From positions 11,005-75,004 of the forward strand of contig JACPGI010000005.1 in NCBI GenBank assembly GCA_016182565.1: a DNA stretch of 64,000 bases. Direction: 5' to 3'. The notes under the pieces were generated by a model that was given only the letters and a program-made list of their open reading frames with translations, had not been told where the DNA came from and searched no databases. Position 1 is the first letter of the stretch, and the number at the start of each line of letters is the position of its first letter. A program made the position numbers and the translations under genes. The DNA comes from a candidate division WWE3 bacterium (GTDB lineage Bacteria; Patescibacteriota; WWE3; UBA101185; UBA10185). Shown here in pieces: positions 1 to 64,000 of this stretch.

Positions 1-1116
1 AAATACTCTTCAAGACTAAAATCGGACATTCTAGAAATCCTAGGTGAAAACATAGCTAAGTTTGAAGAAGTATTATTTTATGTGCATCCTTCTGGAATAG
101 AAGATGAAGCTAAAGGAGTTGCTGGAGCAAACCGTACGTGGGGCGCTAAAAATGGAGTAGGTCATCTAAGACAAAAGGATGTAAATATCCGCAATTACAT
201 ATTCTCCACTTTCGATTCGGATAGTGTGTTAGATAGGCAATTTATAGCTCGTGTAACTCACCTATATCTAACAAATGATAAAAGAGATTATAAGTACTTT
301 GGTCCGGCAGTGAATTTGTTTAATAACAACATTTGGGATGTACCAATGCTTATGAGAATTGAGGCAAATTCAATAGTGATTGCGTGTATTTCGGATGCGG
401 TTGTAAGTGAGCCGGAATTTAAAGAGACTTTTTCCTGTTACTCCGCCTCACTTCAAACCTTAATTGATGCCAACTATTGGGATGTGCAAGTTGGGGTTGA
501 TGACACTATTTTTTATTGGAGATCTTTTTTTGCAAGAGGTGGAGATTTTATTGGGGTACATCACTTCATACCATATTCGGCAGATGCAGTACAAGGAAGT
601 GATTATTTAAAAAGCCATAAAAGTATGTATTTACAACTTAGGAGGTGGGCATGGGGAACAATTGTTGTACCAATATCAATGACCGAATTTTTTAAAAAAA
701 ATAAGATTCCGCTAATAAAAAAGATTAGATGGACTGTTCTTCATTTTGAGAGGCGAGTACTTCTTATAACACTTGTTTTTCTCATGACATTTGGAATAAG
801 TATCTTGACTAAAGTAAATCAAGATGCAAGACAAATTAGCCTTGTTTACACCCTACCAAACCTTATCAGTACAATCCTTACTTTCACACTTATATTTTTT
901 GTGCCTATTACCATACTTCGCGCTAAACTTGTAAAACCAATGCCCAAAGAGTGGTTCTTTTTGAAAAAAGTTTTTTTTACACTGGTTGAGGGACCAATGG
1001 TTATAATAAACATGCTCACATTTTCTTTAATTCCGTATCTTGATGCTTACACTAGGATGCTACTTGGAAATAAAATGAGCGATCTGTACCACACACCGAA
1101 AGTTAGATCAAAATAA
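1..1116 (+). CDS. Family-2 glycosyltransferase, C-terminal part; 5' end lies outside the window. Frame 1 is open from nt 1, so the GTG at 82 is not the true start.
   Basis: QxxRW motif (LQLRRWAWG) about 45 aa after a VGVDD acidic motif, followed by several C-terminal TM helices, as in processive cellulose/chitin-synthase-like GT2 enzymes. No DxD region is visible, consistent with 5' truncation by the window edge. Confidence 0.6.
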   Translation, partial: KYSSRLKSDILEILGENIAKFEEVLFYVHPSGIEDEAKGVAGANRTWGAKNGVGHLRQKDVNIRNYIFSTFDSDSVLDRQFIARVTHLYLTNDKRDYKYFGPAVNLFNNNIWDVPMLMRIEANSIVIACISDAVVSEPEFKETFSCYSASLQTLIDANYWDVQVGVDDTIFYWRSFFARGGDFIGVHHFIPYSADAVQGSDYLKSHKSMYLQLRRWAWGTIVVPISMTEFFKKNKIPLIKKIRWTVLHFERRVLLITLVFLMTFGISILTKVNQDARQISLVYTLPNLISTILTFTLIFFVPITILRAKLVKPMPKEWFFLKKVFFTLVEGPMVIINMLTFSLIPYLDAYTRMLLGNKMSDLYHTPKVRSK

Positions 1117-1121
1117 ACACT

Positions 1122-2561
1122 ATGCGAAAATTTCTAGCTATAAACATAACTATTCTTATACTGACCGGGCTTTACATATTCTTAAGATTTGCGTATCTAA
1201 ACTCACTTGTTCCACTATGGATGTCAAAATCTTGGGGGGAGGCACAGCTTGCAAATAAATACAATCTGTACTTACTACCTGTTGCGCAAGTCGGAATTAC
1301 ATTTCTTGCTTACATATTTGCAAATTATGCAAAGAAAAAACATTTAAGATACGGCGCTGACATGCTTGTTACAATTGGTACAACATGCAACGTTCTACTT
1401 TCTTACTCAGTACTTAAGATAATAAGGGTTGCATCAACACCTTACCCACCTTTTATAAACCCAACATACATCCAGCTTGCTTTTCCAATGTTTGTTGCCT
1501 TTTTGGTAGTTTTATTTATAGCGCCATATTTAATTAATTTTTTCAAAGAATACAGAATAGTTACTGACCCCAACCTGCATAAACATCCCGGAATGTTACT
1601 TGCCAAACCATCAGCTAGAGGTGGAGGGCTTATTTTTACCCTTGGGATATTGCTTTCATCAATATTTTTTGTGAAATTTACACCCACGGTGACAGGACTT
1701 TTAGTCTCAATGGCACTTGCAGCAGTACTTGGTATTCTGGACGATATCCAAAACACTAAATCAGAGACTAAACTCAGCAGTGTCGAAAACCCTTGGGCAA
1801 GATTTGGCATTCAGGCACTTATAGTACTTCCAATTGTTTTTGCGGGAGTTCAAGTATTATCTGTAAACAATCCGTTAGACGGTGCGCTTAAACTAGATAT
1901 TTTAAATTTTGCGGTAAATGGTATAAAAGTCTATCCTGTAGCTATAGTTTTTACGCTCATTTGGATTTTGTGGATCATAAATTTACTTTCATGGTCAAAC
2001 GGGGTCGATGGTCAATACTCCGGTATTGTAACTATTGCGGCAATTGTTATCGCTGTCATAACTCTTCGAGAAACTAACCTTAACTTTGATCAAAAAAATA
2101 TGGTGCAATTTGCGGCAATTGTTGCCGGAGCCAGTCTTGGACTTTTGCCTTTTACTTGGAATCCTTCAAAGGTCATGTGGGGATTTGGAGCAATAGCTGC
2201 TGGCCTTGCCATAGCAACGCTTTCCATTCTAACTAAAGCCAAGGTTGCAACTGCACTTATTGTTCTTGCAGTACCATTTCTTGACGGATTTATAACTGTG
2301 GTGAAAAGAATCTTGCAAAAAAAATCTCCATTAAAAGGCGACCGGGGACATCTCCACCACATCCTTCTTAATATGGGCTGGTCAGTGAGAAAGGTGGCAG
2401 TTTTTTATTGGATAGCAACTGCAATTACAGGTTATATTGGTATAAAGGCCGCAGATCGTAACCTCACATTGTCAGCATTGGTTGTAGCTGGAGTTATAGC
2501 TTTCATAATAATTCTTATAAATATGCAATATTTTTTCAAAAGGAAAGCTGATAGAATCTAG
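1122..2561 (+). CDS. Polyprenyl-phosphate N-acetylhexosamine-1-phosphate transferase of the MraY/WecA family (GT4), with an N-terminal TM extension of about 150 aa
   Basis: Polytopic membrane protein with a cytoplasmic-loop ILDDIQN Asp motif and the N-x-x-N-x-x-DG-x-DG motif (NLLSWSNGVDGQYSG) typical of MraY/WecA phosphotransferases. Confidence 0.65.
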   Translation: MRKFLAINITILILTGLYIFLRFAYLNSLVPLWMSKSWGEAQLANKYNLYLLPVAQVGITFLAYIFANYAKKKHLRYGADMLVTIGTTCNVLLSYSVLKIIRVASTPYPPFINPTYIQLAFPMFVAFLVVLFIAPYLINFFKEYRIVTDPNLHKHPGMLLAKPSARGGGLIFTLGILLSSIFFVKFTPTVTGLLVSMALAAVLGILDDIQNTKSETKLSSVENPWARFGIQALIVLPIVFAGVQVLSVNNPLDGALKLDILNFAVNGIKVYPVAIVFTLIWILWIINLLSWSNGVDGQYSGIVTIAAIVIAVITLRETNLNFDQKNMVQFAAIVAGASLGLLPFTWNPSKVMWGFGAIAAGLAIATLSILTKAKVATALIVLAVPFLDGFITVVKRILQKKSPLKGDRGHLHHILLNMGWSVRKVAVFYWIATAITGYIGIKAADRNLTLSALVVAGVIAFIIILINMQYFFKRKADRI

Positions 2562-2563
2562 GT

Positions 2564-3487
2564 GTGATCAATACTTTGTATCAAATAATTAGGACTATAA
2601 GACCTAGACAGTGGCTAAAAAATTTAGCCATATTTGCTGCACCGATCCTGCAGGGAGTGGTATTAAAACATGATGTCTTAATTTCCTGCGTTTTAGCATT
2701 TATAGCCTTCACACTTCTTGCATGTGGAACATATATCTTAAATGATCTAGTCGATGCACCAAAAGATAGGAAGCACCCCGTGAAAAGTAACCGCCCGATT
2801 GCTTCCGGGAAACTTTCGATAAATTTAGCCCTTATTCTCATGGCTGCATTTTATTTTCTTGGAACACTCATTAGCTTTAGTTTTGTTGGAAGTTATTTTG
2901 GTATTTTAGGAATTTCATATATATTACTGCAACTCTCTTATTCCTTTTACCTGCGCAACATAATAATAATGGATGCTATGGCGGTATCTGCAGGATTTAT
3001 CCTAAGGGTTTTTGCAGGCGGAGTTGCATCTGACACCTCCATCTCTTCTTGGCTTGTCCTTACAACAATTGGTCTTTCTTTACTTTTAGCTTTTGGTAAA
3101 AGACGATCAGAAAAAACCTTGCTTTCTGAATATGAAGAGTCGGAAACACGAACAACACTTCTACATTATCCTGAAGCTTTGCTCGATAGCATGATCTCAA
3201 TGTCTGCAAGTTTTTGTATGATTGCTTACTCTGTTTACGCATTTCAAACTTCTCCGGTTCTAATGGGACCTGAAATCTCACGCTTGCTGCCCTCTATTCT
3301 TAAATCCCCTAAGTGGATGATGATTACAATACCTCTAGTTTTATATGGTGTAGCAAGATACCTGTACATAATCTATGAAAAGAAAGAGGGAGAATCTCCG
3401 GAACGAGTACTTCTGTCAGACAGCCCACTTCTACTCACAGTTCTTATTTGGGGAGTTACAGTTTTTATAATTAGATATTCCCTTTAG
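2564..3487 (+). CDS. UbiA-family prenyltransferase, decaprenyl-phosphate phosphoribosyltransferase-like
   Basis: N-terminal RPRQWLKN and NDLVDAPKDRKHP (NDxxDxxxD) motifs with about 8 TM helices, resembling DPPR-synthase-type UbiA enzymes. Confidence 0.6.
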   Translation: MINTLYQIIRTIRPRQWLKNLAIFAAPILQGVVLKHDVLISCVLAFIAFTLLACGTYILNDLVDAPKDRKHPVKSNRPIASGKLSINLALILMAAFYFLGTLISFSFVGSYFGILGISYILLQLSYSFYLRNIIIMDAMAVSAGFILRVFAGGVASDTSISSWLVLTTIGLSLLLAFGKRRSEKTLLSEYEESETRTTLLHYPEALLDSMISMSASFCMIAYSVYAFQTSPVLMGPEISRLLPSILKSPKWMMITIPLVLYGVARYLYIIYEKKEGESPERVLLSDSPLLLTVLIWGVTVFIIRYSL

Positions 3488-3490
3488 TTT

Positions 3491-3958
3491 TTAATATATT
3501 GGATAAACATTTGCAGGACTGTACTGCGTTGGATCAAACTCCTGCTCAGTGTTGTAAGATTCTGTTTCTTCGTTTGTATCCTTAAAATCGAGGGCTTCTG
3601 ATGAATTCAAAACTTCTTGTATAAGGTCGTTCTGAATTCCTAAGACGCGGTTGTTTCTTTCAAGTTCCAGACTGGGTTCAGCAGTTGAATTTTCCGAATT
3701 TAGATCATTCTTAGAGTTTTTTTCAACACGAATAGACTCACTAGATAATACTTCGGTGTTACCCCCAGTTATAGTTATGGGGATATAGTCCGGTATATTT
3801 AAGCCCTGAGTGCTTGGCGCCGAATAACTCAACATATAAAAACCTGACATTGGTGCAACAAGAAGTGCTAGAAGTACACCCATTAAGCCTAGATTTGTTA
3901 AGTGGTGTTTGAAGCTTCTGGTGTGTAGGTCTTCAGTTTTGTTAAAAGTATTGTGCAT
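3491..3958 (-). CDS. Hypothetical membrane-anchored protein
   Basis: ORF with one N-proximal TM helix (LMGVLLALLVAPMSGFYML) and an acidic C-terminus; no recognised motif. Confidence 0.35.
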   Translation of the reverse strand: MHNTFNKTEDLHTRSFKHHLTNLGLMGVLLALLVAPMSGFYMLSYSAPSTQGLNIPDYIPITITGGNTEVLSSESIRVEKNSKNDLNSENSTAEPSLELERNNRVLGIQNDLIQEVLNSSEALDFKDTNEETESYNTEQEFDPTQYSPANVYPIY

Positions 3959-3997
3959 AGTTTTGTAACTTTGGTTAAAATTTTTAAGTATTTTTAC

Positions 3998-4573
3998 TTA
4001 GGCTTCCTCCTCAAATGTCAAAACGGTATCTTCTTTTGGCAAATTATCCTGGTCTTCGCCCGAAACAACCTCTCTCTCAACATCAATTACCAAAAGATAA
4101 GTAGAAATAAGTGTTAAAACTATAGATGTATAAAAAACCCATGTATATAGGAGTCCAAAATAAGACATAATTCCAGAAGCCGCCAAAAGTAAATATGAGT
4201 AGGCAAGCCAAATGGCACCTTGAGAATAAACATCGAAAGACGTCTGAATAAACCCTGATAGATTTAACGAGAATAATTTAGCCGCAGTGTGTGGTGGTAT
4301 ATGGGATTCATGAAAAATAAGAGATTTCAAAAGTACATAGATGAGTCCAACAGCCAAAACCACTATCATGGAAGCTGTCGAATATGAATTCACAAAGATA
4401 AAGTCTGAGCGATTTGTGTAAATAAAACCTCTAGCACCAAACGAAAATGAAATATCAAAAAACTTCGCTACAACCAAAACAGCCACTATCCTTACGGAGA
4501 GTAATACTATGGCAGGCACAATAGCCTCATCTACTAACTTTACTAAAATTCTTGAAAACATAGGCAGGATCAA
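3998..4573 (-). CDS. Hypothetical polytopic membrane protein
   Basis: 191-aa ORF with 4-5 hydrophobic helices; no recognised motif. Confidence 0.4.
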   Translation of the reverse strand: MILPMFSRILVKLVDEAIVPAIVLLSVRIVAVLVVAKFFDISFSFGARGFIYTNRSDFIFVNSYSTASMIVVLAVGLIYVLLKSLIFHESHIPPHTAAKLFSLNLSGFIQTSFDVYSQGAIWLAYSYLLLAASGIMSYFGLLYTWVFYTSIVLTLISTYLLVIDVEREVVSGEDQDNLPKEDTVLTFEEEA

Positions 4574-4588
4574 TTACGATCATACGTA

Positions 4589-5926
4589 GTGATAAAAACT
4601 GTGTCAACAATTTCGCACCACAACAAGTTCTACACCGTAGTGCTAGCATCGCTTTTTAAGTGTTTAGCATTTTTTACACCAATTGTCTTTACTTATCTGG
4701 GTTTTGAGTTTATCAAAACGTATTTCTTGTACATTTTGGGGTCAACAATTATTTGGGTCTTTACCCTGAAAAAGATAAATAGTGGCGAAAAGATTATTTG
4801 GCCAAATAAGTTTATTAATTGGTTTTTCTTGGCATATATTGTTTCGACGATATTTTCTTCTCATGTTTATACTTCGATATGGGGCTACTACTCACGCTTC
4901 AACGGCGGGCTTGTTTCTGTAATTATTTTATATGGTTTATTTGTCGTTTTACTCAATGAGTTTTCAAATTACGATATAAGAGCGCTTGCCGAAATTTCAG
5001 CACTTTCAATACTACCTATCGGTCTTTATGCAATAGCACAGCATTTTGGCTTAGATTCTTCTTTATGGAAAACTGATGCCACAACAAGGGTTTCTTCTAC
5101 TTTTGGGCAACCAAACTGGCTTGCAGCTTTTACCGCGATGGTAATACCGACAATTCTTGGTAAAACCTTAAATATAGATGAAAAATATAGTGAGCGTGTG
5201 GCATTACTGTGGGCCATACTATTTTTGATCGCTTTTACCACCCTTTGGTTTACTTACTCCATATCAGGACTTCTTGCCTTTGTAGCCGGGCTTCTTGCAT
5301 TCATTTGGGTAAATGGTGAGAGGGTAAGAGAAAATGCAGAAGTTATGCTTATTTTAATTATTTTTTGTGGGGTAATCGGATATTTTAACCTTGGAATCTT
5401 TAATGCAAAGGTAAAAAGTGTGTTTATAGACATTCAAAAGATCTACAGACAATCTGTGATGGTCAAAGCTCAAGAACAAGATAATATAGCTGTTACACCA
5501 AATATAGATAAAAATGATGGTACAAATGAGCAACTTTCTGACCCAGGTTATATAAGAACGGGCCTTTGGCTTGGAACACTAAACTTGTTTTTATCCTCGA
5601 ATAAAATCATGTTGGTCGGGACAGGGCCTGAAACCTTTGCATATGAATTTCAACAGTTTAGACCCAAAGAATTAAATTTTTCTTCGGAATGGGATTTTGT
5701 GATGAATAAACCCCACAATTATTATTTAGAACTTTTAAGTACACTTGGAATCTTTGGAGCACTTCCCTATTTATTTATAGTTTTACTTTCACTTGGTAAA
5801 GCAAGTAAACATTTCACACCGGGACTTTTGGCTTTTTATGTTTCAAATATTTTCGGTTGGCCAACAGTTGCTACAGCTTTTCTATTTTGGTTATTTCTAG
5901 TTGGAATAGAAAAAGAGGGGTATTAA
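4589..5926 (+). CDS. O-antigen ligase/polymerase (Wzy_C)-like membrane protein
   Basis: More than 10 TM helices with a large extracytoplasmic loop and a GTGPETF-type motif of the WaaL/Wzy family; sits next to the glycosyltransferase genes. Confidence 0.5.
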   Translation: MIKTVSTISHHNKFYTVVLASLFKCLAFFTPIVFTYLGFEFIKTYFLYILGSTIIWVFTLKKINSGEKIIWPNKFINWFFLAYIVSTIFSSHVYTSIWGYYSRFNGGLVSVIILYGLFVVLLNEFSNYDIRALAEISALSILPIGLYAIAQHFGLDSSLWKTDATTRVSSTFGQPNWLAAFTAMVIPTILGKTLNIDEKYSERVALLWAILFLIAFTTLWFTYSISGLLAFVAGLLAFIWVNGERVRENAEVMLILIIFCGVIGYFNLGIFNAKVKSVFIDIQKIYRQSVMVKAQEQDNIAVTPNIDKNDGTNEQLSDPGYIRTGLWLGTLNLFLSSNKIMLVGTGPETFAYEFQQFRPKELNFSSEWDFVMNKPHNYYLELLSTLGIFGALPYLFIVLLSLGKASKHFTPGLLAFYVSNIFGWPTVATAFLFWLFLVGIEKEGY

Positions 5927-6514
5927 ATGAGTGGCAATATGGTCAAAATTTTTGGAAAGATTTTGGTTTCTGTAATCTATCTTTTTGCATTGTATTTTTT
6001 TACTTGTCACATACTTGCAGAGCTTGCGTATAACACAAGTCAAAGCTACACCACAAAAATTAAATTAACTGAGGCGCTAAACTATGCTAATAAATCATTA
6101 AATTACAACTCCCACGAGCCAAAATATTTTTATAACAAAGCCAAGATTCTACTTCTATTGGAAACACCAAAAGTGGAAACTTTAAACAACCTAGTAATTG
6201 CCCAAAACTTAAATCCTAAAAATGTGGTAACTCTTAGAAACTCCCTCCCACTTTATTATTTTCTCACATTGAAAAATTTACAGGATGCGGGAAGCAAAAC
6301 TGAAAACTTTGACAAGTGGTATTTTGAAAAAACAAAAACTTTTATTTCAAGCCTTAAAAAGGCCTATCCTAACGATGCTGGAATAATAGTTCTAGCTGCA
6401 AAATATGAAAAGAAGCTTGGACTTACAAAAGAATATGGAGAATCAATAAATGCTGTAGGTATACTAAGACCTGATCTTTTAAAATGGCATCCCGATCTAA
6501 TTGGGACAAAGTAA
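5927..6514 (+). CDS. Hypothetical protein with an N-terminal TM anchor
   Basis: ORF abutting the preceding gene; single TM helix near the N-terminus. Confidence 0.4.
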   Translation: MSGNMVKIFGKILVSVIYLFALYFFTCHILAELAYNTSQSYTTKIKLTEALNYANKSLNYNSHEPKYFYNKAKILLLLETPKVETLNNLVIAQNLNPKNVVTLRNSLPLYYFLTLKNLQDAGSKTENFDKWYFEKTKTFISSLKKAYPNDAGIIVLAAKYEKKLGLTKEYGESINAVGILRPDLLKWHPDLIGTK

Positions 6515-7759
6515 TTATTGGGTAGTTACATAAGTTGCTGATACCCAACCGTTTAATGTATCGGAAACTTTTATTTTAAGCCAGCCAGTGGACTCCTCTA
6601 ACACGTTGTAAACTTCTCCGACATTTACTTTTGCTAACACCTCGCCGCTAAGTCCTGGGGTGGATCTTACATTTAGCCAGCCAGTGCCGGTCTGATTTAT
6701 GGTTGCTTTTTTGCCGCCCCCAGAAACATTTACTTTTGCCAAGGCCACTTTAGCATTTTCCGTTAAGCCATTTCCATCTGCGGCACGACCAAGATACGCA
6801 CCTTTATTTTTTGCGCCTAGTTCTCCAGAAGTTGTAACATCCACACCATCTTTATTGTAAATGTGTCCATTGAAATCTATAAAGTAATCAAAAACTACCT
6901 CTTTGTTTATACCGGCTCCGGCAAGATTAATCCCACGCGTCTTATTCCAATAAATCACAGCCTTTACCCACTCGGCCGGATTTGAAGCAACAACAGCATC
7001 AAGAGATTTTATATCGTATAAACTCTCAGATCCTTCTAGTAAATTGATCTTTACAGGCACTGGATTAGGAAACATTTTCATTGCAATGTTTAATTTATAA
7101 CCTTTTTGGATCTTAATTCGGTTGCTTGTGGATTCGTAACCTGCTTTCTCAAGCATCAGATCATATTCGCCTTCAGTCAATGTACTTGTGGAATAGGGAG
7201 TAACTCCAACTTCCGTATTATCTACAAGTACACGGGCTCCTGTGGGCTCTGAAATGACTTCAAGACTGGGTGTATCACTTGATTTTTCAAGCCAGATATT
7301 TTGCCCAGAAGAAAACACATCAGAAACCCCCAAATCACGATTGATGGCAACTTCAGAGTTTTGCAGAAAATCCAGCGCTACATTGTATGTGATCTGGTCA
7401 TTTTTAATTGAGAGTTTGTTCTCCCCGGCTCTTATATCTTTTGATTCAAGTGGTGTATTTCCTAAGAAATTATCATTTAAATATACCTGTGCGCTTCCTC
7501 CTACTGTACTTATGGTGAGCGCGGCTTTACTTTTGAGATTTGAGTAATTTTTAATTACGGAGCCTCCAAAATAAACAAGGGAAAGAACACCAAAAATAGC
7601 TAAAACATAAGTAACAATACCAAGTATATTTACGGATGGCTTTGTTTTGAAAAGTGGTGTGTTTGTTGTTTCGTACATAGTTTTATTTGTTGTGCTTAAC
7701 TTAGATGTAATTATATATAAACTAAACCTTTGAGAAAGATTGAAAATTGAAGCGATCAA
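6515..7759 (-). CDS. Membrane-anchored PEGA-domain and SH3b-domain protein
   Basis: N-terminal TM anchor; PEGA-like segment (GARVLVDNTEVGVTPYSTSTLTEGEYDLMLEKAGYES); C-terminal bacterial SH3-like segment (GWLNVRSTPGLSGEVLAKVNVGEVYNVLEESTGWLKIKV). Confidence 0.55.
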   Translation of the reverse strand: MIASIFNLSQRFSLYIITSKLSTTNKTMYETTNTPLFKTKPSVNILGIVTYVLAIFGVLSLVYFGGSVIKNYSNLKSKAALTISTVGGSAQVYLNDNFLGNTPLESKDIRAGENKLSIKNDQITYNVALDFLQNSEVAINRDLGVSDVFSSGQNIWLEKSSDTPSLEVISEPTGARVLVDNTEVGVTPYSTSTLTEGEYDLMLEKAGYESTSNRIKIQKGYKLNIAMKMFPNPVPVKINLLEGSESLYDIKSLDAVVASNPAEWVKAVIYWNKTRGINLAGAGINKEVVFDYFIDFNGHIYNKDGVDVTTSGELGAKNKGAYLGRAADGNGLTENAKVALAKVNVSGGGKKATINQTGTGWLNVRSTPGLSGEVLAKVNVGEVYNVLEESTGWLKIKVSDTLNGWVSATYVTTQ

Positions 7760-7831
7760 CTTCCACTCTCTAAATTAACATGACAATGGTAAAATGGCAA
7801 AGTTGATGTTTGAGTTTTAGTGTTTAAATAT

Positions 7832-7906
7832 GGCCTGGTCGCCAAGTGGTAAGGCAAGGGTCTGCAAAACCCTTACACGTGGGTTCGATTCCCACCCAGG
7901 CCTCCA
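7832..7906 (+). tRNA. tRNA-Cys (anticodon GCA)
   Basis: 75-nt cloverleaf: acceptor GGCCTGG/CCAGGCC, anticodon stem AGGGT/ACCCT with loop CTGCAAA, T-arm GTGGGTTCGATTCCCAC, encoded CCA. Confidence 0.85.
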
Positions 7907-7937
7907 ATGCTTAAAATTCACCTCAAATACTACATGA

Positions 7938-7966
7938 CCTATAGTCTTGACAGGCAGTGACTTTAG
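7938..7966 (+). promoter_or_regulatory. Consensus sigma70-type promoter (TTGACA, 17-nt spacer, TATAAT) upstream of the 108-aa ORF
   Basis: Exact TTGACA at 7938-7943 and TATAAT at 7961-7966 with a 17-nt spacer. Confidence 0.55.
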
Positions 7967-8044
7967 ACTTATAATACAAGTATGTTGCAGATGGTATACG
8001 CTGGAGCGTCCAGGTAACCACATAAATCTGTAGCGGAGAAAACA

Positions 8045-8371
8045 ATGAACACATCTGATTTTCTGTTTGAATCCAAACCCAAAGTAATAGCCCAGAATCT
8101 TATGTTTGGTCTCATAGCGTTGACATTCATCATCGTCACGCTGTTCTGGCTTCCTGAGCACCTTATTGGAAGCGGACTCAAGGGTTTGGCCGCCTCATTC
8201 TCCATCTGGGGAATTCAATCGATTGTGATGTTTGTGTTGGGTTACATACGGAAGTTCCAACTCAATATCGTACAACGGGTTGCACAGTCCATCCTGGCCC
8301 CACTTGCATTCTCAATCTGGATTGCAAAAATAATGACTGAAGCTTTCTTTATGGAACCAAATAGCAACTAA
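8045..8371 (+). CDS. Hypothetical small membrane protein in a higher-GC islet next to tRNA-Cys
   Basis: 108-aa ORF with 3 TM helices. Its GC looks roughly 45 percent against roughly one third in neighbouring genes. It has its own consensus promoter and a downstream hairpin terminator. Confidence 0.5.
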   Translation: MNTSDFLFESKPKVIAQNLMFGLIALTFIIVTLFWLPEHLIGSGLKGLAASFSIWGIQSIVMFVLGYIRKFQLNIVQRVAQSILAPLAFSIWIAKIMTEAFFMEPNSN

Positions 8372-8379
8372 TTTCAACA

Positions 8380-8421
8380 AACGGCCACCTGACAAAACTC
8401 ATGTGGCCGTTTCGCTTTTCT
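8380..8421 (+). terminator. Rho-independent terminator
   Basis: Stem AACGGCCAC/GTGGCCGTT with a 14-nt loop, followed by TCGCTTTTCT. Confidence 0.55.
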
Positions 8422-8452
8422 AAACATTTACCTTAAATACACACAAATCCAC

Positions 8453-8482
8453 TTGACACTCTAAACATTAGAGTGCTATATA
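8453..8482 (+). promoter_or_regulatory. groES-groEL promoter (TTGACA, 18-nt spacer, TATATA) with an embedded inverted repeat that may be a heat-shock operator
   Basis: TTGACA at 8453-8458 and TATATA at 8477-8482. The spacer holds the perfect 8-bp inverted repeat CACTCTAA-ACA-TTAGAGTG, which resembles the half sites of CIRCE (TTAGCACTC-N9-GAGTGCTAA) but is shorter. Confidence 0.45.
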
Positions 8483-8582
8483 TTCATACGTCAAAATAAA
8501 TAATATGTCGAAAAATCCGCAAGGCTGGGACATAATATTTAACTTACATTTAAACTCAAGTAATTATTTTAAAAAGGAAAAA

Positions 8583-8876
8583 ATGGCAACAATTAAACCA
8601 TTATTCGACTTCGTACTTATAGAACCGCTTGAAAAGGAGACAACTCTACCTTCAGGCATAGTTATTCCTGATTCAGTCAAAGAAAAACCTCAAGAAGGCA
8701 AAATTAAAGCAACAGGGCCCGGGAAAAAAGATGAGGATGGCAAAACTATCTCTATGACTGTAAAGGTCGGGGACATAGTAATGTACAAAAAATGGGGCGG
8801 GACCGAAGTAAAAATTGATGGTAAAGAACACCTTCTCGTGAAAGAAGAGGATCTTTTGGCAATAGTAGAAAACTAA
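8583..8876 (+). CDS. groES: Co-chaperonin GroES. The ORF-track start at 8505 is probably too early; start placed at the Met after the AAGGA ribosome-binding site.
   Basis: MATIKPLFDFVLIEP...GDIVMYKKWGGTEVKIDGKEHLLVKEEDLLAIVE matches the Cpn10 family; lies directly upstream of groEL. Confidence 0.9.
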   Translation: MATIKPLFDFVLIEPLEKETTLPSGIVIPDSVKEKPQEGKIKATGPGKKDEDGKTISMTVKVGDIVMYKKWGGTEVKIDGKEHLLVKEEDLLAIVEN

Positions 8877-8942
8877 GAAGTTAAACAGTATTGCCGCAGT
8901 AAACTTTGCAAACAAAAGTATTTATTAGATTGAAAGGAATTT

Positions 8943-10595
8943 ATGTCAGCAAAAAATATTATATATGGCGATGAAGCAAGAAAAAAATTAAAAGCGGGAG
9001 TTGATAAACTTGCAAATGCAGTTACAACAACGCTTGGACCTAAAGGCAGAAATGTAGGTATAGATAAAAGTTACGGCGCACCACACGTGGTACATGACGG
9101 GGTAACTGTAGCAAAAGAAATTGAACTTGAAGATAAATTTGAGAATATGGGAGCAAGGCTTGTCCTTGAAGCTTCTTCAAAAACAAACGATGTAGCAGGA
9201 GATGGTACTACAACAGCTACTCTTCTTGCTCAAGCTATAGTTGAAGAGGGACTAAGAAATATTTCAGCTGGGGCTAATCCGATGATTATCAAGAAGGGCT
9301 TAGAAAAAGCATCAGAGGCGGTAGTTGAAGAAATTAAAAAACTTTCCAAGCAAATCACCACAAAAGAAGAAAAAGCCCAAGTAGCAAAGGTTTCAGCCCA
9401 AAATGAGGAAATAGGTAATTTGATAGCAGATGCGATGGAGAAAGTGGGCGATGATGGCGTCATTACTGTAGATGAATCTAAAGGCTTTGGCATGGAGCTT
9501 GAATACAAAGAGGGGATGCAATTTGATAAAGGTTATGCCTCTCCATACTTTGTTACCAATTCAGAAAAAATGGAAGCAGAAATAGAAAATCCATTTATAT
9601 TAGTCACAGACCAAAAAGTTACAAACATCCAAGAGCTACTTCCCATGCTTGAAAAACTTGTTCAAGTAAGTAAAAACCTTGTAATTATCTCGGAAGACAT
9701 TGAGGGTGAGGCTCTTGCAACACTTGTTGTAAATAAAATAAGAGGCACTTTCAATGCACTAGCTGTAAAGGCCCCTGGATTTGGTGATCGCCGAAAAGCA
9801 ATGCTTGAAGATATTGCAGTATTAACCGGTGCTACAATGATAAGCACAGATACCGGAAGAAAACTTGATTCTGTAACTGTAGAAGACCTTGGAAAAGCTG
9901 AAAAAGTAGTTTCAACCAAAGACGATACCATAGTGGTAGGTGGCAAGGGGGATAAAAAACTAATTGCTGACCGAGTTTCCCAAATTCACAAACAAATTGA
10001 GCAAGCAAGCGCAGGATATGATAAAGAAAAACTTATGGAAAGAGTAGCCAAACTAAGTGGCGGGGTTGCTGTAATAAGTGTAGGTGCTGCGACAGAAACA
10101 GAGCTTAAAGAGAAAAAACTTCGCGTAGAAGACGCAGTTAATGCCACAAAAGCAGCCGTAGAAGAAGGAATTGTTGCTGGAGGTGGAGTTGCAACTTACA
10201 GAGCAAGGCAGGTCATTAAATCTTTGAAACTTGATGGTGAGGAACTAGTCGGGGCTAACATCCTATATAAAGCACTCGAGAAGCCAATCAGAAAAATTGT
10301 AGAAAATGCTGGGGAAGACTCTGGAAAAATTTTGGCAGAACTTGAACGACATGCAAAAGATCAAAAAAATGACAATATTGGCTTTAATGTCATGACTATG
10401 GAATTTGGCGATATGATTGCTCAGGGAATTGCTGATCCTGCTAAAGTCACAAGAAGTGGTATTCAAAACGCAGTTTCTGTCTCAAACATGATCCTAACTA
10501 CTGAATGTTTGATAGCAGATGCTCCAAAGAAAGAACAAAATGGTGGTGGAATGCCTTCCATGGGCGGTATGGGTGGTATGGATGGGATGATGTAA
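8943..10595 (+). CDS. groEL: Chaperonin GroEL (Cpn60)
   Basis: [36 protein letters not shown], the [15 protein letters not shown] motif, and a GGM-repeat C-terminus ([11 protein letters not shown]). Confidence 0.97.
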
Positions 10596-10605
10596 GAACT
10601 GGTTT

Positions 10606-11535
10606 TTAACCTAGCACCCGCTTTTTACTCTCGACAAAAGTCTCTAAGATTCTTGGAGTATTATCTGTTCGATTAAAATGGATTAGGTGGGGTTTTGCTA
10701 CCTCGGTAGTCAATTTCCCTGACATATATTTAACTTGAAAAAACATTGCAATCTGCTCTAGTCTATTTAAGAGCCAATTCTTCGAAGCAATAATAGATGT
10801 AATCTTATAATCCAAGTCTCCAAAGTTTCCAAAATACCCCCTCACCCAAGCATTTTCTTTCAAAAACCTAAAATAAGTATTGTTTTTATCAAGTACTGGG
10901 TAAAGCATCACAACCTCATGAGCTACATACAGATTTCTTTTGTTTTTTGGCCAAGCTAAATACCCCTCATCAATTAAAATATTTGGACATATTTTTTGTT
11001 TTGGGTTGGTATCAGTTCTTAACTCCCCAAGTATCTTTAAAATTAAAAATAGAAATCCACGCGTTAGCCAAACACGATTATTTTTTGTAACTACTAAGAT
11101 ATCTAAATCAGAATCTAAGTCAGCATTAAATGCTGCAACTGACCCCGTCACCCCAATAAACTGAATCCACGGAATTCGCCCCAAAATACCTGCGATTTTC
11201 TTCACTTTTTTTATTAGAAAACTACTGTTTTTCTTTCGAGCCTCCCAATCAACTGTCACGGTTTTATACAGATAAAAAAACTTCCCATCTTTTACACTTA
11301 CCTTATGCATTTTAATTAAATTTTCTAAAGCCTTACTTACAGTTGGGATATCAATTTTTTTCCTGGTTAGTAAAAAATTTAAGAGTTGGTAAAAACTTAA
11401 TGGGTAATTAAAAACGGTCCGATAACTTAAAGTTTCAAGAATCTCGCGTTCAACGCTTTTTGTGGTATTGATACTAACTACCAAATTATTCTGACTACGA
11501 TTTTGTTTTGTTTTGAATTTCTTATTTCGAGGCAT
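10606..11535 (-). CDS. Nucleotidyltransferase-fold protein (pol-beta-like NTase motif)
   Basis: GVTGSVAAFNADLDSDLDILVV fits the G[SG]-x(9-13)-DxD minimal nucleotidyltransferase motif; the rest has no recognised domain. Confidence 0.4.
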   Translation of the reverse strand: MPRNKKFKTKQNRSQNNLVVSINTTKSVEREILETLSYRTVFNYPLSFYQLLNFLLTRKKIDIPTVSKALENLIKMHKVSVKDGKFFYLYKTVTVDWEARKKNSSFLIKKVKKIAGILGRIPWIQFIGVTGSVAAFNADLDSDLDILVVTKNNRVWLTRGFLFLILKILGELRTDTNPKQKICPNILIDEGYLAWPKNKRNLYVAHEVVMLYPVLDKNNTYFRFLKENAWVRGYFGNFGDLDYKITSIIASKNWLLNRLEQIAMFFQVKYMSGKLTTEVAKPHLIHFNRTDNTPRILETFVESKKRVLG

Positions 11536-11923
11536 CTAGAACCTCGTTAACCAGCTTATCCGCTTTTTCATTTTTTTCACGGGGCACATGTGTAAAATCA
11601 ATTTCCTTAAAAAATGGTTTTAATTTTGTAACCTTTTCGTTAAGCGCCTTCATATTTGTATTTTTGACCTTGTATAAACCATTCACCTGCTTTACAACAA
11701 GTTCACTATCAAGAAAACAACTCAGCCTGTCTGCGCCCAAACTCTGAGCTGTTTTTATGCCGTGTATCAAAGCTTGGTATTCAGCCTCGTTATTTGTGCA
11801 ATGACCTAAAAATATCCCCAATTCCCTTACTACCTCACCCGATTCGTTTTCTATAACTATACCGGCAGCACTCGGTCCAGGATTTCCTCTTGCGCCACCA
11901 TCTGTATGTAATATTAATTTCAT
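11522..11923 (-). CDS. rnhA: Ribonuclease HI
   Basis: MKLILHTDGGARGNPGPSAAGIVIEN...NNEAEYQALIHGIK carries the RNase H DxG...E...D signature. Confidence 0.85.
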   Translation of the reverse strand: MKLILHTDGGARGNPGPSAAGIVIENESGEVVRELGIFLGHCTNNEAEYQALIHGIKTAQSLGADRLSCFLDSELVVKQVNGLYKVKNTNMKALNEKVTKLKPFFKEIDFTHVPREKNEKADKLVNEVLDASK

Positions 11924-11925
11924 AA

Positions 11926-12537
11926 CTATTTTTTTAAATATTCTTTAAATGAAATAACAACGACCCCAAATACAAGACCTAAAACTATCCCAGCCCACAT
12001 ATCAACCCAGATATTATGAAAGGCTTTATAAACTACAGGTGAACCATCCATAACTATTAAATTTATTTTCTCATCCCCCCGCATGTTTAACTTATCTGAG
12101 GTCTTCAAAGCCTCAGCACTTAAAGTCTTCCAATATTCGCTCGCTTTTACAAAATCCTTGTCTTTAACTTGAATACTCACAAGTTGCGGAGCCGCCTCTT
12201 TGATGGAAACATTCCTTCTTGCCTCACGCAGTGTATTTTCTGTAATTGGCACACCCATTATTTCCAAGGCAGTTTTTCTTATGTCAACACTCTCCAAAAT
12301 ACCTATCAAAGTTTTTGCATAGTTTTTAGCCGTTTGCAGTGCGTAATATCCCTCATATGTATAATCGGCCTTTCTACTAAACTCGGACTCACGCGCAACA
12401 AATATAGAACCCACGGCTCTGTAACCAACAGGCACAAAGTAAAAAACTCCTAAACCAACAAGTAAACCTATAAGTGTAGACCCGGCAAGGATTCTCCAAT
12501 TATTTTTTATGTGTGTGAGTAATTCTTTTAGTTCCAT
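11926..12537 (-). CDS. Hypothetical membrane protein with N- and C-terminal TM helices
   Basis: 203-aa ORF; TM at residues about 15-35 and about 175-195; reads as a chain-length-determinant-like topology, which is speculative. Confidence 0.35.
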   Translation of the reverse strand: MELKELLTHIKNNWRILAGSTLIGLLVGLGVFYFVPVGYRAVGSIFVARESEFSRKADYTYEGYYALQTAKNYAKTLIGILESVDIRKTALEIMGVPITENTLREARRNVSIKEAAPQLVSIQVKDKDFVKASEYWKTLSAEALKTSDKLNMRGDEKINLIVMDGSPVVYKAFHNIWVDMWAGIVLGLVFGVVVISFKEYLKK

Positions 12538-12588
12538 AGCTAGATTATATCAGCAATACATTTTATACTAACACTAAGAATAACTGCC

Positions 12589-15500
12589 ATGCCCGTAAAA
12601 GAACAAATAATAAAAAAGTCTGTCCTAACTCCAACCTTTTTAATAGCAGGTGGTGCTGGATTTATAGGTTCTCATCTTGCTGAAAAACTCCTTGAGCAAC
12701 AAGCTAGAGTTATCGTACTTGATAATTTTAAAACCGGAAAAGATATATACGTAACATCTCTTTTAACAAATCCTAGATTTGCGGTTTTTGATGTAGATAT
12801 CAACCAAGGTCTACCAAAAAATATTCAAAGTGTAGATTACATAATTCATCTAGCAAGTGTGGAGTCTTATTTGTACAGTAGAGACCAAGTAAATTTAGAT
12901 TCACTTCTCACAAATGCACTTGGAACAAAAAATTTATTAGACTTAGCACAGTCATCTGAGGCTAAGTTTTTACTCGTATCATCAATTGATGTATATGAGG
13001 GGCTTATTTCTCCGGTTAGTTTAGAGCAGTACTTTGGCCAAACTCCCGAGGAAGAAAAAAGATATTCACTGAGTGAAGCAAAAAGATTTGCGGAAGCTTT
13101 GGTCTGGGAGTTTTTCAAGAAAAATAAAACTGATGTGAGAATTGTCAGAATCCCCGAAGTTTATGGACCTAGAATGAGTCTTGGAGCAAGTGGCTCCATG
13201 GGGATGTTTCTTAGAGAGGTAATGGAAAATAAGGATATTACTATCTACGGCGAGGGTACTGAAAAAGAATACTACCTGTACATAACAGATGTTATAGGGG
13301 GATTTGTTAAAGCACTTTTTAATAAAGACACGAAAGGTCAGATATTTACAATTGCCCCAGAAGAGCCTTCCACAAGTCTTGAAGTTGCCTATCTTACAAA
13401 AAGCCTTGCTAACGCGGAAGTTAAGGTTGTATTTAATGAAGCTCCCGGAAAAATGTTTAGTAAAACTGCCAAAATACCAGATCGTGGAAATATAAGTGTT
13501 TTAAAGTGGGCACCAAAAGTAGAACTTAAGGAGGGTATTAAAAACACCATGATGTGGTTTGGATATGAACCAAATGAACACTCATTTAAACCTGCAAAAC
13601 TTATCGAAGATAAAATGATGCAAAAAGACATGAAGACTGGGCGAAGGATAGCCTCAATATTTGGGGTTTCACAGGAAGATATAGATACAAGTGGTGTTAT
13701 AAAGCCTTTAGGAAGTCTTAATTTCGCACGAAATATAACCCCAGTGCTAGCAACTGCAAAAATTACAAACGACATCAAAGTAAAACTTGCACCTATAAAA
13801 AAAGAAGAAACCACCTCAATCTGGGATTTCAAAAATGAAGGGTTAGGCTTATACAAAAATCTTATGCAAGAAAAGGAGTTACTTCCCCCAAAGACTATCA
13901 ACGATAGGTTGTTACAAAAACCTAGAGATATTCTTAAAAAAATAAGATTTATTGGGGTGAAAGATGAAATCCCTGCCGTAAGACCCCCAATTCAAATATC
14001 ACCTGCAAATCTGCCTGGATCTGAAATCAGTCAATCTGAAAAAAATTTGTTAGCAGCAAAGCCTTGGAATTTTACTGATGCTAGTGCTAAACGAAAAAAA
14101 ATGATTTTAATTTCTGGAGTGGGAGTTTTATCAGCACTTGTCGTATTTACATGTATCCCACTACTCCAGACATATTTCTATACTAAATCTGGGATGAAAG
14201 CGCTTCAAAGCTCAGCTAATTACCTAATGCAACTTGATTCATCCAGCGCAAAAAATTCCTCAAACGCAGCATTTCAAAACTTCTACAAAGCCCAAAGAGC
14301 TATAGAAAAAGATAGATGGCTTTTTACCCTAGCAGGCAAAAAAGATTTACACACAACAACTTCCAGTTTACTTAGTTCAGCAAGTTATTTCTCAAAAGGA
14401 ACTTACAATATAGCAAAAGGATCTCAGCCTTTTACGGAAATTTGGGAAATTATAAAACCAAACACCCAGACGCAATTTAATAAAGACGCGTTTACTGAGG
14501 CACAAATAAACTTCGATGAGGCAAAAAATAATATTCAAAGAGCACAAGGAGCGTTTAAAAATGTAAACGAGATACTTATTCCAGCAAGCCAAAAAACGAA
14601 TCTTGAAACTTACAAAAATGCCTTAAATTTGATCTCTTCAAACATAGATACGGTTTCTCTTCTTGCAACAGAAGTACCAAATCTACTTGGGGCTAAGGAT
14701 ACCCCAAAAAGATACATGGTGCTTTTTCAAAATTCCAATGAGATTAGACCCACAGGCGGATTTATTGGTTCATATGCGATTGTGGAGTTTAAAGACGGCA
14801 AAATCCAAAATCTTACAATTGATGATATTTACAATCCGGATGGCCAAATCGATGTTAGAAATATACAAGTAGCACCGCCTGCTACACTCGGCAAACTTTT
14901 GGATGAGAAAAAACTTTATCTTCGAAATGCAAACTGGGATCCTGACTTTGGTAAGACTTCCGAAACCATAAAAGATCTGTACTTTAGAGTAACTGATAAA
15001 ACACTCGATGGGGTGATTGCTCTTGATTTAAACTTTGCCCAAAATTTATTAAGAGTCACAGGGCCAGTTTATCTAACTGCCTTTAGTGAAGAAATTTCGG
15101 CAGATAATATGTATGAGAGAGCACAATTTCATAGTGAATTTAATTATAAAGATGGCTCGGATCAAAAAAGAGCTTTTCTTACTATCCTGGGAAGTAAACT
15201 CCTCGAAAGTATTTTTGCCTTACCAAACACAAAAATTCCGGAACTTGCAAAAGAAATTGACACAGCACTTACAGAAAAGCATCTATTACTTAATATTCAA
15301 AACAGTGCTTTTGGAGCTGAGTTACAAAAAAGATTCTGGGATGGAAGTGTGGTAAAAGTTGAGCCAAGTGCTGCCGACTATCTGTATGTAGTGAATGCCA
15401 ATGTGGGTGGAACAAAAGCCAATTATTTTGTAAAAAACGATATGCAGTACAACGTGTCTTCAAAAACAAGGGATGGAGTTTTAAGAGCTGAGCTTAAACT

Positions 15501-15951
15501 TACCTACAATCACACAGGCACGAGTATGGCTTGGCCGGGAGGAACAGGTGCTTCTATACAAACTATCAATACGACTGGAGAAGAAGCCAGTATCGATATT
15601 CAAAAAGAAATAACTATAGATAAGGTAGGAAACTATGTATCTTTTGAAAAACTAATTGAGGTACAACCTACTCAAAAGGTAATACTTACTATCACCTATG
15701 ACATACCACAAAACCTAGCTATCACAAATGAACACAAAGAGTACAAGCTCTTCTGGCAAAAACAGGGCGGTACTACAGATGACAGTTTTACTTTCAAGTT
15801 TGAGCCTCCTTTTGGTACAACAATACAAGAAACCTCTACTAAATACTCCCAAAGCTCAAATGGGATAAAAATGGAAAATTCTCAGGGCAGTACAACTGAA
15901 GTTCGGGGCAATTTAAACAGTGACTTCTGGTACTTGGCAAAACTTAAATAA
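12589..15951 (+). CDS. Fusion protein: N-terminal NAD-dependent sugar epimerase/dehydratase (SDR, Rossmann) domain, a TM helix, and an extracytoplasmic domain of about 600 aa with no recognised fold
   Basis: GGAGFIGSHLAEKLL glycine-rich NAD motif within about 320 aa of UDP-sugar epimerase/decarboxylase-like sequence. TM helix at about residue 505 (MILISGVGVLSALVVFTCIPLL). A long C-terminal domain follows, containing ...RPTGGFIGSYAIVEF.... Confidence 0.6.
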   Translation: MPVKEQIIKKSVLTPTFLIAGGAGFIGSHLAEKLLEQQARVIVLDNFKTGKDIYVTSLLTNPRFAVFDVDINQGLPKNIQSVDYIIHLASVESYLYSRDQVNLDSLLTNALGTKNLLDLAQSSEAKFLLVSSIDVYEGLISPVSLEQYFGQTPEEEKRYSLSEAKRFAEALVWEFFKKNKTDVRIVRIPEVYGPRMSLGASGSMGMFLREVMENKDITIYGEGTEKEYYLYITDVIGGFVKALFNKDTKGQIFTIAPEEPSTSLEVAYLTKSLANAEVKVVFNEAPGKMFSKTAKIPDRGNISVLKWAPKVELKEGIKNTMMWFGYEPNEHSFKPAKLIEDKMMQKDMKTGRRIASIFGVSQEDIDTSGVIKPLGSLNFARNITPVLATAKITNDIKVKLAPIKKEETTSIWDFKNEGLGLYKNLMQEKELLPPKTINDRLLQKPRDILKKIRFIGVKDEIPAVRPPIQISPANLPGSEISQSEKNLLAAKPWNFTDASAKRKKMILISGVGVLSALVVFTCIPLLQTYFYTKSGMKALQSSANYLMQLDSSSAKNSSNAAFQNFYKAQRAIEKDRWLFTLAGKKDLHTTTSSLLSSASYFSKGTYNIAKGSQPFTEIWEIIKPNTQTQFNKDAFTEAQINFDEAKNNIQRAQGAFKNVNEILIPASQKTNLETYKNALNLISSNIDTVSLLATEVPNLLGAKDTPKRYMVLFQNSNEIRPTGGFIGSYAIVEFKDGKIQNLTIDDIYNPDGQIDVRNIQVAPPATLGKLLDEKKLYLRNANWDPDFGKTSETIKDLYFRVTDKTLDGVIALDLNFAQNLLRVTGPVYLTAFSEEISADNMYERAQFHSEFNYKDGSDQKRAFLTILGSKLLESIFALPNTKIPELAKEIDTALTEKHLLLNIQNSAFGAELQKRFWDGSVVKVEPSAADYLYVVNANVGGTKANYFVKNDMQYNVSSKTRDGVLRAELKLTYNHTGTSMAWPGGTGASIQTINTTGEEASIDIQKEITIDKVGNYVSFEKLIEVQPTQKVILTITYDIPQNLAITNEHKEYKLFWQKQGGTTDDSFTFKFEPPFGTTIQETSTKYSQSSNGIKMENSQGSTTEVRGNLNSDFWYLAKLK

Positions 15952-16047
15952 ACACAGAAAGTCCCCCATTGACCGCGTCAAACCAATAAAGTACAATCAC
16001 TTCGCTTTGGGCGGTTATGGCATAAGTGAACAGTACCAAGATATAAA

Positions 16048-16431
16048 ATGCCAAGAAGTAAAATTAAAATGGTACAAATGATTGAAGATAAGCAAATTAA
16101 CGAGCAATTAGCAAAATCAAATTGCTACAAATGTGGGGAAAGTTTAAACGGCGCCAAAATGACAACCATTGGAAAGCTTCCGGCAGCCGTTATAGCCCAC
16201 ACAGTGTGCCCAAATTGCCAAGCAGAAAGCATTATTACTCTAACGCTTGCGGGATCAGGTATAATGCCCCTTATCTCAGATCTTGGCCCAAGTGAAATGC
16301 AAAAATTTGCAACAAATAAGCCAACATCGTATGATGACTTGTTTAAGTTGCACGATATAGTAAAAAAAGGAAAACTATGGAAATTATTGCAGAGAAGCGC
16401 ACCGCTCTCGGAAAACAAAATAAGAAACTAA
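16048..16431 (+). CDS. Hypothetical small zinc-ribbon protein (CxxC...CxxC); overlaps the rplY start by 55 nt
   Basis: CYKCGES...CPNCQAE cysteine pairs; weak support. Confidence 0.3.
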   Translation: MPRSKIKMVQMIEDKQINEQLAKSNCYKCGESLNGAKMTTIGKLPAAVIAHTVCPNCQAESIITLTLAGSGIMPLISDLGPSEMQKFATNKPTSYDDLFKLHDIVKKGKLWKLLQRSAPLSENKIRN

Positions 16432-17090
16432 GAAAAGATAGGAAAGTTCCTGGCGTAATCTACGGGAAAGGTATGGAATCTGTAAATGTTATGGTAGGCC
16501 TTCTTGACCTTGTTAAGACATTTAAAGGGTCTGGGGAGTCTACCTTAGTTGACGTGTTGTTTGATGGCAAGAAAGAAAAGGTCCTTGTCACTGAAGTACA
16601 AGTTCACCCAGTAACGGGCAATCCGATTCACGCAAGCTTTCACAAAGTAAACTTAAAAGAAAAAATTAAAGCAAATGTGCCTGTGGTTGCTATAAACGAA
16701 GAGTTAAATGCCTTTGTTAAAAGCGGCGAGGGTATGATTTTGTCTTTGATAAACGAAATCGAAGTAGAGGCTTTACCTGCAAACTTACCACACAACTTTG
16801 AAGTAGATGTAAAAGATTTGAAACTTAATGAGGGCATCACAGTAGGACAGTTAAACTTTGATAGAACAAAGGTTGAAATTGTTGATTTGGAAGATGATGA
16901 GCTGGTTGTAAAACTTGATAGTGCAAAGATGGCTGAAGAAGTAGAAGAGGTCGTAGCCAGTGAAGAGGAATTGGTGGCAGGTGTTGAAGCAACCAAAGAG
17001 AAGAAGGAAGAAGATAGTGAAGAAAGTAAAGATGGTGAAAATAAGGTAAGTGATAATAAGAGTGGAAAAGATAAGAGTGAGAAGAAATAG
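16377..17090 (+). CDS. rplY: 50S ribosomal protein L25, general stress protein Ctc form, with an acidic/lysine-rich C-terminal tail
   Basis: MEIIAEKRTALGKQNKKLRKDRKVPGVIYGKG... matches the L25/Ctc N-terminal domain; C-terminal EEVEEVVASEEEL...KDKSEKK extension. Confidence 0.85.
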   Translation: MEIIAEKRTALGKQNKKLRKDRKVPGVIYGKGMESVNVMVGLLDLVKTFKGSGESTLVDVLFDGKKEKVLVTEVQVHPVTGNPIHASFHKVNLKEKIKANVPVVAINEELNAFVKSGEGMILSLINEIEVEALPANLPHNFEVDVKDLKLNEGITVGQLNFDRTKVEIVDLEDDELVVKLDSAKMAEEVEEVVASEEELVAGVEATKEKKEEDSEESKDGENKVSDNKSGKDKSEKK

Positions 17091-17169
17091 TCAGGGTTGT
17101 AAATAAGCTTTTAAACATTTCGCGGAAAATTTCACGTTTAAACAAAATTAAAAAGTCTTTTTGTAGAAA

Positions 17170-17200
17170 CCCCGACAAGTACAATATCGGGGCTTCTTGG
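17170..17200. terminator. Hairpin between convergent rplY (+) and the higher-GC island gene (-); possible bidirectional terminator
   Basis: CCCCGA-N11-TCGGGG followed by CTTCTTGGTT. Confidence 0.4.
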
Positions 17201-17230
17201 TTGAAAATTACTGGTGTCAGATGGTCTGGG

Positions 17231-18031
17231 TCAGGCGACGCCGAAAAGTTTCGACAATGTCCCATTCGCAAGCAATATGAACACCACCACCACGACGACC
17301 ATAAATCCAATAGGGCCAAATATGGCTTTTGACCAGGCAGGGGCTTCATGCATTGCAGTGAGTCCAAGCGCAAGTTTGATGTCGTTTTTCTGCACAGTTT
17401 CCGCGTGCTCAATCAACCGCATCTGCACATCTTTTGCATTATCAAGGGCGGTCGTGGAAACCTGTTCCAGAGCGGCAATTGATTGAAGCTGGACTTCGAT
17501 ATCTTGTTGATGTTGCAATTCCTGGTACGCCAACTGCATCGCAAGAACCAGGTCAGTCCCTTCAAGCCGGCGCATCTGCACAGATAGGGATGCCATAACA
17601 GCTTCACGCGTTGTCCCCTTCACATCGAGAAAGGGCGTTTGGCCGGCAACTTGTTTCGCAATTAAATCTGAAAGGATCACAAGTTGAGCCTCAGCAACAC
17701 CGCCCGTGGGATCATTTGCGGTGAGACTCATCAAAGATGGCGAAACTGAAATTATGTCGCTGGATGGTAACCAAATAATGGCTTCGCTTGGATCAACCAT
17801 GGTTATAGCGCCGTTACCATCGCCACTCAACGCCACGTTGATCTTGGTAACACCTGGAAAGGCGTCACCGATCGAAGTCAGAATTTGTTCCTCAGTAAGG
17901 TCTATACCACCGCCAATTGCGACAGTGGGACCGGTGGGTGCATCGGTACCATCAGTATTCCACATGAATGCCGCGGCAATTGCAATCACAACGATTGCCA
18001 AACCAATCAAAATAGAATTTCGTGCTTTCAT
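17231..18031 (-). CDS. Hypothetical bitopic membrane/secreted protein encoded in a higher-GC island
   Basis: 266-aa ORF with an N-terminal signal anchor (ILIGLAIVVIAIAAAF) and a C-terminal TM (GFMVVVVVVFILL). Codon usage is rich in GCC/CTG/GGC, unlike the rest of the window. Confidence 0.55.
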   Translation of the reverse strand: MKARNSILIGLAIVVIAIAAAFMWNTDGTDAPTGPTVAIGGGIDLTEEQILTSIGDAFPGVTKINVALSGDGNGAITMVDPSEAIIWLPSSDIISVSPSLMSLTANDPTGGVAEAQLVILSDLIAKQVAGQTPFLDVKGTTREAVMASLSVQMRRLEGTDLVLAMQLAYQELQHQQDIEVQLQSIAALEQVSTTALDNAKDVQMRLIEHAETVQKNDIKLALGLTAMHEAPAWSKAIFGPIGFMVVVVVVFILLANGTLSKLFGVA

Positions 18032-18237
18032 CTTTTCTCCTTTTCCCTATCCTTAGCTAGAAATTAGCCAGCAGGAAAGAGTCTATGTTATAGCTTGAAT
18101 TAGTTGGTTGAGAATTGGTGTTGGGGAGAGTTTAGTACAAGTGCATTTTGAAGTCAAATAAACTTTTTGTCATAGAGATATAAGAGGTCGATGTCAAGAA
18201 GATAAGACATCGACCAATTTTAGTTATCACTTACAAA

Positions 18238-20025
18238 TCATGACCCAGTAAAGGCGCTTAAAATACTCAGGGCGAGTGGTAAAAGCGCTCCAGAGGTCAG
18301 TGCGGCTGTTCGCACAAAGTCATATCCACGTTCCAAGCCTCTACCTTGACCCCCATTCAAGAATCCGGCGATAAAGGCAAAGGGCAGCACCAGACTGAGG
18401 GTTACCCATAGGGTCTGATTTACACCTGGGGCCAGGAATAAAGCGAGAAGCAGAATCACAATCACTGCTACCCAACCCAAACCGTAAGTAATCCAATCGG
18501 CATATTTAAGCATCTTTTCAGAGTCGTAATGCTTAAATGTGGCGTGGCGACGTCTCGTTTCCTGAAAGTCGAAGAATAAGATCGGAACCACAGTAACGAG
18601 CGCGGCAATCGGCAAACCGAGAAGCCCAACCAGCGTTTTGCTTGTAGGGCCAAATAGGTAATTTACCACGTATACTGCCATGATGTTGTTACCCCAAGAC
18701 CACTCCGTAGAATGTAGAAACGGATTAGCCAGAATGGCAAGATAACGATCTCTGTCTGGTACAGGCATTTGGGTGAAGGCTTTCAGGTTAAATTTGGCTT
18801 CGGATAACAAATTAACAATAGAGCCAACACCTAAAGTCAACACAAAATTTATAACCATTGGTGCCCAGATCATCAACGGGCTCGTGGCGCTTTTGTTATC
18901 TATTAAGACACGGACAATCAGGGCAATAAAGATAAAAAACCCAGAGAGTCCAGCAACCCAGTGGCGTGTAAACAACTCGCCCAAAGCAACCAGCAAAACA
19001 ACCCCAATCAAAAACATTTCGAGCTTTCCTAGTGGCTGATCTTTAGACATCAGGCCGCCGGCGCCAAGCTTATAGGTCAGGGAGTTCAATTTATCGATTA
19101 AGGGTTTGACATTCTCGTCCACCACACCTGCTACCGGGGCAACAGTTTGCCCTGCTACAACCCAATCAAAATAAGCTTGGGGAGCAAAACAAACATCTCC
19201 GGTTCCCTGATCCCAATAGGCATACACTTGTTGCTCGTTGTAGTCACGTCCCACTACTTTAGTTACCACATACAGGTTGGACTGTTTTAATTCCCCACAA
19301 TCTGCAGATTCCATGTCAATACTTCCAAATCCCTGATTTCCTATGTAACTGGGGGCAGGTTGAAGCTGATATACCACAGGCAAACCATCCGCAGTACGCT
19401 CCACAGGAGGTCTGTTCAATGGGCTGGCAGAATTGCCAGTCAACCCACTACTGACTGGGGAGTCACCGGGTAATAAATTAAGCAATGTTGGGCCAAAATA
19501 CAACCCTGCCAATAGCAGTACAACCGCAAGAAGTGAAAAACCAACAATTTGAGCGGTACGCCACATGCTTGCCTTTTTCTGCCCTGCATCAAATGCACTT
19601 GCTTCAGCGCTTTGTTTCTGCTTTTTCTCTTTACTTGCACTACGATAAGCCGCCATTGCCTCAGCCTGTGCATCACTAATAGAAACGCCAGCAAGCTTTG
19701 CAAGTTCCGGAGGCATATCAGTAAGATCATCTGCTTCAAGGTCTGGAAAAACCTCCTGAAGCTGGGAAACAGCATCAGCAAATTTTGTACCTTTTCCGTT
19801 CCACTCCATAAGAATCTGGAGGGGATCGAAAGCTGGTTTGTCAGCAGTTGCAGGTTTCACGGGCAATTTGCTAAATGCCCCCAACAGATAATGGGTAACA
19901 GCCGCAGTCAAATCCTTAAGACGCGGGTCACCTTTTGCGTTTGCAATCCACCTTTCCTCTATCTGAGCCAACGTTGCTAAAAACAATGTAGCCCGTTGCT
20001 CATCAGTGTATACAGTTGTAGCCAT
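18238..20025 (-). CDS. Hypothetical polytopic membrane protein encoded in a higher-GC island
   Basis: 595-aa ORF with a soluble N-terminal domain of about 150 aa, one TM, an extracytoplasmic segment of about 150 aa, then 8 or more TM helices. GC looks roughly 50 percent. Confidence 0.55.
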   Translation of the reverse strand: MATTVYTDEQRATLFLATLAQIEERWIANAKGDPRLKDLTAAVTHYLLGAFSKLPVKPATADKPAFDPLQILMEWNGKGTKFADAVSQLQEVFPDLEADDLTDMPPELAKLAGVSISDAQAEAMAAYRSASKEKKQKQSAEASAFDAGQKKASMWRTAQIVGFSLLAVVLLLAGLYFGPTLLNLLPGDSPVSSGLTGNSASPLNRPPVERTADGLPVVYQLQPAPSYIGNQGFGSIDMESADCGELKQSNLYVVTKVVGRDYNEQQVYAYWDQGTGDVCFAPQAYFDWVVAGQTVAPVAGVVDENVKPLIDKLNSLTYKLGAGGLMSKDQPLGKLEMFLIGVVLLVALGELFTRHWVAGLSGFFIFIALIVRVLIDNKSATSPLMIWAPMVINFVLTLGVGSIVNLLSEAKFNLKAFTQMPVPDRDRYLAILANPFLHSTEWSWGNNIMAVYVVNYLFGPTSKTLVGLLGLPIAALVTVVPILFFDFQETRRRHATFKHYDSEKMLKYADWITYGLGWVAVIVILLLALFLAPGVNQTLWVTLSLVLPFAFIAGFLNGGQGRGLERGYDFVRTAALTSGALLPLALSILSAFTGS

Positions 20026-20217
20026 TTTATCCTCTCGATTCTTATTTATAGTCTTACAAAATGTGGTTTTGTTTGTATGATTAGTTCTTCAATGTTGGCC
20101 GAATAATAAACCTAAAATTGTCTCATAGCAAATTAATGCTTTTTTGCAGCTAAAGTCAGAGTATAAGAGTAATTTTTAATAAAAACTGTGCAACAAGATA
20201 ATACTAAATCGGCTCCT

Positions 20218-22521
20218 CTAAACCTGCGGCCACTCATTCACCACAAGTTCTGCCTCATCATCACTTTTCATATACCCCCACAGTTCCTCAGTCACAAACG
20301 GCATAAATGGGTGCAATAACTTCAAACAGTTTTTAAACACGTATCTAAAAATAGATAGAGCAACATCTTTATCTTGCCTATCTTTGATGTGTTCTATATA
20401 AGAAGCTGCAAGTGAATCCCACATGAAGTGATATATTTTATCGCCAGCTTCACCAAACCTATATTTCTCTAGTTCGGTATCAATTTCGCCAACTAGCTTA
20501 TGCAACTCCCCAACAATTTTTCTATCGGCATCATTTCCTCGCGCTAACACAACATCAGAATATTCCGGAACCACTACTCCACTGCTTTCCTCCAACATAA
20601 ACATAAATCTTGTCATATTCCACAATTTATTTGCAAAGTTACGAAAAGCTATAACTTTATCTTTTGGAAAAGCAAAGTCCTTACCATTTGCTGTACCTGA
20701 AATAAGTCCCATCCTCAAAGCATCGGTTCCGTACTGCTCTTGGTACTCTTCCGGGTTTATGACGTTACCAAGACTTTTACTCATCTTTTTGCCGTCCAAT
20801 GCTTTTACAATCCCGTGCAAATATACATCTTTAAACGGGGATTTACCGGTAAGATATATCCCAAACATAATCATCCTTGAAACCCAAAAACGTATTATTT
20901 CCCAACCCGTCTCCAAAACACTTGTAGGATAAAAATAATTAAAATCCTCTGAGTCCGGATAGTGCAAAGTAACAAGAGGCCACTGACCACTACTAAACCA
21001 AGTGTCAAAAGTATCAGTTTCAGGCAAAAAATCCTCGGCAGTACTATCACTAAGTTTTGGATCCTCACTACTTATCACATACTTTGCATTTTTTGGAGCT
21101 ATCAAGGTCTGTAAGCCGTTTTTAATTTCTGCAAAATTATGGTCTTTTAGTAAGTCGCCCAATGTCCCATTTAACACTTTCCCATCAGCGCTCAAAAAAG
21201 ATACAACAAGTTCGGGATTTTCTTTTGCGCTATACCAAACGGGAATTCTGATCCCCCATACAACTTGCCTACTTATTGGCCAGTCACGCATTTCTTCCAT
21301 CCACTGCGTATATGTAACTTCACGCCACTTTGGGTATATTGTAATGTCTCCATTAAGTACAGCATCAAGCGCTGGTTTTTTAAGAGTTTCGACTTTTACA
21401 AACCAGTTAGGAAGAACCATTGGTTCTATGTCTCCTCCTTTGTAGGATACAGAAACGCCGTGCACATATTTTTCATCAATTTTTTCGATAAAGCCTTTGG
21501 CCTGCAAAATTTCTACTGCTTTTTTTCTAGCTTTAGTTACATAAAGGCCAGCAAGCTCTCCAGCTTCAGGGATATTTAAGACTTTTCCACGCATATCTAT
21601 TGCGGTAAGGATTGGTAAGTTGTGCCTTCTTGCTACATCAAAATCATTTTTATCATGGGCCGGGGTAAGTTTTACAACACCAGTTCCAAAAGCAGGATCC
21701 ACAAAGCTATCGGCAATTATATTCATAGTAGCGCCGGTTAATGGATTTGAAACCTGTCTTCCTATAAGCCATTTTTTGGATTCATCACTTGGGTTAACTG
21801 CCAAATGAGTATCGATAAAAATAGGCTCAGGGCGCACAGTAGCACATACCACAAATTCTACTTCACCATCTTTCCTATCAAGAAGAGGATACCTAACATA
21901 ATAAAAGGGGTCATTTCTTTCTTCAGTTTTCACTTCAAGATCAGCAAAAGTCGTACCATCTTTTGGAGAGAAGTTAACTATGTAATTGTCTCGGTAAATG
22001 AGTCCATCATCATGCATTTTTTTGAAAGTTGCATGAACTGTTTTTATGACGTGTGGATCAAGTGTAAAAGTATATCTGGACCAGTCAACACTTGCCCCCA
22101 TTTTTTTAAGCTGATCTTCTATTATTCCTTTATTTTGCTGAACAAATTCCCAAATATTGTTATATAAAGTTTCTCTATCAAAATCAAAACGAGATTTACC
22201 TTGTTTTTTAAGTTCTCTTTCGTAGGTGACCTGCGTTTCAAAACCAGCATGATCAGTGCCAGGAAGCCATAACGCACTATAGCCTTTCATTCTTTTCCAG
22301 CGAATTAAAAGATCTTCTATTGCTACCATGAGTACATTTCCGGTGTGCATTCGCCCACTTGCATTTGGTGGAGGAAGAACAATTGTATATGGAATCTTCT
22401 TTGGATCGCGAGTAGCCATAAAAAGACCTTTTTCTTCCCACATCTTATAAATCTTTGGTTCTATTTCTTTGTGATTAAATTGTTTTGGTAGCTGGGGTGA
22501 CATCTTGTCAGATTTTAACAT
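20218..22521 (-). CDS. valS: Valyl-tRNA synthetase, short form lacking the C-terminal coiled coil
   Basis: PPPNASGRMHTGN (HIGH-type motif), LWLPGTDHAGFETQ, VDWSRYTFTLD, GLIYRDNYIVNFSPKDGTTFADLEV and KMSKSLGNVI all match class I ValRS signatures. Confidence 0.75.
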   Translation of the reverse strand: MLKSDKMSPQLPKQFNHKEIEPKIYKMWEEKGLFMATRDPKKIPYTIVLPPPNASGRMHTGNVLMVAIEDLLIRWKRMKGYSALWLPGTDHAGFETQVTYERELKKQGKSRFDFDRETLYNNIWEFVQQNKGIIEDQLKKMGASVDWSRYTFTLDPHVIKTVHATFKKMHDDGLIYRDNYIVNFSPKDGTTFADLEVKTEERNDPFYYVRYPLLDRKDGEVEFVVCATVRPEPIFIDTHLAVNPSDESKKWLIGRQVSNPLTGATMNIIADSFVDPAFGTGVVKLTPAHDKNDFDVARRHNLPILTAIDMRGKVLNIPEAGELAGLYVTKARKKAVEILQAKGFIEKIDEKYVHGVSVSYKGGDIEPMVLPNWFVKVETLKKPALDAVLNGDITIYPKWREVTYTQWMEEMRDWPISRQVVWGIRIPVWYSAKENPELVVSFLSADGKVLNGTLGDLLKDHNFAEIKNGLQTLIAPKNAKYVISSEDPKLSDSTAEDFLPETDTFDTWFSSGQWPLVTLHYPDSEDFNYFYPTSVLETGWEIIRFWVSRMIMFGIYLTGKSPFKDVYLHGIVKALDGKKMSKSLGNVINPEEYQEQYGTDALRMGLISGTANGKDFAFPKDKVIAFRNFANKLWNMTRFMFMLEESSGVVVPEYSDVVLARGNDADRKIVGELHKLVGEIDTELEKYRFGEAGDKIYHFMWDSLAASYIEHIKDRQDKDVALSIFRYVFKNCLKLLHPFMPFVTEELWGYMKSDDEAELVVNEWPQV

Positions 22522-22577
22522 GTACTAGAGAGAGAATCAGTATTTTAAAGGAATCTAAAGTAGACTAGAATAGATAA

Positions 22578-23930
22578 ATGCCAAATAATAAAAATGCACA
22601 AAATGAAGAAGACGTCGATGAAACACTAAATGAAACGGTTGAAAAGGAACCACCTGAACACAGAGAGGCAAGAAAAGAGATGTTGGACGCATTGGCTGAG
22701 GCGGCAGACATCAAACAGATGCCATGGGAAAGTAAAGAAAATCTTGCTTGGCTTCTTGCGGGATATATACAAAGCAAGCCAGACTTAGCAGATAAAGATC
22801 GCATAGATTTTATCCTAACTAAACCGGAGGGAGAAAGATTACTTTATAAAGATGCTTGGAAAAGCTTTCAAGAAAAAATAGACCAAATTGACCCTAGTGT
22901 TATAAAAGAAAAAATTATGGCGCTTGAGAAAAATCGGGACCTATATATGCAATTAGAAAGGGGGATCCAAAAGAGACAAAGCCAGATTGAAGTGGCAATT
23001 TCCGGTAGATACACCCAGGAAGAATTAGAAGATGCTAAACAACTTGGTGAAATACTTCTGAAGGCTATAATCAAAACCAGACCAACAAAACCTGGGGATG
23101 CTTTAGACGGCAATTTTATTGGTATGGAAATCAATAGAGCTTCTTTAAAAAACAATAGGTTAGTAGCGATAAGTAGTAAGGTTGGGAATATGAGACCTGG
23201 TGATAGGCCACACGAAATAATACTTCCAGAAAACCTACATATATCAAGAAATGATAAAGCAATGGAAATAGGTGATAGAACACTAAGACTAGGGGACACA
23301 ATCAACATTCCAGTATTTGAAAGGCCAATCGACAATAAGACGCCTGCAAAAACCAAGGGGTGGATTTCAATTAAACTTGGGATATCAAATAAAGAGGCAG
23401 AAGCTATAAGACAAAGTTTTATATATAGAAAAAAAGGTGAGGAAGGAAATAAACCAGGAGTTGAATCTCCTGTAGAAAAAGGTAATTCAAAATTGAAAGC
23501 GGCAGAAGAAAATGAGGAACTACCAGTTAACATAGTGGTGAAACAATACTCAGGAACAAACATCGAACAAGAAGAAAAAAATATTCTAAAAGTAGATGGG
23601 CGTATTCCACTTAGTGTAAGGGGCAATGCCGGTACTTACACAATCTTAAAATTGGAGACCTACGAAACTGAAACTGTTTTTAAAAGTGCGGAAGAGCGAG
23701 AAGCTAGAATAGACTCAGTTGCAAAAGAACTTGCCAAAAATATTGCAGAAAACACAGGTGACTTACCCCTTGAAATAATACTTAGACAGATACCAAGGCT
23801 TTGCAGAACCATACCAGACATGGATAACGGAGATATATCCCCAAGAACCCAAAAATATCTAAGAGAACTTGCACCAAGACTTGAAAATGCATTAAGACTA
23901 AAATATACAGGAACTGTCAGACCAAAATAA
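22578..23930 (+). CDS. Hypothetical charged soluble protein
   Basis: 450-aa ORF, K/E-rich, no TM and no recognised motif. Confidence 0.4.
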   Translation: MPNNKNAQNEEDVDETLNETVEKEPPEHREARKEMLDALAEAADIKQMPWESKENLAWLLAGYIQSKPDLADKDRIDFILTKPEGERLLYKDAWKSFQEKIDQIDPSVIKEKIMALEKNRDLYMQLERGIQKRQSQIEVAISGRYTQEELEDAKQLGEILLKAIIKTRPTKPGDALDGNFIGMEINRASLKNNRLVAISSKVGNMRPGDRPHEIILPENLHISRNDKAMEIGDRTLRLGDTINIPVFERPIDNKTPAKTKGWISIKLGISNKEAEAIRQSFIYRKKGEEGNKPGVESPVEKGNSKLKAAEENEELPVNIVVKQYSGTNIEQEEKNILKVDGRIPLSVRGNAGTYTILKLETYETETVFKSAEEREARIDSVAKELAKNIAENTGDLPLEIILRQIPRLCRTIPDMDNGDISPRTQKYLRELAPRLENALRLKYTGTVRPK

Positions 23931-23971
23931 TCCTAGTTAACGCCTTTTCCCCATCGTGATAAACTATACCC

Positions 23972-25219
23972 ATGCTTTACTCCTCAATGCTAGGCAAAAC
24001 TAAAAAAGAAGCTCCAAAAGATGAAGAAAGCATCAGCGCCCAACTTCTTCTGCGTGGTGGTTTTATTCAAAAAGAAATTGCAGGTGTTTATACATTTCTT
24101 CCACTTGGCTACAAAGTTTTACAAAAAATTATCCAAATAATTCGCGAGGAGATGAATGCTATTGGAGGTCAAGAAATGCTTCTTGGCTCTTTACAAGGTA
24201 AAGATATCTGGGAAACCTCCAAAAGATGGGGTGATGAAGAAGTAGATGTGTGGTTTAAAACAAAATTAAAAAATGGTACAGAGCTTGGCCTTGCTTTTTC
24301 TCATGAAGAGCCTTTAGTAAATGTTTTAAGCAAAGAAATAAAGTCTCATAGAGATTTACCACTTTACGCTTACCAATTCCAAAATAAATTTAGAAATGAG
24401 CTTCGCGCCAAAGGGGGTCTTCTTAGAACACGTGAGTTTATCATGAAGGATATGTACTCATTTGATAAGTCGGAAGCAGATTTTGAAATATTTTATGAGA
24501 AAGCAAAACAAGCATATATAAAAGTGTTTAATAGAGTTGGGATTGGCGAAAAAACTTACCTTACTTTTGCGAGTGGTGGAAGTTTTAGTAAGTTTAGTCA
24601 TGAGTTTCAAACTGTGTGTAGTGCAGGTGAAGACACAATTTATGTAAGCAAAGAAAAAAATCTTGCAGTCAACAAAGAAGTTTTTACTGATGAAGTGCTA
24701 CAAGAACTTGGGCTAGATAAAAAGAGTTTGGAAGAAGTAAAAGCCGTAGAAGTGGGGAACATCTTCCCGCTGAAAACTAAATTTTCAGATGCCGGAAATC
24801 TTAAATTCTCAGATAAGAATGGGGAAGAGCAAAAAGTTATCATGGGATGTTATGGAATAGGACCATCCAGGCTTATGGCAACAGTTATAGAGTTATATCA
24901 CGACAACAATGGTATGGTGTGGCCAGAAAATATAGCACCATTTCAAATACATTTGGTGGGATTAAATCTTGAAGATGAAACTACAAATAAATACGCATAT
25001 GAGATTTATAACAAGCTCCTTGAGGCTAAAGTTGATGTGTTGTTTGACAACAGAGTAGATGCAAGTGCAGGACAAAAGTTTGCGGACGCAGATCTAATAG
25101 GAATTCCTACAAGGGTGGTTGTCTCTAAAAAACTTGGACAAGACTTAGAAGTTAAAAAAAGAGGTGAAGAAAGCAGTAAGCAATTAGACATGCGGGGGTT
25201 TCTTGGGCTATTTAAATAA
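23972..25219 (+). CDS. proS: Prolyl-tRNA synthetase, short bacterial type without the INS editing domain
   Basis: The N-terminus (SAQLLLRGGFIQKEIAGVYTFLPLGYKVLQKIIQIIREEMNAIGGQEMLLGSLQ...WETSKRW) and class II motif 2 (FRNELRAKGGLLRTREFIMKDMYSF) align with ProRS. Confidence 0.75.
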   Translation: MLYSSMLGKTKKEAPKDEESISAQLLLRGGFIQKEIAGVYTFLPLGYKVLQKIIQIIREEMNAIGGQEMLLGSLQGKDIWETSKRWGDEEVDVWFKTKLKNGTELGLAFSHEEPLVNVLSKEIKSHRDLPLYAYQFQNKFRNELRAKGGLLRTREFIMKDMYSFDKSEADFEIFYEKAKQAYIKVFNRVGIGEKTYLTFASGGSFSKFSHEFQTVCSAGEDTIYVSKEKNLAVNKEVFTDEVLQELGLDKKSLEEVKAVEVGNIFPLKTKFSDAGNLKFSDKNGEEQKVIMGCYGIGPSRLMATVIELYHDNNGMVWPENIAPFQIHLVGLNLEDETTNKYAYEIYNKLLEAKVDVLFDNRVDASAGQKFADADLIGIPTRVVVSKKLGQDLEVKKRGEESSKQLDMRGFLGLFK

Positions 25220-25250
25220 GAGGTTTCGGTTTAACTACCTATACTCAACA

Positions 25251-26558
25251 TTAAAATGCAGAAAGGGTACTTCTCTTCCAAGTGTCTGTTGCCACACATA
25301 CATACACATAACCAGAATCCCATACTATCTCGCCTTGACTACAACTTTCAGAAGAATTAGCTGGGGTTTTTGAATCTCTTAACCGTACTGTGTCACCATC
25401 TATATCCAGTAGCTCAGTGGGATTTATATCAGGACCTATACCAAGATTACCACCATTTTCTAATACTAAGTCTATAGTACCACCGTCTCCAGCGTAAAAA
25501 CCAAGGCCATCGCCAAAGTTTGTGAAATAACTTTCTACAGCACCTCTAGTTAAAGCTAAACCAGAGTTTCCTTCGGTACTCTCAACTTCTACATAGTTCG
25601 TAGATGTGTCATATATATGTAGTTTTCTACTACTGTCCGGTGTAGCAGTACCAATACCAACATTACCATCTGCAGTGATTGTAAGACGAGAAATGCTGTT
25701 GTTTGTATAAAAATTAAGAGGGTCATCGGATACTGTACCAAACCACCCCCCTGTCGGAGAAACGTATGTACTAAGCCTTCTTGTGCCATCTGTGTGTTCG
25801 ACACCATAACTAGAAGCGGCTGTTTTAACAGTAAGTTTAGTTGCTGGAGAGTCGGTACCAATACCAACGCTTGTTACATCCTCATCAGTAGAGAGGATAT
25901 TGTCGTCGAAACCCCAATAATTGCTGGAATTCAATTTAAATTTATCGCCGTCACTTCCTTTAAAATACAAAGATTTACCATCATTAGTAGTATATAAAAG
26001 ACCAAACATACTGCCATCCTCAGAATCTTCGGGATGCTCTGACTGAGAGTCTAATTGCATGACACCACCAATACTTAAATCCCCATCTTTAGAAAGTTTC
26101 ATAACATCAGTCCCATTAAGAGCGTCTTTTGCTTTGATAAGATATTCAGCAGTATTTCCTGTATTACCAGAAACAACTAGTGGTGTTAGATCGTTTTTAG
26201 TACCACTTATATCAAGTGGGGAAGAAACAAGCTGTCTTTTATCAGTAGTACTTAATACATAGTTACCATAATTTGTAGATAGTGTATTTACCACATTTGA
26301 GGTAGTAGTACCTAAAACATTGCTTGGTAAGTTATTAGAATCTGCCTTAAAGTTATTTTCTATAGAATTATTGGGGCTAAGTGAACTTGAACTATCTAGA
26401 ACATTTAGACCAAACTCTGCTTTCAAAGTTTCAGAGCTAATATTTTTGTCTAAAGAATCTTTATGATTTATATAATCAAAAATCCCCACTACTAAAGTAG
26501 CACAAAATATCCCCAAAAATATACTGATATTTCTTGTGAAGTTGCCCCTACTAAACAT
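25251..26558 (-). CDS. Secreted or surface-anchored Ser/Thr/Gly-rich protein
   Basis: N-terminal signal anchor (ISIFLGIFCATLVVGIF), then about 400 aa rich in S/T/G/N/D with a repetitive beta-rich character; reads as adhesin- or fibre-like, which is speculative. Confidence 0.45.
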   Translation of the reverse strand: MFSRGNFTRNISIFLGIFCATLVVGIFDYINHKDSLDKNISSETLKAEFGLNVLDSSSSLSPNNSIENNFKADSNNLPSNVLGTTTSNVVNTLSTNYGNYVLSTTDKRQLVSSPLDISGTKNDLTPLVVSGNTGNTAEYLIKAKDALNGTDVMKLSKDGDLSIGGVMQLDSQSEHPEDSEDGSMFGLLYTTNDGKSLYFKGSDGDKFKLNSSNYWGFDDNILSTDEDVTSVGIGTDSPATKLTVKTAASSYGVEHTDGTRRLSTYVSPTGGWFGTVSDDPLNFYTNNSISRLTITADGNVGIGTATPDSSRKLHIYDTSTNYVEVESTEGNSGLALTRGAVESYFTNFGDGLGFYAGDGGTIDLVLENGGNLGIGPDINPTELLDIDGDTVRLRDSKTPANSSESCSQGEIVWDSGYVYVCVATDTWKRSTLSAF

Positions 26559-26604
26559 TTTTAAATTATCTATGAGGCAGTGTTAAAAAACAATATACAA
26601 AAGG

Positions 26605-27624
26605 TTAGTCCATAATCCCAAGTGCGGGGTTTGCATCAATTTCTTCTAGTTCAACAGGTTTATTTATAAAATAAGCAGCACTCGCTATATAAACTGCGTT
26701 ATCCGTACAGTATTTCATTGGCGGTATATGCAGACTAACATTAATCCCTCTCACATCTTTCTCAAGTCTCTCTCGTAAATTTATGTTAGCAGCTACACCC
26801 CCACCAATAACCAAAGATTTAACATTATATTTGTTTATAGCTTTTAGAATTTTTGACGACACCACATCCCCAACAGCATTTTCAAACTCTCTAGCAACAC
26901 TTTGGATAAACTCAGTAGATTCACCAGAAAAAGATTTATCCCCTTCAATAAGTCTTTTTACTGCAGTCTTTAGCCCAGAAAAAGAAAAATCAAAATCATC
27001 ATCACGCATTTTTGGACGAGGCAACTTGCCCTCAAAAAGATTCTTCTCACACAAAGCCGCAAGCCCAGATAATTCCGCACCACCAAGATATTTCTTTAGA
27101 CCTAAAAGTCTTGCGGTTTTATCAAAAGCTTCACCAGCAGCGTCATCCAAGGTACCACCTAAATATTTAAAATCCCCATGCCTGTGCATCAAAACAAGAT
27201 CAGTGTGACCCCCACTTATAACAAGCGCTAATGCTGGAAATTCAGGTAACTTAGAGGACTCAACCCAATTTGCATAAATATGGCCTATTAAATGATTCAC
27301 CGGAACTAAGGGTTTTTTATAAATAAAGGCAAGTGACTTAGCCGCCGCCACCCCAACAACCAATGATCCAATAAGTCCTGGGCCAGTAGTTACAGCAAAT
27401 GCATCAATGTCCTCCATCTTTAATTTGGGATTTTTAATTGTCTCCTCAATCACAGGTACAATTGATTCAACTTGTTTTCTCGCAGCAACCTCGGGAATAA
27501 TTCCCCCGGTCTTTTCGTGCAACTCTTTGGAGGTAGCGATGGTAGACGATAGCAACTTGGTACCATCTTCCACAATGGCTGCTGCTGTTTCGTCACAAGA
27601 AGTTTCAATGGCAAAAATTTTCAT
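26605..27624 (-). CDS. tsaD: tRNA N6-adenosine threonylcarbamoyltransferase TsaD (Kae1/Gcp family)
   Basis: MKIFAIETSCDETAAAIVEDG..., HLIGHIYANW and VSGGHTDLV motifs of the Gcp/TsaD family. Confidence 0.9.
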   Translation of the reverse strand: MKIFAIETSCDETAAAIVEDGTKLLSSTIATSKELHEKTGGIIPEVAARKQVESIVPVIEETIKNPKLKMEDIDAFAVTTGPGLIGSLVVGVAAAKSLAFIYKKPLVPVNHLIGHIYANWVESSKLPEFPALALVISGGHTDLVLMHRHGDFKYLGGTLDDAAGEAFDKTARLLGLKKYLGGAELSGLAALCEKNLFEGKLPRPKMRDDDFDFSFSGLKTAVKRLIEGDKSFSGESTEFIQSVAREFENAVGDVVSSKILKAINKYNVKSLVIGGGVAANINLRERLEKDVRGINVSLHIPPMKYCTDNAVYIASAAYFINKPVELEEIDANPALGIMD

Positions 27625-27650
27625 AGGAGAATTATACGCAATTTACAAAT

Positions 27651-28988
27651 CTACTTACCTGTCTCTTCTGTAGGGGCCGGGTTTAAAAGTTCTTCTTTTG
27701 CTGCCTTAAGTGCAGTTTCTGCAGTTATCGGTTCTTGGCTTTCATAAATCAATTTTATAGCTTTTTTTACAACCTCTTCTTGGGCTCTATTTCCCGATCT
27801 TCCTGCCATTTCAGAACTCGCGGCAGTTGGGGCTGACTGCATCAGTGGCCCAAGATATTTATCACCCGAAAGATCGTTGGATAATGAGGTTAGTGCATAA
27901 GGAACCCCAAATGGTCTTACTTTAGACCCTTCCTCAAACAAGGCCTTCTCGGACACGTCTGTTGTCAAATAATTCAGGAATTTCCACGCATCAGCTTTGT
28001 GAGCACTGTTTTTCGGTACAACATACATCCAAAAACTCCCCCAATTTACAGGACTACTTGGTAACGCTTGGGGTACGGGAGCGACTCCGATATCAAGATT
28101 TGGATTTGCAGCTAAAATATCTATAATCTGCCAGCTTGGTATAAAAATCATCGAAACTTGTCCGTTTACAAAAGCGGTACTTGCCTCAGGGAAGTCAGAT
28201 CGCCATACCTTGTGGTCTTTCATCATTGAAATATAAAAAGAGAAGGCATCTTGAGCAGGAATAGAATCCATCCCTTCAGGAAACTTAACACCAGCTTGTG
28301 CCCACATTAAACCAATAATATCGGAAAAGTGAGCAATATTATCAGCATACCCTATGGCGGCACCTGCCCGTACTAGATTTGATTTACGCTCATCGGAAAA
28401 CTTCGTCAAAGAAATTGCCACCCTTCTAAATTCTTCCCATGCCGTAGGGGCGACAACTTGATTGATCTCTGCGAAATGCTCTTTATTGTACACAAGTACA
28501 AGACCATCATAATAAGCGGGAATCGCATAAACCTTGTCGGAAGAAACAGCAGAATAGGAAGCTGATGGGTAAAAAAGCTCAGAGTATTTTTGAGCAGTAA
28601 TCATACTAGTTGGCATAGGTTCAAGATAATTTGAGGCAATAAGTTTTGGAACCCAACTATTATGAACCATCACAATATCCGCCTCCCACTCTTTCTGCTC
28701 GAGTCTTGAAAAAACCCTTTTTTTGTATTCAACCAACCCGTTGAGATTTAAAACGGACATATCTTGATATTTAAGCGCCACATTGGAAACTGTTTTTTTG
28801 TACTCGTTAAGAATAGCGTTGTAAACATAATCCTTTTCCCAAAGTCCCCACATAGTAAGTTCCACAGGTCCGCGATTAGCACCGGTAAGATACTTACCGA
28901 TTACAGGAAGGTCCTGAATTGTACAGGCGGTTAATAAGAAGGGTAAAGTTGTAAGTAAAACAAGTGTCTTAATCTTATACTTTGGCAT
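27651..28988 (-). CDS. ABC transporter extracellular solute-binding lipoprotein, family 1 (sugar-type)
   Basis: Lipobox LLTAC at the N-terminus; size and composition match a periplasmic sugar-binding protein. No permease or ATPase gene is adjacent in the window. Confidence 0.55.
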   Translation of the reverse strand: MPKYKIKTLVLLTTLPFLLTACTIQDLPVIGKYLTGANRGPVELTMWGLWEKDYVYNAILNEYKKTVSNVALKYQDMSVLNLNGLVEYKKRVFSRLEQKEWEADIVMVHNSWVPKLIASNYLEPMPTSMITAQKYSELFYPSASYSAVSSDKVYAIPAYYDGLVLVYNKEHFAEINQVVAPTAWEEFRRVAISLTKFSDERKSNLVRAGAAIGYADNIAHFSDIIGLMWAQAGVKFPEGMDSIPAQDAFSFYISMMKDHKVWRSDFPEASTAFVNGQVSMIFIPSWQIIDILAANPNLDIGVAPVPQALPSSPVNWGSFWMYVVPKNSAHKADAWKFLNYLTTDVSEKALFEEGSKVRPFGVPYALTSLSNDLSGDKYLGPLMQSAPTAASSEMAGRSGNRAQEEVVKKAIKLIYESQEPITAETALKAAKEELLNPAPTEETGK

Positions 28989-30018
28989 TGGTATAAGTAT
29001 AAGTTAGGGATAATCCAACAGTCAATAAAAACAATATTTGGGTTTGCGGAATTGTGTAGAAATAATGATCAAAACTGCCAAGTATTATAATCTGAAGTAG
29101 ATTAATAAAAAGTACGACGGGAAAGCCAAAACCTTGTGCTAGAAGAGATCTAAAACAAAGAAATAGTATGGCAAAAAAAGCCAGTAAAACAAAGACGCCG
29201 CTTTCTGCAAAGATAAGTAAAAATGTGTTATGAACAGGTTGGTTGAAAGTTAGAACTTGGGAAAGAGGTAAATAATTTGATAGGTTAACAGTGAAATTGT
29301 TAAGACCAACTCCCCATACAGGATTTTGCACTATCATCTGATATGCAGAAATCTCTAAATTAACTCGCCTGTAAATTGAGGGGTTTAGGAGAAAACTTTT
29401 ACCAAAATCCCCCAGATAAGTTAAATGGGTTAGTAAAAAACTTGAAATAAATACAAAAAATGTAACTAAAAGTGAGGCAAAAACACCGGATTTACCAAAA
29501 TATTTAATAACAAAATAAAAAATACTCCCGAGTAAAACCGCTAAAATGGCAAACTGACTAAATGTGGTAATAGTTCCAACAAAAGCCATAATGAGCACTA
29601 GATAAATAAAGCCCATTTTAATATTGATAGGAAATTTATGCTGCCAATTCTTTTTAACAGTATTATTTTCAACCAAGTTGGTGGTTAAATAGGGTTGTGT
29701 TGTTAAAAAATATAAAGCCCAAATAAAAAAAATACTTAAATAACCCCCAAATATGTTCGGATGCCTAAAGGTCGCATAAGCAGGTATTCTCTGCTCTCCA
29801 TTAATAGTGGTTCTTGCAACATTAAAAGTAGTGCTGTCGTAAACCTGCTCCCCAAAGAATAAGTAGTTATCAAATACTGAGGATTGCTTTTGCCACTGCA
29901 TAAGGCCCAATATGACCAAAAAAACTACCTGAAATGAAAAAATCAAAATAAAATTTTTGAGTTCTTTTTCTAACTTGACCTCAAACCAAATATAAACAAC
30001 TAAAAATAAACGAAGCAC
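28975..30018 (-). CDS. Polytopic membrane protein, O-antigen ligase/Wzy_C-like
   Basis: About 10 TM helices with a WGVGLNNFT-type motif in an external loop. Confidence 0.4.
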   Translation of the reverse strand: MLRLFLVVYIWFEVKLEKELKNFILIFSFQVVFLVILGLMQWQKQSSVFDNYLFFGEQVYDSTTFNVARTTINGEQRIPAYATFRHPNIFGGYLSIFFIWALYFLTTQPYLTTNLVENNTVKKNWQHKFPINIKMGFIYLVLIMAFVGTITTFSQFAILAVLLGSIFYFVIKYFGKSGVFASLLVTFFVFISSFLLTHLTYLGDFGKSFLLNPSIYRRVNLEISAYQMIVQNPVWGVGLNNFTVNLSNYLPLSQVLTFNQPVHNTFLLIFAESGVFVLLAFFAILFLCFRSLLAQGFGFPVVLFINLLQIIILGSFDHYFYTIPQTQILFLLTVGLSLTYTYTNAKV

Positions 30019-30051
30019 AAAAGTTAAATAAAAATATAAAGCGCTAGTTAA

Positions 30052-30339
30052 TCAAGGGGCTAAAATAATTGAAGGGAAGAAAGCTAAAATAAAAATTAGA
30101 AAAACTTGTTTATATTCAAATCTTTTAATCTTTTTAAAACCGCCTGAAAACGCCCAAGTAATAAAAAGCCCGAAAAGCAAAATATCTATAAGCCAAAATG
30201 TCGGTACTAGATAATCAACCAAACGTGAATTGACATACGAATCAACAGAAATAAAGTGCTTACCCAAATTTGTAGGTAGTAGTACAAGAATTAAATAAAA
30301 AATAGTCTTATGTAATTTAGCAAAACTTACTGAAACCAT
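30052..30339 (-). CDS. Hypothetical small membrane protein
   Basis: 95-aa ORF with 3 TM helices. Confidence 0.3.
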   Translation of the reverse strand: MVSVSFAKLHKTIFYLILVLLPTNLGKHFISVDSYVNSRLVDYLVPTFWLIDILLFGLFITWAFSGGFKKIKRFEYKQVFLIFILAFFPSIILAP

Positions 30340-30385
30340 TATTTTTGTGGGCAGTAAATAAAATAGAAATTAGATCATATCTTTG

Positions 30386-31147
30386 TCATAGCTTTAGAGA
30401 CAATCTGTGTGCGTCTAATGCCATAGTATCATCAATAGGACCAAAGTCTGTAACACCTAAAGATTTTGCAATTAGATAGTCAGCCAAGTGTGGGTTTCTG
30501 GCAAGGATAGGTCCGTGCAGATACGAACCGATCACATTTTTATAAATACATCCTTCCGTATGATCTTCTGAATTATTTCCATGTCCTTTTATGATCGTTG
30601 CAAGGGGTGTTCCGTTTTTGCCAAGATAAGTTCTTCCACCATGATTCTCAAAACCAACAAGGGTGCCTCCTATGCTATTTAAATGACTGAAGGTGGGTTC
30701 GTGCCTAGAAGCTGAATTTAATTCGCACACAACGTTTCCTATACATCTTGGTTTTTTATTCCCGAATGAGATTGTGTATAAATCAAAAATCTTAAGGCCT
30801 TCCAACACATCCCCGTTTGCAGCTTTATAATAATCACCCAACAGTTGGTACGATCCACATATAAATAAACCAACACCACCTGCCTCAATATAATTTTTCA
30901 AAAAAGTTTTTTTGTTGGAAAGTAAATCTTGGTACATGTCTTTTTGACTAGCATCGGGACCACCTCCCATAAAGACAAGGTTTATTTCTTTTGGTTGTAG
31001 TAATGAGATGTCTGTAGTAGTACTAACCTCCACCACTTCTACCTCAATACCTCTTTTTTCGGCACGGTATTTAAGTATCTGTACATTACCGTCGTCCCCA
31101 TATAAGTTTAAATAGTCGGGATAAAAATATCCTATCACCAGCTTCAT
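30386..31147 (-). CDS. gatD: Lipid II isoglutaminyl synthase, glutamine amidotransferase subunit GatD
   Basis: The N-terminus (MKLVIGYFYPDYLNLYGDDGNVQILKYRAEKRGIEV) closely resembles Staphylococcus GatD; CobB/CobQ-like GATase fold with a catalytic Cys (FICGSYQLLG). The stop overlaps murT. Confidence 0.8.
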   Translation of the reverse strand: MKLVIGYFYPDYLNLYGDDGNVQILKYRAEKRGIEVEVVEVSTTTDISLLQPKEINLVFMGGGPDASQKDMYQDLLSNKKTFLKNYIEAGGVGLFICGSYQLLGDYYKAANGDVLEGLKIFDLYTISFGNKKPRCIGNVVCELNSASRHEPTFSHLNSIGGTLVGFENHGGRTYLGKNGTPLATIIKGHGNNSEDHTEGCIYKNVIGSYLHGPILARNPHLADYLIAKSLGVTDFGPIDDTMALDAHRLSLKL

Positions 31148-32298
31148 AAAATTTTTCTTCCAGTTAGTAGTTGCCTTACATTTAGCATAGCTGAGTAATT
31201 TGGCAAAACTACAATATTTAATAAGTTCTCCCGAGTGTTAACTCTTGTAAGTACATCAGTATCTCTCATAGAAAGGTTTTCAGGTAAAATTTTAATGTTT
31301 GCATAATTTAATCGAACCCCCATATCAAGATACCTTGAACCGGAAACAAAGACCTCCTTATTATAAAAAGCCTTCTCTAACAGTTTTGGATCAACATCAT
31401 AAATCCAAGAAACATCTCTCCCATCAGGAATATCATCATTTAACACAACCCATACCCCATCGCACAAAATGCTACCATCAAGTAAAGATTCAAGGTTATT
31501 GTTAAAGCTGGCCGGATTTTTTGCTAAAAATAACTGAAACCTTTTTCCTTTATATACAACTAACTCACCTCTCCCATAGGCACTTTCAAATTTACTAAGG
31601 CTTTGCCTTGCATCCCCCTCCTCGACCCCAACAAGCGTGGAGGCATAAACTGCTGCATTTATGTTTTTAGCATTAAATTTCCCTACTAACTTTGTGTTTT
31701 TAAGATTAGTTAAATTATCATCAAATCTTATAATCTCACCTTTAAAATCTTTGACAACACCATCAAAATATGACTGGGTACCATCTAAAATGAGTTTAGT
31801 ACTTGGTGTTAGCTTAGCAACACATTTTGACCAACCATCTAAGATCAAATCGGTCTCACCGTACCTATCTAGCTGGTCCCTTGATATATTAAGAAGTACC
31901 AAGACAGTAGGGTTTATATACTCAAGTATAAGTGGAAGGTTGTTCTCATCGACCTCGAAAACACCAATATCGCTATTGTGATTACCAAACATATCCATAG
32001 AAAGTAAGATCTCGGAGACAATCCCGTTTAGAAGGTTTGCACCTGTCTTGTTATGAATAACCCTCAGGCCAGAATACTCTAGAATATGGGTTAAAAGTTT
32101 AGTAGTGGTTGTTTTTCCATTTGTACCACTCACAAGTACAATGCCTTGAGGAAACCCAAACCTCTTGTTTTTTAAAATTTCGGGATAAATTGTAAGGGCA
32201 ACATGTCCCGGCCATGTGAAACCCGATCCTATATTTAGGATATTAATTATTAGTTTTACTGTTTTTGCTAAAAATAAACTTAAGTAAAGTTTCCACAT
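31144..32298 (-). CDS. murT: Lipid II isoglutaminyl synthase, Mur-ligase-like subunit MurT
   Basis: GTNGKTTTTKLL Mur-ligase P-loop; the N-terminal region aligns with MurT (…FISGTNGKTTT…IHNNEGANM…); paired with gatD. Confidence 0.8.
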   Translation of the reverse strand: MWKLYLSLFLAKTVKLIINILNIGSGFTWPGHVALTIYPEILKNKRFGFPQGIVLVSGTNGKTTTTKLLTHILEYSGLRVIHNKTGANLLNGIVSEILLSMDMFGNHNSDIGVFEVDENNLPLILEYINPTVLVLLNISRDQLDRYGETDLILDGWSKCVAKLTPSTKLILDGTQSYFDGVVKDFKGEIIRFDDNLTNLKNTKLVGKFNAKNINAAVYASTLVGVEEGDARQSLSKFESAYGRGELVVYKGKRFQLFLAKNPASFNNNLESLLDGSILCDGVWVVLNDDIPDGRDVSWIYDVDPKLLEKAFYNKEVFVSGSRYLDMGVRLNYANIKILPENLSMRDTDVLTRVNTRENLLNIVVLPNYSAMLNVRQLLTGRKIL

Positions 32299-32514
32299 AT
32301 TTAACCAATATACTCAGTATATATTAAATAAGTAGCATCAGTAGTAGTACTGGGGATATGTGTAAAAATCATTTTAAAGTTGTTGTAATGCTTCATATTG
32401 AGTGTTATCTATGTTGATAGCCTCCTTTGTTGATTACTTCAATCTAATCGTTTTTTCTTCGGGTATGGATTACTGCAACCACACTATATATCACTGTGTA
32501 TAAGCCAAGAATTT

Positions 32515-32585
32515 CTGTGGATAGTATTGTGGATAAATAGGTCAAGTTATCCACACACCCTATAATTGGGTCAAAAGTTATCCCC
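32515..32585. promoter_or_regulatory. DnaA-box cluster on the 3' side of dnaA (part of a split or secondary oriC)
   Basis: Perfect TGTGGATAA at 32528-32536 and TTATCCACA at 32547-32555, plus one-mismatch boxes TGTGGATAG at 32515-32523 and TTATCCCCA at 32577-32585, in AT-rich intergenic DNA. Confidence 0.6.
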
Positions 32586-32597
32586 ACCTATCCAACT

Positions 32598-34025
32598 CTA
32601 ATTGGTAAGGGTTCGCTTGATGTTTACTGCATCCTGCTTGGTCTTGAAGTTATTTTCCATATCATCTTTTACTTTACCCACCCCATGCATTACAGTTGTA
32701 TGATCTCTTCCACCAAGCAACTCACCTATTGTCATGTAAGGTGTGTTTGTTAATTCATACATAAGATACATTGCCATCTGTCTCGGAATCACTAGATCTT
32801 TAGTTCTTTGCTTACCTTTTAAGTCAGTAATTTTTACGGCATAATAACTTGCCACTGTTTTTATGATGTCATTTACGTTTGTTGCCTTTTGTGACTTTTC
32901 TTTTACAATCCCGTGACCTAGTGCATGGGCTGCAAATTCTACCGTTGGACTTTCTCCCATTGCTTTTGCTTGTGTCACCACTTGTAAGTACGCCCCCTCT
33001 AACTCTCTTATGTTTGTATCCACCTTTTCGGCTACAAAATCTAAAGTTTCATTAGGAATGTTATCGTGATTTGTATCCCTTTTTGTTCTTAATATTGCAA
33101 TTCTAGTATCAAGATCGGGCGGTGTTATATCCGCGATGATTCCGCTGCTAAATCTTGAAGTAATGCGATCTTCTAAAGATGTAAAATTTTTTGGTGGTCT
33201 ATCCGAAGTAATAATTATTTGTTTTTGAGACAAGAACAAAGAATTAAATGTGTGAAAGAATTCCTGCTGTGTTGACTCCTTTCCGATTATAAATTGAATA
33301 TCATCAATGATAAGTACGTCCACACTTCTATATTTATTTCTAAACTTATTAGCAGCATATGTGCCTCCCCTATTACCGCTTTGAATCGACTCTATAAGTT
33401 CATTTGTAAATGCTTCACCAGTTGTATACCCTATGTTTAATTCAGGATGACTTCTTATAATCTCGTTTCCAACCGCGTGGATAAGATGTGTTTTTCCAAG
33501 ACCGACTCCAGCATACAGAAAGAATGGGTTGTATTTTGTTCCGGGATTTTCTGCAACAGCCTTAGCTATAGCAAAAGCAAGTCTATTATTTGATCCCATG
33601 ATATAACTTGAAAAGGTATAACTTGCTTTAAGTCCAAATCTTTCTGCCTTTTTAAAATTAGCCGATGATACTTCCGATGTTTGTCTGTTTTGATCTTTAG
33701 AATTAATTGAATCGGTTTGGTACTGGGTGTCGTTTTGAAATAGTGGTCCCATGTTTTGCTCTGTCTCTTTTTCAACATCTTTAATTTTGCCAATTTTAAT
33801 GTGGATCTGATAGTCGCCCTTTCCTATTTTATCTACACTTGATTTGATAAGTGACTGTAAGTTTTCTAATTGTTTTTTGGCAAATGCTGTCTCACAAACC
33901 ACATCTATTGAATTTTCAGTTAGGTTATCGGCTCTTGTGTTTTGTACCCATGTTTTAAACTGGGTTTCGGATAACACCACCTGTAATTCAGAAAGCACAG
34001 CCTTCCAAAGTGTTTTTATGTCCAT
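32598..34025 (-). CDS. dnaA: Chromosomal replication initiator DnaA
   Basis: MDIKTLWKAVLSELQVVLSETQFKTWV N-terminus; AAA+ Walker A NPFFLYAGVGLGKTHLIHAVGN; C-terminal DNA-binding helix-turn-helix. Confidence 0.95.
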   Translation of the reverse strand: MDIKTLWKAVLSELQVVLSETQFKTWVQNTRADNLTENSIDVVCETAFAKKQLENLQSLIKSSVDKIGKGDYQIHIKIGKIKDVEKETEQNMGPLFQNDTQYQTDSINSKDQNRQTSEVSSANFKKAERFGLKASYTFSSYIMGSNNRLAFAIAKAVAENPGTKYNPFFLYAGVGLGKTHLIHAVGNEIIRSHPELNIGYTTGEAFTNELIESIQSGNRGGTYAANKFRNKYRSVDVLIIDDIQFIIGKESTQQEFFHTFNSLFLSQKQIIITSDRPPKNFTSLEDRITSRFSSGIIADITPPDLDTRIAILRTKRDTNHDNIPNETLDFVAEKVDTNIRELEGAYLQVVTQAKAMGESPTVEFAAHALGHGIVKEKSQKATNVNDIIKTVASYYAVKITDLKGKQRTKDLVIPRQMAMYLMYELTNTPYMTIGELLGGRDHTTVMHGVGKVKDDMENNFKTKQDAVNIKRTLTN

Positions 34026-34178
34026 ATTCGTTTTATATTCCGAAATTTTTGATGGGGCAGTAAATATATCCTATTGTGTATAACTTTACTCGAGTTATCC
34101 ACAATTAATCAAGCAATGTTAGTTGGGGTTTATAGCTGATTGCTTTTTCCCCCACTATCGTTTAAAATCAAGCCTGTT
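34026..34178. promoter_or_regulatory. Candidate oriC / dnaA promoter region with a DnaA box
   Basis: Perfect TTATCCACA at 34094-34102 in the AT-rich spacer between divergent dnaA (-) and rpmH (+). Confidence 0.55.
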
Positions 34179-34334
34179 ATGTCAACAAAAAGAACCTGGC
34201 AGCCAAAAAAACTAAAAAGAGTACGAAAACATGGATTTTTAAAAAGAATGGCCTCGGTAGGAGGAAAGCGCGTTATTAAAAGGAGAATGGTCAAGGGTAG
34301 AAAAGTGTTAGCTAGAGAATACAACGGTAAATAG
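34179..34334 (+). CDS. rpmH: 50S ribosomal protein L34. The ORF-track start at 34140 is too early.
   Basis: [44 protein letters not shown] matches the L34 family. Confidence 0.9.
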
Positions 34335-34367
34335 GTTAATAATTAAAAAATCCCCTATAATAACCTC

Positions 34368-34721
34368 ATGCTTAAAAAACCAAATCGGATAAGGACCAGC
34401 TTTGAATTTGGTAGGGTGCGTAAATACGGAAAGCTTTTTAGGTCTTTATTTTTTGATATCTATGTTTTGGATGTTTACCCGAGGCTGGGACCGGTTAATT
34501 CCCGGTTTGGTATAGTAATTTCTAACAAGTTTAGTAAATCGGCAGTGGTGCGAAACCGTGTTAGAAGAGTTTTTAGAGAAGTGCTACGGCTAAACCTTAG
34601 TGCTTTAAAAAGTGGTTTTTGGGTTGTTATTTATCCGAAGTTTGCTAGTTTAAATAAAGGGTATGCAGAAATTAATACAGAGTTTAATCAGGTTTTACCA
34701 AAAATACATCTCCTTAGATAA
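34368..34721 (+). CDS. rnpA: Ribonuclease P protein component
   Basis: Basic 117-aa protein in the conserved position after rpmH; RNase P protein-like motifs ([21 protein letters not shown]). Confidence 0.75.
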
Positions 34722-34878
34722 TTTGGGATTTCACATATGTAGGTATAGTCCTACATGTTCTGAGTATATGTACCAAGCCATAGAAAAGCATGGAGTTGCT
34801 AAAGGCTCTTTAATGGGGGTATATCGTGTGTTAAGATGTAATCCGTTTAGTAAAGGGGGTTTCGACCCTGTAAAATAA
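34663..34878 (+). CDS. yidD: Membrane protein insertion efficiency factor YidD
   Basis: [45 protein letters not shown] is the YidD signature; the start overlaps the rnpA 3' end. Confidence 0.85.
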
Positions 34879-34883
34879 CAACT

Positions 34884-35672
34884 ATGTCCTTAGTCTGGAA
34901 CACATTATTGGTTCATCCAATTTTAAATATCTTAGTGGCGTTGTATGCCTTATTTGGAAATATGGGTGCGGCAATTGTGGTTCTCACTGTTTTGATAAGG
35001 ACAATACTTATCCCTGTGGTTTTGCCTTCTATGAAGACTATGCAGAAGCAAAGAGACCTCCAACCCGAGCTTGAGAAAATCAAAGAAAAGTTTAAATATG
35101 ATAAGCAGAAGATGGCAGAAGAACAAATGAAGCTTTTGCAAAAACACGGCGTCAATCCGGCAACCGGATGTCTTACCCAAATTGTTATGATTCTTGTTCT
35201 TATTGCTTTATATAATGTTATAAATAAATTTACGCATGGTACTAATCTTAACGAAATAAACCAATCAATCTATTTTGCATTTCTAAAGTTTGTTGATGGG
35301 ACTCAGATAAACACCCAATTTCTATACATGAATTTAATAAAGCCGGACCCATATTATGTTTTACCTGTAATTGCTGGTATTGGTCAGTTTATCTCTTCCA
35401 AGATGATGATGCCCTATGTTGCGGAAGGCGAAAAGGCTGCTCTTGTGACTACTGACAGGAAAGATGACTTAGCTTATAATATGCAAGAGCAAATGCTTTA
35501 TATGATGCCTCTGATGACAGTTTTCATTGGCGCAAGTTTACCAGCAGGTATTTCTTTATATCTTTTGGTTACAACGATCTTCTCACTGGTCCAGCAGTAT
35601 TTTGTATCAGGGTGGGGTGGTGTTGCGCCTTGGATTAAAAAGCTATCGACCATTGCCCCAAAATTTAAATAA
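34884..35672 (+). CDS. yidC: Membrane protein insertase YidC/Oxa1, short form
   Basis: 262-aa, 5-TM protein with the YidC core (NMGAAIVVLTVLIRTILIPV...KMMMPYV...) in the conserved rnpA-yidD-yidC order. Confidence 0.85.
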   Translation: MSLVWNTLLVHPILNILVALYALFGNMGAAIVVLTVLIRTILIPVVLPSMKTMQKQRDLQPELEKIKEKFKYDKQKMAEEQMKLLQKHGVNPATGCLTQIVMILVLIALYNVINKFTHGTNLNEINQSIYFAFLKFVDGTQINTQFLYMNLIKPDPYYVLPVIAGIGQFISSKMMMPYVAEGEKAALVTTDRKDDLAYNMQEQMLYMMPLMTVFIGASLPAGISLYLLVTTIFSLVQQYFVSGWGGVAPWIKKLSTIAPKFK

Positions 35673-35707
35673 TTGTGAATAATTAATTTTAAAAAAGGAG
35701 TTATCAA

Positions 35708-36163
35708 ATGGATAGTGTAGTAAAAACTATTGAGCAGAAATTAGGTGAAATTCTAAAGTATCTAAAAGTCAACCCAAAGTATGAGATAGAGGAAGAGGGT
35801 GACACTTGTAAAGTATTTATTGATGGTGATGACTTAAGTTTTTTGATAGGTTACAGAGGCGAATCCTTAAACGGGTTGCAACATATCCTAACTTCTATAA
35901 TCAATAAAGATTTGGCCGAGTGGAAACATATTATTGTTGATATAAATGGCTACCGTGATTCCAGGAAATTAAAAATAGAAGATATGGTAAGAAACTTTAT
36001 TGATCGTGTACGATTCCATAATTCTGATGTAGAGATGCCCCCTATGAATTCTTTTGAACGTAGGTGGGTGCATATGTTTGTAGCAGACTATCCCGATATA
36101 GTTTCTGAAAGTGCTGGAGAGGGTAATACAAGACGAGTTGTATTAAAGTTGAAAGTTAGATAA
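35708..36163 (+). CDS. jag: Jag/KhpB-type RNA-binding protein (KH and R3H domains)
   Basis: Sits after yidC as in many bacteria; C-terminal R3H-like segment RRWVHMFVADYPDIVSESAGEGNTRRVVL. Confidence 0.7.
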   Translation: MDSVVKTIEQKLGEILKYLKVNPKYEIEEEGDTCKVFIDGDDLSFLIGYRGESLNGLQHILTSIINKDLAEWKHIIVDINGYRDSRKLKIEDMVRNFIDRVRFHNSDVEMPPMNSFERRWVHMFVADYPDIVSESAGEGNTRRVVLKLKVR

Positions 36164-36166
36164 CAA

Positions 36167-37285
36167 ATGATTTTTACCTGTCTACAAGAAAATCTGTCCA
36201 AGGGATTATCCACTGTAGGCAAGGCTGTGTCTTTAAAAAGTCCACTCCCTGTATTATCAAATGTATTAGTGGTAGCTCAGGACGGTCGCTTGAAGCTAAC
36301 CGCCTCTAATATGGAAACAAGTATTACTTTATACGTTGGGGCATCAGTGGAAAAAGATGGGGCTATTACTATTCCTGCAAAGCTTTTTGGTGAGTTCATT
36401 TCAAATTTATCCCCCAGTACAATTCGCGGTGAATTAAAGGAAAATATTCTTCATATAAGTACCGAGAAGACCAAATCTAAGTTTAATGGGGTTGATGCCA
36501 GCAATTATCCTGCCCTTCCAGAGATCAAAGATCAAACTTTGGCTATTGAGGTAGACCCAAAGGAATTTGCCCATGCTGTGATGTCAGTTGCTTTTTCAGC
36601 AGCTTCTGATGAAACCAGACCTGTGTTAACCGGAGTTTTAGTCCACCTCGAGGGTGGTGTCTTAACTCTAGCGACAGCAGATGGTTACAGACTATCTGAA
36701 ACATCAATAAAGCTTAAAAAAACTCGTACTTCCGAGTTTAACGTAATTATCCCAGCAAAAACTTTGGTTGAAGTTGCCCGTATCTTTGGTAGTAGTGGGG
36801 ACAAGCTTAAAATTGTGATGAATAAAGACGATAATTTGGCTTTATTTGAAGCTGAGGGTACAACAGTATCCACAAGGATAATTGATGGTAATTTCCCAGA
36901 TTACAAAAAACTAATTCCAGCTGAAGCCATACATAAGGCTGAGTTTTATTCTCAGGACTTACTCGAAGCTGTCAAACTTACAAATGTTTTTGCAAAAGGC
37001 TCAGAGACTCACAGCCCAATAACAATTCATATAAATCCTGAGGGATATATAAAACTTACTTCTGCATCCAGTGAGTCCGGTGAAAATCACACTCAAATTG
37101 ATGCTTCTGTTGAAGGTGAAGTCTTGGATGTGGTTTTTAATTCAAAGTTTTTACTTGATTTTTTGAACAACATAAAAGCCGAGAGGGTAGTTTTTTCTTC
37201 CAACGGTCAGCTTACACCAGGTGTTGTTAAGGGAGCCGAAACAGAGGGGTATATCCACTTGATAATGCCAATAAGAGGGAGTTAA
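36167..37285 (+). CDS. dnaN: DNA polymerase III beta sliding clamp
   Basis: MIFTCLQENLSKGLSTVGKAV... and a three-domain length of 372 aa, in an origin-proximal position. Confidence 0.9.
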   Translation: MIFTCLQENLSKGLSTVGKAVSLKSPLPVLSNVLVVAQDGRLKLTASNMETSITLYVGASVEKDGAITIPAKLFGEFISNLSPSTIRGELKENILHISTEKTKSKFNGVDASNYPALPEIKDQTLAIEVDPKEFAHAVMSVAFSAASDETRPVLTGVLVHLEGGVLTLATADGYRLSETSIKLKKTRTSEFNVIIPAKTLVEVARIFGSSGDKLKIVMNKDDNLALFEAEGTTVSTRIIDGNFPDYKKLIPAEAIHKAEFYSQDLLEAVKLTNVFAKGSETHSPITIHINPEGYIKLTSASSESGENHTQIDASVEGEVLDVVFNSKFLLDFLNNIKAERVVFSSNGQLTPGVVKGAETEGYIHLIMPIRGS

Positions 37286-37330
37286 TGATTTGTTAGCTTT
37301 AGGATAATCAAATACAATTAAATTATAAGT

Positions 37331-37801
37331 ATGTATTTTGCTCCACTGATCCCAGTTTTAATTACATTTATTATGTTTGAGCTGATACTAAAGCTTTTGA
37401 TAAAGGATAAGTTTTTTCCACGAGATGAGTTATTGGTAGGTAGATATATAACCGACTTTTACTACTTACTATTATTTAATGTAGTTGTTGTATTGATGTT
37501 TATTTTACTTGGCTATCAGTGGCTTCCAGAATATATCTTTTCAGAAATTTACCATGCAGTATTTATAATTTTTAGTTATATTTTAATTACTGTTAGCCTA
37601 TTAAACCTAAAACATGGTGTAGTCCCAAGCTTTACTAAGGAGTTTGCTAGAAAGTTGGCTTTTAATCAGGGACACAGTTTAAGTAAGCAGAACCTTATAA
37701 GTGGCATAGAAATTAAATATGTTGGGGCTAAAGCGAAGGCGCTAAATCTCACAGCCATCATTTTTGGTGTGGTGGCAATTTTTCTAACCCTTAAACTTTA
37801 G
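37331..37801 (+). CDS. Hypothetical membrane protein
   Basis: 156-aa ORF with 4 TM helices. Confidence 0.35.
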   Translation: MYFAPLIPVLITFIMFELILKLLIKDKFFPRDELLVGRYITDFYYLLLFNVVVVLMFILLGYQWLPEYIFSEIYHAVFIIFSYILITVSLLNLKHGVVPSFTKEFARKLAFNQGHSLSKQNLISGIEIKYVGAKAKALNLTAIIFGVVAIFLTLKL

Positions 37802-37880
37802 TAAAATTAACTAGAAGCGTACCGAAGCTTAACACAAGGTTTATATTTATATTAAAATGTCAAAATACCCTTCGATTTAT

Positions 37881-40469
37881 CTATTGGTTTTTCTGGTCTT
37901 GATTGTTTGCTAAGGGTATTGTTCCTTGATCGATTTTAGTAGGTATTCCCTGGGATAAATCTTGTTTGATACCTCCCGGCATCAAAATCTTAGGACCACT
38001 ATTGTTGGTGTTTGCATTCTGTCTTTGCTGTCCTGGTATTACTGAGCTGTTAGGTCCAGTATTTAAGTTTTGTTGCCTTGGGGTTTGATAGCCATCCACC
38101 AGTTGATTAGGTGCAATTCCTTGACCAAACGGGGTTTTTGCCACGACGGTATTTTGTGGTTTTTTAACTTCAGCATTTGTTGGTATATGTGGTACTGGAA
38201 TTTTTGGCACGTGTTGTTGAGGTGTAGGTTGTCTAGATTGTTGTTGCTCAATGCTATTTTGTTGCGGTTGATTAGATTGGTTTAACTGATTTTGTTTAGG
38301 CTGACCTACCATAGTAGTATTTATTGGAGTTCTTTGTTGAGGGTGATTCTGTGGTGAAGAGAAAGCTTTACCTTGTGAATTAGAAACTTGAGCATTAGGT
38401 GCCGTGGCTACAGGTATTTGTGGTTGGTTTTGTGCCTGTGTTTGTAATGGTGGTTGTGGTGTCACCGGTTTTGGTGTTGGCATGGGAGTATTAAACTTTG
38501 GTGCCTCATACCTTGGTGCTACTCTTTGCGGAGTTTCTTCTTCAGATATGTCATCATTTGGGTTTTTTGGTTCAGGGATTTTAGCATAACTTTGAGTGTC
38601 AACTATCTCGAATGGTTTATAAGAAGCCCGTTGTTCTTCCACAAGTTTTCTTTGGTTTCTTTCTTCTTTCATTTTTAGTATTTCCTCTGGATTTGTTGTA
38701 ATTAGCTTGTATTCCTCTTCTGAAGCAATTACTTTAATGGCAACGTGATTTGCACCAGCAAAAAACAAACCCTCACCCCTGTCAGCAGATAATAGCAATC
38801 TTTTTTCGCCTTCGGATAGATAGAAAACTTCTGCAATTTTATCTATAGCTGATGGGTGTTGTTTCAAAAGTATTTGAATAGAGGAGTTACTCACAATCGC
38901 GTGGCCATAATCAGACTTTAAAAAGTCGTCCACGTCTTGAGTAATTGTAGTAAGACCCAAATAATATTTTCTGGCTCTTTTTGCGATACCAAACAAAAAC
39001 TGGGCGCTGTCGTTGTTGGACATGAGGTACCAAGCCTCTTCCACAATTAATATTCGTTTACGCAAATCCTTTCTAATAGTTGTCCATACAAAGTCCAAGA
39101 TCATATAGAAGGCAATTGGTCTTAGAGCGTCTTCCAAATGTTTTGTAGAGAAAACAGTCATATCCGCCGTAAGGTTTATATTAGATTGTGAGTCAAATAT
39201 TCCAGTCATAGAACCACGGATAAATTTCTCTAACCTTTCTGCCATACCCCGTGCTTCTACTTCAGCACCACCAAGCAGTACTTTATATAAATCTTCCATA
39301 ACTGGAGGTTCTTGTGAACTTTGGGTATCAGGGTCGGGAGTAATACCTTTTAATCTATAAGTTTCAATCAAGGCTCTATCAAGAATGGCATCTTCTGTAG
39401 GGGAAAGTGTTCCCATCATAAGCCTTAAAAGTGTGTGCAAAGATAAAAGTTTTTGACCAAGTTCATTTTGACCTTCAACAGCAATGCCAGATAAGTCAAA
39501 AGGATTAATCTTTGCCGGAGAGCTTGGTGAGAAGTTTATGTAGTTACCACCCAAAGCTTCACAGACCGGTTTATACTCTTCTTCTGGGTCGATGATAAGA
39601 ACTTGTGTTCCAAAGATGATAGAACGCAAGGCTTCAAGTTTAACAACAAAAGATTTACCAGCTCCGGATTTAGCAAAAACTACGGTGTTAGCGTTTTCCA
39701 AAGAAAACCTATCAAAAATGATAAGAGAACCGTTGTGTTTATTAACTCCGTACATTATGCCTTCATCTGAAGTAAGGTCTGATGAGGTAAAAGGGAAAGT
39801 TGTTGCAAGACTTGTGGTATCCATGTTTCTTGTAATCAAAAGTTTATCCATTGCTGTGGGAACTGTGGATTGAAATGCTTGTTCCATTTGTAAAGTGGCT
39901 TTTTTGGAAATAAGAAGTAGGGATCCAAGTGTGCCTTCCAGTTTTTTAGATATGTTTTCAAGCTCTTCTAAAGTTTCAGCAGGTATAGTGATGTAAAAAG
40001 AAAATTGGAAAAACTTCTCGATACCCTTTACAAGCTGCTCTTGTAAAGTGTTTGCGTCTTCTAAAGCAGCAACTACTACTGGATCTGCAATTTTTCCCCT
40101 TTCAGCATCCCCCCTGACAGTAGCCTCAAGTTCTGTAATTTTTCTTTTTAAATCGTCAAGTACCCCTTGAGCTTTTACAGGATAATAAAACATTGAGATA
40201 TCAAGTGAGTGATCGAAGTTAATAATAGGTGCAAGCCAGTCAGCCCCTACAAACCTAGGATATCCTGACACAAAAAGTGTTCGAAAAAACATTCCCCCAA
40301 CCCGCATGTGATTAAAATCAACTTCAATTGCAGAAGGGGCAATAATGTCTCTTATATCAACCATTCCTCTTGCAATCACATCTCCGGCATTTTCCTTTGG
40401 TGCTTCTGGTGTAAGCTTTGGGTCTACTTTTGGTTTTTTATTAAATAATGTAAATTTTGGCATTGGCAT
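37881..40469 (-). CDS. virB4: Type IV secretion ATPase, VirB4/TraC/TrbE family, with a C-terminal Gln/Pro/Asn-rich low-complexity tail of about 280 aa
   Basis: Walker A VVFAKSGAGKSFVVK and Walker B/DEAW-like ILIVEEAWYLM; overall length and order match VirB4. The tail (approximately nt 37881-38720) reads ...PQPPLQTQAQNQPQIP...QSNQPQQNSIEQQQSRQP.... Confidence 0.8.
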   Translation of the reverse strand: MPMPKFTLFNKKPKVDPKLTPEAPKENAGDVIARGMVDIRDIIAPSAIEVDFNHMRVGGMFFRTLFVSGYPRFVGADWLAPIINFDHSLDISMFYYPVKAQGVLDDLKRKITELEATVRGDAERGKIADPVVVAALEDANTLQEQLVKGIEKFFQFSFYITIPAETLEELENISKKLEGTLGSLLLISKKATLQMEQAFQSTVPTAMDKLLITRNMDTTSLATTFPFTSSDLTSDEGIMYGVNKHNGSLIIFDRFSLENANTVVFAKSGAGKSFVVKLEALRSIIFGTQVLIIDPEEEYKPVCEALGGNYINFSPSSPAKINPFDLSGIAVEGQNELGQKLLSLHTLLRLMMGTLSPTEDAILDRALIETYRLKGITPDPDTQSSQEPPVMEDLYKVLLGGAEVEARGMAERLEKFIRGSMTGIFDSQSNINLTADMTVFSTKHLEDALRPIAFYMILDFVWTTIRKDLRKRILIVEEAWYLMSNNDSAQFLFGIAKRARKYYLGLTTITQDVDDFLKSDYGHAIVSNSSIQILLKQHPSAIDKIAEVFYLSEGEKRLLLSADRGEGLFFAGANHVAIKVIASEEEYKLITTNPEEILKMKEERNQRKLVEEQRASYKPFEIVDTQSYAKIPEPKNPNDDISEEETPQRVAPRYEAPKFNTPMPTPKPVTPQPPLQTQAQNQPQIPVATAPNAQVSNSQGKAFSSPQNHPQQRTPINTTMVGQPKQNQLNQSNQPQQNSIEQQQSRQPTPQQHVPKIPVPHIPTNAEVKKPQNTVVAKTPFGQGIAPNQLVDGYQTPRQQNLNTGPNSSVIPGQQRQNANTNNSGPKILMPGGIKQDLSQGIPTKIDQGTIPLANNQDQKNQ

Positions 40470-40519
40470 TTTTATTTCACTTTATCTTAACCTACTCACT
40501 CTTGTGTAATTTCCACCTT

Positions 40520-41224
40520 TTATTCTTCCAAGATTGCAGGTTCAACAATTGCTGTTCTATAGTCTCCAATATCAGTTCTTATTCTTTGTGCTTCTGCTGA
40601 TCCTGGGTTATATATTTCGAAAAGTAATTCTACTATTTCCTGAGTGGATAGTCTTTTAGCTTTTATACCAAGTCTTCCAAACTCCCCAACTACATGGTCC
40701 ACTTTTGGTAAAAGATCGGGTTTTGCTCTTTTTAGTGCAGACTCTGTATCCACTTTTACTCGTTTCGTGTGGGCTCCGAACATCCTACCCATCCAATCAA
40801 ACGGAGTAGATCCCTTTTCGTGAAATCCTGTACTTCCGGAAGGCACAATTACGTAAAACTTTTTTGATAAAACATCATTTACCTTCACCAAGTCTTGTAC
40901 AAACTTACGATATGATTGGATCTGTTTTTTTAAAAGCGGGTCACTTAAACCCTGCTCAACTTTCACTATTTTTGTGATGTAGTTTGAAATATCGACTCTT
41001 TTTGATCTAATTACAATTTGTATCGGATAAGTTATCGAGTTTAGAAGCATAGAAAAGGCGGCAATCAAAGCATCTTGCTCCATTTCAGAAAGAAGTGCAA
41101 AGTTTACAGCAGTTGTTGAAATAATTGCAGCTACCTCCCCTGTTTTTAGTATAATTAAGTCCTCTTTTATGTCCTCTACATCTAGATGTTCTTGTGTTGT
41201 TGATCTGATTTCATTTATTGGCAT
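40520..41224 (-). CDS. Hypothetical cytoplasmic protein in the T4SS-like operon
   Basis: 234-aa ORF directly upstream of virB4 and co-directional with it; no TM helix. Confidence 0.4.
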   Translation of the reverse strand: MPINEIRSTTQEHLDVEDIKEDLIILKTGEVAAIISTTAVNFALLSEMEQDALIAAFSMLLNSITYPIQIVIRSKRVDISNYITKIVKVEQGLSDPLLKKQIQSYRKFVQDLVKVNDVLSKKFYVIVPSGSTGFHEKGSTPFDWMGRMFGAHTKRVKVDTESALKRAKPDLLPKVDHVVGEFGRLGIKAKRLSTQEIVELLFEIYNPGSAEAQRIRTDIGDYRTAIVEPAILEE

Positions 41225-41272
41225 ATTTTTTTGCTTTGTTAGTTTTTTAAATTTGAGTTTTGCTTACCAAAT

Positions 41273-43066
41273 TTAATTTCCTACAAATTCCATTGCAGGT
41301 ATTATCTCACCTTTTGCATCAAAATTAATTATATCAAAGGAAAACCCAGTTGAGTTGTTTGCATCCACCTCTATATTGTAACTTCCGTTCGGAAGTGGGT
41401 TTGTGATAGTAAATTCTCCTAGAGGATTAGTTTTTACAGCTCTTACAGGTTCATTTTTTCCATTTTTTATAATAAGGAGGACATTTGCAAGCCCCATACC
41501 TCTGATATTTCTAACAATGCCTGCTATTGTATTTGGAATTTGTGGCTGCAAGTTGTCGGGAATTATTCCAAGCTTTGAAGAATTTATTTCTGGTTCTTCC
41601 GCAATAAAGCCTCCCTTTTTAACATTTATTGCTGCTACCTGTTCTCTTAATTTTGTGATTGTGCTTTGAGTTTGTGTTATTTTTTCTTCCAATTCCCTAA
41701 ATGCAATAGAGTTTTTCTCTTTCGTTTGTGGGTCGGTTTCTGTTGAAGAGATTTGTATGTGGGTTTTCAAGGCACCCATTTTTGTAAGTAATCCCTCTTT
41801 TTCTTTTTCAAAACGCTGGATCAATTCTTCAGCCTCGTTTCTTACTTGAATATCTTCTACTGAATACTCAGTGTAGCTAGATTTTTCCTTAGGAGGTAAA
41901 TTAATTTTTTCGGATTGTTTTAATTGTTGGATGTAAGTTTTTAATTGTTCGGCTTTTTTTACTACATCACTTGCTGACTCCATTTCGTCACTTGTTTTTA
42001 GTGTACGTTCCCCCCTTATTGGAAGCACTATACTACCCTGAAATGGTGTTAGGTTTGTTAGTTTTCTTCCGGCATGCATATCAGGAGTTATTGGACGAAG
42101 CAGAATCTCGTTATTATCACCAGGCGCAGTAAATACCTTTCTACTTATAAACTTTTTAGCAGCTGGTCTAAGTGTTTGTTTAAATGAGCTACTTGCACGT
42201 TGCATGATAGACGGCCTTGCAATATGAGCTGAAGTTTGTTTTGTAATTATTGGTGTCTCTGACGTACTGGGTAAGTTAGTAGATACAGCTGGGCCATATG
42301 TTTCTACAGTTGGAGTTTGAGTTTTTTCGATTAGTTGTTGTTTTTCTAAAATTTCTTGATTGTTTTCTATTTCATTAGAACTTATAGCTATATTTTCTTC
42401 ACCTTCTATTAGCTGTGCCTCTTGTGGTAATGTTTCAATCTGTACTCCAGTAATTATGTTTTTGGTTGAAGAGGTTTCAGGTACCATCTCTTGTGGTGAG
42501 CTTTCCATAAATTCATCATCAAGTGCCACCGCAGTTGTTACATTTTTTGAATAATCGCCAAATGCGTCCTTAACCTTTTGAATGTACTCTGCTTCAAGTT
42601 TTTCGTATGGGTCTAAAATTTCTTTCTTTTGATATTGATACTCAAGATAGTTTTCAAGTTTTCTTCTACTTGCAGTCGGTGCCAAAGTTATAAGTTCTTG
42701 TCTAACCATAGAAAGGCTTTGATATAAAAACGCTGAAGGAGGTAATGGGTTTTTTCTCCAGATGTATTGTTGCTCTGCGTAAACCGCTCGAAAAAAGTTT
42801 ACTATCCACTCATCAAGACCCCTTTCCTCGTAAGGTAAAAAGGCAAATGCCACCCCAACAAGAACAATGAGGGATATTATTGGCCACTTAAAGAAAGGAG
42901 GAAGAGTAAACGTATAGATAACGTAGGCCACTCCTAGAAATACAGCCAAGTATGTAAATTGGCGCATGGTAAGATCCCCAATTAGTTTAAATTCCACATC
43001 CATTATATTTTGTGGAACTGCGTGCTGCTTATTTGATTGTGGCATTTCACGAATGGGCATGTGCAA
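41273..43066 (-). CDS. T4SS-associated membrane protein: VirB3-like N-terminal TM hairpin, coiled-coil region, and C-terminal beta-sandwich-like domain
   Basis: Two adjacent TM helices near the N-terminus (FTYLAVFLGVAYVIYTF / WPIISLIVLVGVAFAFL), placed just before the VirB4 gene as virB3 usually is. A long coiled-coil region follows. The C-terminal segment (GIVRNIRGMGLANVLLIIKNG...SYNIEVDANNSTGFSF) reads as a carboxypeptidase-regulatory / Cna-B-like fold. Confidence 0.45.
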   Translation of the reverse strand: MHMPIREMPQSNKQHAVPQNIMDVEFKLIGDLTMRQFTYLAVFLGVAYVIYTFTLPPFFKWPIISLIVLVGVAFAFLPYEERGLDEWIVNFFRAVYAEQQYIWRKNPLPPSAFLYQSLSMVRQELITLAPTASRRKLENYLEYQYQKKEILDPYEKLEAEYIQKVKDAFGDYSKNVTTAVALDDEFMESSPQEMVPETSSTKNIITGVQIETLPQEAQLIEGEENIAISSNEIENNQEILEKQQLIEKTQTPTVETYGPAVSTNLPSTSETPIITKQTSAHIARPSIMQRASSSFKQTLRPAAKKFISRKVFTAPGDNNEILLRPITPDMHAGRKLTNLTPFQGSIVLPIRGERTLKTSDEMESASDVVKKAEQLKTYIQQLKQSEKINLPPKEKSSYTEYSVEDIQVRNEAEELIQRFEKEKEGLLTKMGALKTHIQISSTETDPQTKEKNSIAFRELEEKITQTQSTITKLREQVAAINVKKGGFIAEEPEINSSKLGIIPDNLQPQIPNTIAGIVRNIRGMGLANVLLIIKNGKNEPVRAVKTNPLGEFTITNPLPNGSYNIEVDANNSTGFSFDIINFDAKGEIIPAMEFVGN

Positions 43067-43110
43067 GTATTATATTTTAGAGTAGAAGATATTGAAAGGA
43101 TGTGTAGAAA

Positions 43111-44601
43111 CTATCTCCTCTTTGTCTTTTGCTCACCGAGGAATGCTTCTTCTATGATCTTTGGCATCTTAAGAGCTTGGAAGAAAATAGCAAAACCCAT
43201 TATAATTCCAAATAGAAAACTACCCAGGGCATCAAAAAAGACAAATATATTACTCTGTGCATTTACTTGCATTGTAAATATCTCTATCACATTTTCCACA
43301 ACTATTTTATATAGGATATAGTTTCCTACTTCTAGGGTTAAGGCCATAGCCGGAAGCGCAAGCATATTTGCCAAGAAATACTTAAACCAGTCGGATATTT
43401 TTTCTTCGTTCCCAGGAATTGACCCCCATGCAAATGTAAGAGGTGCAGAAACCGAGGCCATTATAAGTTTTATGTAGATAAAGATATATTTAACGGAGGC
43501 AACTAGCCATAAACCCATGTTTAAAAATGCCATAAAAATGGTGAGAATTATAAACATAAGCCCAACCCCAGCAGATAGTATTGAGCCTGAGGTTAGTACT
43601 GCAATTGTGAGTGGCCCTATGGTACCTGCTCCCCCTAACGCTTTAATTGGCTGTATTAAAGCCATCTGAATTGGGGTGATAAGCCCTATCCCAATAAGAC
43701 CAATTGTCATGCTGAATGTTATAAGTATTATGGAGATGACTATTCTTGGTACTGCGTATTGTGCTGTGACTACAACTTGAGAGCTTATTTGTCTTCGCAT
43801 CATAATCATAGATCCTACATAAATCATAAATATTGCTAAAAGTCCGTAGGAGATATTTCTAATCAATTTCCACACGTCCATTATAGCTGTTGAAACTGAT
43901 GTTGGTACTAGGCCTCCAGGAAAGTTTACTTGGGCAAGTGCAGTGTCTTTTAAAATTAGGGTATTGCTTGCCACATATCTACCGTAATTAGCAAGATTTA
44001 CAGAGGGCAAAACCCCTTTATCTGAGAAGGCTGTTTCATTTGCAATATATGTTAGGCCTGCAAGGGATCCTCCTATGAACGCTCGACTTGGTAACTTGTT
44101 TGCCTCCCCACCATCAAGCTTTACAAGCATAGGTGCACAGATACCTCCTCCTGCCGGTGGATATAAACTTTTAATATCAGGAGGTAATTGGTCCTGAACT
44201 GAAGTTCCAGATATTTCTTCTACAAGATATGCCATACAAGCTTGATGTTGGTTTAAGCTGTGTCCCCAGACTAGAAATGTTGCAACTTCGGTCGCTTGGG
44301 CAATAAATGTATCTCCCACTGTTCTTACAATAGTTTGGAGTGGGGAGCCATTAAGTTTCCATTGAAAATGTGAACATTTACCTAGTTCAAAGGAAAACAT
44401 AGTTGTATCAACTCCTATACCTCCACCACAGGGAGAAGTGACTGTTTCGTCATCTGCATAGGAGACTTGAGCATAGGCTGTAGTTTTAGATAGTGTAAAA
44501 ACCAATGGAAGGGAAAAAACTAAACCCAAAAAGAAAGTTAGAATTGGTTTGTTGGAATTTGTTTTCATATACACTAGGAATTTTTCCACATTAAGACACA
44601 T
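43111..44601 (-). CDS. VirB6/TrbL-like polytopic membrane protein
   Basis: Signal peptide, then an N-terminal extracytoplasmic domain of about 200 aa, then 6 or more TM helices; first gene of the virB4-containing operon. Confidence 0.5.
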   Translation of the reverse strand: MCLNVEKFLVYMKTNSNKPILTFFLGLVFSLPLVFTLSKTTAYAQVSYADDETVTSPCGGGIGVDTTMFSFELGKCSHFQWKLNGSPLQTIVRTVGDTFIAQATEVATFLVWGHSLNQHQACMAYLVEEISGTSVQDQLPPDIKSLYPPAGGGICAPMLVKLDGGEANKLPSRAFIGGSLAGLTYIANETAFSDKGVLPSVNLANYGRYVASNTLILKDTALAQVNFPGGLVPTSVSTAIMDVWKLIRNISYGLLAIFMIYVGSMIMMRRQISSQVVVTAQYAVPRIVISIILITFSMTIGLIGIGLITPIQMALIQPIKALGGAGTIGPLTIAVLTSGSILSAGVGLMFIILTIFMAFLNMGLWLVASVKYIFIYIKLIMASVSAPLTFAWGSIPGNEEKISDWFKYFLANMLALPAMALTLEVGNYILYKIVVENVIEIFTMQVNAQSNIFVFFDALGSFLFGIIMGFAIFFQALKMPKIIEEAFLGEQKTKRR

Positions 44602-44675
44602 ATTTCAATAAGTTAATATTTCTTTAAGAATCTAGGCTATGCTATTTGGTTTAGCAAGAAATCCAAAAACTTTTT

Positions 44676-47600
44676 TTGTATTCATACTATGAAAATATTT
44701 CCAGTACATATAGAATAGCTGTTGTTATGGCAGATACATTTTTTTATCCCGGAAACCACCCTGTAAGAAGAAGACCGGCAGGTGGTTCAAGGCCATTTGT
44801 TCCAGAATACACCCCGACAGTAGGGCAAAATTTTTATGATACCTTAGATGAGACTGCACTTGGTGTCCCCCGCTGGATGTGGATGCAGGAGATGAAAGAT
44901 ATCCAATCCTCTTGGGAAGCAAGTTATAAATCCCCAGAAGTAAGTGTGACAACAAAGGAGCTAAATGCTGAGGGGGCTGAGGAAATAGCTGAGTTACCGG
45001 GTGGAATTGGTATAAAGGTGAGTGTTAATCCTATGGACTGGATTAATGATCCAACGAAGCAGATAGAAAATCTTACTATCGGTGCAGCCCGAAATGTGTT
45101 TAACATGTCAGATCTTACTTCAAGAAGCCGAAAAGAATTTTGGAGTAAGCTTACAGAGCGTAACTATTCCCCATTTTATCTAGGTGACGGAAACCAGGAT
45201 GAACTATCTGAAGACCCAGTTTCAAGAAATTTAATAAGGCATCCAAAACCCGGCAACTTCTATAAAGGTCTGGATTCAAGTATGGGTGAATTTGCTGTAA
45301 GTGTTGATTCTACTGGATCAAGAAACAAAGCCATGCGTGGTGTAAGCACTTCTGTGATAGGTAGTTTAAAAAAAGAAATAGATGACAAGCTTTTTGATAC
45401 ATCAATCCCAAACACAAGAACTCCCAAACTAGCAAACAATCTAGATGCATCAGTTTTTGCTACGGCCGAAAAGTTTGCAAAGAAAGCTGATTTAGTAGAC
45501 AAAGTTAATCTTGTTATATCAGGGGATAAGAAGAAAGGTATTACAGGACTGGGGGACATAAAATCGGAAATTGATCAAGCATTTTTGGGGGGTAGTATAA
45601 ACTCTGCAGCAACTGCAAAAAAACTTACAGATTTTGCACAACGAATAGAGCACGCGCAAGAGGCTTTAGAGCAGGTAAAGGGTATATCTAAAAAAGAAGC
45701 CCATGCGGTAGCCAGATTAGAAAACCATTTAAACCAACTTTCTGATGCAATTAAGCCATACGCTTATAGGGATAGTTCCGGCAATATGGTTGTTAAAGTA
45801 CCATCCGGCATCGCAGCATCCCAATCACTTCGAGCAAAGCTGACAATCGCTAACTCCAAACTTGTTAGTGGTAATTTTGGGGATGGTAGCTATGGGAGCT
45901 ACGTAAATCACGTTCTAAGACAAGAAATTACTGATACCAAATCCGATCTCAATAAGAAGGTCATTAATGCTACTCAATCAGGAAGCACTAACTATATATT
46001 GAGTAATCCGAGCCGAAGGTTAGCAAGACTCTCCTCCCACATTAACTCAACTTATGAATGGGAAGCCGCAAGAGATTTAGTGGAAGACCTACAGGAAGGT
46101 AAGCTCCCGGTTAAATTTATATATAAACAAATGATCCAGCCTAGGATTGAGGTTTTTACCCCAAGTTATTGGATCGGAAGAACCTTAGACAGATCCCATT
46201 ATTTTGGTTTAACGATAAATGATGATGTTGCAACAGGGGCGGTAAATGGGGGAGTTTTGGGCTCAGTTGGAAACTTTATGATTAAAAAGTCCCCCATGAA
46301 AGGCCTATATGATGTAAATATAAATCTAGGTGTAATTGATCCACACAATGCCTGGAAAAAGGTTATATACATCAAAGGTGACTACGGTCTTAAAAAGATT
46401 ATTGATGCTAAGGCTATGTTTGGTCTTGACGACAAGAGTATAAAGTCGGCCACTTCGCACCTTGTGGACGGATTAAGTGGTAACTTAAAAACTTCAGCAG
46501 GCGGTGTGGTCTCAAAAAGTGATTTTTTAAAAATCTTAAACGGTGACCGCGTTTTAGCTGCAAGTTTGAGACTGGATGCAGAAAATTGTAAAGCTATAGC
46601 TAACTTTAGAAGAAACTTTCTTTCCAAATACTTTCGTACACTTGATCTTGATAAGTTGGGTCTTACCTTAGACAAACACGGGCGTTTGATTGGCTCTGCG
46701 GCTGCTTTGGATGCTGCTAGTGATCGACTCCACGCATTTTTCTTGAGCATTCATAGTAACGAAAATAATCCCGCAGACTTTTTTAGTATTGGTGCTGGCA
46801 AGGCGGGAATATTAGATAAGTACGCAAAATGGTTAAGTAGAGTTCAATCGAACACAGTAGTTAAGTATCTCTCAGTTATTATAAACCCAGTTGTTAAGGG
46901 CAAGGAGATAATCTTAGAGCAAGTCAATGCCAAAATAGCAAGTATTATTGCTGCGGTATTTGGTGATGCTACAGGTGGTCTTGGATATGCTATCGCTTGG
47001 GCTATAAAAATAGCTGTGCAATGGGTTCTCTCAAAGCTTGAAAAAATATTCAAAAAGTTTTGGCAAGCTGTTGGTCACTTTGACGTAAAAGCGATTGGTG
47101 GGATGATGGACGATGCTGTAGACGAAATTGGTAAATGGGTTGTTTACATTCTACTTTTTTCATTTCTACCATTTATCATGGTTTCTGGATTTATGAGTAA
47201 GATGGTGTCAACTCTTCCTGTGTATGACCCTTCTCAAATAGGTGAAATAAAATCAGGGGGAGGAAGTCTAGGGTTAGGTTATGGCGACGGCAGCGAAGCA
47301 AATTGTGATATTACTACAAAATCACTATCTTCTTACGACTTTATGCAAAATGTATCAGGTGGTGGTAATACTGGGCAAGCAACCGCCCTCATGGAGGAAA
47401 TGCTGATGGGCTTTTGGTGTTATTGGAATCAATCCCCAAGTTTTCCGGAACTGTTTAATTTACAATTATTTGCAATAAACCCATTCCCAGGGGACCTTTC
47501 TAGCTGTTGGGATTGCCTGTTCTGGTGCACATTTCTGCCTTGGAAAGCCGGTCTTGATAATAGTGGTCAGTCTACAGCTTGCAAGATGGAATCTCATTAC

Positions 47601-47900
47601 AAAAGTGGAAGTGGCCATTATGTCCCTATAGAACAAGCTTATGTAAATGGGCATGACTCGAATGTAAGACCTGGCGATATCATATTTATTGCTTCATCTG
47701 GGAGAAGAAAGCATCCCAATTGTCCAGCCGATGTTGATAGTAACCACGTCGGTGTAGTTTATGCAGTAACTCCGGATGCTGTTATTACACTTCACTCAAA
47801 TTCAGGAGAAAAAGCTTGGGCATACGGCGTTGATGACGATGGTCACATTATGGATAATGAATACCACGCAATTCAAGGATTTGGTGGTCCCGGCAATTAA
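44676..47900 (+). CDS. Large T4SS-associated membrane protein with a putative C-terminal CHAP / NlpC-P60-like cell-wall hydrolase domain (PrgK/TcpG-like role)
   Basis: 1074 aa. Mid-protein TM helices (IIAAVFGDATGGLGYAIAWAI; VVYILLFSFLPFIMVSGFM). A Cys-rich segment (SCWDCLFWCTF) is followed by ...GDIIFIASSG...NHVGVVYAV...HSNSGE, resembling the CHAP Cys/His arrangement. Transcribed divergently from the virB6-virB4 operon. Confidence 0.45.
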   Translation: MYSYYENISSTYRIAVVMADTFFYPGNHPVRRRPAGGSRPFVPEYTPTVGQNFYDTLDETALGVPRWMWMQEMKDIQSSWEASYKSPEVSVTTKELNAEGAEEIAELPGGIGIKVSVNPMDWINDPTKQIENLTIGAARNVFNMSDLTSRSRKEFWSKLTERNYSPFYLGDGNQDELSEDPVSRNLIRHPKPGNFYKGLDSSMGEFAVSVDSTGSRNKAMRGVSTSVIGSLKKEIDDKLFDTSIPNTRTPKLANNLDASVFATAEKFAKKADLVDKVNLVISGDKKKGITGLGDIKSEIDQAFLGGSINSAATAKKLTDFAQRIEHAQEALEQVKGISKKEAHAVARLENHLNQLSDAIKPYAYRDSSGNMVVKVPSGIAASQSLRAKLTIANSKLVSGNFGDGSYGSYVNHVLRQEITDTKSDLNKKVINATQSGSTNYILSNPSRRLARLSSHINSTYEWEAARDLVEDLQEGKLPVKFIYKQMIQPRIEVFTPSYWIGRTLDRSHYFGLTINDDVATGAVNGGVLGSVGNFMIKKSPMKGLYDVNINLGVIDPHNAWKKVIYIKGDYGLKKIIDAKAMFGLDDKSIKSATSHLVDGLSGNLKTSAGGVVSKSDFLKILNGDRVLAASLRLDAENCKAIANFRRNFLSKYFRTLDLDKLGLTLDKHGRLIGSAAALDAASDRLHAFFLSIHSNENNPADFFSIGAGKAGILDKYAKWLSRVQSNTVVKYLSVIINPVVKGKEIILEQVNAKIASIIAAVFGDATGGLGYAIAWAIKIAVQWVLSKLEKIFKKFWQAVGHFDVKAIGGMMDDAVDEIGKWVVYILLFSFLPFIMVSGFMSKMVSTLPVYDPSQIGEIKSGGGSLGLGYGDGSEANCDITTKSLSSYDFMQNVSGGGNTGQATALMEEMLMGFWCYWNQSPSFPELFNLQLFAINPFPGDLSSCWDCLFWCTFLPWKAGLDNSGQSTACKMESHYKSGSGHYVPIEQAYVNGHDSNVRPGDIIFIASSGRRKHPNCPADVDSNHVGVVYAVTPDAVITLHSNSGEKAWAYGVDDDGHIMDNEYHAIQGFGGPGN

Positions 47901-47921
47901 GGTAGAGTTAACACTGTAACT

Positions 47922-64000: not shown

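Follow-up and report, generated by a model that had tools for sequence, protein, structure and literature searches.

Hot spots of horizontal gene transfer have been described as regions flanked by core genes, often near tRNA genes and in many cases without recognisable mobile elements, and their content turns over by recombination at the flanks (Oliveira et al. 2017, PMC5635113). The present study analyzes a region of this kind in a 64-kb window, i.e. the whole stretch of DNA that was examined, from a MAG of candidate division WWE3 (CPR/Patescibacteria), in which a short cassette encoding a 108-aa protein lies between tRNA-Cys and groES. Like the hot spots described by Oliveira et al., the WWE3 slot has conserved core flanks, lineage-specific content, a tRNA border, no integrase or transposase, and several occupants of odd composition. 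It differs from them in being tiny (0.36–2.4 kb, one to three genes), in lying in reduced CPR genomes, and in that it was compared across species- or genus-level MAGs rather than across strains. A further point of comparison is the tRNA-targeted island or prophage remnant with its tyrosine integrase and att repeats. The cassette likewise sits directly after a tRNA 3′ end, has foreign-looking codons and brings its own expression signals, but it is without an integrase, a duplicated tRNA 3′ segment or phage or plasmid relatives, and it appears to be as old as the split of the two genomes in which it is found. The protein resembles other small membrane-protein ORFans in length (about 100 aa), in its two to three hydrophobic helices, and in combining no detectable family and a narrow distribution with purifying selection. 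It departs from the usual ORFan in its unusually complete and conserved signals (consensus promoter, structured leader, terminator) and in a synonymous-site composition that deviates from that of its own genome in both known copies. As a kind of feature the cassette is ordinary, an accessory orphan gene placed in a hot spot beside a tRNA gene, with a family of two members. We consider it probable that the segment from 7908 to about 8450 is the current occupant of a WWE3 turnover hot spot, a constrained, lineage-restricted membrane-protein ORFan unit that entered before the split between the window genome and the nearest relative sequenced (locus L084) and that has been vertically inherited since.

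The locus is laid out as follows.

7787–7795, plus strand: TGGTAAAAT, an extended -10-like element upstream of tRNA-Cys, within the common left flank and outside the cassette

7832–7906, plus strand: tRNA-Cys (GCA), from ARAGORN and Rfam (tRNA, 65 bits), left anchor of the variable slot

7938–7944, plus strand: CCTATAG, with the palindromic core CTATAG, shortly before the -35 hexamer, identical in the window and L084

7947–7975, plus strand: sigma-70-type promoter TTGACA-17-TATAAT, 12/12 match

7986–8032, plus strand: near-5′-terminal leader stem-loop of the mRNA, 18 base pairs, from minimum free energy (MFE) folding and ortholog comparison

8035–8038, plus strand: Shine-Dalgarno GGAG, 6 nt 5′ of the ATG, read from the sequence and kept in L084

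8045–8371, plus strand: ORF of 108 aa with three hydrophobic helices (GenBank HYV31_02685, hypothetical protein)

8379–8420, plus strand: intrinsic terminator, a hairpin of 10+3 bp (arms 8379–8392 and 8399–8412) followed by CGCTTTTC

8453–8482, plus strand: groES promoter TTGACA-18-TATATA overlapping a CIRCE-like inverted repeat, TTGACACTC-N9-GAGTGCTAT, right anchor of the slot

8583–10595, plus strand: groES (8583–8876) and groEL (8943–10595), core genes of the right flank

The slot begins directly after the tRNA-Cys 3′ end (...CCA plus A), which is the position taken by integrative elements at tRNA genes, and it ends before the CIRCE/groES promoter. The CIRCE consensus is TTAGCACTC-N9-GAGTGCTAA. 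The groES promoter with its CIRCE-like repeat is kept in L084, L088 and L002 and occurs in a variant form in L092, and homologous loci carry the Pfam annotations Cpn10 and Cpn60.

Five further WWE3 loci were reached through GroEL homologs at 79–82% identity and the distant locus L082 (GroEL 65%) through a PEGA homolog. The right flank (groES, groEL, ..., RNase H, Wzz-like, DUF4012 epimerase) is common to all six further loci and the left flank (Wzy_C, a 19x-aa gene, PEGA/SH3(-), tRNA-Cys) to four of the six. In a six-way alignment, homology spans the tRNA-Cys promoter and gene and stops directly after ...CCTCCAA. Five of the six WWE3 loci compared can be aligned over the block CTAAATTAnCATG...TGGTAAAAT, the exception being L088, whose stretch starts downstream of the block, with TGTTAAAAT read further upstream. 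Between these flanks the following content was found.

L088/L089, slot of 363 nt: a 56-aa ORF, minus strand

L092/L093: an unrelated 124-aa multi-TM protein, minus strand, GC3 0.54 against 0.25 in its neighbours

L090/L091: a 268-aa DUF3147 membrane protein with proteins of 218 aa and 201 aa, the latter of GC3 0.50

L082: a DinB-like protein of 154 aa and an AlaRS-like protein of 605 aa

These occupants are mutually unrelated, and none of them, including the 124-aa protein of L092 and the DUF3147 protein of L090, is related to the 108-aa protein. Because there is shared sequence on both sides and there are unrelated genes between in every lineage, the slot is a turnover hot spot, with the same conserved core flanks and different accessory genes between them across genomes. 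The 108-aa gene itself is absent from four lineages at GroEL identities of 0.79–0.82 and from one at 0.65, and is present in the relative at 0.89; the window genome and that relative stand equally apart from the other lineages, either of them being about 0.80–0.82 identical to these in GroEL. Thus only the nearest relative, and not all relatives, has the gene at this position. In P0005, the relative nearest in GroEL (92%), the contigs break off within groES or immediately ahead of it, and the slot lies outside the sequence. A GroES search of GTDB genomes returned mostly Actinomycetota and one WWE3 contig ending 242 nt upstream of groES.

The single relative came from a HMMER search over 1.84 billion cluster representatives, in which the one true match was P0002 (106 aa, about 67% identity, E 9e-39) and the only other match was a repetitive protein, rejected as spurious. 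A profile search of 5.8 billion proteins gave no further homolog. P0002 is encoded on CAZQNR010000010.1 (GCA_964595135.1), at L084, where the order is a 190-aa gene, PEGA/SH3(-), tRNA-Cys, the 106-aa gene, groES, groEL and the same downstream genes. The tRNA-Cys of L084 is interrupted by a scaffolding N-gap. The two orthologs are free of indels over 105 codons, their differences at the three codon positions number 32, 19 and 56, and the Shine-Dalgarno and ATG are kept in both. Amino-acid identity is 66–67%, with pS 0.71, pN 0.23 and dN/dS of about 0.12, a ratio that, like the covariation reported below, rests on one pairwise comparison because only two sequences carry the gene. Conservation is best in the N-terminal 23 residues and in the stretches WLPE, IRKFQL, APLAF..WIA and TEAFFxEP. 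Judged on this comparison, the 108-aa ORF is a translated protein gene under purifying selection and not a non-coding RNA. The divergence is indistinguishable from that of the adjacent PEGA/SH3 gene (68% amino-acid identity, pS 0.70, pN 0.22). GroEL is at 89% amino-acid identity with pS 0.74 and pN 0.08, and the other neighbours are at 44–67% with saturated pS and pN of 0.22–0.39. At four-fold sites of the core genes (n = 523) the S/W class difference is 0.377, compared with 0.376 at saturation. Saturation of the core four-fold sites, together with divergence equal to that of the flanks, argues that the cassette was already present in the common ancestor of both genomes, and it thus appears to be old, acquired before the split of two now deeply diverged genomes, rather than recent.

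The first-pass annotation, made from the letters of the window alone, had described a perfect TTGACA-17-TATAAT promoter right after tRNA-Cys, a clean hairpin terminator and ordinary groESL context beyond it, the whole forming a self-contained expression module. All of this was borne out. The hexamers lie at 7947–7952 and 7970–7975 with a 17-nt spacer, the -35 hexamer being forty nt past tRNA-Cys; this is the only exact TTGACA-17-TATAAT in the 64-kb window, where about 0.04 would be expected by chance on both strands from base frequencies. At the orthologous position the promoter is TTGACG-17-TATAAT (11/12), so that both hexamers are kept 17 nt apart while the spacer has diverged, as would be expected of a sigma-70 promoter, with a predicted transcription start near 7982. 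The spacer around CCTATAG has diverged too between the window and L084, which holds a second copy of the motif just after its -10 hexamer, and CCTATAG may be a candidate protein-binding or UP-like element. The leader hairpin has an MFE of -21 kcal/mol (z -2.25), and of its 18 pairs in the two orthologs two show compensatory changes, one a GU/AU change and none is broken. Compared with Rfam 15, the leader is without a family, the search of 7600–8700 at E<=10 giving only the tRNA and noise, and a model built from the two leaders found no further copy in the window or in nine related loci. The ompA leader is an example of the 5′-terminal stabilising stem-loops of bacterial mRNAs. The hairpin of the cassette is similar to leaders of this type in beginning no more than about 4 nt from the predicted start, in leaving the Shine-Dalgarno free and in its compensatory changes; unlike them it is an interrupted stem of 18 bp with a conserved internal sequence, GGTATACGC...GGTAACC, and the leader with this sequence could equally be a protein-binding or ligand-binding site.

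The terminator is a G+C-rich hairpin with a T-rich tract (CGCTTTTC) directly after it. The hairpin, at -18.9 kcal/mol (z -5.9), folds better than all of 200 shuffles; 13 pairs are formed in the two orthologs, two with compensatory changes and none broken, and the loop CCTGACAAAAnTCA is almost invariant. The loop is longer than in textbook cases. A consensus terminator scan missed the hairpin because the loop is long. The promoter, leader, Shine-Dalgarno, ORF and terminator of this monocistronic unit are all kept in the ortholog, and since the spacers between promoter, leader, Shine-Dalgarno/ATG and terminator are not conserved, the elements themselves are under selection. From the maximal promoter, a 5′ stem-loop that leaves the Shine-Dalgarno free and a good Shine-Dalgarno, we infer high constitutive expression of the 108-aa gene. 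The terminator plausibly ends tRNA-Cys transcription as well, because no hairpin follows the tRNA in the window; in L088 and L092 a hairpin does follow tRNA-Cys. Alignment of the cassette terminator with these post-tRNA hairpins of the relatives was not convincing for homology. It is also plausible that the terminator shields the HrcA/CIRCE-controlled groESL promoter from read-through.

A GC content noticeably above that of the surroundings had also been noted at first pass, and the calculation for 8045–8371 locates the deviation at synonymous sites: the excess in total GC is modest and that in GC3 is strong. Total GC of the ORF is 0.431, compared with 0.374 for the window and a per-gene mean of 0.374 (sd 0.033), i.e. 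about 1.7 sd above. GC3 is 0.514 where the gene mean is 0.31 (sd 0.05), and the protein sequence combined with the codon usage of the window as background predicts 0.304±0.040 (z = 5.4). The four bases are almost evenly represented at third positions of the ORF (A.25, C.28, G.24, T.23), and codons rare in the genome (CGG, CTC, CTG, TTC) occur freely. GC1 and GC2 are in the usual range, and therefore amino-acid content does not explain the excess. Both orthologs show the same pattern, with GC3 of 0.51–0.53 and z of 5.4 and 5.7. Since the core synonymous sites keep no ancestral memory, a foreign GC3 should have decayed to about 0.25–0.30 in both lineages, and simple vertical inheritance under the AT-biased mutation of the genome leaves the persistent excess unexplained. 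The gene's own four-fold sites are less diverged, at 0.30 compared with 0.50 (33 sites). One reading, to which we give somewhat more weight, is selection on synonymous sites through codon choice or mRNA properties. The other, given somewhat less weight, is that an unsampled, GC-richer pool supplied both copies, at a later time or independently of each other; the order of the two follows from the absence of a database donor and from the match of protein divergence to the flanks. As a cause of the GC3, mRNA structure was not convincing, with fold z of the ORF at -0.76 in the window and -2.07 in L084, and an overlapping antisense gene was rejected because the two loci have no antisense ORF in common. 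Targets of codon-level selection could be translation speed during membrane insertion, mRNA stability, or the capping of the output of a maximal promoter. A broader possibility, which we regard as doubtful, is that GC-rich flat third positions are actively maintained by selection in both lineages and/or that the slot is fed by an unrecognised integrase-free route delivering GC-richer small membrane-protein genes; either would, if true, be an unusual example in ultra-small CPR genomes.

The gene had been taken at first pass for a small tRNA-targeted insertion, and the part of this that stands is a tRNA-adjacent variable slot with atypical codons. A recent event, in which a small integrative element or its remnant with a foreign, higher-GC gene entered the 3′ end of tRNA-Cys, would account for the position, for the variation of the slot among relatives, for a GC3 of 0.51 against a background of 0.31, and for a unit with its own promoter and terminator. 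Against it, the 25-nt tRNA 3′ end has no second match with three or fewer mismatches in the window, including the region downstream of the cassette where a search for its repeat had been suggested, and no direct repeats bracket the cassette (7-nt seed). Nor is there an integrase or other mobility gene, the slot consisting of one ORF and its neighbours being core genes. The protein databases, the IMG/VR contigs, and the GenBank phages and PLSDB plasmids searched by tblastn hold no donor-like relatives of the 108-aa protein. The comparison of the tRNA-Cys/groES region among relatives cuts both ways, in that other lineages have unrelated content and L084 has a 67% ortholog in the same slot. It is this ortholog, as diverged as the flanks at a distance where core synonymous sites are saturated, that largely refutes a recent insertion, and we regard one as very improbable. 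The idea of an insertion survives in a weakened form and is partly supported, as an old resident, without an integrase, of a hot spot beside a tRNA gene. It is also conceivable, and quite unlikely in our estimation, that no insertion took place in the window lineage at all, the gene being ancestral to the whole group with 80–90% GroEL identity and lost or displaced elsewhere. Purifying selection on the gene would fit this, as would the different content of every other lineage, because of which presence and absence alone cannot give polarity. Parsimony speaks against it, given that only the two genomes closest to each other (GroEL 0.89) carry the gene and that four lineages at 0.79–0.82 and one at 0.65 lack it, and so do the atypical codon usage and the 363-nt slot of L088, which contains no remnant of the gene.

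Another alternative is that the two copies are diverged alleles acquired independently or later, by recombination at the tRNA-Cys and groES flanks, from an unsampled pool of about 50% GC such as an episome, a phage or another lineage. The GC3 excess would then mark a foreign origin, and it would be by coincidence that the divergence matches that of the flanks. Flat third positions with GC3 of about 0.52 in both orthologs speak for this, as do four-fold sites that are less diverged in the gene than in the saturated core and the GC3-rich genes in other slots (0.54 for the 124-aa protein of L092, 0.50 for the 201-aa protein of L090), and turnover of hot spots by flank recombination is known (PMC5635113). 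On the other side, about 15 billion predicted proteins and the viral, phage and plasmid sets contain no member of such a pool, the amino-acid divergence equals that of a neighbouring core gene, and the intergenic spacers within the slot differ to the extent that old common ancestry predicts. We therefore hold independent acquisition to be unlikely. Structured RNAs stand out by GC in AT-rich genomes, and the raised GC, together with covariation in the 5′ hairpin and terminator and an L084 ORF region that folds somewhat better than shuffles (z -2.07), could suggest a GC-rich structured non-coding RNA, about 430 nt long, that is transcribed from its own promoter and ends at its own terminator. 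This is hardly credible given the codon periodicity (32/19/56), a dN/dS of 0.12, the intact frame over 105 codons and the kept Shine-Dalgarno and ATG; moreover the ORF of the window folds with a z of only -0.76, no Rfam family matches at E<=10, and there is no conserved antisense or alternative-frame ORF. A non-coding reading is effectively refuted for the body of the transcript, while the leader may be a functional RNA element.

Under the preferred reading of an old, vertically inherited occupant, the near-consensus sigma-70 promoter would fire at about 7982, the conserved 5′ stem-loop would most likely stabilise the mRNA or bind a factor while leaving the Shine-Dalgarno unoccluded, and GGAG and the ATG would direct translation. 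The strong intrinsic terminator would end the transcript and prevent both cassette transcription and read-through from tRNA-Cys from entering the groESL genes, which are under heat-shock control. Entry could equally have been by flank-mediated recombination or by an old, since decayed integration, with no integrase or att scar left.

The product of the ORF is identical to GenBank HYV31_02685. It had been called a three-TM protein, which is approximately right: AlphaFold2 with a two-sequence alignment gives three helices (3–43, 45–69 and 75–102) at low confidence (pLDDT 62.7), and hydropathy gives three segments in the ortholog and, in the window protein, two strong segments and a weaker third. 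Of the loops only that between helices 2 and 3 (R69, K70 and R78) is clearly basic, and the tail at the C-terminus is acidic; because the positive-inside rule puts the basic loop in the cytoplasm, the model suggests an N-in/C-out topology. Pfam, PHROGs, NCBIfam, PADLOC, a sequence profile search of the PDB and Foldseek against the PDB gave no usable match to the protein, and with neither a family nor a fold match its function can only be inferred. Two candidates were rejected, namely a holin (phrog_35473; E 0.018, 16 bits over 23 residues, with no lysin nearby and no phage homologs) and a CrcB/Fluc fluoride channel (14.7 bits against a cut-off of 144, with no crcB riboswitch match in the leader). 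Small membrane proteins make up several of the slot occupants, and the genes around the slot deal with envelope polysaccharide and wall-associated proteins, with Wzy_C, PEGA/SH3, Wzz and a DUF4012 epimerase among the envelope-biogenesis neighbours. On these grounds a tentative guess is that the protein is an abundantly made accessory envelope protein of an immunity, exclusion or surface-interaction type.

The slot documents a compact, well-bounded site of turnover in CPR/WWE3 genomes, which are usually called streamlined and poor in mobile elements. The cassette is in addition a natural example of a full set of CPR expression signals, on which the modelling of promoters and terminators in uncultivated lineages could draw. 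An anomaly of composition can outlast synonymous saturation, and this calls for caution, as a GC3 deviation is not proof of recent transfer. Finally, the contigs of L002, L085, L095 and L096 end within or just upstream of groES, as would be expected if populations are heterogeneous at the slot.

In the window, the groES promoter (TTGACA-18-TATATA) and a CIRCE-like inverted repeat (TTGACACTC-N9-GAGTGCTAT) overlap, an arrangement kept across WWE3 relatives:

8453-8482 (window), groES promoter with the overlapping repeat
2586-2615, counterpart in L084, the locus carrying the ortholog of the 108-aa membrane protein
about 5598-5625, counterpart in L088, a WWE3 locus with an unrelated gene between tRNA-Cys and groES
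about 163-190, counterpart in L002, a relative's contig reaching groES

This retention implies that groESL in this CPR lineage is under heat-shock control of the HrcA type. Downstream, the conserved groES start, MATIKPLFD at 8583, is preceded by its own Shine-Dalgarno sequence, AAAGGA, and the longest groES ORF, of 123 aa, begins 78 nt further upstream (region 8505-8582), as groES is also called on the Logan contig. The groES 5′ UTR of the window has about 57 nt more than that of L084, at about 8500-8560. In place of the window protein's GPGKKDEDGKTISMT, GroES of L088 (5677-5982) contains a Cys-rich insert, GYESCGGECDCDCGGEMA, which resembles a metal site and is unusual for a co-chaperonin.

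The promoter of the 108-aa gene has CCTATAG, which contains a palindrome, directly 5′ of its -35 element in both the window (7938-7944) and L084 (2066-2072), and in L084 a second copy lies directly 3′ of the -10 (2104-2110). CCTATAG may serve as an operator for some regulator. Contigs from four independent assemblies of WWE3 relatives (L002, L085, L095 and L096) stop inside groES or 60-240 nt before it begins, which suggests that the interval between tRNA-Cys and groES is heterogeneous at strain level, fragmenting assemblies.

In the ortholog-bearing contig L084, tRNA-Cys is split by a run of 10 N between duplicated copies of GGGTCTG (1981-1999). The run and the duplication are a scaffolding artefact, and ARAGORN misses this tRNA because the artefact interrupts the gene. 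Upstream of tRNA-Cys, a block CTAAATTAnCATG...TGGTAAAAT (window 7770-7795) is conserved at homologous positions in L084 and in L092, L090 and L082, three loci with unrelated genes after tRNA-Cys; it probably represents an extended -10 promoter, sited in the divergent region that tRNA-Cys and the PEGA/SH3 gene have in common.

Orphan genes of higher GC seem to form a class that recurs in this genome. Higher-GC genes elsewhere in the window:

17231-18031, minus strand, 266-aa ORF, GC 0.49, GC3 0.48
18238-20025, minus strand, 595-aa ORF, GC 0.47, GC3 0.43
60455-61165, plus strand, 236-aa gene directly 3′ of tRNA-Arg (60281-60356), GC 0.453, GC3 0.473

The 266- and 595-aa ORFs are neighbours, sited between the genes for ribosomal protein L25 and LeuRS. 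Their GC exceeds that of every other ORF in the window, and neither gave a significant Pfam match. No Pfam family was found for the 236-aa gene either, and its position after tRNA-Arg may represent another tRNA-adjacent accessory slot. It is a second higher-GC gene directly 3′ of a tRNA in the window.

Follow-up and report, generated by a model that had tools for sequence, protein, structure and literature searches.

A probable horizontally acquired cargo island at a recurrent insertion site between valS and rplY in a WWE3 genome

The valS/rplY segment and its two membrane-protein genes

The gene order valS-595-266-rplY is found in a candidate division WWE3 (Patescibacteria/CPR) genome, where two cargo genes encoding proteins of 595 and 266 aa both lie on the minus strand. 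They sit in a ~3.1 kb segment reaching from the valS stop to the rplY stop, within the window, that is, the whole 64-kb stretch of DNA that was analysed. On one side lies rplY (bL25/Ctc; 16377-17090, plus strand), which matched Pfam Ribosomal_L25p and TL5_C as well as NCBIfam TIGR00731 (116 bits against a cut-off of 73); on the other lies valS (20218-22521, minus strand), which scored 786 bits with TIGR00422 (cut-off 612). These equivalogs above cut-off bear out the names given to the flanks in the preliminary description. Both flanks are conserved core genes of host-like composition, with a GC3 of 0.34 and a codon z of -0.99 for rplY and of 0.31 and +0.78 for valS.

The first cargo gene (18238-20025, minus strand) is preceded by a GAGAGGA ribosome-binding site. 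Hydropathy analysis of its 595-aa product gives a cytoplasmic N-domain of ~159 aa, a first transmembrane segment (TM1) at residues 160-178, an outside loop of ~155 aa and then 6-7 further TMs. Both products had been described as membrane proteins, and hydropathy agrees, with about 8 TM segments in the 595-aa protein and 2 in the 266-aa protein. Among 1.84 billion representative proteins the 595-aa protein had only two matches, P0003 (29% identity over 460 aa, E=1.4e-33) and P0004 (E=1e-6); its relatives are 29-41% identical and are located on anonymous metagenome contigs of 1-3.5 kb. The family shares the motifs EWSWG, LFxPTxxTLV, DFxETxRR, ADW and RGLERxxDxVR (alignment A1). The only two cysteines of the protein, at positions 243 and 279, fall in the outside loop and are both kept in its one full-length relative, and the loop is probably disulfide-bonded. 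The similarity to P0003, the conserved motifs and the conserved cysteine pair together indicate that the gene is real and belongs to a conserved, extremely rare family with three known members.

No significant match to the 595-aa protein was obtained in Pfam, PHROGs, NCBIfam, PADLOC or PDB sequences, and what appeared for the two cargo proteins below threshold (CUE, VexB, P450 and ToxS, all at E≥0.009) is family noise. A word-indexed protein search returned self matches only, even with a three-sequence profile, and neither JGI metagenome contigs, scanned with a profile, nor two scans of IMG/VR yielded any relatives. With a single-sequence AF2 model that is unreliable (pLDDT 47.0), Foldseek gave nothing below E=0.9 against the PDB. 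A VirB6-like role, considered on account of a T4SS-like cluster 18-28 kb away, gained no supporting evidence and was set aside.

The second cargo gene (17231-18031, minus strand), regarded as a real gene like the first, has an AAGGAG ribosome-binding site 6 nt 5' of its ATG. According to hydropathy, its 266-aa product has an N-terminal TM (residues 6-24), an acidic exported part of 211 aa and a C-terminal TM (236-254), and the AF2 secondary structure, of low confidence (pLDDT 48.6), places a beta region followed by long helices in the exported part. We infer from this model that the product could be a hairpin-anchored exported coiled-coil protein. It had no match in Pfam, PHROGs, NCBIfam or PADLOC, nor in phages, plasmids or viral contigs; the best PDB hit (E=0.03) was not significant. 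A less sensitive word-indexed search of 5.8 billion clusters found only the protein itself, and it showed no similarity to the product of the gene downstream of the P0003 homologue.

The spacer between the two cargo genes (18032-18237, minus strand) contains the perfect 10-bp inverted repeat previously reported, formed by GGTCGATGTC at 18186-18195 and GACATCGACC at 18206-18215 around a 10-nt loop, and placed on the minus strand 23 nt after the 595-aa stop. Perfect hairpins of this type occur 3 times in the 64-kb window, always in intergenic DNA, against 0.73±0.81 in shuffled sequences, and this one folds at -20.9 kcal/mol (z -5.0). Its tail, UCUUAUAUCUCU, is pyrimidine-rich without a clean U-tract, and a consensus terminator scan, which needs a T-run and a loop of ≤8 nt, made no call here. 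From these features we regard 18186-18215 as a putative terminator-like or mRNA-stabilising hairpin following the 595-aa gene. Sigma-70-like hexamers are also present in the spacer (18173-18145 and 18157-18129), at a frequency that corresponds to chance level.

A further stem-loop of 13 bp (17165-17197, minus strand), two of whose pairs are G·U in the RNA of the minus strand, separates the 266-aa gene from rplY, the two genes being convergent. It lies 34 nt after the 266-aa stop and resembles a terminator; the minus-strand region 17150-17235 folds at -24.5 kcal/mol (z -4.2), and none of 200 shuffles was equally stable. In cargo-free relatives a single hairpin is found in the short valS/rplY spacer. 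At the other end, the AT-rich spacer from the valS stop to the 595-aa start (20026-20217, minus strand) has no stable terminator (fold z -0.29), so that read-through from valS into the 595-aa gene is possible. A promoter-like TTGCTA-17-TATTAT is located at 20131-20103, in a scan whose count was not above that of shuffles. Each cargo gene has a Shine-Dalgarno site of its own; the 10-bp hairpin follows the 595-aa gene, and the pair would end at the hairpin shared with rplY.

Composition of the island and integrity of the assembly

The GC content of the window is 0.374, and outside the island the mean over 500-nt segments is 0.370±0.029. With 0.492 in the 266-aa gene and 0.469 in the 595-aa gene, the contrast amounts to +2.7 to +4.7 SD. 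The GC contrast first noticed by eye is therefore a real deviation, although its size is 0.47-0.49 against 0.37 rather than 50% against one third. The spacer between the genes is AT-rich, as had been stated, at a GC of 0.350. This host-like value fits either a long residence in the genome or AT-rich intergenic DNA in the donor.

Codon usage deviates as well. GC3 is 0.48 in the 266-aa gene and 0.43 in the 595-aa gene, against 0.298±0.027. The codons GCC, CTG and GGC, which had been singled out, are enriched (0.29 against 0.17, 0.17 against 0.05 and 0.25 against 0.15 of their amino acid, respectively) but are not the dominant ones, and the largest shift is in arginine, with CGT at 0.43 against 0.11 and AGA at 0.17 against 0.51. 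In a codon likelihood test that is conditional on the amino-acid sequence and covered 44 genes, the 595-aa gene scored z=-7.85 and the 266-aa gene z=-7.39; there was one other outlier (60455-61165, z=-6.95) and the remaining 41 genes fell between -2.3 and +2.5. The GC-normalised tetranucleotide deviation of the island is moderate (z≈2.3), so that of the compositional checks proposed earlier, GC and codon usage single out the island and the tetranucleotides do so only moderately. Both composition and codon usage of the island hence differ from those of the host.

The gene at 60455-61165 shows the same kind of deviation as the island genes, and 60.5-61.25 kb is the sole other high-GC spot in the 64 kb. 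Neither this gene nor the recurrent use of the valS/rplY site had been picked up in the preliminary description.

The amino-acid make-up of the two island proteins is that of a higher-GC proteome, with GARP/FYMINK ratios of 1.20 and 1.17 against 0.62±0.14 (z≈4). A mere effect of membrane-protein amino-acid content was considered as a source of the high GC and rejected: host polytopic membrane proteins have ratios of 0.38-0.71, so hydrophobicity does not explain the island ratio, and the host polytopic gene at 61237-62967 is normal in GC3 (0.29) and codon usage (z -0.45).

An abrupt change of GC at gene borders in a metagenome-assembled genome (MAG) could also mean that a fragment of a higher-GC organism was misjoined into the WWE3 contig. 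This assembly-chimera alternative is rejected, and we consider it extremely unlikely, as both junctions were reproduced in two separately assembled runs: the Logan contigs of SRR12113420 (18.1 kb) and SRR12113422 (13.0 kb) are colinear over both borders at 99.96% identity. Zero mismatches fall inside the island in either contig, making three assemblies of the population identical there. The borders, moreover, carry no repeat able to mislead an assembler, the extent of the high-GC part agrees exactly with two ORFs that have host-type Shine-Dalgarno sites and AT-rich spacers, and other, independent MAGs and metagenomes carry analogous islands at this site. The island is physically linked to the host chromosome.

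The valS/rplY junction in related genomes

To place the island in context, the valS/rplY junction was compared across MAG fragments related at genus or family level, with ValS 55-77% identical. Among related WWE3/Microgenomates loci, ~29 have valS and rplY as immediate, convergent neighbours, with a gap of 115-425 bp by tblastn. In at least six other lineages, the gap holds different, non-homologous cargo of higher GC, mostly encoding predicted membrane or secreted proteins. The closest relative found (L085, ValS 77%) has a 324-aa multi-TM ORF in a gap where GC rises from 0.36 to 0.50. The gap of L088 (5.3 kb, GC 0.47 against 0.39) carries six membrane or lipoprotein genes; that of L028 measures 5.6 kb (GC 0.47 against 0.385) and that of L010/L091/L096 1.4 kb (0.43 against 0.34), and different cargo was again seen in L093, L008/L090 and L005. 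High-GC segments in the cargo-bearing loci are confined to this gap. Hydropathy, signal or lipobox-like N-termini and low-confidence models suggest that cargo at this site may encode exposed or envelope structures.

Homologues of the 595-aa and 266-aa proteins were absent from all 162 related loci (~2 Mb), and phmmer, the A1 HMM and blastp detected no homology between the cargo of the window and that of relatives at valS/rplY; between lineages, too, the cargo sets are mostly non-homologous. Aligning the DNA of empty-site spacers gave no exact insertion borders, the relatives being too divergent. Because different higher-GC cargo occupies the junction in at least six lineages and the site is empty in ~29 loci, the place where valS and rplY converge is a hotspot of recurrent insertion in the WWE3 lineage, with different, non-homologous cargo between the same core genes. 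The island itself is missing from the syntenic position in relatives, and its cargo is sporadically distributed, as is usual for genomic islands.

These comparisons bear on whether the two genes could be native and vertically inherited, their composition having drifted upwards through amino-acid or expression selection or through GC-biased gene conversion. Such conversion is known in bacteria, the spacers and translation signals are host-like and the tetranucleotide deviation is moderate. We find this very unlikely as the site is empty in ~29 relatives, the closest relative holds a different gene and the ~2 Mb of related loci are devoid of homologues. Host polytopic membrane genes also have normal GC3 and codon use, and gene conversion would have raised the GC of the spacer too, which stays at 0.35.

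Foreign composition at all three codon positions, in synonymous choice and in amino acids, a site empty in ~29 loci and cargo with next to no relatives support the horizontal acquisition proposed at the outset. We conclude that the segment is likely a horizontally acquired, non-self-mobile cargo island of the WWE3 genome. It is a genuine but fairly ordinary acquisition, without a new mechanism. Neither a recent event nor an origin in a higher-GC host is established: the closest relatives are 29-41% identical and on anonymous metagenome contigs, and the spacers, ribosome-binding sites and terminator hairpins resemble those of the WWE3 genome itself.

Mode of acquisition and significance

Searches of Pfam and PHROGs revealed no integrase, recombinase or transposase in or beside the island; no tRNA lies near it (the nearest is >9 kb away) and the only flanking repeats are short and at chance level. 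The cargo had no tblastn match among 50,697 phage records and 72,556 plasmids, nor in the IMG/VR scans. The island thus shares compositional deviation, patchy distribution and accessory membrane-protein cargo with integrase- or tRNA-linked islands, prophages and ICEs, and differs from them in having neither integrase, att repeats and tRNA target nor phage or conjugation genes, and in lacking phage or plasmid similarity.

One could still imagine a decayed integrated element (prophage, ICE or satellite) that once targeted this site and no longer has an integrase or att sites, with moron-like or exclusion genes as cargo. At the same site, L028 encodes an M23 peptidase that matches PHROGs for phage endolysin or tape-measure proteins, and L005 an SLT transglycosylase and an SPFH protein; the raised GC seen in every cargo could point to one family of elements; and the 595-aa gene correlates in codon usage more closely with the island of L088 (r=0.60) than with the genome it resides in (0.43). 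Such a decayed element is nevertheless unlikely, given the missing mobility genes, tRNA and direct repeats, the lack of any match among phages, plasmids or IMG/VR contigs, the mostly non-homologous cargo of the different lineages and the fact that M23 and SLT domains occur in ordinary enzymes of the cell wall too. The uniformly higher GC of cargo from different lineages could also stem from one unseen mobile element that they have in common, as opposed to random donors.

For the non-self-mobile island that we favor, the cassette would have entered, or replaced an earlier one, after DNA uptake, probably through homologous recombination in the flanking core genes, as the analogy with known systems suggests. 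Its source would be a gene pool evolved at roughly 45-50% GC.

Classical replacement islands are often lower in GC. In the replacement flexible genomic islands of aquatic, streamlined prokaryotes (Lopez-Perez, Martin-Cuadrado & Rodriguez-Valera 2014, PMC4033161), one site likewise holds non-homologous gene sets in each lineage, with predicted exposed or envelope products and atypical composition, and exposed structures are what these islands encode. The classical ones, however, are large glycosylation/O-chain clusters found in every strain, whereas valS/rplY holds 1-6 orphan genes, is empty in many relatives and has cargo with a GC above that of the host. The MGE-free HGT hotspots (Oliveira, Touchon, Cury & Rocha 2017, PMC5635113) are similar in that cargo occupies one core-gene interval and its content turns over fast between relatives without recognisable mobility genes. 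Flanking homologous recombination is the turnover mechanism proposed for both these hotspots and replacement islands (PMC5635113, PMC4033161). The definition of those hotspots drew on many complete genomes within a species, that of the valS/rplY site on MAG fragments related at genus or family level (ValS 55-77%). Genomic islands are common in Patescibacteria (PMC12455944), and the islands and LGT treated there (with Jaffe et al. 2016 cited therein) resemble ours as small acquired regions with divergent membrane-associated proteins. Those surveys applied IslandViewer or MetaCHIP to whole MAGs, and their accessible text does not describe the valS/rplY site and its recurrent occupation.

CPR bacteria are generally regarded as episymbionts. 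Direct transfer from the higher-GC host cell of such an episymbiont would be a sub-case of horizontal acquisition, compatible with the explanation preferred here. A donor pool at ~45-50% GC would match the composition of the cargo, and LGT of divergent membrane proteins involving ultrasmall prokaryotes has been reported (Jaffe et al. 2016, cited in PMC12455944). We view this origin as quite unlikely, as the searches of 5.8 billion clusters and of 1.84 billion representatives gave no near-identical sequence and the nearest relatives are 29-41% identical. In addition, AT-rich DNA (0.34) follows the homologue in L084 (GC 0.49), which may itself sit in a low-GC genome.

Both products would act at the cell envelope, as hydropathy and the low-confidence single-sequence models (pLDDT 47-49) suggest, and would probably alter those traits of the surface that matter for contact with phages or partner cells. 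Between two essential genes, this very small CPR genome would keep a dedicated “slot” for swapping foreign envelope genes, and variation of this sort is expected to determine phage susceptibility and partner-cell attachment in organisms that are not yet cultivable. A MAG region has been cleared of the suspicion of misassembly, and the rare 595-aa family, with its three known members and conserved motifs, is a candidate for structural work. The valS|rplY junction offers a defined locus for surveying strain-level surface diversity in Katanobacteria, and possibly for donor or host signals. A bolder and, at present, improbable reading is that valS/rplY serves as a lineage-wide WWE3/Katanobacteria cassette-exchange site, repeatedly importing higher-GC envelope genes from one external pool, either the hosts of the episymbionts or an unrecognised shuttling element. 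If this were true, cassette composition and rare homologues could trace whom these uncultivated bacteria live on, and the 595/266 pair would represent a new host-contact or phage-exclusion module.

Composition and integrity of the cassette

The two minus-strand genes between valS and rplY (266 aa, 17231-18031, GC 0.492; 595 aa, 18238-20025, GC 0.469) form a genuine, chromosomally linked and compositionally foreign cassette at a recurrent hotspot. GC is 0.374 across the window and averages 0.370 ± 0.029 in 500-nt windows outside the island region, against 0.446-0.504 (+2.7 to +4.7 SD) reached inside 17.25-20.0 kb; only at 60.5-61.25 kb was +2.5 SD exceeded elsewhere in the window. The spacer separating the genes was AT-rich (GC 0.350), as the preliminary description had stated. 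That description was also right about the direction and sharpness of the contrast but overstated its size, giving 50% against one third where the values are ~0.48 and ~0.37. The sliding-window check it had proposed gave a clear deviation, the tetranucleotide check a moderate one only (z≈2.3 for GC-normalised usage).

GC3 was 0.48 (266 aa) and 0.43 (595 aa) vs 0.298 ± 0.027 in 41 other window genes. Among arginine codons, CGT stood at 0.43 in the island vs 0.11 in the window and AGA at 0.17 vs 0.51; ATA was lower (0.18 vs 0.37) and CAG higher (0.54 vs 0.31), and the enrichment of GCC (0.29 vs 0.17), leucine CTG (0.17 vs 0.05) and GGC (0.25 vs 0.15) described earlier was reproduced. A codon likelihood test conditional on each protein's own sequence gave z = -7.85 (595 aa) and -7.39 (266 aa), the remaining 41 tested genes, leaving out the island pair and the gene at 60455-61165, falling between -2.3 and +2.5. 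The deviation exceeds mere amino-acid content. Amino-acid usage in both proteins is also that of a higher-GC proteome, with GARP/FYMINK ratios of 1.20 and 1.17 vs 0.62 ± 0.14. Hydrophobicity is not the cause, because polytopic membrane proteins encoded elsewhere in the window range from 0.38 to 0.71.

The flanking genes were identified as bL25/Ctc and ValS (NCBIfam equivalogs, scores above cut-offs), in agreement with the initial assignment. In GenBank the island proteins are annotated as HYV31_02735 and HYV31_02730, on an 88-kb contig assigned to a candidate division WWE3 bacterium. An assembly chimera, raised at the outset, is scarcely credible and was ruled out, as Logan contigs assembled from two separate runs (SRR12113420, 18.1 kb; SRR12113422, 13.0 kb) reproduce the order proS-ORF-valS-595-266-rplY-..., colinear with the window at 99.96% identity and with zero mismatches within the island, and no repeats were found at its borders.

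Relative to the window, both assemblies have 48 bp more, in frame, at 15543/15544, inside the gene at 12589-15951 for an epimerase+DUF4012 fusion (1136 aa there vs 1120 aa in the window), reflecting either a polymorphic indel or collapse of the stretch. L001 also showed SNP clusters at 10981-11052 and 11971-12014. A third compositional outlier, also present in the Logan assemblies, lies at 60455-61165 (+), ~100 nt downstream of tRNA-Arg (60281-60356). It encodes a 236-aa 4-TM orphan (GC3 0.47, codon z -6.95) with no match in Pfam, NCBIfam or PADLOC, no flanking direct repeats and no homology to the island proteins.

The valS/rplY junction in relatives

GTDB species genomes and JGI/ENA metagenome contigs, scanned with ValS as the seed, gave 160 loci. 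The convergent valS/rplY arrangement is widely conserved in WWE3 and Microgenomates, and in ~29 loci (some probably redundant across the two collections) the genes lie back to back, since only 115-425 bp separate the tblastn match ends; the same measure gives 3133 bp in the window. The spacer of loci lacking cargo holds one small hairpin. In several WWE3-like lineages, different cargo with GC above the host's occupies exactly this gap. In L085, the closest relative found (ValS 77%, ProRS 82%), GC rises from 0.36 to 0.50 ~100 bp past the valS stop, and a 324-aa multi-TM ORF (GC3 ~0.6 over the measured part), also in UniRef as a WWE3 protein, runs up to the contig end. Other cargo comprised six co-directional membrane/lipoprotein genes, one SPFH-like (L088; 5.3 kb, GC 0.47 vs 0.39), a 5.6-kb set including an M23 peptidase (L028; 0.47 vs 0.385), a 359-aa 2-TM orphan (L010/L091/L096; 1.4 kb, 0.43 vs 0.34), at least 4.5 kb in which GC goes from 0.45 to 0.52-0.60 (L093), a segment going from 0.41 to 0.50 (L008/L090) and, as a milder case, SLT and SPFH genes (L005). 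The high-GC segments were confined to the gap and absent from the surrounding 16-20 kb. Cargo sets were almost wholly non-homologous to one another, apart from two weak links, and none was homologous to the window's two proteins. More distant Microgenomates carry conserved genes of host composition in the gap, and these are not islands.

Because the gap is empty in ~29 loci and holds unrelated higher-GC cargo in several lineages, the junction is a hotspot at which insertion or replacement has recurred in this lineage. That the pair are native genes of drifted composition is very improbable: this synteny contradicts it, as does the ordinary composition seen in host membrane genes.

Contigs L085 (4007-5101), L008/L090 and L006 terminate no more than ~1 kb from the valS stop, where high-GC cargo has just begun, as would be expected if the region were strain-variable and broke assemblies. 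The proS/valS interval is variable too, because its spacing differs among relatives (85-1350 bp): the genes are nearly adjacent in many (e.g. L014, L019, L022), and in the window a 450-aa orphan of host-like composition (22578-23930, +) lies between them. At the rplY 3' end (16950-17090), bL25 has a Glu/Lys/Ser-rich C-terminal tail of ~50 aa that is strongly purine-skewed (GC skew reaching +0.66) and differs in length among relatives.

The cargo proteins and intergenic hairpins

For both island proteins, matches in Pfam, PHROGs, NCBIfam, PADLOC and PDB stayed within noise, and searches against phages, plasmids and IMG/VR gave none. When 1.84 billion representative proteins were searched exhaustively with phmmer, the 595-aa protein had just two relatives: P0003 (472 aa, truncated at the N-terminus, 3.5-kb JGI contig; 29% identity, E=1.4e-33) and P0004, which is a fragment from a 1-kb Logan contig and whose upstream frame lengthens the match (41% identity). 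Their alignment with the 595-aa protein conserves the motifs EWSWG, LFxPTxxTLV, DFxETxRR, ADW and RGLERxxDxVR and its only two cysteines; this is a real, extremely rare family under purifying selection. Both relatives' genes have GC 0.45-0.50, followed by an AT-rich spacer (0.34-0.37). In the loci of both relatives, L083 and L084, the next gene downstream (1920-3539 and 864-1016) encodes a lipobox-bearing, lipoprotein-like exported protein; the two are unrelated to each other and to the 266-aa protein. A polytopic protein with an exported partner may be a conserved arrangement.

Hydropathy bore out the membrane character first ascribed to both proteins. For the 595-aa protein the prediction is a cytoplasmic N-domain of 159 aa, then TM1, an outside loop of ~155 aa containing the cysteine pair, and 6-7 more TMs; the 266-aa protein has predicted N- and C-terminal TMs around a 211-aa acidic exported part, modeled with low confidence as a beta region followed by long helices. 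Confidence was low in the structure models of both (pLDDT 47-49), and the 595-aa model, compared with PDB by Foldseek, returned nothing. Good Shine-Dalgarno sites precede both genes (GAGAGGA, 595 aa; AAGGAG, 266 aa).

The perfect 10-bp inverted repeat reported between the genes was recovered as GGTCGATGTC (18186-18195) and GACATCGACC (18206-18215). In the minus-strand transcript, 23 nt past the 595-aa stop, it folds into a hairpin (10-bp stem, 10-nt loop; -20.9 kcal/mol, z=-5.0). The window holds only three such perfect hairpins vs 0.73 ± 0.81 in shuffles, all intergenic, one of them between pilin-like genes. A second island hairpin (17165-17197, z=-4.2) lies between the 266-aa gene and convergent rplY. 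The U-tract after 18186-18215 is imperfect and a consensus terminator scan made no call; our reading is a terminator-like or mRNA-stabilising hairpin rather than a recombination site.

Another of the three hairpins (61182-61213) lies 17 nt past the stop of the 60455-61165 gene. A Gram-positive-type T4SS-like cluster of host composition (37881-47900 and 48726-50435) comprises a VirB4/TraG-P-loop ATPase (37881-40469), a PrgI-family fusion protein (41273-43066), large orphans beside them, and four small paralogous membrane ORFs (129, 148, 107 and 144 aa) that have a GDxKA...A(K/R)xSLT motif in common and resemble VirB2/TrbC-type pilins. A tmRNA gene (55845-56233, Rfam 143.8 bits) encodes the tag peptide ADENAYIAQPALVGALA.

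Origin of the cassette

Horizontal acquisition, as originally proposed, is supported by the foreign composition and by the same synteny without cargo in relatives. A decayed prophage or ICE is unlikely: some cargo in relatives has M23 or SLT domains and phage-lysis PHROG matches, and 595-aa codon usage is closer to the L088 island (r=0.60) than to its own host (0.43), but the window's own island offers no support for mobility, lacking mobility genes, a tRNA and att-like repeats. Transfer from the episymbiont's host is unlikely; no close donor sequence is present in the databases searched. We favor a model where the cassette would have been acquired or replaced by DNA uptake followed by homologous recombination within the conserved flanking genes, from a gene pool that may have evolved near 45-50% GC. 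Its products would reside in the envelope and alter surface properties.

Homologous recombination in flanking genes is the mechanism put forward for hotspots free of MGEs (PMC5635113) and for those replacement flexible genomic islands that encode exposed structures (PMC4033161). PMC12455944 documents genomic islands as common in Patescibacteria and refers to previous studies of LGT involving divergent membrane proteins in ultrasmall prokaryotes. The island is of a known kind, the flexible island at a core-gene hotspot, here with orphan, putative envelope genes as cargo, and it implies no new mechanism. More commonly, foreign genes are AT-richer than the genome they enter. Modestly beyond expectation are the recurrent use of the valS/rplY junction across WWE3 lineages, cargo GC consistently above that of the host, and the extreme rarity of the 595-aa family.

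Follow-up and report, generated by a model that had tools for sequence, protein, structure and literature searches.

An open reading frame of 862 codons encodes a VirB4-like ATPase within the 64-kb window, by which we mean the whole stretch of DNA that was analyzed, and it belongs to a cluster of type IV secretion system (T4SS) genes (Table 1). The gene order is dnaA, dnaN, virB4, a trsD-like gene, a PrgI-like gene and four pilin-like genes, and the same order was found in related loci. A 100% identical 862-aa protein is present in NCBI (P0001), where it is named 'DUF87 domain-containing protein [candidate division WWE3 bacterium]'. Against the NCBIfam model conju_CD1110 (NF045971) the protein scored 367.2 bits, above the equivalog cutoff of 325, which places it in that family. 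The match pairs query aa 32-594 with model positions 180-752 of 752; the N-terminal ~180 positions of the model are not in the ORF, which therefore does not have the full-length architecture. Pfam P-loop_TraG matched aa 257-606, and PDB entry 4ag5 aligned to aa 228-591 (E 5e-53). Both Walker motifs lie in the RecA-like C-terminal domain, and in alignment A1 the Walker A residues S268, G269, G271, K272 and S273 are invariant, as are E477, E478, A479 and W480 in and after the Walker B-like ILIVEE (aa 473-478). The core is 73-93% identical among the 120 closest homologs, with many invariant columns.

The VirB4 N-terminal domain is encoded separately as the upstream TrsD-like protein, which matched NCBIfam TrsD/TraD (E 9e-10) and positions 104-234 of the full-length VirB4 model. 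This split arrangement is typical of Patescibacteria (PMC12102498), the trsD-like-virB4 synteny is kept in 40+ loci, and the equivalent gene in locus L001 carries Pfam TraC-like. Conserved upstream of trsD-virB4 in related loci is the PrgI-like gene. The middle of its product is long and polar/coiled, and the CarboxypepD_reg-like domain toward the C-terminus (aa 513-571) did not reach the gathering score. One of the pilin paralogs scored above the Pfam cutoff and three below it. The other Walker A-bearing ORFs of the window are DnaA, one ABC-type protein and two chance matches, and no relaxase, coupling-protein or second P-loop candidate was found within the 64 kb. Patescibacteria T4SS usually lack an adjacent coupling protein or relaxase (PMC12102498; PMC10633639). 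The locus thus holds virB4 with trsD, PrgI/VirB3-like and VirB2-like genes near dnaA, the gene set of a Patescibacteria chromosomal T4SS. We conclude that this gene encodes the VirB4-type motor ATPase, 862 aa long, of a chromosomal, origin-proximal, Gram-positive-like Patescibacteria T4SS.

Table 1. Features of the virB4 locus, in positions of the window (aa, amino acid residues of the encoded protein)
Feature	Positions	Strand	Basis
dnaA	32598-34025		
dnaN	36167-37285		
VirB4-like ATPase gene, 862 aa + stop	37881..40469	-	ORF listing, 862 codons open
Folded ATPase core, aa 1-594	38688..40469	-	CD1110 model match to aa 594; 4ag5 alignment
Walker A AKSGAGKS, aa 266-273	39651..39674	-	read from sequence
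Walker B region RILIVEEAW, aa 472-480	39030..39056	-	read from sequence
Last helix leaving the core (predicted), aa 593-615, NPEEILKMKEERNQRKLVEEQRA	38625..38693	-	AF2
Motif A, aa 616-636, SYKPFEIVDTQSYAKIPEPKN	38562..38624	-	clade consensus KPvYKPxERxDxxKYxT
Predicted intrinsically disordered region, aa 633-862	37884..38573	-	AF2 and charge-hydropathy
Hypervariable Q/P/N-rich spacer, aa 636-752	38214..38564	-	comparison with nearest relative
Island B, subclade-conserved, aa 756-791, KIPVPHIP...KKPQNTVVAKTPFGQGIAPNQLV	38097..38204	-	comparison with relatives
Island C, aa 825-839, GPKILMPGGIKQDLS	37953..37997	-	comparison with P0002
Motif T, near terminus, aa 847-853, DQGTIPL	37911..37931	-	clade consensus G(T)I(S/T/D)L(G)
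TrsD-like protein, 234 aa, free-standing homolog of the VirB4 N-terminal domain	40520..41224	-	NCBIfam TrsD/TraD
PrgI/VirB3-like membrane protein, 597 aa	41273..43066	-	Pfam PrgI aa 17-95, E 3.7e-10
Four tandem VirB2-like pilin paralogs, same T4SS cluster	48726..50435	-	Pfam T4SS_pilin, NCBIfam Mbov_0395 pilin-like

The NF045971 match (aa 594) and the 4ag5 alignment (aa 591) end at the point where a long C-terminal tail starts. The original prediction had placed a Gln/Pro/Asn-rich tail of about 280 aa on the ATPase, across positions 37881-38720, which translate to aa 584-862 plus the stop codon. Such a tail is present and contains the peptides quoted for it, and the part that extends beyond the family model is ~268 aa long (595-862), of which ~230 (633-862) are predicted to be disordered. 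Residues 601-862 are 16.4% Q, 14.5% P, 9.9% N and 7.3% T, compared with 2.8% Q, 4.5% P and 3.7% N in the core, and 17% of the tail is charged. A scan of the 55 ORFs of the window (19,383 aa) flagged 299 residues as polar low-complexity. Of these, 239 belong to the tail, which was the only long stretch of this kind, indicating that polar low-complexity tails are not a proteome-wide habit, at least within the window.

The tail reads as coding sequence. Its frame has no stop in 262 codons, the other five frames have 8-24 stops each, and none of 20,000 shuffled versions of the tail DNA stayed open. GC3 and codon-position GC resemble those of the core, and the Pro enrichment (14.5% vs 4.5%) opposes the AT bias of this 37%-GC genome. 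An independent JGI metagenome contig carries an 853-aa VirB4 ortholog in the same trsD-virB4-dnaN order. The original prediction had allowed for a frameshift or assembly error that fuses VirB4 to downstream sequence, an account that is excluded by the identical NCBI protein and the independent 853-aa ortholog and to which we give practically no probability: the 862-aa protein occurs on two contigs in public data, independent assemblies hold homologous tails in the same frame and gene order, islands within the tail are 64-100% conserved with the relative P0002, and codon-position GC is core-like. We found no RNA genes or other features under the tail on either strand, and a promoter/terminator scan at the 3′ end gave nothing above chance. 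Opposite-strand and off-frame ORFs of 61-74 aa under the tail were set aside as ordinary shadows. We conclude that the tail is a genuine, presumably translated, lineage-wide feature of WWE3 VirB4.

AF2, run on the query as a monomer with a 94-sequence alignment, predicted no helices or strands in aa 633-862, with block-mean pLDDT of 30-44, and charge-hydropathy analysis placed the tail on the disordered side of the boundary. The 66-aa tail of a homolog was likewise predicted to be disordered (pLDDT 30-44). Together with the flagged low-complexity residues these predictions bear out the disorder that had been anticipated from the sequence, and they suit the linker half of its description as prion-like or linker-like. 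On the other half, the tail would be prion-like or phase-separating and would gather T4SS ATPases into condensates or amyloid-like assemblies, and its length, predicted disorder and Q + N content of 26% are consistent with such a role. Condensation is also known to be driven by disordered linkers rich in Gly, Gln and Pro, the SSB linker being an example. However, a label of prion-like does not fit, because the tail is 14.5% Pro and 17% charged and its PAPA-type maximum of -0.05 is below the cutoff of ~0.05, the score, its propensity parameters and the cutoff all being approximate. The tail is therefore Q/N-rich but neither poor in Pro and charged residues nor positive in score. Additionally, Q (2-29%) and N (0-17%) contents vary widely across the clade and Pro is steadier, so that we regard clustering by this route as very improbable. 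It had also been proposed that the tail could tether the ATPase to the envelope. VirB4 is a cytoplasmic ATPase, and the tail is strongly polar by composition with no hydrophobic segment seen on reading, which makes an envelope tether unlikely.

Tails were present in all 120 of the closest homologs, at 39-344 aa (median 131). Among WWE3-clade species representatives collected with a core-only query at ≥72% core identity, the 17 tails that were complete and unmasked measured 69-300 aa. Tail lengths were 13-59 aa in Dojkabacteria and 1-12 aa in Gracilibacteria/Peribacteria, and VirB4 representatives of 40-52% identity had tails of mostly 3-60 aa. Among these sequences, the long tail is restricted to WWE3 and some neighboring lineages, and the Gracilibacteria, Peribacteria and Dojkabacteria have a short tail or none. 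The proposed comparison of VirB4 lengths thus supports the view that the tail is atypical, as it lies outside every VirB4 model and 4ag5 and is absent or short in more distant relatives. The concern that the same tail might be universal and annotated among homologs applies within the WWE3 clade as far as universality goes, but the tail is unannotated and undescribed there.

Tail length differed by up to 67 aa between pairs with 93-97% identical cores, which agrees with the suggestion of a region prone to expansion and contraction where evolutionary time is concerned. A slippage-prone locus is a different matter. TRF returned no tandem repeats in the tail DNA at a score ≥30, and the only direct repeats were two short, imperfect two-copy matches ~400 nt apart. 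Since the variable region holds neither tandem or microsatellite repeats nor meaningful direct repeats, the tail is not a repeat-driven contingency locus. A search with the tail alone against a collection of 5.8 billion proteins gave 163 word-sharing candidates and none at E ≤ 0.001, suggesting either that other proteins do not carry the tail as a mobile domain or that compositional filtering hides matches.

Short conserved motifs separated by a hypervariable spacer, which the original prediction had missed, run through the tail. Motif patterns were drawn by eye on the same family that was then counted, with composition-preserving shuffles and a small independent set of 16 species-representative tails as controls. 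Motif A follows the core directly, and its Y[KRQ]P pattern was counted in 81 of 111 unique tails, where shuffles predict 10, and in 11 of the 16 independent tails, where 0.67 would be expected. Y617 is ≥90% conserved, and the surrounding aa 601-640 are 64% identical to P0002 despite saturated synonymous sites. Spacer residues 641-750, for which AF2 gave pLDDT of 34-41 and no secondary structure, are 28% identical to P0002, the nearest relative, with 20 gapped positions, compared with 93% identity in the core. Identity to P0002 is 72% at aa 751-790, where island B lies. HIP...KPQNTV of this island is common to P0002, P0004, P0008, P0013, P0014 and P0016, and a related (Q/E)NTVP is present in the sister group; HIP was found in 7 of 111 tails (0.27 expected) and [QEGS][NT]TV in 14 of 111 (2.7 expected). 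Island C, in the query/P0002 pair only, matches at 13 of 15 residues within a segment that is otherwise 42% identical.

Close to the C-terminus, motif T (GxI(S/T)LG) lay ~15 aa or less from the end in 72 of 111 unique tails, compared with 3.8 expected, and occurred in 7 of the 16 independent tails against 0.17 expected. The query copy is weak, reading GTIPL with Pro at the S/T position and without the second half, GxIxxL(K/R). A further pattern, motif M3, was counted in 28 of 111 tails (0.02 expected) and in 8 of the 16 independent tails (0 expected). In approximately one third of clade tails, motif A or motif T is missed by its simple regular expression, and sister lineages have conserved terminal motifs of their own, YD(K/E)LFGNGIV and NSIVS. 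The tail is therefore laid out as beads on a string: a helix with motif A, a Pro/Gln-rich spacer, one or more islands, and GxI(S/T)LG near the C-terminus. One of the stronger consensus versions of the motif peptides is QGLISLGDDGKTKVSQLN.

From these comparisons the spacer appears free to vary while the short motifs appear constrained. Saturation at synonymous sites (pS of ~0.8 to the nearest ortholog) precluded a dN/dS ratio, and the value of ~0.08 for one 40-codon island is unreliable. We considered whether the tail is largely non-adaptive, a low-complexity accretion that the gene gained at its 3′ end, as through loss of a stop codon and replication slippage, that is tolerated and in which only the core-proximal residues matter. 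The extreme turnover of tail length and sequence would be expected in that case, as would the lack of homologs to the tail alone, the related lineages that manage without a tail and the degenerate terminal motif of the query. Yet every WWE3 representative with a readable 3′ end has kept the tail despite a small, reduced genome, and the far C-terminal end has retained a conserved motif although the spacers range over 40-340 aa. Enrichment in Pro and Gln against the mutational AT bias, the absence of DNA repeats that could drive slippage, and the separate terminal motifs of the sister lineages also argue against the non-adaptive account, which we view as rather unlikely. If the tail were merely tolerated low-complexity sequence, it would be of minor interest.

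A second alternative is that the tail regulates or assembles the ATPase itself, its motifs binding the core, a neighboring protomer or the free TrsD-like N-domain so as to gate activity or staple the hexamer. The core ends in a predicted helix (594-614, with block-mean pLDDT of 88 for 601-610 and 69 for 611-620) whose NPEE(I/L)LK(L/M)(R/K)EE is conserved in homologs, and motif A follows immediately at an intermediate pLDDT of 56-69. Furthermore, it is precisely the tail-bearing lineages that encode the N-domain separately as a TrsD-like protein (N-terminal extension ~0), and in most relatives without a tail an N-domain of 170-650 aa is fused to the ATPase. Split architecture does not strictly go with a tail, however, because the split-type proteins P0140, P0148, P0154 and P0168 have tails of ≤22 aa. 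None of the tail motifs was docked onto the core in cis in the two monomer AF2 predictions, that of the query and that of the homolog with the 66-aa tail, so the distal motifs are undocked in both, and a spacer of 100-300 aa would be needless for cis contacts. Taken together, we judge self-regulation to be unlikely.

We favor, with somewhat better than even confidence, the interpretation that the tail is a cytoplasmic entropic tether presenting docking motifs that hold partner proteins at the T4SS. VirB4 hexamers would lie at the cytoplasmic side of the membrane, their C-terminal domains facing the cytoplasm, an orientation of the tail that is taken from published VirB4 structures. Six or more flexible arms, stiffened by proline, would then form a brush on each machine. 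As an entropic tether, the spacer would need only to be long and unfolded, which would explain its fast turnover by insertion and deletion. The conserved motifs would be putative docking sites that capture and concentrate a partner at the channel entrance, and the partner could be a substrate, an adaptor or a further subunit of the T4SS. The PrgI-like protein is one candidate partner; its length correlated weakly with tail length (rho 0.35, p 0.04, uncorrected for phylogeny) but not within WWE3. We liken this putative working mode to that of the TraD tail with TraM, of the DotL tail with its adaptors, and of FtsZ, whose linker bears a C-terminal peptide. A more specific version is that in WWE3, whose essential-type T4SS lacks a dedicated neighboring coupling protein, VirB4 itself may have assumed the part of receptor that such a protein plays, with the tail as a multivalent capture arm for cargo or adaptors exchanged with hosts and KPxYKPxERxDxxKY, (Q/E)NTV and GxI(S/T)LG as its putative recruiting motifs. 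We consider this version improbable, but if it is correct the motif sets of WWE3 and of the YDKLFGNGIV and NSIVS lineages would mark lineage-specific repertoires of cargo or adaptors.

Several observations bear on why a docking arm would matter. Wang et al. (2023; PMC10633639) showed that Southlakia epibionticum requires its T4SS. Few machines have been shown to be indispensable to the epibiotic life of Patescibacteria, and the T4SS is one of them, which raises the question of what it moves and how it selects substrates (PMC10633639, PMC12102498). A motif-bearing arm on the motor ATPase would be a concrete handle on this substrate question, and the conserved tail peptides could be used as baits for proteins that dock at the cytoplasmic entrance. 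More generally, the tail would offer a minimal genome's own clean example of how a conserved core, a freely evolving linker and conserved short motifs combine. The words "disordered", "tail", "extension" and "low complexity" appear nowhere in PMC12102498, and the tail is absent from the passages of a 2025 FEMS review that concern Patescibacteria, disorder and C-terminal extension. A full-text literature search, judged by titles and abstracts, brought up no evident disordered VirB4 tail, and a search for cryo-ET of the Saccharibacteria T4SS found no papers. The Patescibacteria T4SS literature that we consulted does not, apparently, describe a motif-bearing VirB4 tail.

Comparison with known systems places the core and its neighborhood among familiar machines. 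The query shares its core, its Walker motifs and its PrgI/VirB3-, TrsD- and pilin-like neighbors with the CD1110 family (NF045971) and the C-terminal domain of Thermoanaerobacter pseudethanolicus VirB4 (4ag5), but it adds ~265 residues predicted to be disordered, and its N-domain resides on a separate TrsD-like protein. The cluster resembles the MPF-FATA-like T4SS of Patescibacteria (Quinonero-Coronel et al. 2025, PMC12102498) in being chromosomal, beside dnaA/dnaN and with TrsD adjoining VirB4, and it shares with the Patescibacteria systems (PMC12102498, PMC10633639) a PrgI-like gene and several VirB2-like genes; no relaxase or coupling-protein candidate was found nearby, within the 64 kb.

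For the tail itself, the closest parallels are found on other proteins. The C-terminal tail of DotL binds adaptors. In TraD, the coupling protein of the F plasmid, TraM is bound by a C-terminal tail, a precedent for motif-tipped flexible tails on T4SS ATPases (PMC7555446). Like these, the VirB4 tail is predicted to be a flexible, disordered C-terminal extension on a hexameric T4SS ATPase, cytoplasmic by inference from its family, with a conserved motif at or near the end in the clade (weak in the query copy) for which partner recruitment is our proposal. TraD and DotL are, however, VirD4-type coupling proteins rather than VirB4, with known partners and with acidic/aromatic motifs that are unrelated in sequence, and the resemblance suggests how the tail may work, not homology. 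In FtsZ, with its linker and C-terminal peptide, and in SSB, with its linker and acidic tip, a hypervariable disordered linker of constrained composition leads to a terminal peptide that docks partners. The VirB4 tail appears to share this architecture of a conserved core, a hypervariable linker and a short conserved peptide, although the proteins and their motifs are unrelated, and where FtsZ and SSB end in a single docking tip the VirB4 tail has at least two to three motifs along its length.

The 862-aa protein has an identical copy in NCBI, named 'DUF87 domain-containing protein [candidate division WWE3 bacterium]', which places the window in a WWE3 (Katanobacteria) member of the Patescibacteria/CPR. 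By its sequence it is a VirB4-type ATPase: it scores 367 bits against the NCBIfam equivalog 'VirB4-like conjugal transfer ATPase, CD1110 family' (cutoff 325), which makes it a member by curated score, and aa 228-591 align with 4ag5, the C-terminal domain of T. pseudethanolicus VirB4 and the sole solved relative. Positions 180-752 of the 752-position CD1110 model correspond to aa 32-594, the 4ag5 alignment stops at 591, and residues beyond ~594 are covered by no model. The 234-aa TrsD-like protein also matches positions 104-234 of a full-length VirB4 model, indicating that the VirB4 N-terminal domain is here a separate protein. Compared with the CD1110 model, the query thus has its N-domain split off and a tail added.

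Features of the virB4 gene, its product and the surrounding DNA (nt unless marked aa)
Feature	Position	Strand	Remark
virB4-like ATPase ORF, 862 aa	37881-40469	-	ORF listing; tail encoded by its 3' part
P-loop_TraG	aa 257-606		Pfam match
Walker A AKSGAGKS	aa 266-273		invariant among relatives
Walker B ILIVEE	aa 473-478		invariant among relatives
Motif A SYKPFEIVDTQSYAKIPEPKN	aa 616-636		
Island (V/I)PHIP...KPQNTV	aa 756-775		common to query and its subclade
Island GPKILMPGGIKQDLS	aa 825-839		nearly identical in P0002
Motif T DQGTIPL	aa 847-853		weak copy
TrsD-like protein, 234 aa	40520-41224	-	TrsD/TraD match; just upstream of virB4
PrgI/VirB3-like membrane protein, 597 aa	41273-43066	-	PrgI family; next past 234-aa protein
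Polytopic membrane protein, 496 aa		-	next past PrgI-like gene
Four tandem VirB2-like T4SS pilin paralogues (129, 148, 107, 144 aa)	48726-50435	-	
dnaA, rpmH, rnpA, yidD, yidC, jag, dnaN		+	origin-region genes beside virB4
Multi-TM ORF, 156 aa	37331-37801	+	between dnaN and virB4 3' end
Epimerase/dehydratase (NAD-dependent)-DUF4012 fusion, 1120 aa	12589-15951	+	
ORF, 266 aa	17231-18031	-	no Pfam match; inside high-GC stretch
ORF, 595 aa	18238-20025	-	no Pfam match; inside high-GC stretch
tmRNA gene, tag peptide ADENAYIAQPALVGALA	55845-56233	+	directly downstream of smpB-like ORF 55018-55476
Four tRNA genes	7832, 57686, 60281, 63084		

Residues 601-862 contain 16.4% Q, 14.5% P, 9.9% N and 7.3% T with only ~18% hydrophobic residues, compared with 2.8% Q, 4.5% P and 3.7% N in the core. 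The tail frame has 0 stops in 262 codons (8-24 in the other five frames), stop codons appeared in every one of 20,000 shuffled versions of the tail DNA, and GC at third codon positions is 0.24, similar to the 0.29 of the core. Across 55 non-overlapping ORFs of the window (19,383 aa), a scan for long polar low-complexity sequence flagged 299 residues, of which 239 fall in the tail, so such sequence is not a proteome habit. The sole other flagged stretch is T/S/G-rich and lies at aa 1053-1112 of the epimerase/dehydratase-DUF4012 fusion. The nearest relative, P0002, is an 853-aa protein from an independent JGI metagenome contig with a 93% identical core, the same trsD-like, virB4, convergent dnaN arrangement, and a tail that can be aligned with that of the query over its full length. 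An artefactual fusion was excluded by the identical NCBI protein, the P0002 tail and gene order, and the tails of species-representative genomes.

AlphaFold2, run on a 94-sequence alignment, folded the core, placed a final helix at 594-614 and gave aa 633-862 a pLDDT of 30-44 with no secondary structure; the outcome was the same for a homologue with a 66-aa tail, which was disordered. Charge-hydropathy analysis likewise places the query tail on the disordered side of its boundary. The Q/P/N-rich disordered tail of the original prediction is therefore confirmed, with the correction that it spans ~265 aa instead of 280, of which ~230 are disordered. The proposal that the tail is prion-like, or more broadly a condensate-forming domain, is disfavoured: Pro makes up 14.5% and charged residues 17% of the sequence, and an approximate PAPA score stays below threshold.

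All 120 closest homologues (73-93% identical over the 600-aa core) carry a tail of 39-344 aa (median 131), nearly always Pro-rich and mostly Gln-rich. Because the query for this survey included the tail, the survey was redone with the core alone. One genome per GTDB species yielded 55 loci, and the clade nearest the query (72-83% core identity) provided 17 tails of 69-300 aa, a set restricted to tails readable to the stop codon without masked bases. In a core-only survey of a 1.84-billion-protein representative library, relatives at 55-79% identity without an N-terminal extension had tails of 236-279 aa, and most relatives at 33-52% identity combined a fused N-terminal domain (170-650 aa) with a tail of just 3-60 aa. 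In species-representative genomes, VirB4 tails measure 13-59 aa in Dojkabacteria and 1-12 aa in Gracilibacteria and Peribacteria, and a set of lineages at 56-63% identity has tails of 15 to 257 aa with other composition and other conserved motifs. The tail is the rule within WWE3, where it is long, and short tails in most distant relatives bear out the earlier view that it is atypical for VirB4 generally.

One group at 33-37% identity carries no disordered tail; its proteins end in a domain of ~170-240 aa that is hydrophobic (30-41%), apparently folded and marked by the recurring start '...L(S/T)..(E/Q)...L...G(F/Y)...' (proteins P0184, P0208, P0212, P0214, P0218, P0226, P0236, P0237, P0240, P0245, P0248, P0260, P0262 and P0269). 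It seems that additions are especially frequent at the C-terminal end of VirB4. We also observed that MAG records of WWE3-like or Microgenomatia-like virB4 clusters are often titled 'uncultured Candidatus Saccharibacteria', 'Gammaproteobacteria' or 'Pseudomonadales' bacterium (loci L002, L006, L009, L016-L023, L025, L026, L028, L029, L031 and L054), and the title taxonomy of these third-party assemblies looks unreliable.

Read side by side, the tails are not featureless. A conserved helix, NPEE(I/L)LK(L/M)(R/K)EE, is followed by motif A, KPvYKPxERxDxxKYxT, with a tyrosine conserved to at least 90%; Y[KRQ]P was counted in 81 of 111 unique tails versus 10 in composition-preserving shuffles. The Pro/Gln-rich spacer past motif A is barely alignable: between the query and P0002, identity over aa 641-750 is 28%, and 20 positions are gapped, as against 93% identity for the core, and the 40-aa block 751-790 is 72% identical. 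Many longer tails contain the amphipathic motif M3, (M)PS.E(D/E)IL.SV (28 of 111, 0.02 expected), which is absent from the query. Motif T, G(T)I(S/T/D)L(G), often then ..QG.I..L(K/R), lies close to the C-terminus (median distance 15 residues) and is present in 72 of 111 tails (3.8 expected). Since the patterns had been defined on the same tails being counted, we recounted them in 16 species-representative tails outside this set and found motif A in 11 (shuffle mean 0.67), motif T in seven (0.17) and M3 in eight (0). In sister lineages (56-63% core identity) the tails are rich in K/E or N, with SLDRIVPN right behind the core and end motifs (M)xYD(K/E/S)LFG(N/D)GIV or (Y)NSIVS (loci L025, L054, proteins P0123, P0136, P0185; loci L030, L033-L037, L050, L056), which suggests parallel, lineage-specific motif sets. 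We conclude that the tail is translated, disordered and clade-wide, with short conserved motifs set apart by a Pro/Gln spacer that evolves freely.

Both the length and the sequence of the tail change much more quickly than the core does. The largest length difference and median tail identity were 21 aa and 69% at core identities of at least 97%, 67 aa and 47% at 93-97%, and more than 200 aa and ~20% below 85%. No tandem repeats were found in the virB4 gene, and its only direct repeats are two weak, two-copy ones, so nothing suggests a slippage-driven, phase-variable locus. The expansion and contraction that had been proposed holds over evolutionary time. Synonymous sites are saturated even against P0002, and for this reason we give no dN/dS value. 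Such turnover would fit a purely neutral accretion of sequence. However, the enriched Pro is encoded by CCN codons, which are GC-rich, whereas the genome has 37% GC; the enrichment thus opposes mutational bias, which argues for selection on tail composition. Retention of the tail in reduced genomes, and of a motif at its distal end whatever the length of the spacer, likewise sits poorly with neutral accretion.

The gene cluster is the T4SS described for Patescibacteria, a chromosomal system of Gram-positive-like type that lies near the origin, and it matches the published system (PMC12102498). Pilins are unusual for Gram-positive-type T4SS, yet have been reported for Patescibacteria. Further along are a protein of 1074 aa that matches CHAP weakly and a SpoIID-domain protein. 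In the PrgI-like protein, two N-terminal TM helices precede a long polar/coiled middle, and the C-terminal part is a CarboxypepD_reg-like beta-sandwich, a match below the Pfam cutoff. Its N- and C-terminal parts are kept across lineages (related loci L003-L056), and its middle is ~250-300 aa longer in WWE3 than in Dojkabacteria and the shortest of the 56-63% core identity lineages (~440-730 aa versus ~270-410 aa from N-terminal to C-terminal match); several loci at 59-62% core identity have a span as long as in WWE3. Its length correlates weakly with tail length overall and not within WWE3. The 156-aa ORF has only a weak DUF3870 match, and on L001, the contig of P0002, dnaN directly abuts virB4, so this ORF is either a recent insertion or spurious. 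Elsewhere, GC rises to 0.43-0.455 at 16000-20000, against ~0.36-0.38 in the rest of the window, and the two ORFs inside this stretch may be foreign DNA.

In known VirB4 structures the hexamer is suspended on the cytoplasmic side of the membrane and its C-terminal domains face away from it, and thus the tails would point into the cytoplasm. We infer that the spacer could act as an entropic, proline-stiffened tether and the motifs as docking sites for one or more partners, which would give each machine a brush of capture arms at its cytoplasmic entrance. A self-regulatory or hexamer-stapling role is plausible for motif A, given its place next to the core and its intermediate pLDDT, and the split TrsD-like N-domain in tail-bearing lineages fits that role, although the association is not strict. 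Monomer AlphaFold2 models of the query and the 66-aa-tail homologue gave no cis docking, and a tail-only search found no homologues of the tail on other proteins. Returning to the capture arms, an adjacent coupling protein and relaxase are usually missing from Patescibacteria T4SS clusters (PMC12102498; PMC10633639) and no second P-loop candidate was found in the 64-kb window, so it is conceivable, as speculation, that VirB4 serves as the receptor in place of a coupling protein.

The T4SS machine and its VirB4 ATPase are already known; a lineage-specific, motif-bearing disordered arm on VirB4 appears to be undescribed. The Patescibacteria T4SS survey has no wording on a disordered tail, extension or low complexity (PMC12102498), none of the passages retrieved from a 2025 FEMS review deals with a VirB4 tail, and among the titles and abstracts returned by a full-text literature search none was apparently on a disordered VirB4 C-terminal tail. 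The T4SS is essential for epibiotic growth in the sole Patescibacteria organism tested (PMC10633639). The tail is thus a useful lead toward whatever docks on this essential machine. A disordered tail is in itself a common feature, and the docking mechanism proposed here is one that we infer. The DotL tail is a precedent for functional tails, and outside secretion FtsZ combines a variable linker with a conserved C-terminal peptide and SSB a linker with a tip. The F-plasmid coupling protein TraD has a flexible C-terminal tail, the last residues of which bind TraM (PMC7555446). By analogy, the tails of TraD, DotL, FtsZ and SSB would be the closest functional precedents for that of VirB4.

Follow-up and report, generated by a model that had tools for sequence, protein, structure and literature searches.

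[quoted passage not shown] A large part of bacterial diversity belongs to the Patescibacteria, the cultured ones live attached to other bacteria, and in the only genetically tractable species a chromosomal T4SS is essential for the epibiotic lifestyle. The window analysed, a stretch of 64,000 nucleotides from a WWE3 (CPR) bacterium, contains a chromosomal, dnaA-proximal T4SS cluster of the monoderm type, in the midst of which lies the gene of a large family protein, hereafter BIG. The genes concerned are as follows:

37881..40469, minus strand: VirB4-like ATPase of the CD1110 family (monoderm conjugation type), 367 bits
40520..41224, minus strand: TrsD/TraD-family protein resembling the VirB4 N-terminus
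41273..43066, minus strand: PrgI (VirB3-like) with a CarboxypepD_reg-like C-terminal domain
43111..44601, minus strand: 496-aa polytopic membrane protein at the VirB6 position, transcribed divergently from the BIG gene
44727..47900, plus strand: BIG, 1057 aa (1074 aa if read from TTG 44676)
47922..48665, plus strand: partner gene, 247 aa, beginning 21 nt past the BIG stop
48726..49558, minus strand: two VirB2-like T4SS pilin genes (129 and 148 aa)
50391..52250, plus strand: SpoIID-domain protein, 619 aa

The association with a T4SS, already made in a preliminary description from the sequence, is borne out: VirB4, TrsD, PrgI, and the two pilins flank the gene, and related loci keep this arrangement. 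The BIG gene stands head-to-head with the same polytopic membrane gene in 11 of the 11 related loci whose upstream gene is visible (about nine of them independent; a 12th contig, L008, is too short), and pilin arrays lie downstream where the contig extends far enough. The 496-aa membrane protein comprises a signal/TM segment, a Cys-containing external region, and then about six TM helices, and no profile confirmed its identity as VirB6. Several related loci preserve the synteny of the SpoIID gene with the T4SS/pilin block, and MurT/GatD wall genes are also found in the neighbourhood. SpoIID is a family of lytic transglycosylases, and the SpoIID-domain protein is a candidate glycan-cutting partner of BIG. 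The early remark that such genes suggest a Gram-positive-like wall agrees with the literature, in which Patescibacteria are monoderms (PMC12102498, PMC12857230).

The open reading frame originally reported at 44676..47900 (plus strand) exists and encodes 1074 aa from a TTG, but its start needs revision: translation probably begins at ATG 44727, giving 1057 aa, because the NCBI model (P0001) begins there and because the conserved family N-terminus, MA..PFYPGYYPG.P..R.P.GG, aligns from that Met. The NCBI record for the product of 44727..47900 reads hypothetical protein HYV31_02850, candidate division WWE3. A promoter-like ATGAAA-16-TAGAAT lies at 44689-44716, the promoter-like matches of the region being not above chance. 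With residues numbered on the 1074-aa reading (from TTG 44676), the protein is laid out as follows:

44739..44789, plus strand: N-terminal motif FFYPGNHPVRRRPAGGS, the most conserved part (family consensus PFYPGYYPG.P..R.P.GG)
44790..46943, plus strand: N-region, almost all-alpha, with a coiled-coil stretch at about 285-405
46944..47024, plus strand: glycine-zipper-like helix IIAAVFGDATGGLGYAIAWAIKIAVQW, conserved and weakly hydrophobic, its membrane-spanning nature uncertain
47136..47207, plus strand: strong predicted transmembrane helix, W821-V844
47331..47897, plus strand: CHAP/NlpC-P60-like module, residues 886-1074 (Pfam CHAP, homologue alignment, model, Foldseek)
47502..47801, plus strand: Pfam CHAP match, residues 943-1042
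47526..47528, plus strand: codon of Cys951, predicted nucleophile (FWCT motif), invariant in 81 homologues
47745..47747, plus strand: codon of His1024, predicted catalytic (NHVGVV), invariant in 81 homologues
47799..47801, plus strand: codon of Asn1042, predicted third triad residue (HSN), invariant in 81 homologues

The N-terminal motif is predicted to be disordered (pLDDT <50), and no signal peptide was found at the N-terminus. The N-region that follows contains conserved blocks at about 21-160 and 440-520 and a single Cys, and searches of Pfam, NCBIfam, PHROG, PDB, and folds returned no relatives of it.

The C-terminal end is where an enzymatic function can be read. A cell-wall hydrolase of the CHAP type had been proposed here from a Cys-rich stretch and two motifs, all of which are present: seven Cys (877, 915, 944, 947, 951, 969, and 1016) fall in the last 200 residues against one in the first 870, and the motifs are SNHVGVVYAV (H1024) and LHSNSGE (N1042). 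The FWCTF motif with C951 had not been singled out. The resemblance as a whole exceeds chance. In the profile comparison suggested at the time, BIG itself remains just below the PF05257 gathering cutoff of 26 bits, with 18.7 bits at full length, 22.4 for the C-terminal 224 aa, and 23.1 for 189 aa (E = 1.7e-4 and 1.1e-4 on the isolated domain), but 28 of 30 homologous domains match CHAP (E<=0.01, best 5.3e-9) and eight of the 30 also match NLPC_P60. Precomputed PF05257 matches are recorded on five of eight indexed family members, and NCBI names one member 'CHAP domain-containing protein'. Across 81 homologous domains at 25-40% identity, C951, H1024, and N1042 never vary, which argues for catalysis, and in an alignment with the CHAP amidase 5t1q of S. 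aureus they correspond to CTW, HVAFV, and ESN. Thus, the outcome named beforehand as telling against the assignment, neither CHAP similarity nor a conserved Cys/His pair, did not arise.

Structure prediction agrees. The AF2 model of the module (pLDDT 92, pTM 0.88) has a papain-like alpha+beta fold in which a helix begins two residues past C951 and the His and Asn lie at or just after successive strands (139-146 and 150-154 in domain numbering). The credible Foldseek matches are CHAP/NlpC-P60 enzymes (probability 0.95-0.98 in PDB and 0.93-1.0 in BFVD), with modest TM-scores of 0.4-0.5 and E of about 1e-3 to 1e-2; a profile search against PDB sequences gave weak matches (E 0.05-0.4). This fold is shared with CHAP lysins (5t1q, SAOUHSC_02979; 5d74, the streptococcal phage lysin Ly7917; 3a2y, the E. 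coli Gsp amidase) and NlpC/P60 enzymes (4hpe, 7cfl) at about 12-18% identity and TM 0.35-0.5, and the module has in common with them a Cys in C-T-x-aromatic/Leu directly ahead of a helix, a His on a strand of the form H-V-x-x-V, and, on the next strand, a third residue that is polar. Unlike them, it carries an extra N-terminal sub-domain marked by the conserved sub-motif GFWCxWN (G912, F913, and N918 invariant) and several conserved cysteines, which presumably form disulfides. The last 190 aa or so of BIG are therefore a real but divergent CHAP/NlpC-P60 domain. No SLT, muramidase, glucosaminidase, or other glycosidase domain was found in the 1074 aa with Pfam and NCBIfam at E<=10, and no conjugation-hydrolase model of NCBIfam matched.

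As to topology, one strong TM helix (821-844) and a second, weak hydrophobic helix, with no signal peptide, are the evidence for an anchor. Cys content is 2.9 per 100 aa in the C-modules, 0.04 in the N-regions, and 0.19 in cytoplasmic proteins of the same genome, and the extracytoplasmic SpoIID and pilin of this genome, at about 1.0-1.5, exceed the cytoplasmic level as well. This enrichment suggests that the C-module of BIG is located outside the membrane. If the weak helix at 757-783 also spans the membrane, the N- and C-termini would share one side. Cys depletion is partly a genome-wide trait.

Beyond what the preliminary description contained, the family shows a swappable C-terminal module and a downstream partner linked to it. 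An exhaustive HMMER search yielded 213 representative clusters at E<=1e-3, and in the plan common to the family in Patescibacteria an all-alpha N-region of about 800 aa is followed by a TM segment and then by a C-terminal module that can be exchanged. On homologous N-regions the module is CHAP-like, LytM/M23-like, HExxH, of another type, or missing, and on a tree of the N-terminal block of 49 proteins it changes at least 15 times. P0003 (E 1e-73), the full-length relative closest to BIG, bears an HExxH module. L010 and L011 show close synteny with the window (VirB4 E-283, SpoIID E-211), yet have an M23-like module and a different downstream gene, whereas the more distant L006 has both the CHAP module and the partner. 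As L001, P0005, P0006, and P0037 are family members that lack any hydrolase module, the core function of the family is something other than wall cutting.

The partner has a TM near its N-terminus (16-37), then a Big_5-like Ig domain (42-125), and at its C-terminus a domain of about 80 aa with the pattern PWY..LPI...Y.I.Y...FRI, which adjoins CHAP-like modules in other loci too. A TM-anchored protein with this domain is encoded directly downstream in six of seven CHAP-module loci, the exception being L019, where the partner is absent. M23-module loci share a partner of another type (3e-29), HExxH loci have a third type, and the module-free locus L001 has none; the sample is small (seven CHAP, three M23, and two HExxH loci, some near-duplicates). 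The CHAP module and the gene with the 80-aa domain co-occur in three different carrier architectures, and in L013-L015 the two genes overlap by 4 nt at start and stop, L013 placing a further CHAP-module protein inside a PrgI-TraC-VirB4 cluster. M23-linked partners are TM plus Big_5 only, and since CHAP-linked T4SS partners have both as well, a module-specific 'immunity' domain is evident for CHAP only.

These data are best explained, with a probability of roughly 0.6, by BIG serving the CPR T4SS as a VirB1-like wall peptidase that is anchored in the membrane and paired with a cognate inhibitor or regulator. In such an arrangement, the Cys-poor N-region would lie on the cytoplasmic/membrane side and probably dock to the T4SS, a role that is a guess because the region lacks a recognisable relative. 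The TM helix at 821-844 would anchor the protein and display the Cys-rich C-terminus of about 190 aa outside the membrane. There, a catalytically competent cysteine peptidase or amidase (nucleophile Cys951, with His1024 and Asn1042) may cut peptide stems or cross-links of peptidoglycan where the machine and its pilus cross the wall. The TM-anchored product of the gene 21 nt downstream would be the extracytoplasmic binding partner of the module and would most likely inhibit or regulate the enzyme, limiting damage to the wall of the producer. BIG would thus do the work that membrane-anchored hydrolases of the VirB1 type, with extracellular CHAP, LytM, SLT, or muramidase domains, do in Gram-positive conjugation systems (PMC12857230), and by analogy it may breach the cell's own wall in the PrgK/TcpG-like manner first suggested.

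Like PrgK of pCF10, TraG of pIP501, and Orf14 of Tn916, it belongs to a monoderm-type (MPF-FATA-like) T4SS cluster and is predicted to be membrane-anchored with the hydrolase domain C-terminal to the anchor. The kinds of domain are also alike, being CHAP and LytM/M23 in the BIG family, LytM, muramidase, and CHAP in PrgK, and SLT and CHAP in TraG (PMC12857230). In contrast to TraG, PrgK, CwlT, and TcpG, BIG has no glycan-cleaving domain. Its anchor follows an all-alpha region of some 800 aa, whereas the Gram-positive VirB1 types have a short or roughly 200-aa cytoplasmic part; its family has a single module, exchanged between close relatives or absent, and a module-specific downstream gene, and no sequence homology is detectable outside the CHAP core. 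In Southlakia epibionticum, also of the Patescibacteria and with a dnaA-proximal T4SS cluster, the lysozyme SEML1_0006, which includes a Cys-proteinase-fold domain, and the peptidase SEML1_0007 are both essential for epibiotic growth (Wang et al. 2023, PMC10633639), and their genes adjoin virB4 (PMC10633639, PMC12102498). SEML1_0007 has 1113 aa and as its sole module a C-terminal peptidase fold of about 155 aa (Hedgehog/DD-peptidase, 951-1105) (PMC10633639), an overall plan the same as that of the BIG family when compared by architecture rather than by N-region sequence. The module differs, being M15/DD-peptidase-like instead of CHAP, as does the gene order, the SEML1 genes lying downstream of virB4 and BIG head-to-head with the VirB6-position gene.

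A swappable module that usually comes with a cognate downstream gene opens a second reading, which the preliminary description did not see and which can be entertained tentatively: BIG and its partner as a polymorphic effector/immunity pair. Here, the N-region would be a T4SS carrier or delivery domain, the hydrolase a payload against the wall of the bacterium on which the CPR cell lives, or of a competitor, and perhaps set free or displayed where the two cells meet, and the TM-anchored downstream protein an immunity protein for the peptidoglycan of the producer. As in polymorphic toxins, a conserved N-terminal carrier precedes a variable enzymatic module and the downstream gene co-varies, in a small sample with L019 as an exception. 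A C-terminal slot with at least three unrelated peptidase types or none, the contrasting modules of P0003, L010/L011, and L006, and the joint travel of CHAP module and partner domain across carriers all speak for it. So do the presence of T6SS amidase effectors such as Tae2 among the structural matches and the proposal that the CPR T4SS, having no relaxase or coupling protein, is a protein exporter (PMC10633639, PMC12102498). The locus also recalls the T6SS Tae/Tai and Tse1/Tsi1 and the Xanthomonas/Stenotrophomonas T4SS X-Tfe/X-Tfi pairs, in which a secretion-linked wall hydrolase has a small cognate downstream gene, and the type of that gene tracks the module as in effector/immunity pairs. 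Unlike those effectors, the BIG enzyme forms one chain with a large conserved protein, from which a TM helix separates it, and belongs to a monoderm T4SS, and its immunity gene is putative only. Several points speak against this reading: the strong TM helix would hold the enzyme on the producer's own membrane, neither a cleavage site nor a secretion signal turned up in BIG, the M23-linked partners contain only domains that CHAP-linked partners have too, L019 has no partner, the loci are few, and comparable module diversity occurs in Gram-positive VirB1 proteins, which are not toxins. Its fullest version is rather doubtful: a T4SS-coupled polymorphic wall-lytic system in which a carrier of about 800 aa with an invariant N-terminal PFYPGYYPG motif would link swappable peptidoglycan-peptidase payloads (CHAP/M23/zincin), each in a cassette with a cognate membrane-anchored immunity protein, to the secretion or pilus apparatus, and the epibiont would open the host wall with them at the contact site.

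A role other than peptidoglycan hydrolysis is quite unlikely for the CHAP-like module. It would make the module either a protease or amidase for another substrate (for instance pilins or further secreted proteins to be processed, or an amide outside the wall as with Gsp amidase) or a domain without catalysis that binds or regulates. The fold does include non-wall amidases, the E. coli Gsp amidase being among the best PDB matches, and the domain is divergent, with its additional GFWCxWN. In PrgK, both the CHAP and the LytM domain are reported to be regulatory, the CHAP domain not being the active hydrolase (PMC12857230). However, the three active-site residues are strictly invariant at low identity, the structural neighbours in PDB and BFVD are overwhelmingly cell-wall lysins, the alternative modules in the slot are wall-peptidase types too (M23/LytM), and SpoIID and MurT/GatD lie nearby.

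Phage tape-measure or ejection proteins such as T5 Pb2 join a long helical part and hydrophobic helices to a C-terminal muralytic domain. That BIG likewise travels through the T4SS or pilus and inserts into the host envelope is highly improbable, for although it runs from about 800 aa of all-alpha structure with a coiled coil through hydrophobic helices to a muralytic module, its N-region is almost free of Cys, its disordered, strongly conserved N-terminal motif could be a recognition signal, and there are weak fold matches to alpha-pore-forming toxins (probabilities meaningless), the idea is based purely on analogy, the Cys depletion is partly genome-wide, and no similarity to phage proteins was found in PHROGs, viral contigs, or a full-length fold search.

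In a recent survey, classical VirB1 hydrolases were rarely linked to virB4 in most Patescibacteria classes (PMC12102498), and the BIG family, widespread (213 representative clusters) and locked in synteny to the T4SS membrane core, is a concrete candidate for the function that is missing, the cutting of walls. Since it offers a mutable predicted active site, an exchangeable enzymatic end, and a candidate inhibitor or immunity partner, the vague question of whose wall CPR cells breach, and how, becomes one of specific experiments. If the polymorphic payload reading is true, the payload type would mirror the chemistry of the host wall and contribute to host range. The locus also provides a possible genomic marker for host-wall specificity. 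Taken together, the locus suggests a secretion-linked wall-breaching enzyme that comes with its own regulator or antidote.

The open reading frame at 44676..47900 on the plus strand is present as first described and encodes 1074 aa from a TTG codon, and its product is identical to the NCBI entry 'hypothetical protein HYV31_02850 [candidate division WWE3 bacterium]', in which translation starts at ATG 44727 to give 1057 aa. Because the conserved family N-terminus, 'MA..PFYPGYYPG.P..R.P.GG', aligns with the Met at 44727, this ATG is almost certainly the true start as judged from sequence (residue numbers here follow the 1074-aa form). A promoter-like ATGAAA-16-TAGAAT lies at 44689-44716, a consensus match only, of a kind that is not in excess in the region.

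The preliminary description had ascribed to HYV31_02850 a Cys-rich C-terminus with a CHAP-type domain, and both attributions are borne out. Seven Cys fall in the last 200 residues versus one in the first 870, and the motifs NHVGVVYAV and LHSNSGE are found as quoted. In an HMM search, the isolated C-terminal domain has CHAP as its top Pfam match (E ~1e-4), covering HMM positions 10-81 of 81, but its 22.4-23.1 bits fall below the 26-bit cutoff. Searching 1.84 billion representatives exhaustively with HMMER returned 213 clusters at E<=1e-3, and 81 of the 150 matches listed from these share the C-terminal domain; G912, N918, W950, C951, G1000, H1024, and N1042 are invariant across the 81, and an alignment of 30 sequences adds F913, F949, S1041, and K1046. 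Scanned one by one against Pfam, 28 of these 30 domains match CHAP (best E 5.3e-9) and eight match NlpC/P60, the other family proposed, and one family member is named 'CHAP domain-containing protein' by NCBI. The profile of the module matches PDB sequences weakly (E 0.05-0.4), the matches being NlpC/P60 and CHAP enzymes, among them the S. aureus amidase 5t1q, in which CTwL aligns with CTWYV, HVaiV with HVAFV, and SN with ESN.

An AlphaFold2 model built from the 30-sequence alignment (pLDDT 92, pTM 0.88) places the Cys just ahead of a helix and the His and Asn at or after successive strands. Searched with Foldseek, the model has credible PDB matches in the E. coli Gsp amidase, C. difficile CD630_03720, the lysin Ly7917, Tae2, and NlpC1 (prob 0.95-0.98, TM about 0.4), and in the independent BFVD library nearly all top matches are CHAP, Peptidase C51, or NlpC/P60 lysins (prob 0.93-1.0, TM up to 0.49). 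From alignment and model together, the module (residues ~886-1074) genuinely belongs to the CHAP/NlpC-P60 fold, though as a divergent member, and has a predicted Cys951-His1024-Asn1042 triad; superfamily membership is supported by fold and active site and is borderline by curated HMM score. Also conserved in the module are several cysteines and an additional N-terminal sub-motif, GFWCxWN. Other searches yielded little: word-indexed protein searches recovered the query alone when started from the whole protein or from an alignment of the family over its full length, and eight proteins, mostly fragments, when started from the module alignment; an exact-match look-up of the window protein found no record, no module relatives were found in viral contigs, and PHROGs gave nothing relevant for either half. 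A weak uS9-like match, 'GGGNTGQA' (window 47316-47393, residues 881-906), which recurs in Pfam, NCBIfam, and the PDB and is the sole, spurious return ('GGG.TGQA') of a single-sequence search of PDB sequences with the C-terminus, was dismissed as a chance resemblance in the linker that leads into the module.

The window is chromosomal and origin-proximal, with murT and gatD upstream of dnaA, followed by yidC, jag, dnaN, and then T4SS genes on the minus strand. The proposed T4SS association stands, in that VirB4, TrsD, PrgI, and pilin genes adjoin the gene and the arrangement is kept in related loci.

Genes flanking HYV31_02850
minus strand: VirB4 of the CD1110 type (367 bits)
minus strand: TrsD-family protein
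41273-43066, minus strand: PrgI/VirB3-like protein, unusually long at 597 aa, with a CarboxypepD_reg-like (Ig-like) domain towards its C-terminal end
43111-44601, minus strand: polytopic membrane protein of 496 aa in the VirB6 position
44727-47900, plus strand: HYV31_02850
47922-48665, plus strand: 247-aa partner protein

HYV31_02850 diverges from the polytopic gene across 125 bp, and on its 3' side come the partner gene, two VirB2-like pilin genes, a small gene, and a SpoIID-domain gene. The label 'VirB6-like' was rejected for the 496-aa neighbour, which has neither a Pfam match (six orthologues, E<=10) nor a PDB profile match; it is VirB6-like in position and topology only. The conserved N-terminal block served to retrieve twelve related loci (6 + 6), the full-length alignment being too divergent for the purpose; these loci come from WWE3, 'Saccharibacteria', and other Patescibacteria and include two near-duplicate pairs and one contig (L008) too short for the upstream gene. 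The gene stands head-to-head with an orthologue of the polytopic gene in 11 of the 11 others, and pilin arrays follow on its 3' side wherever the contig continues. In several WWE3-like loci (window, L002, L009, L010, L011), the SpoIID gene keeps its synteny with the T4SS/pilin block; its 619-aa product (50391-52250, plus strand) has an N-terminal coiled coil. Patescibacteria T4SSs are described as MPF-FATA-like, near dnaA, and accompanied by pilins, usually without a relaxase or linked VirB1 (PMC12102498; PMC12857230), and their origin-proximal placement has been reported; the window cluster is this system. The T4SS cluster lies immediately next to dnaA-yidC-jag-dnaN (32598-40469), an order also seen in the related locus L001. 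Elsewhere in the window, 12589-15951 (plus strand) encodes a 1120-aa fusion of an NAD-dependent epimerase/dehydratase domain (18-256) and DUF4012 (705-843), the stretch 16000-20000 is locally GC-richer (0.43-0.455 vs about 0.36) and holds a 595-aa ORF (18238-20025, minus strand) with no Pfam match, and smpB followed by a tmRNA gene with the tag peptide ADENAYIAQPALVGALA occupies 55018-56233.

HYV31_02850 lacks a signal peptide. Its first ~40 residues are predicted to be disordered, yet no part of the protein is better conserved, and the Pro/Tyr/Gly-rich peptide PFYPGYYPG.P..R.P.GG (window 44739-44789), the most conserved stretch of the ~1000-aa family, might serve in docking or recognition. 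Residues ~50-830 are almost wholly helical, with a coiled-coil stretch; the last three helices are very long and include both a weakly hydrophobic, conserved glycine-zipper-like segment (757-783) and one strong TM segment (821-844). No relatives of this N-region were recognised in Pfam, NCBIfam, PHROGs, or fold libraries, its profile matches generic coiled coils only, and a full-length AlphaFold2 model (pLDDT 65) gave no credible fold match. Across 80 proteins, the mean Cys content per 100 aa is 2.9 in C-modules (median 6) and 0.04 in N-regions (median 0). Since the genome is Cys-poor in general (0.19 per 100 aa in cytoplasmic proteins), the depletion of the N-region says little and was set aside as a topology clue, leaving the enrichment of the C-module alone; extracytoplasmic proteins or parts (SpoIID, the external part of the polytopic protein, a pilin) also exceed the cytoplasmic level, at about 1.0-1.5. 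This enrichment, together with the single strong TM segment, favours a predicted N-in/C-out topology, and the second hydrophobic helix counts against certainty.

Homologous N-regions carry CHAP-like, LytM/M23-like, HExxH, or other tails, or nothing after the TM segment. The LytM/M23-like module (HGSN...YGYA.D...HxHxE) matches SpoIIQ (5.5e-5), an M23 peptidase (3e-3), and ShyA; the HExxH module is assigned by motif only, from the zinc-protease signature HExxH...EDFAE, and its profile has no match in the PDB. In a neighbour-joining tree built from the N-terminal block of 49 full-length representatives (26 M23, 8 HExxH, 7 CHAP, 8 other), the distribution of modules requires 15 changes or more, compared with 21.2 +/- 1.3 for shuffled labels; the figure is rough because support for the tree is shallow. 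The closest full-length relative among the matches listed, P0003, carries an HExxH module. The CHAP-like module also occurs in many shorter proteins (600-900 aa) whose N-regions are unrelated, are equally free of Cys, and contain hydrophobic segments; a few of its carriers are ordinary signal-peptide proteins. Some family members (L001:9971-12004, P0005, P0006, P0037) end a few dozen residues past the TM segment without a hydrolase module, and the hydrolase is therefore accessory to a conserved core protein.

The partner consists of an N-terminal TM segment, a Big_5-like Ig domain, and a C-terminal domain of ~80 aa whose profile has no match in the PDB. The type of downstream gene goes with the type of module, L019 being the one exception among CHAP loci.

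Downstream genes by module type in the window and related loci (L numbers)
CHAP-like, window and L006 (same family): TM-anchored protein with the ~80-aa domain
CHAP-like, L013 (another family, in a PrgI-TraC-VirB4 cluster): same ~80-aa domain
CHAP-like, L014: same ~80-aa domain
CHAP-like, L015-L017 and L018 (signal-peptide CHAP proteins): same ~80-aa domain
CHAP-like, L019 (154-1031): partner absent; a convergent VirB2-like pilin gene directly follows
M23-like, L007 and L010/L011: TM segment and Big_5 only, mutually homologous (3e-29), not homologous to CHAP partners
HExxH, L002/L009: a third gene type
no module, L001: no partner gene; a pilin gene directly follows

CHAP-linked partners match one another pairwise at E 1e-8 to 1e-12 and their profile at 6e-35, with P, PI, Y.I.Y, FR, and L invariant, and in L013-L015 the partner start overlaps the CHAP gene stop by 4 nt. 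In L015 (184-3841) and L018, a stand-alone signal-peptide CHAP-like module of 283-336 aa precedes the partner and lies downstream of genes for a secreted, Cys-rich protein of 613 aa and a TM protein of 186 aa; no T4SS genes were seen on these short contigs. In VirB4, SpoIID, and the polytopic gene, the window is closer to L010/L011 than to L006, yet L010/L011 differ from it in both module and partner; module and partner therefore behave as a cassette.

With a probability of roughly 0.6, HYV31_02850 would be a membrane-anchored wall peptidase of the T4SS, and the partner a cognate extracytoplasmic regulator or inhibitor of its module. It would be the functional counterpart of the Gram-positive VirB1 proteins PrgK and TraG, which are membrane-anchored and carry CHAP and LytM modules (PMC12857230). 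Its place in the VirB1 class is functional and analogical only, the defining glycosidase domain being absent, and for that reason the syntenic SpoIID-family protein may supply glycan cleavage. The SpoIID family is a lytic transglycosylase family. An effector/immunity system aimed at a host wall is a distinctly less probable explanation, which accounts for the cassette behaviour better than the VirB1-like role does but would need some other account of the TM anchor; neither explanation excludes the other. That the module acts on a non-wall substrate or has a regulatory pseudo-function is improbable, and a tape-measure-like injected protein, suggested by analogy and not by similarity, is more improbable still.

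Among known systems, the essential SEML1_0007 of Southlakia epibionticum (1113 aa, a sole C-terminal module of DD-peptidase fold) adjoins virB4 and has the same plan as the HYV31_02850 family, a likeness of domain layout only; the essential SEML1_0006, with two lysozyme folds and a Cys proteinase, also adjoins virB4. For SEML1_0007, essentiality comes from Tn-seq (PMC10633639). No paper was found that describes the HYV31_02850 family, the exchange of its modules, or the pairing of CHAP with a partner. Nothing established is overturned by these findings, and the CPR T4SS gains a concrete, mutable wall-cutting candidate together with a testable effector/immunity hypothesis.
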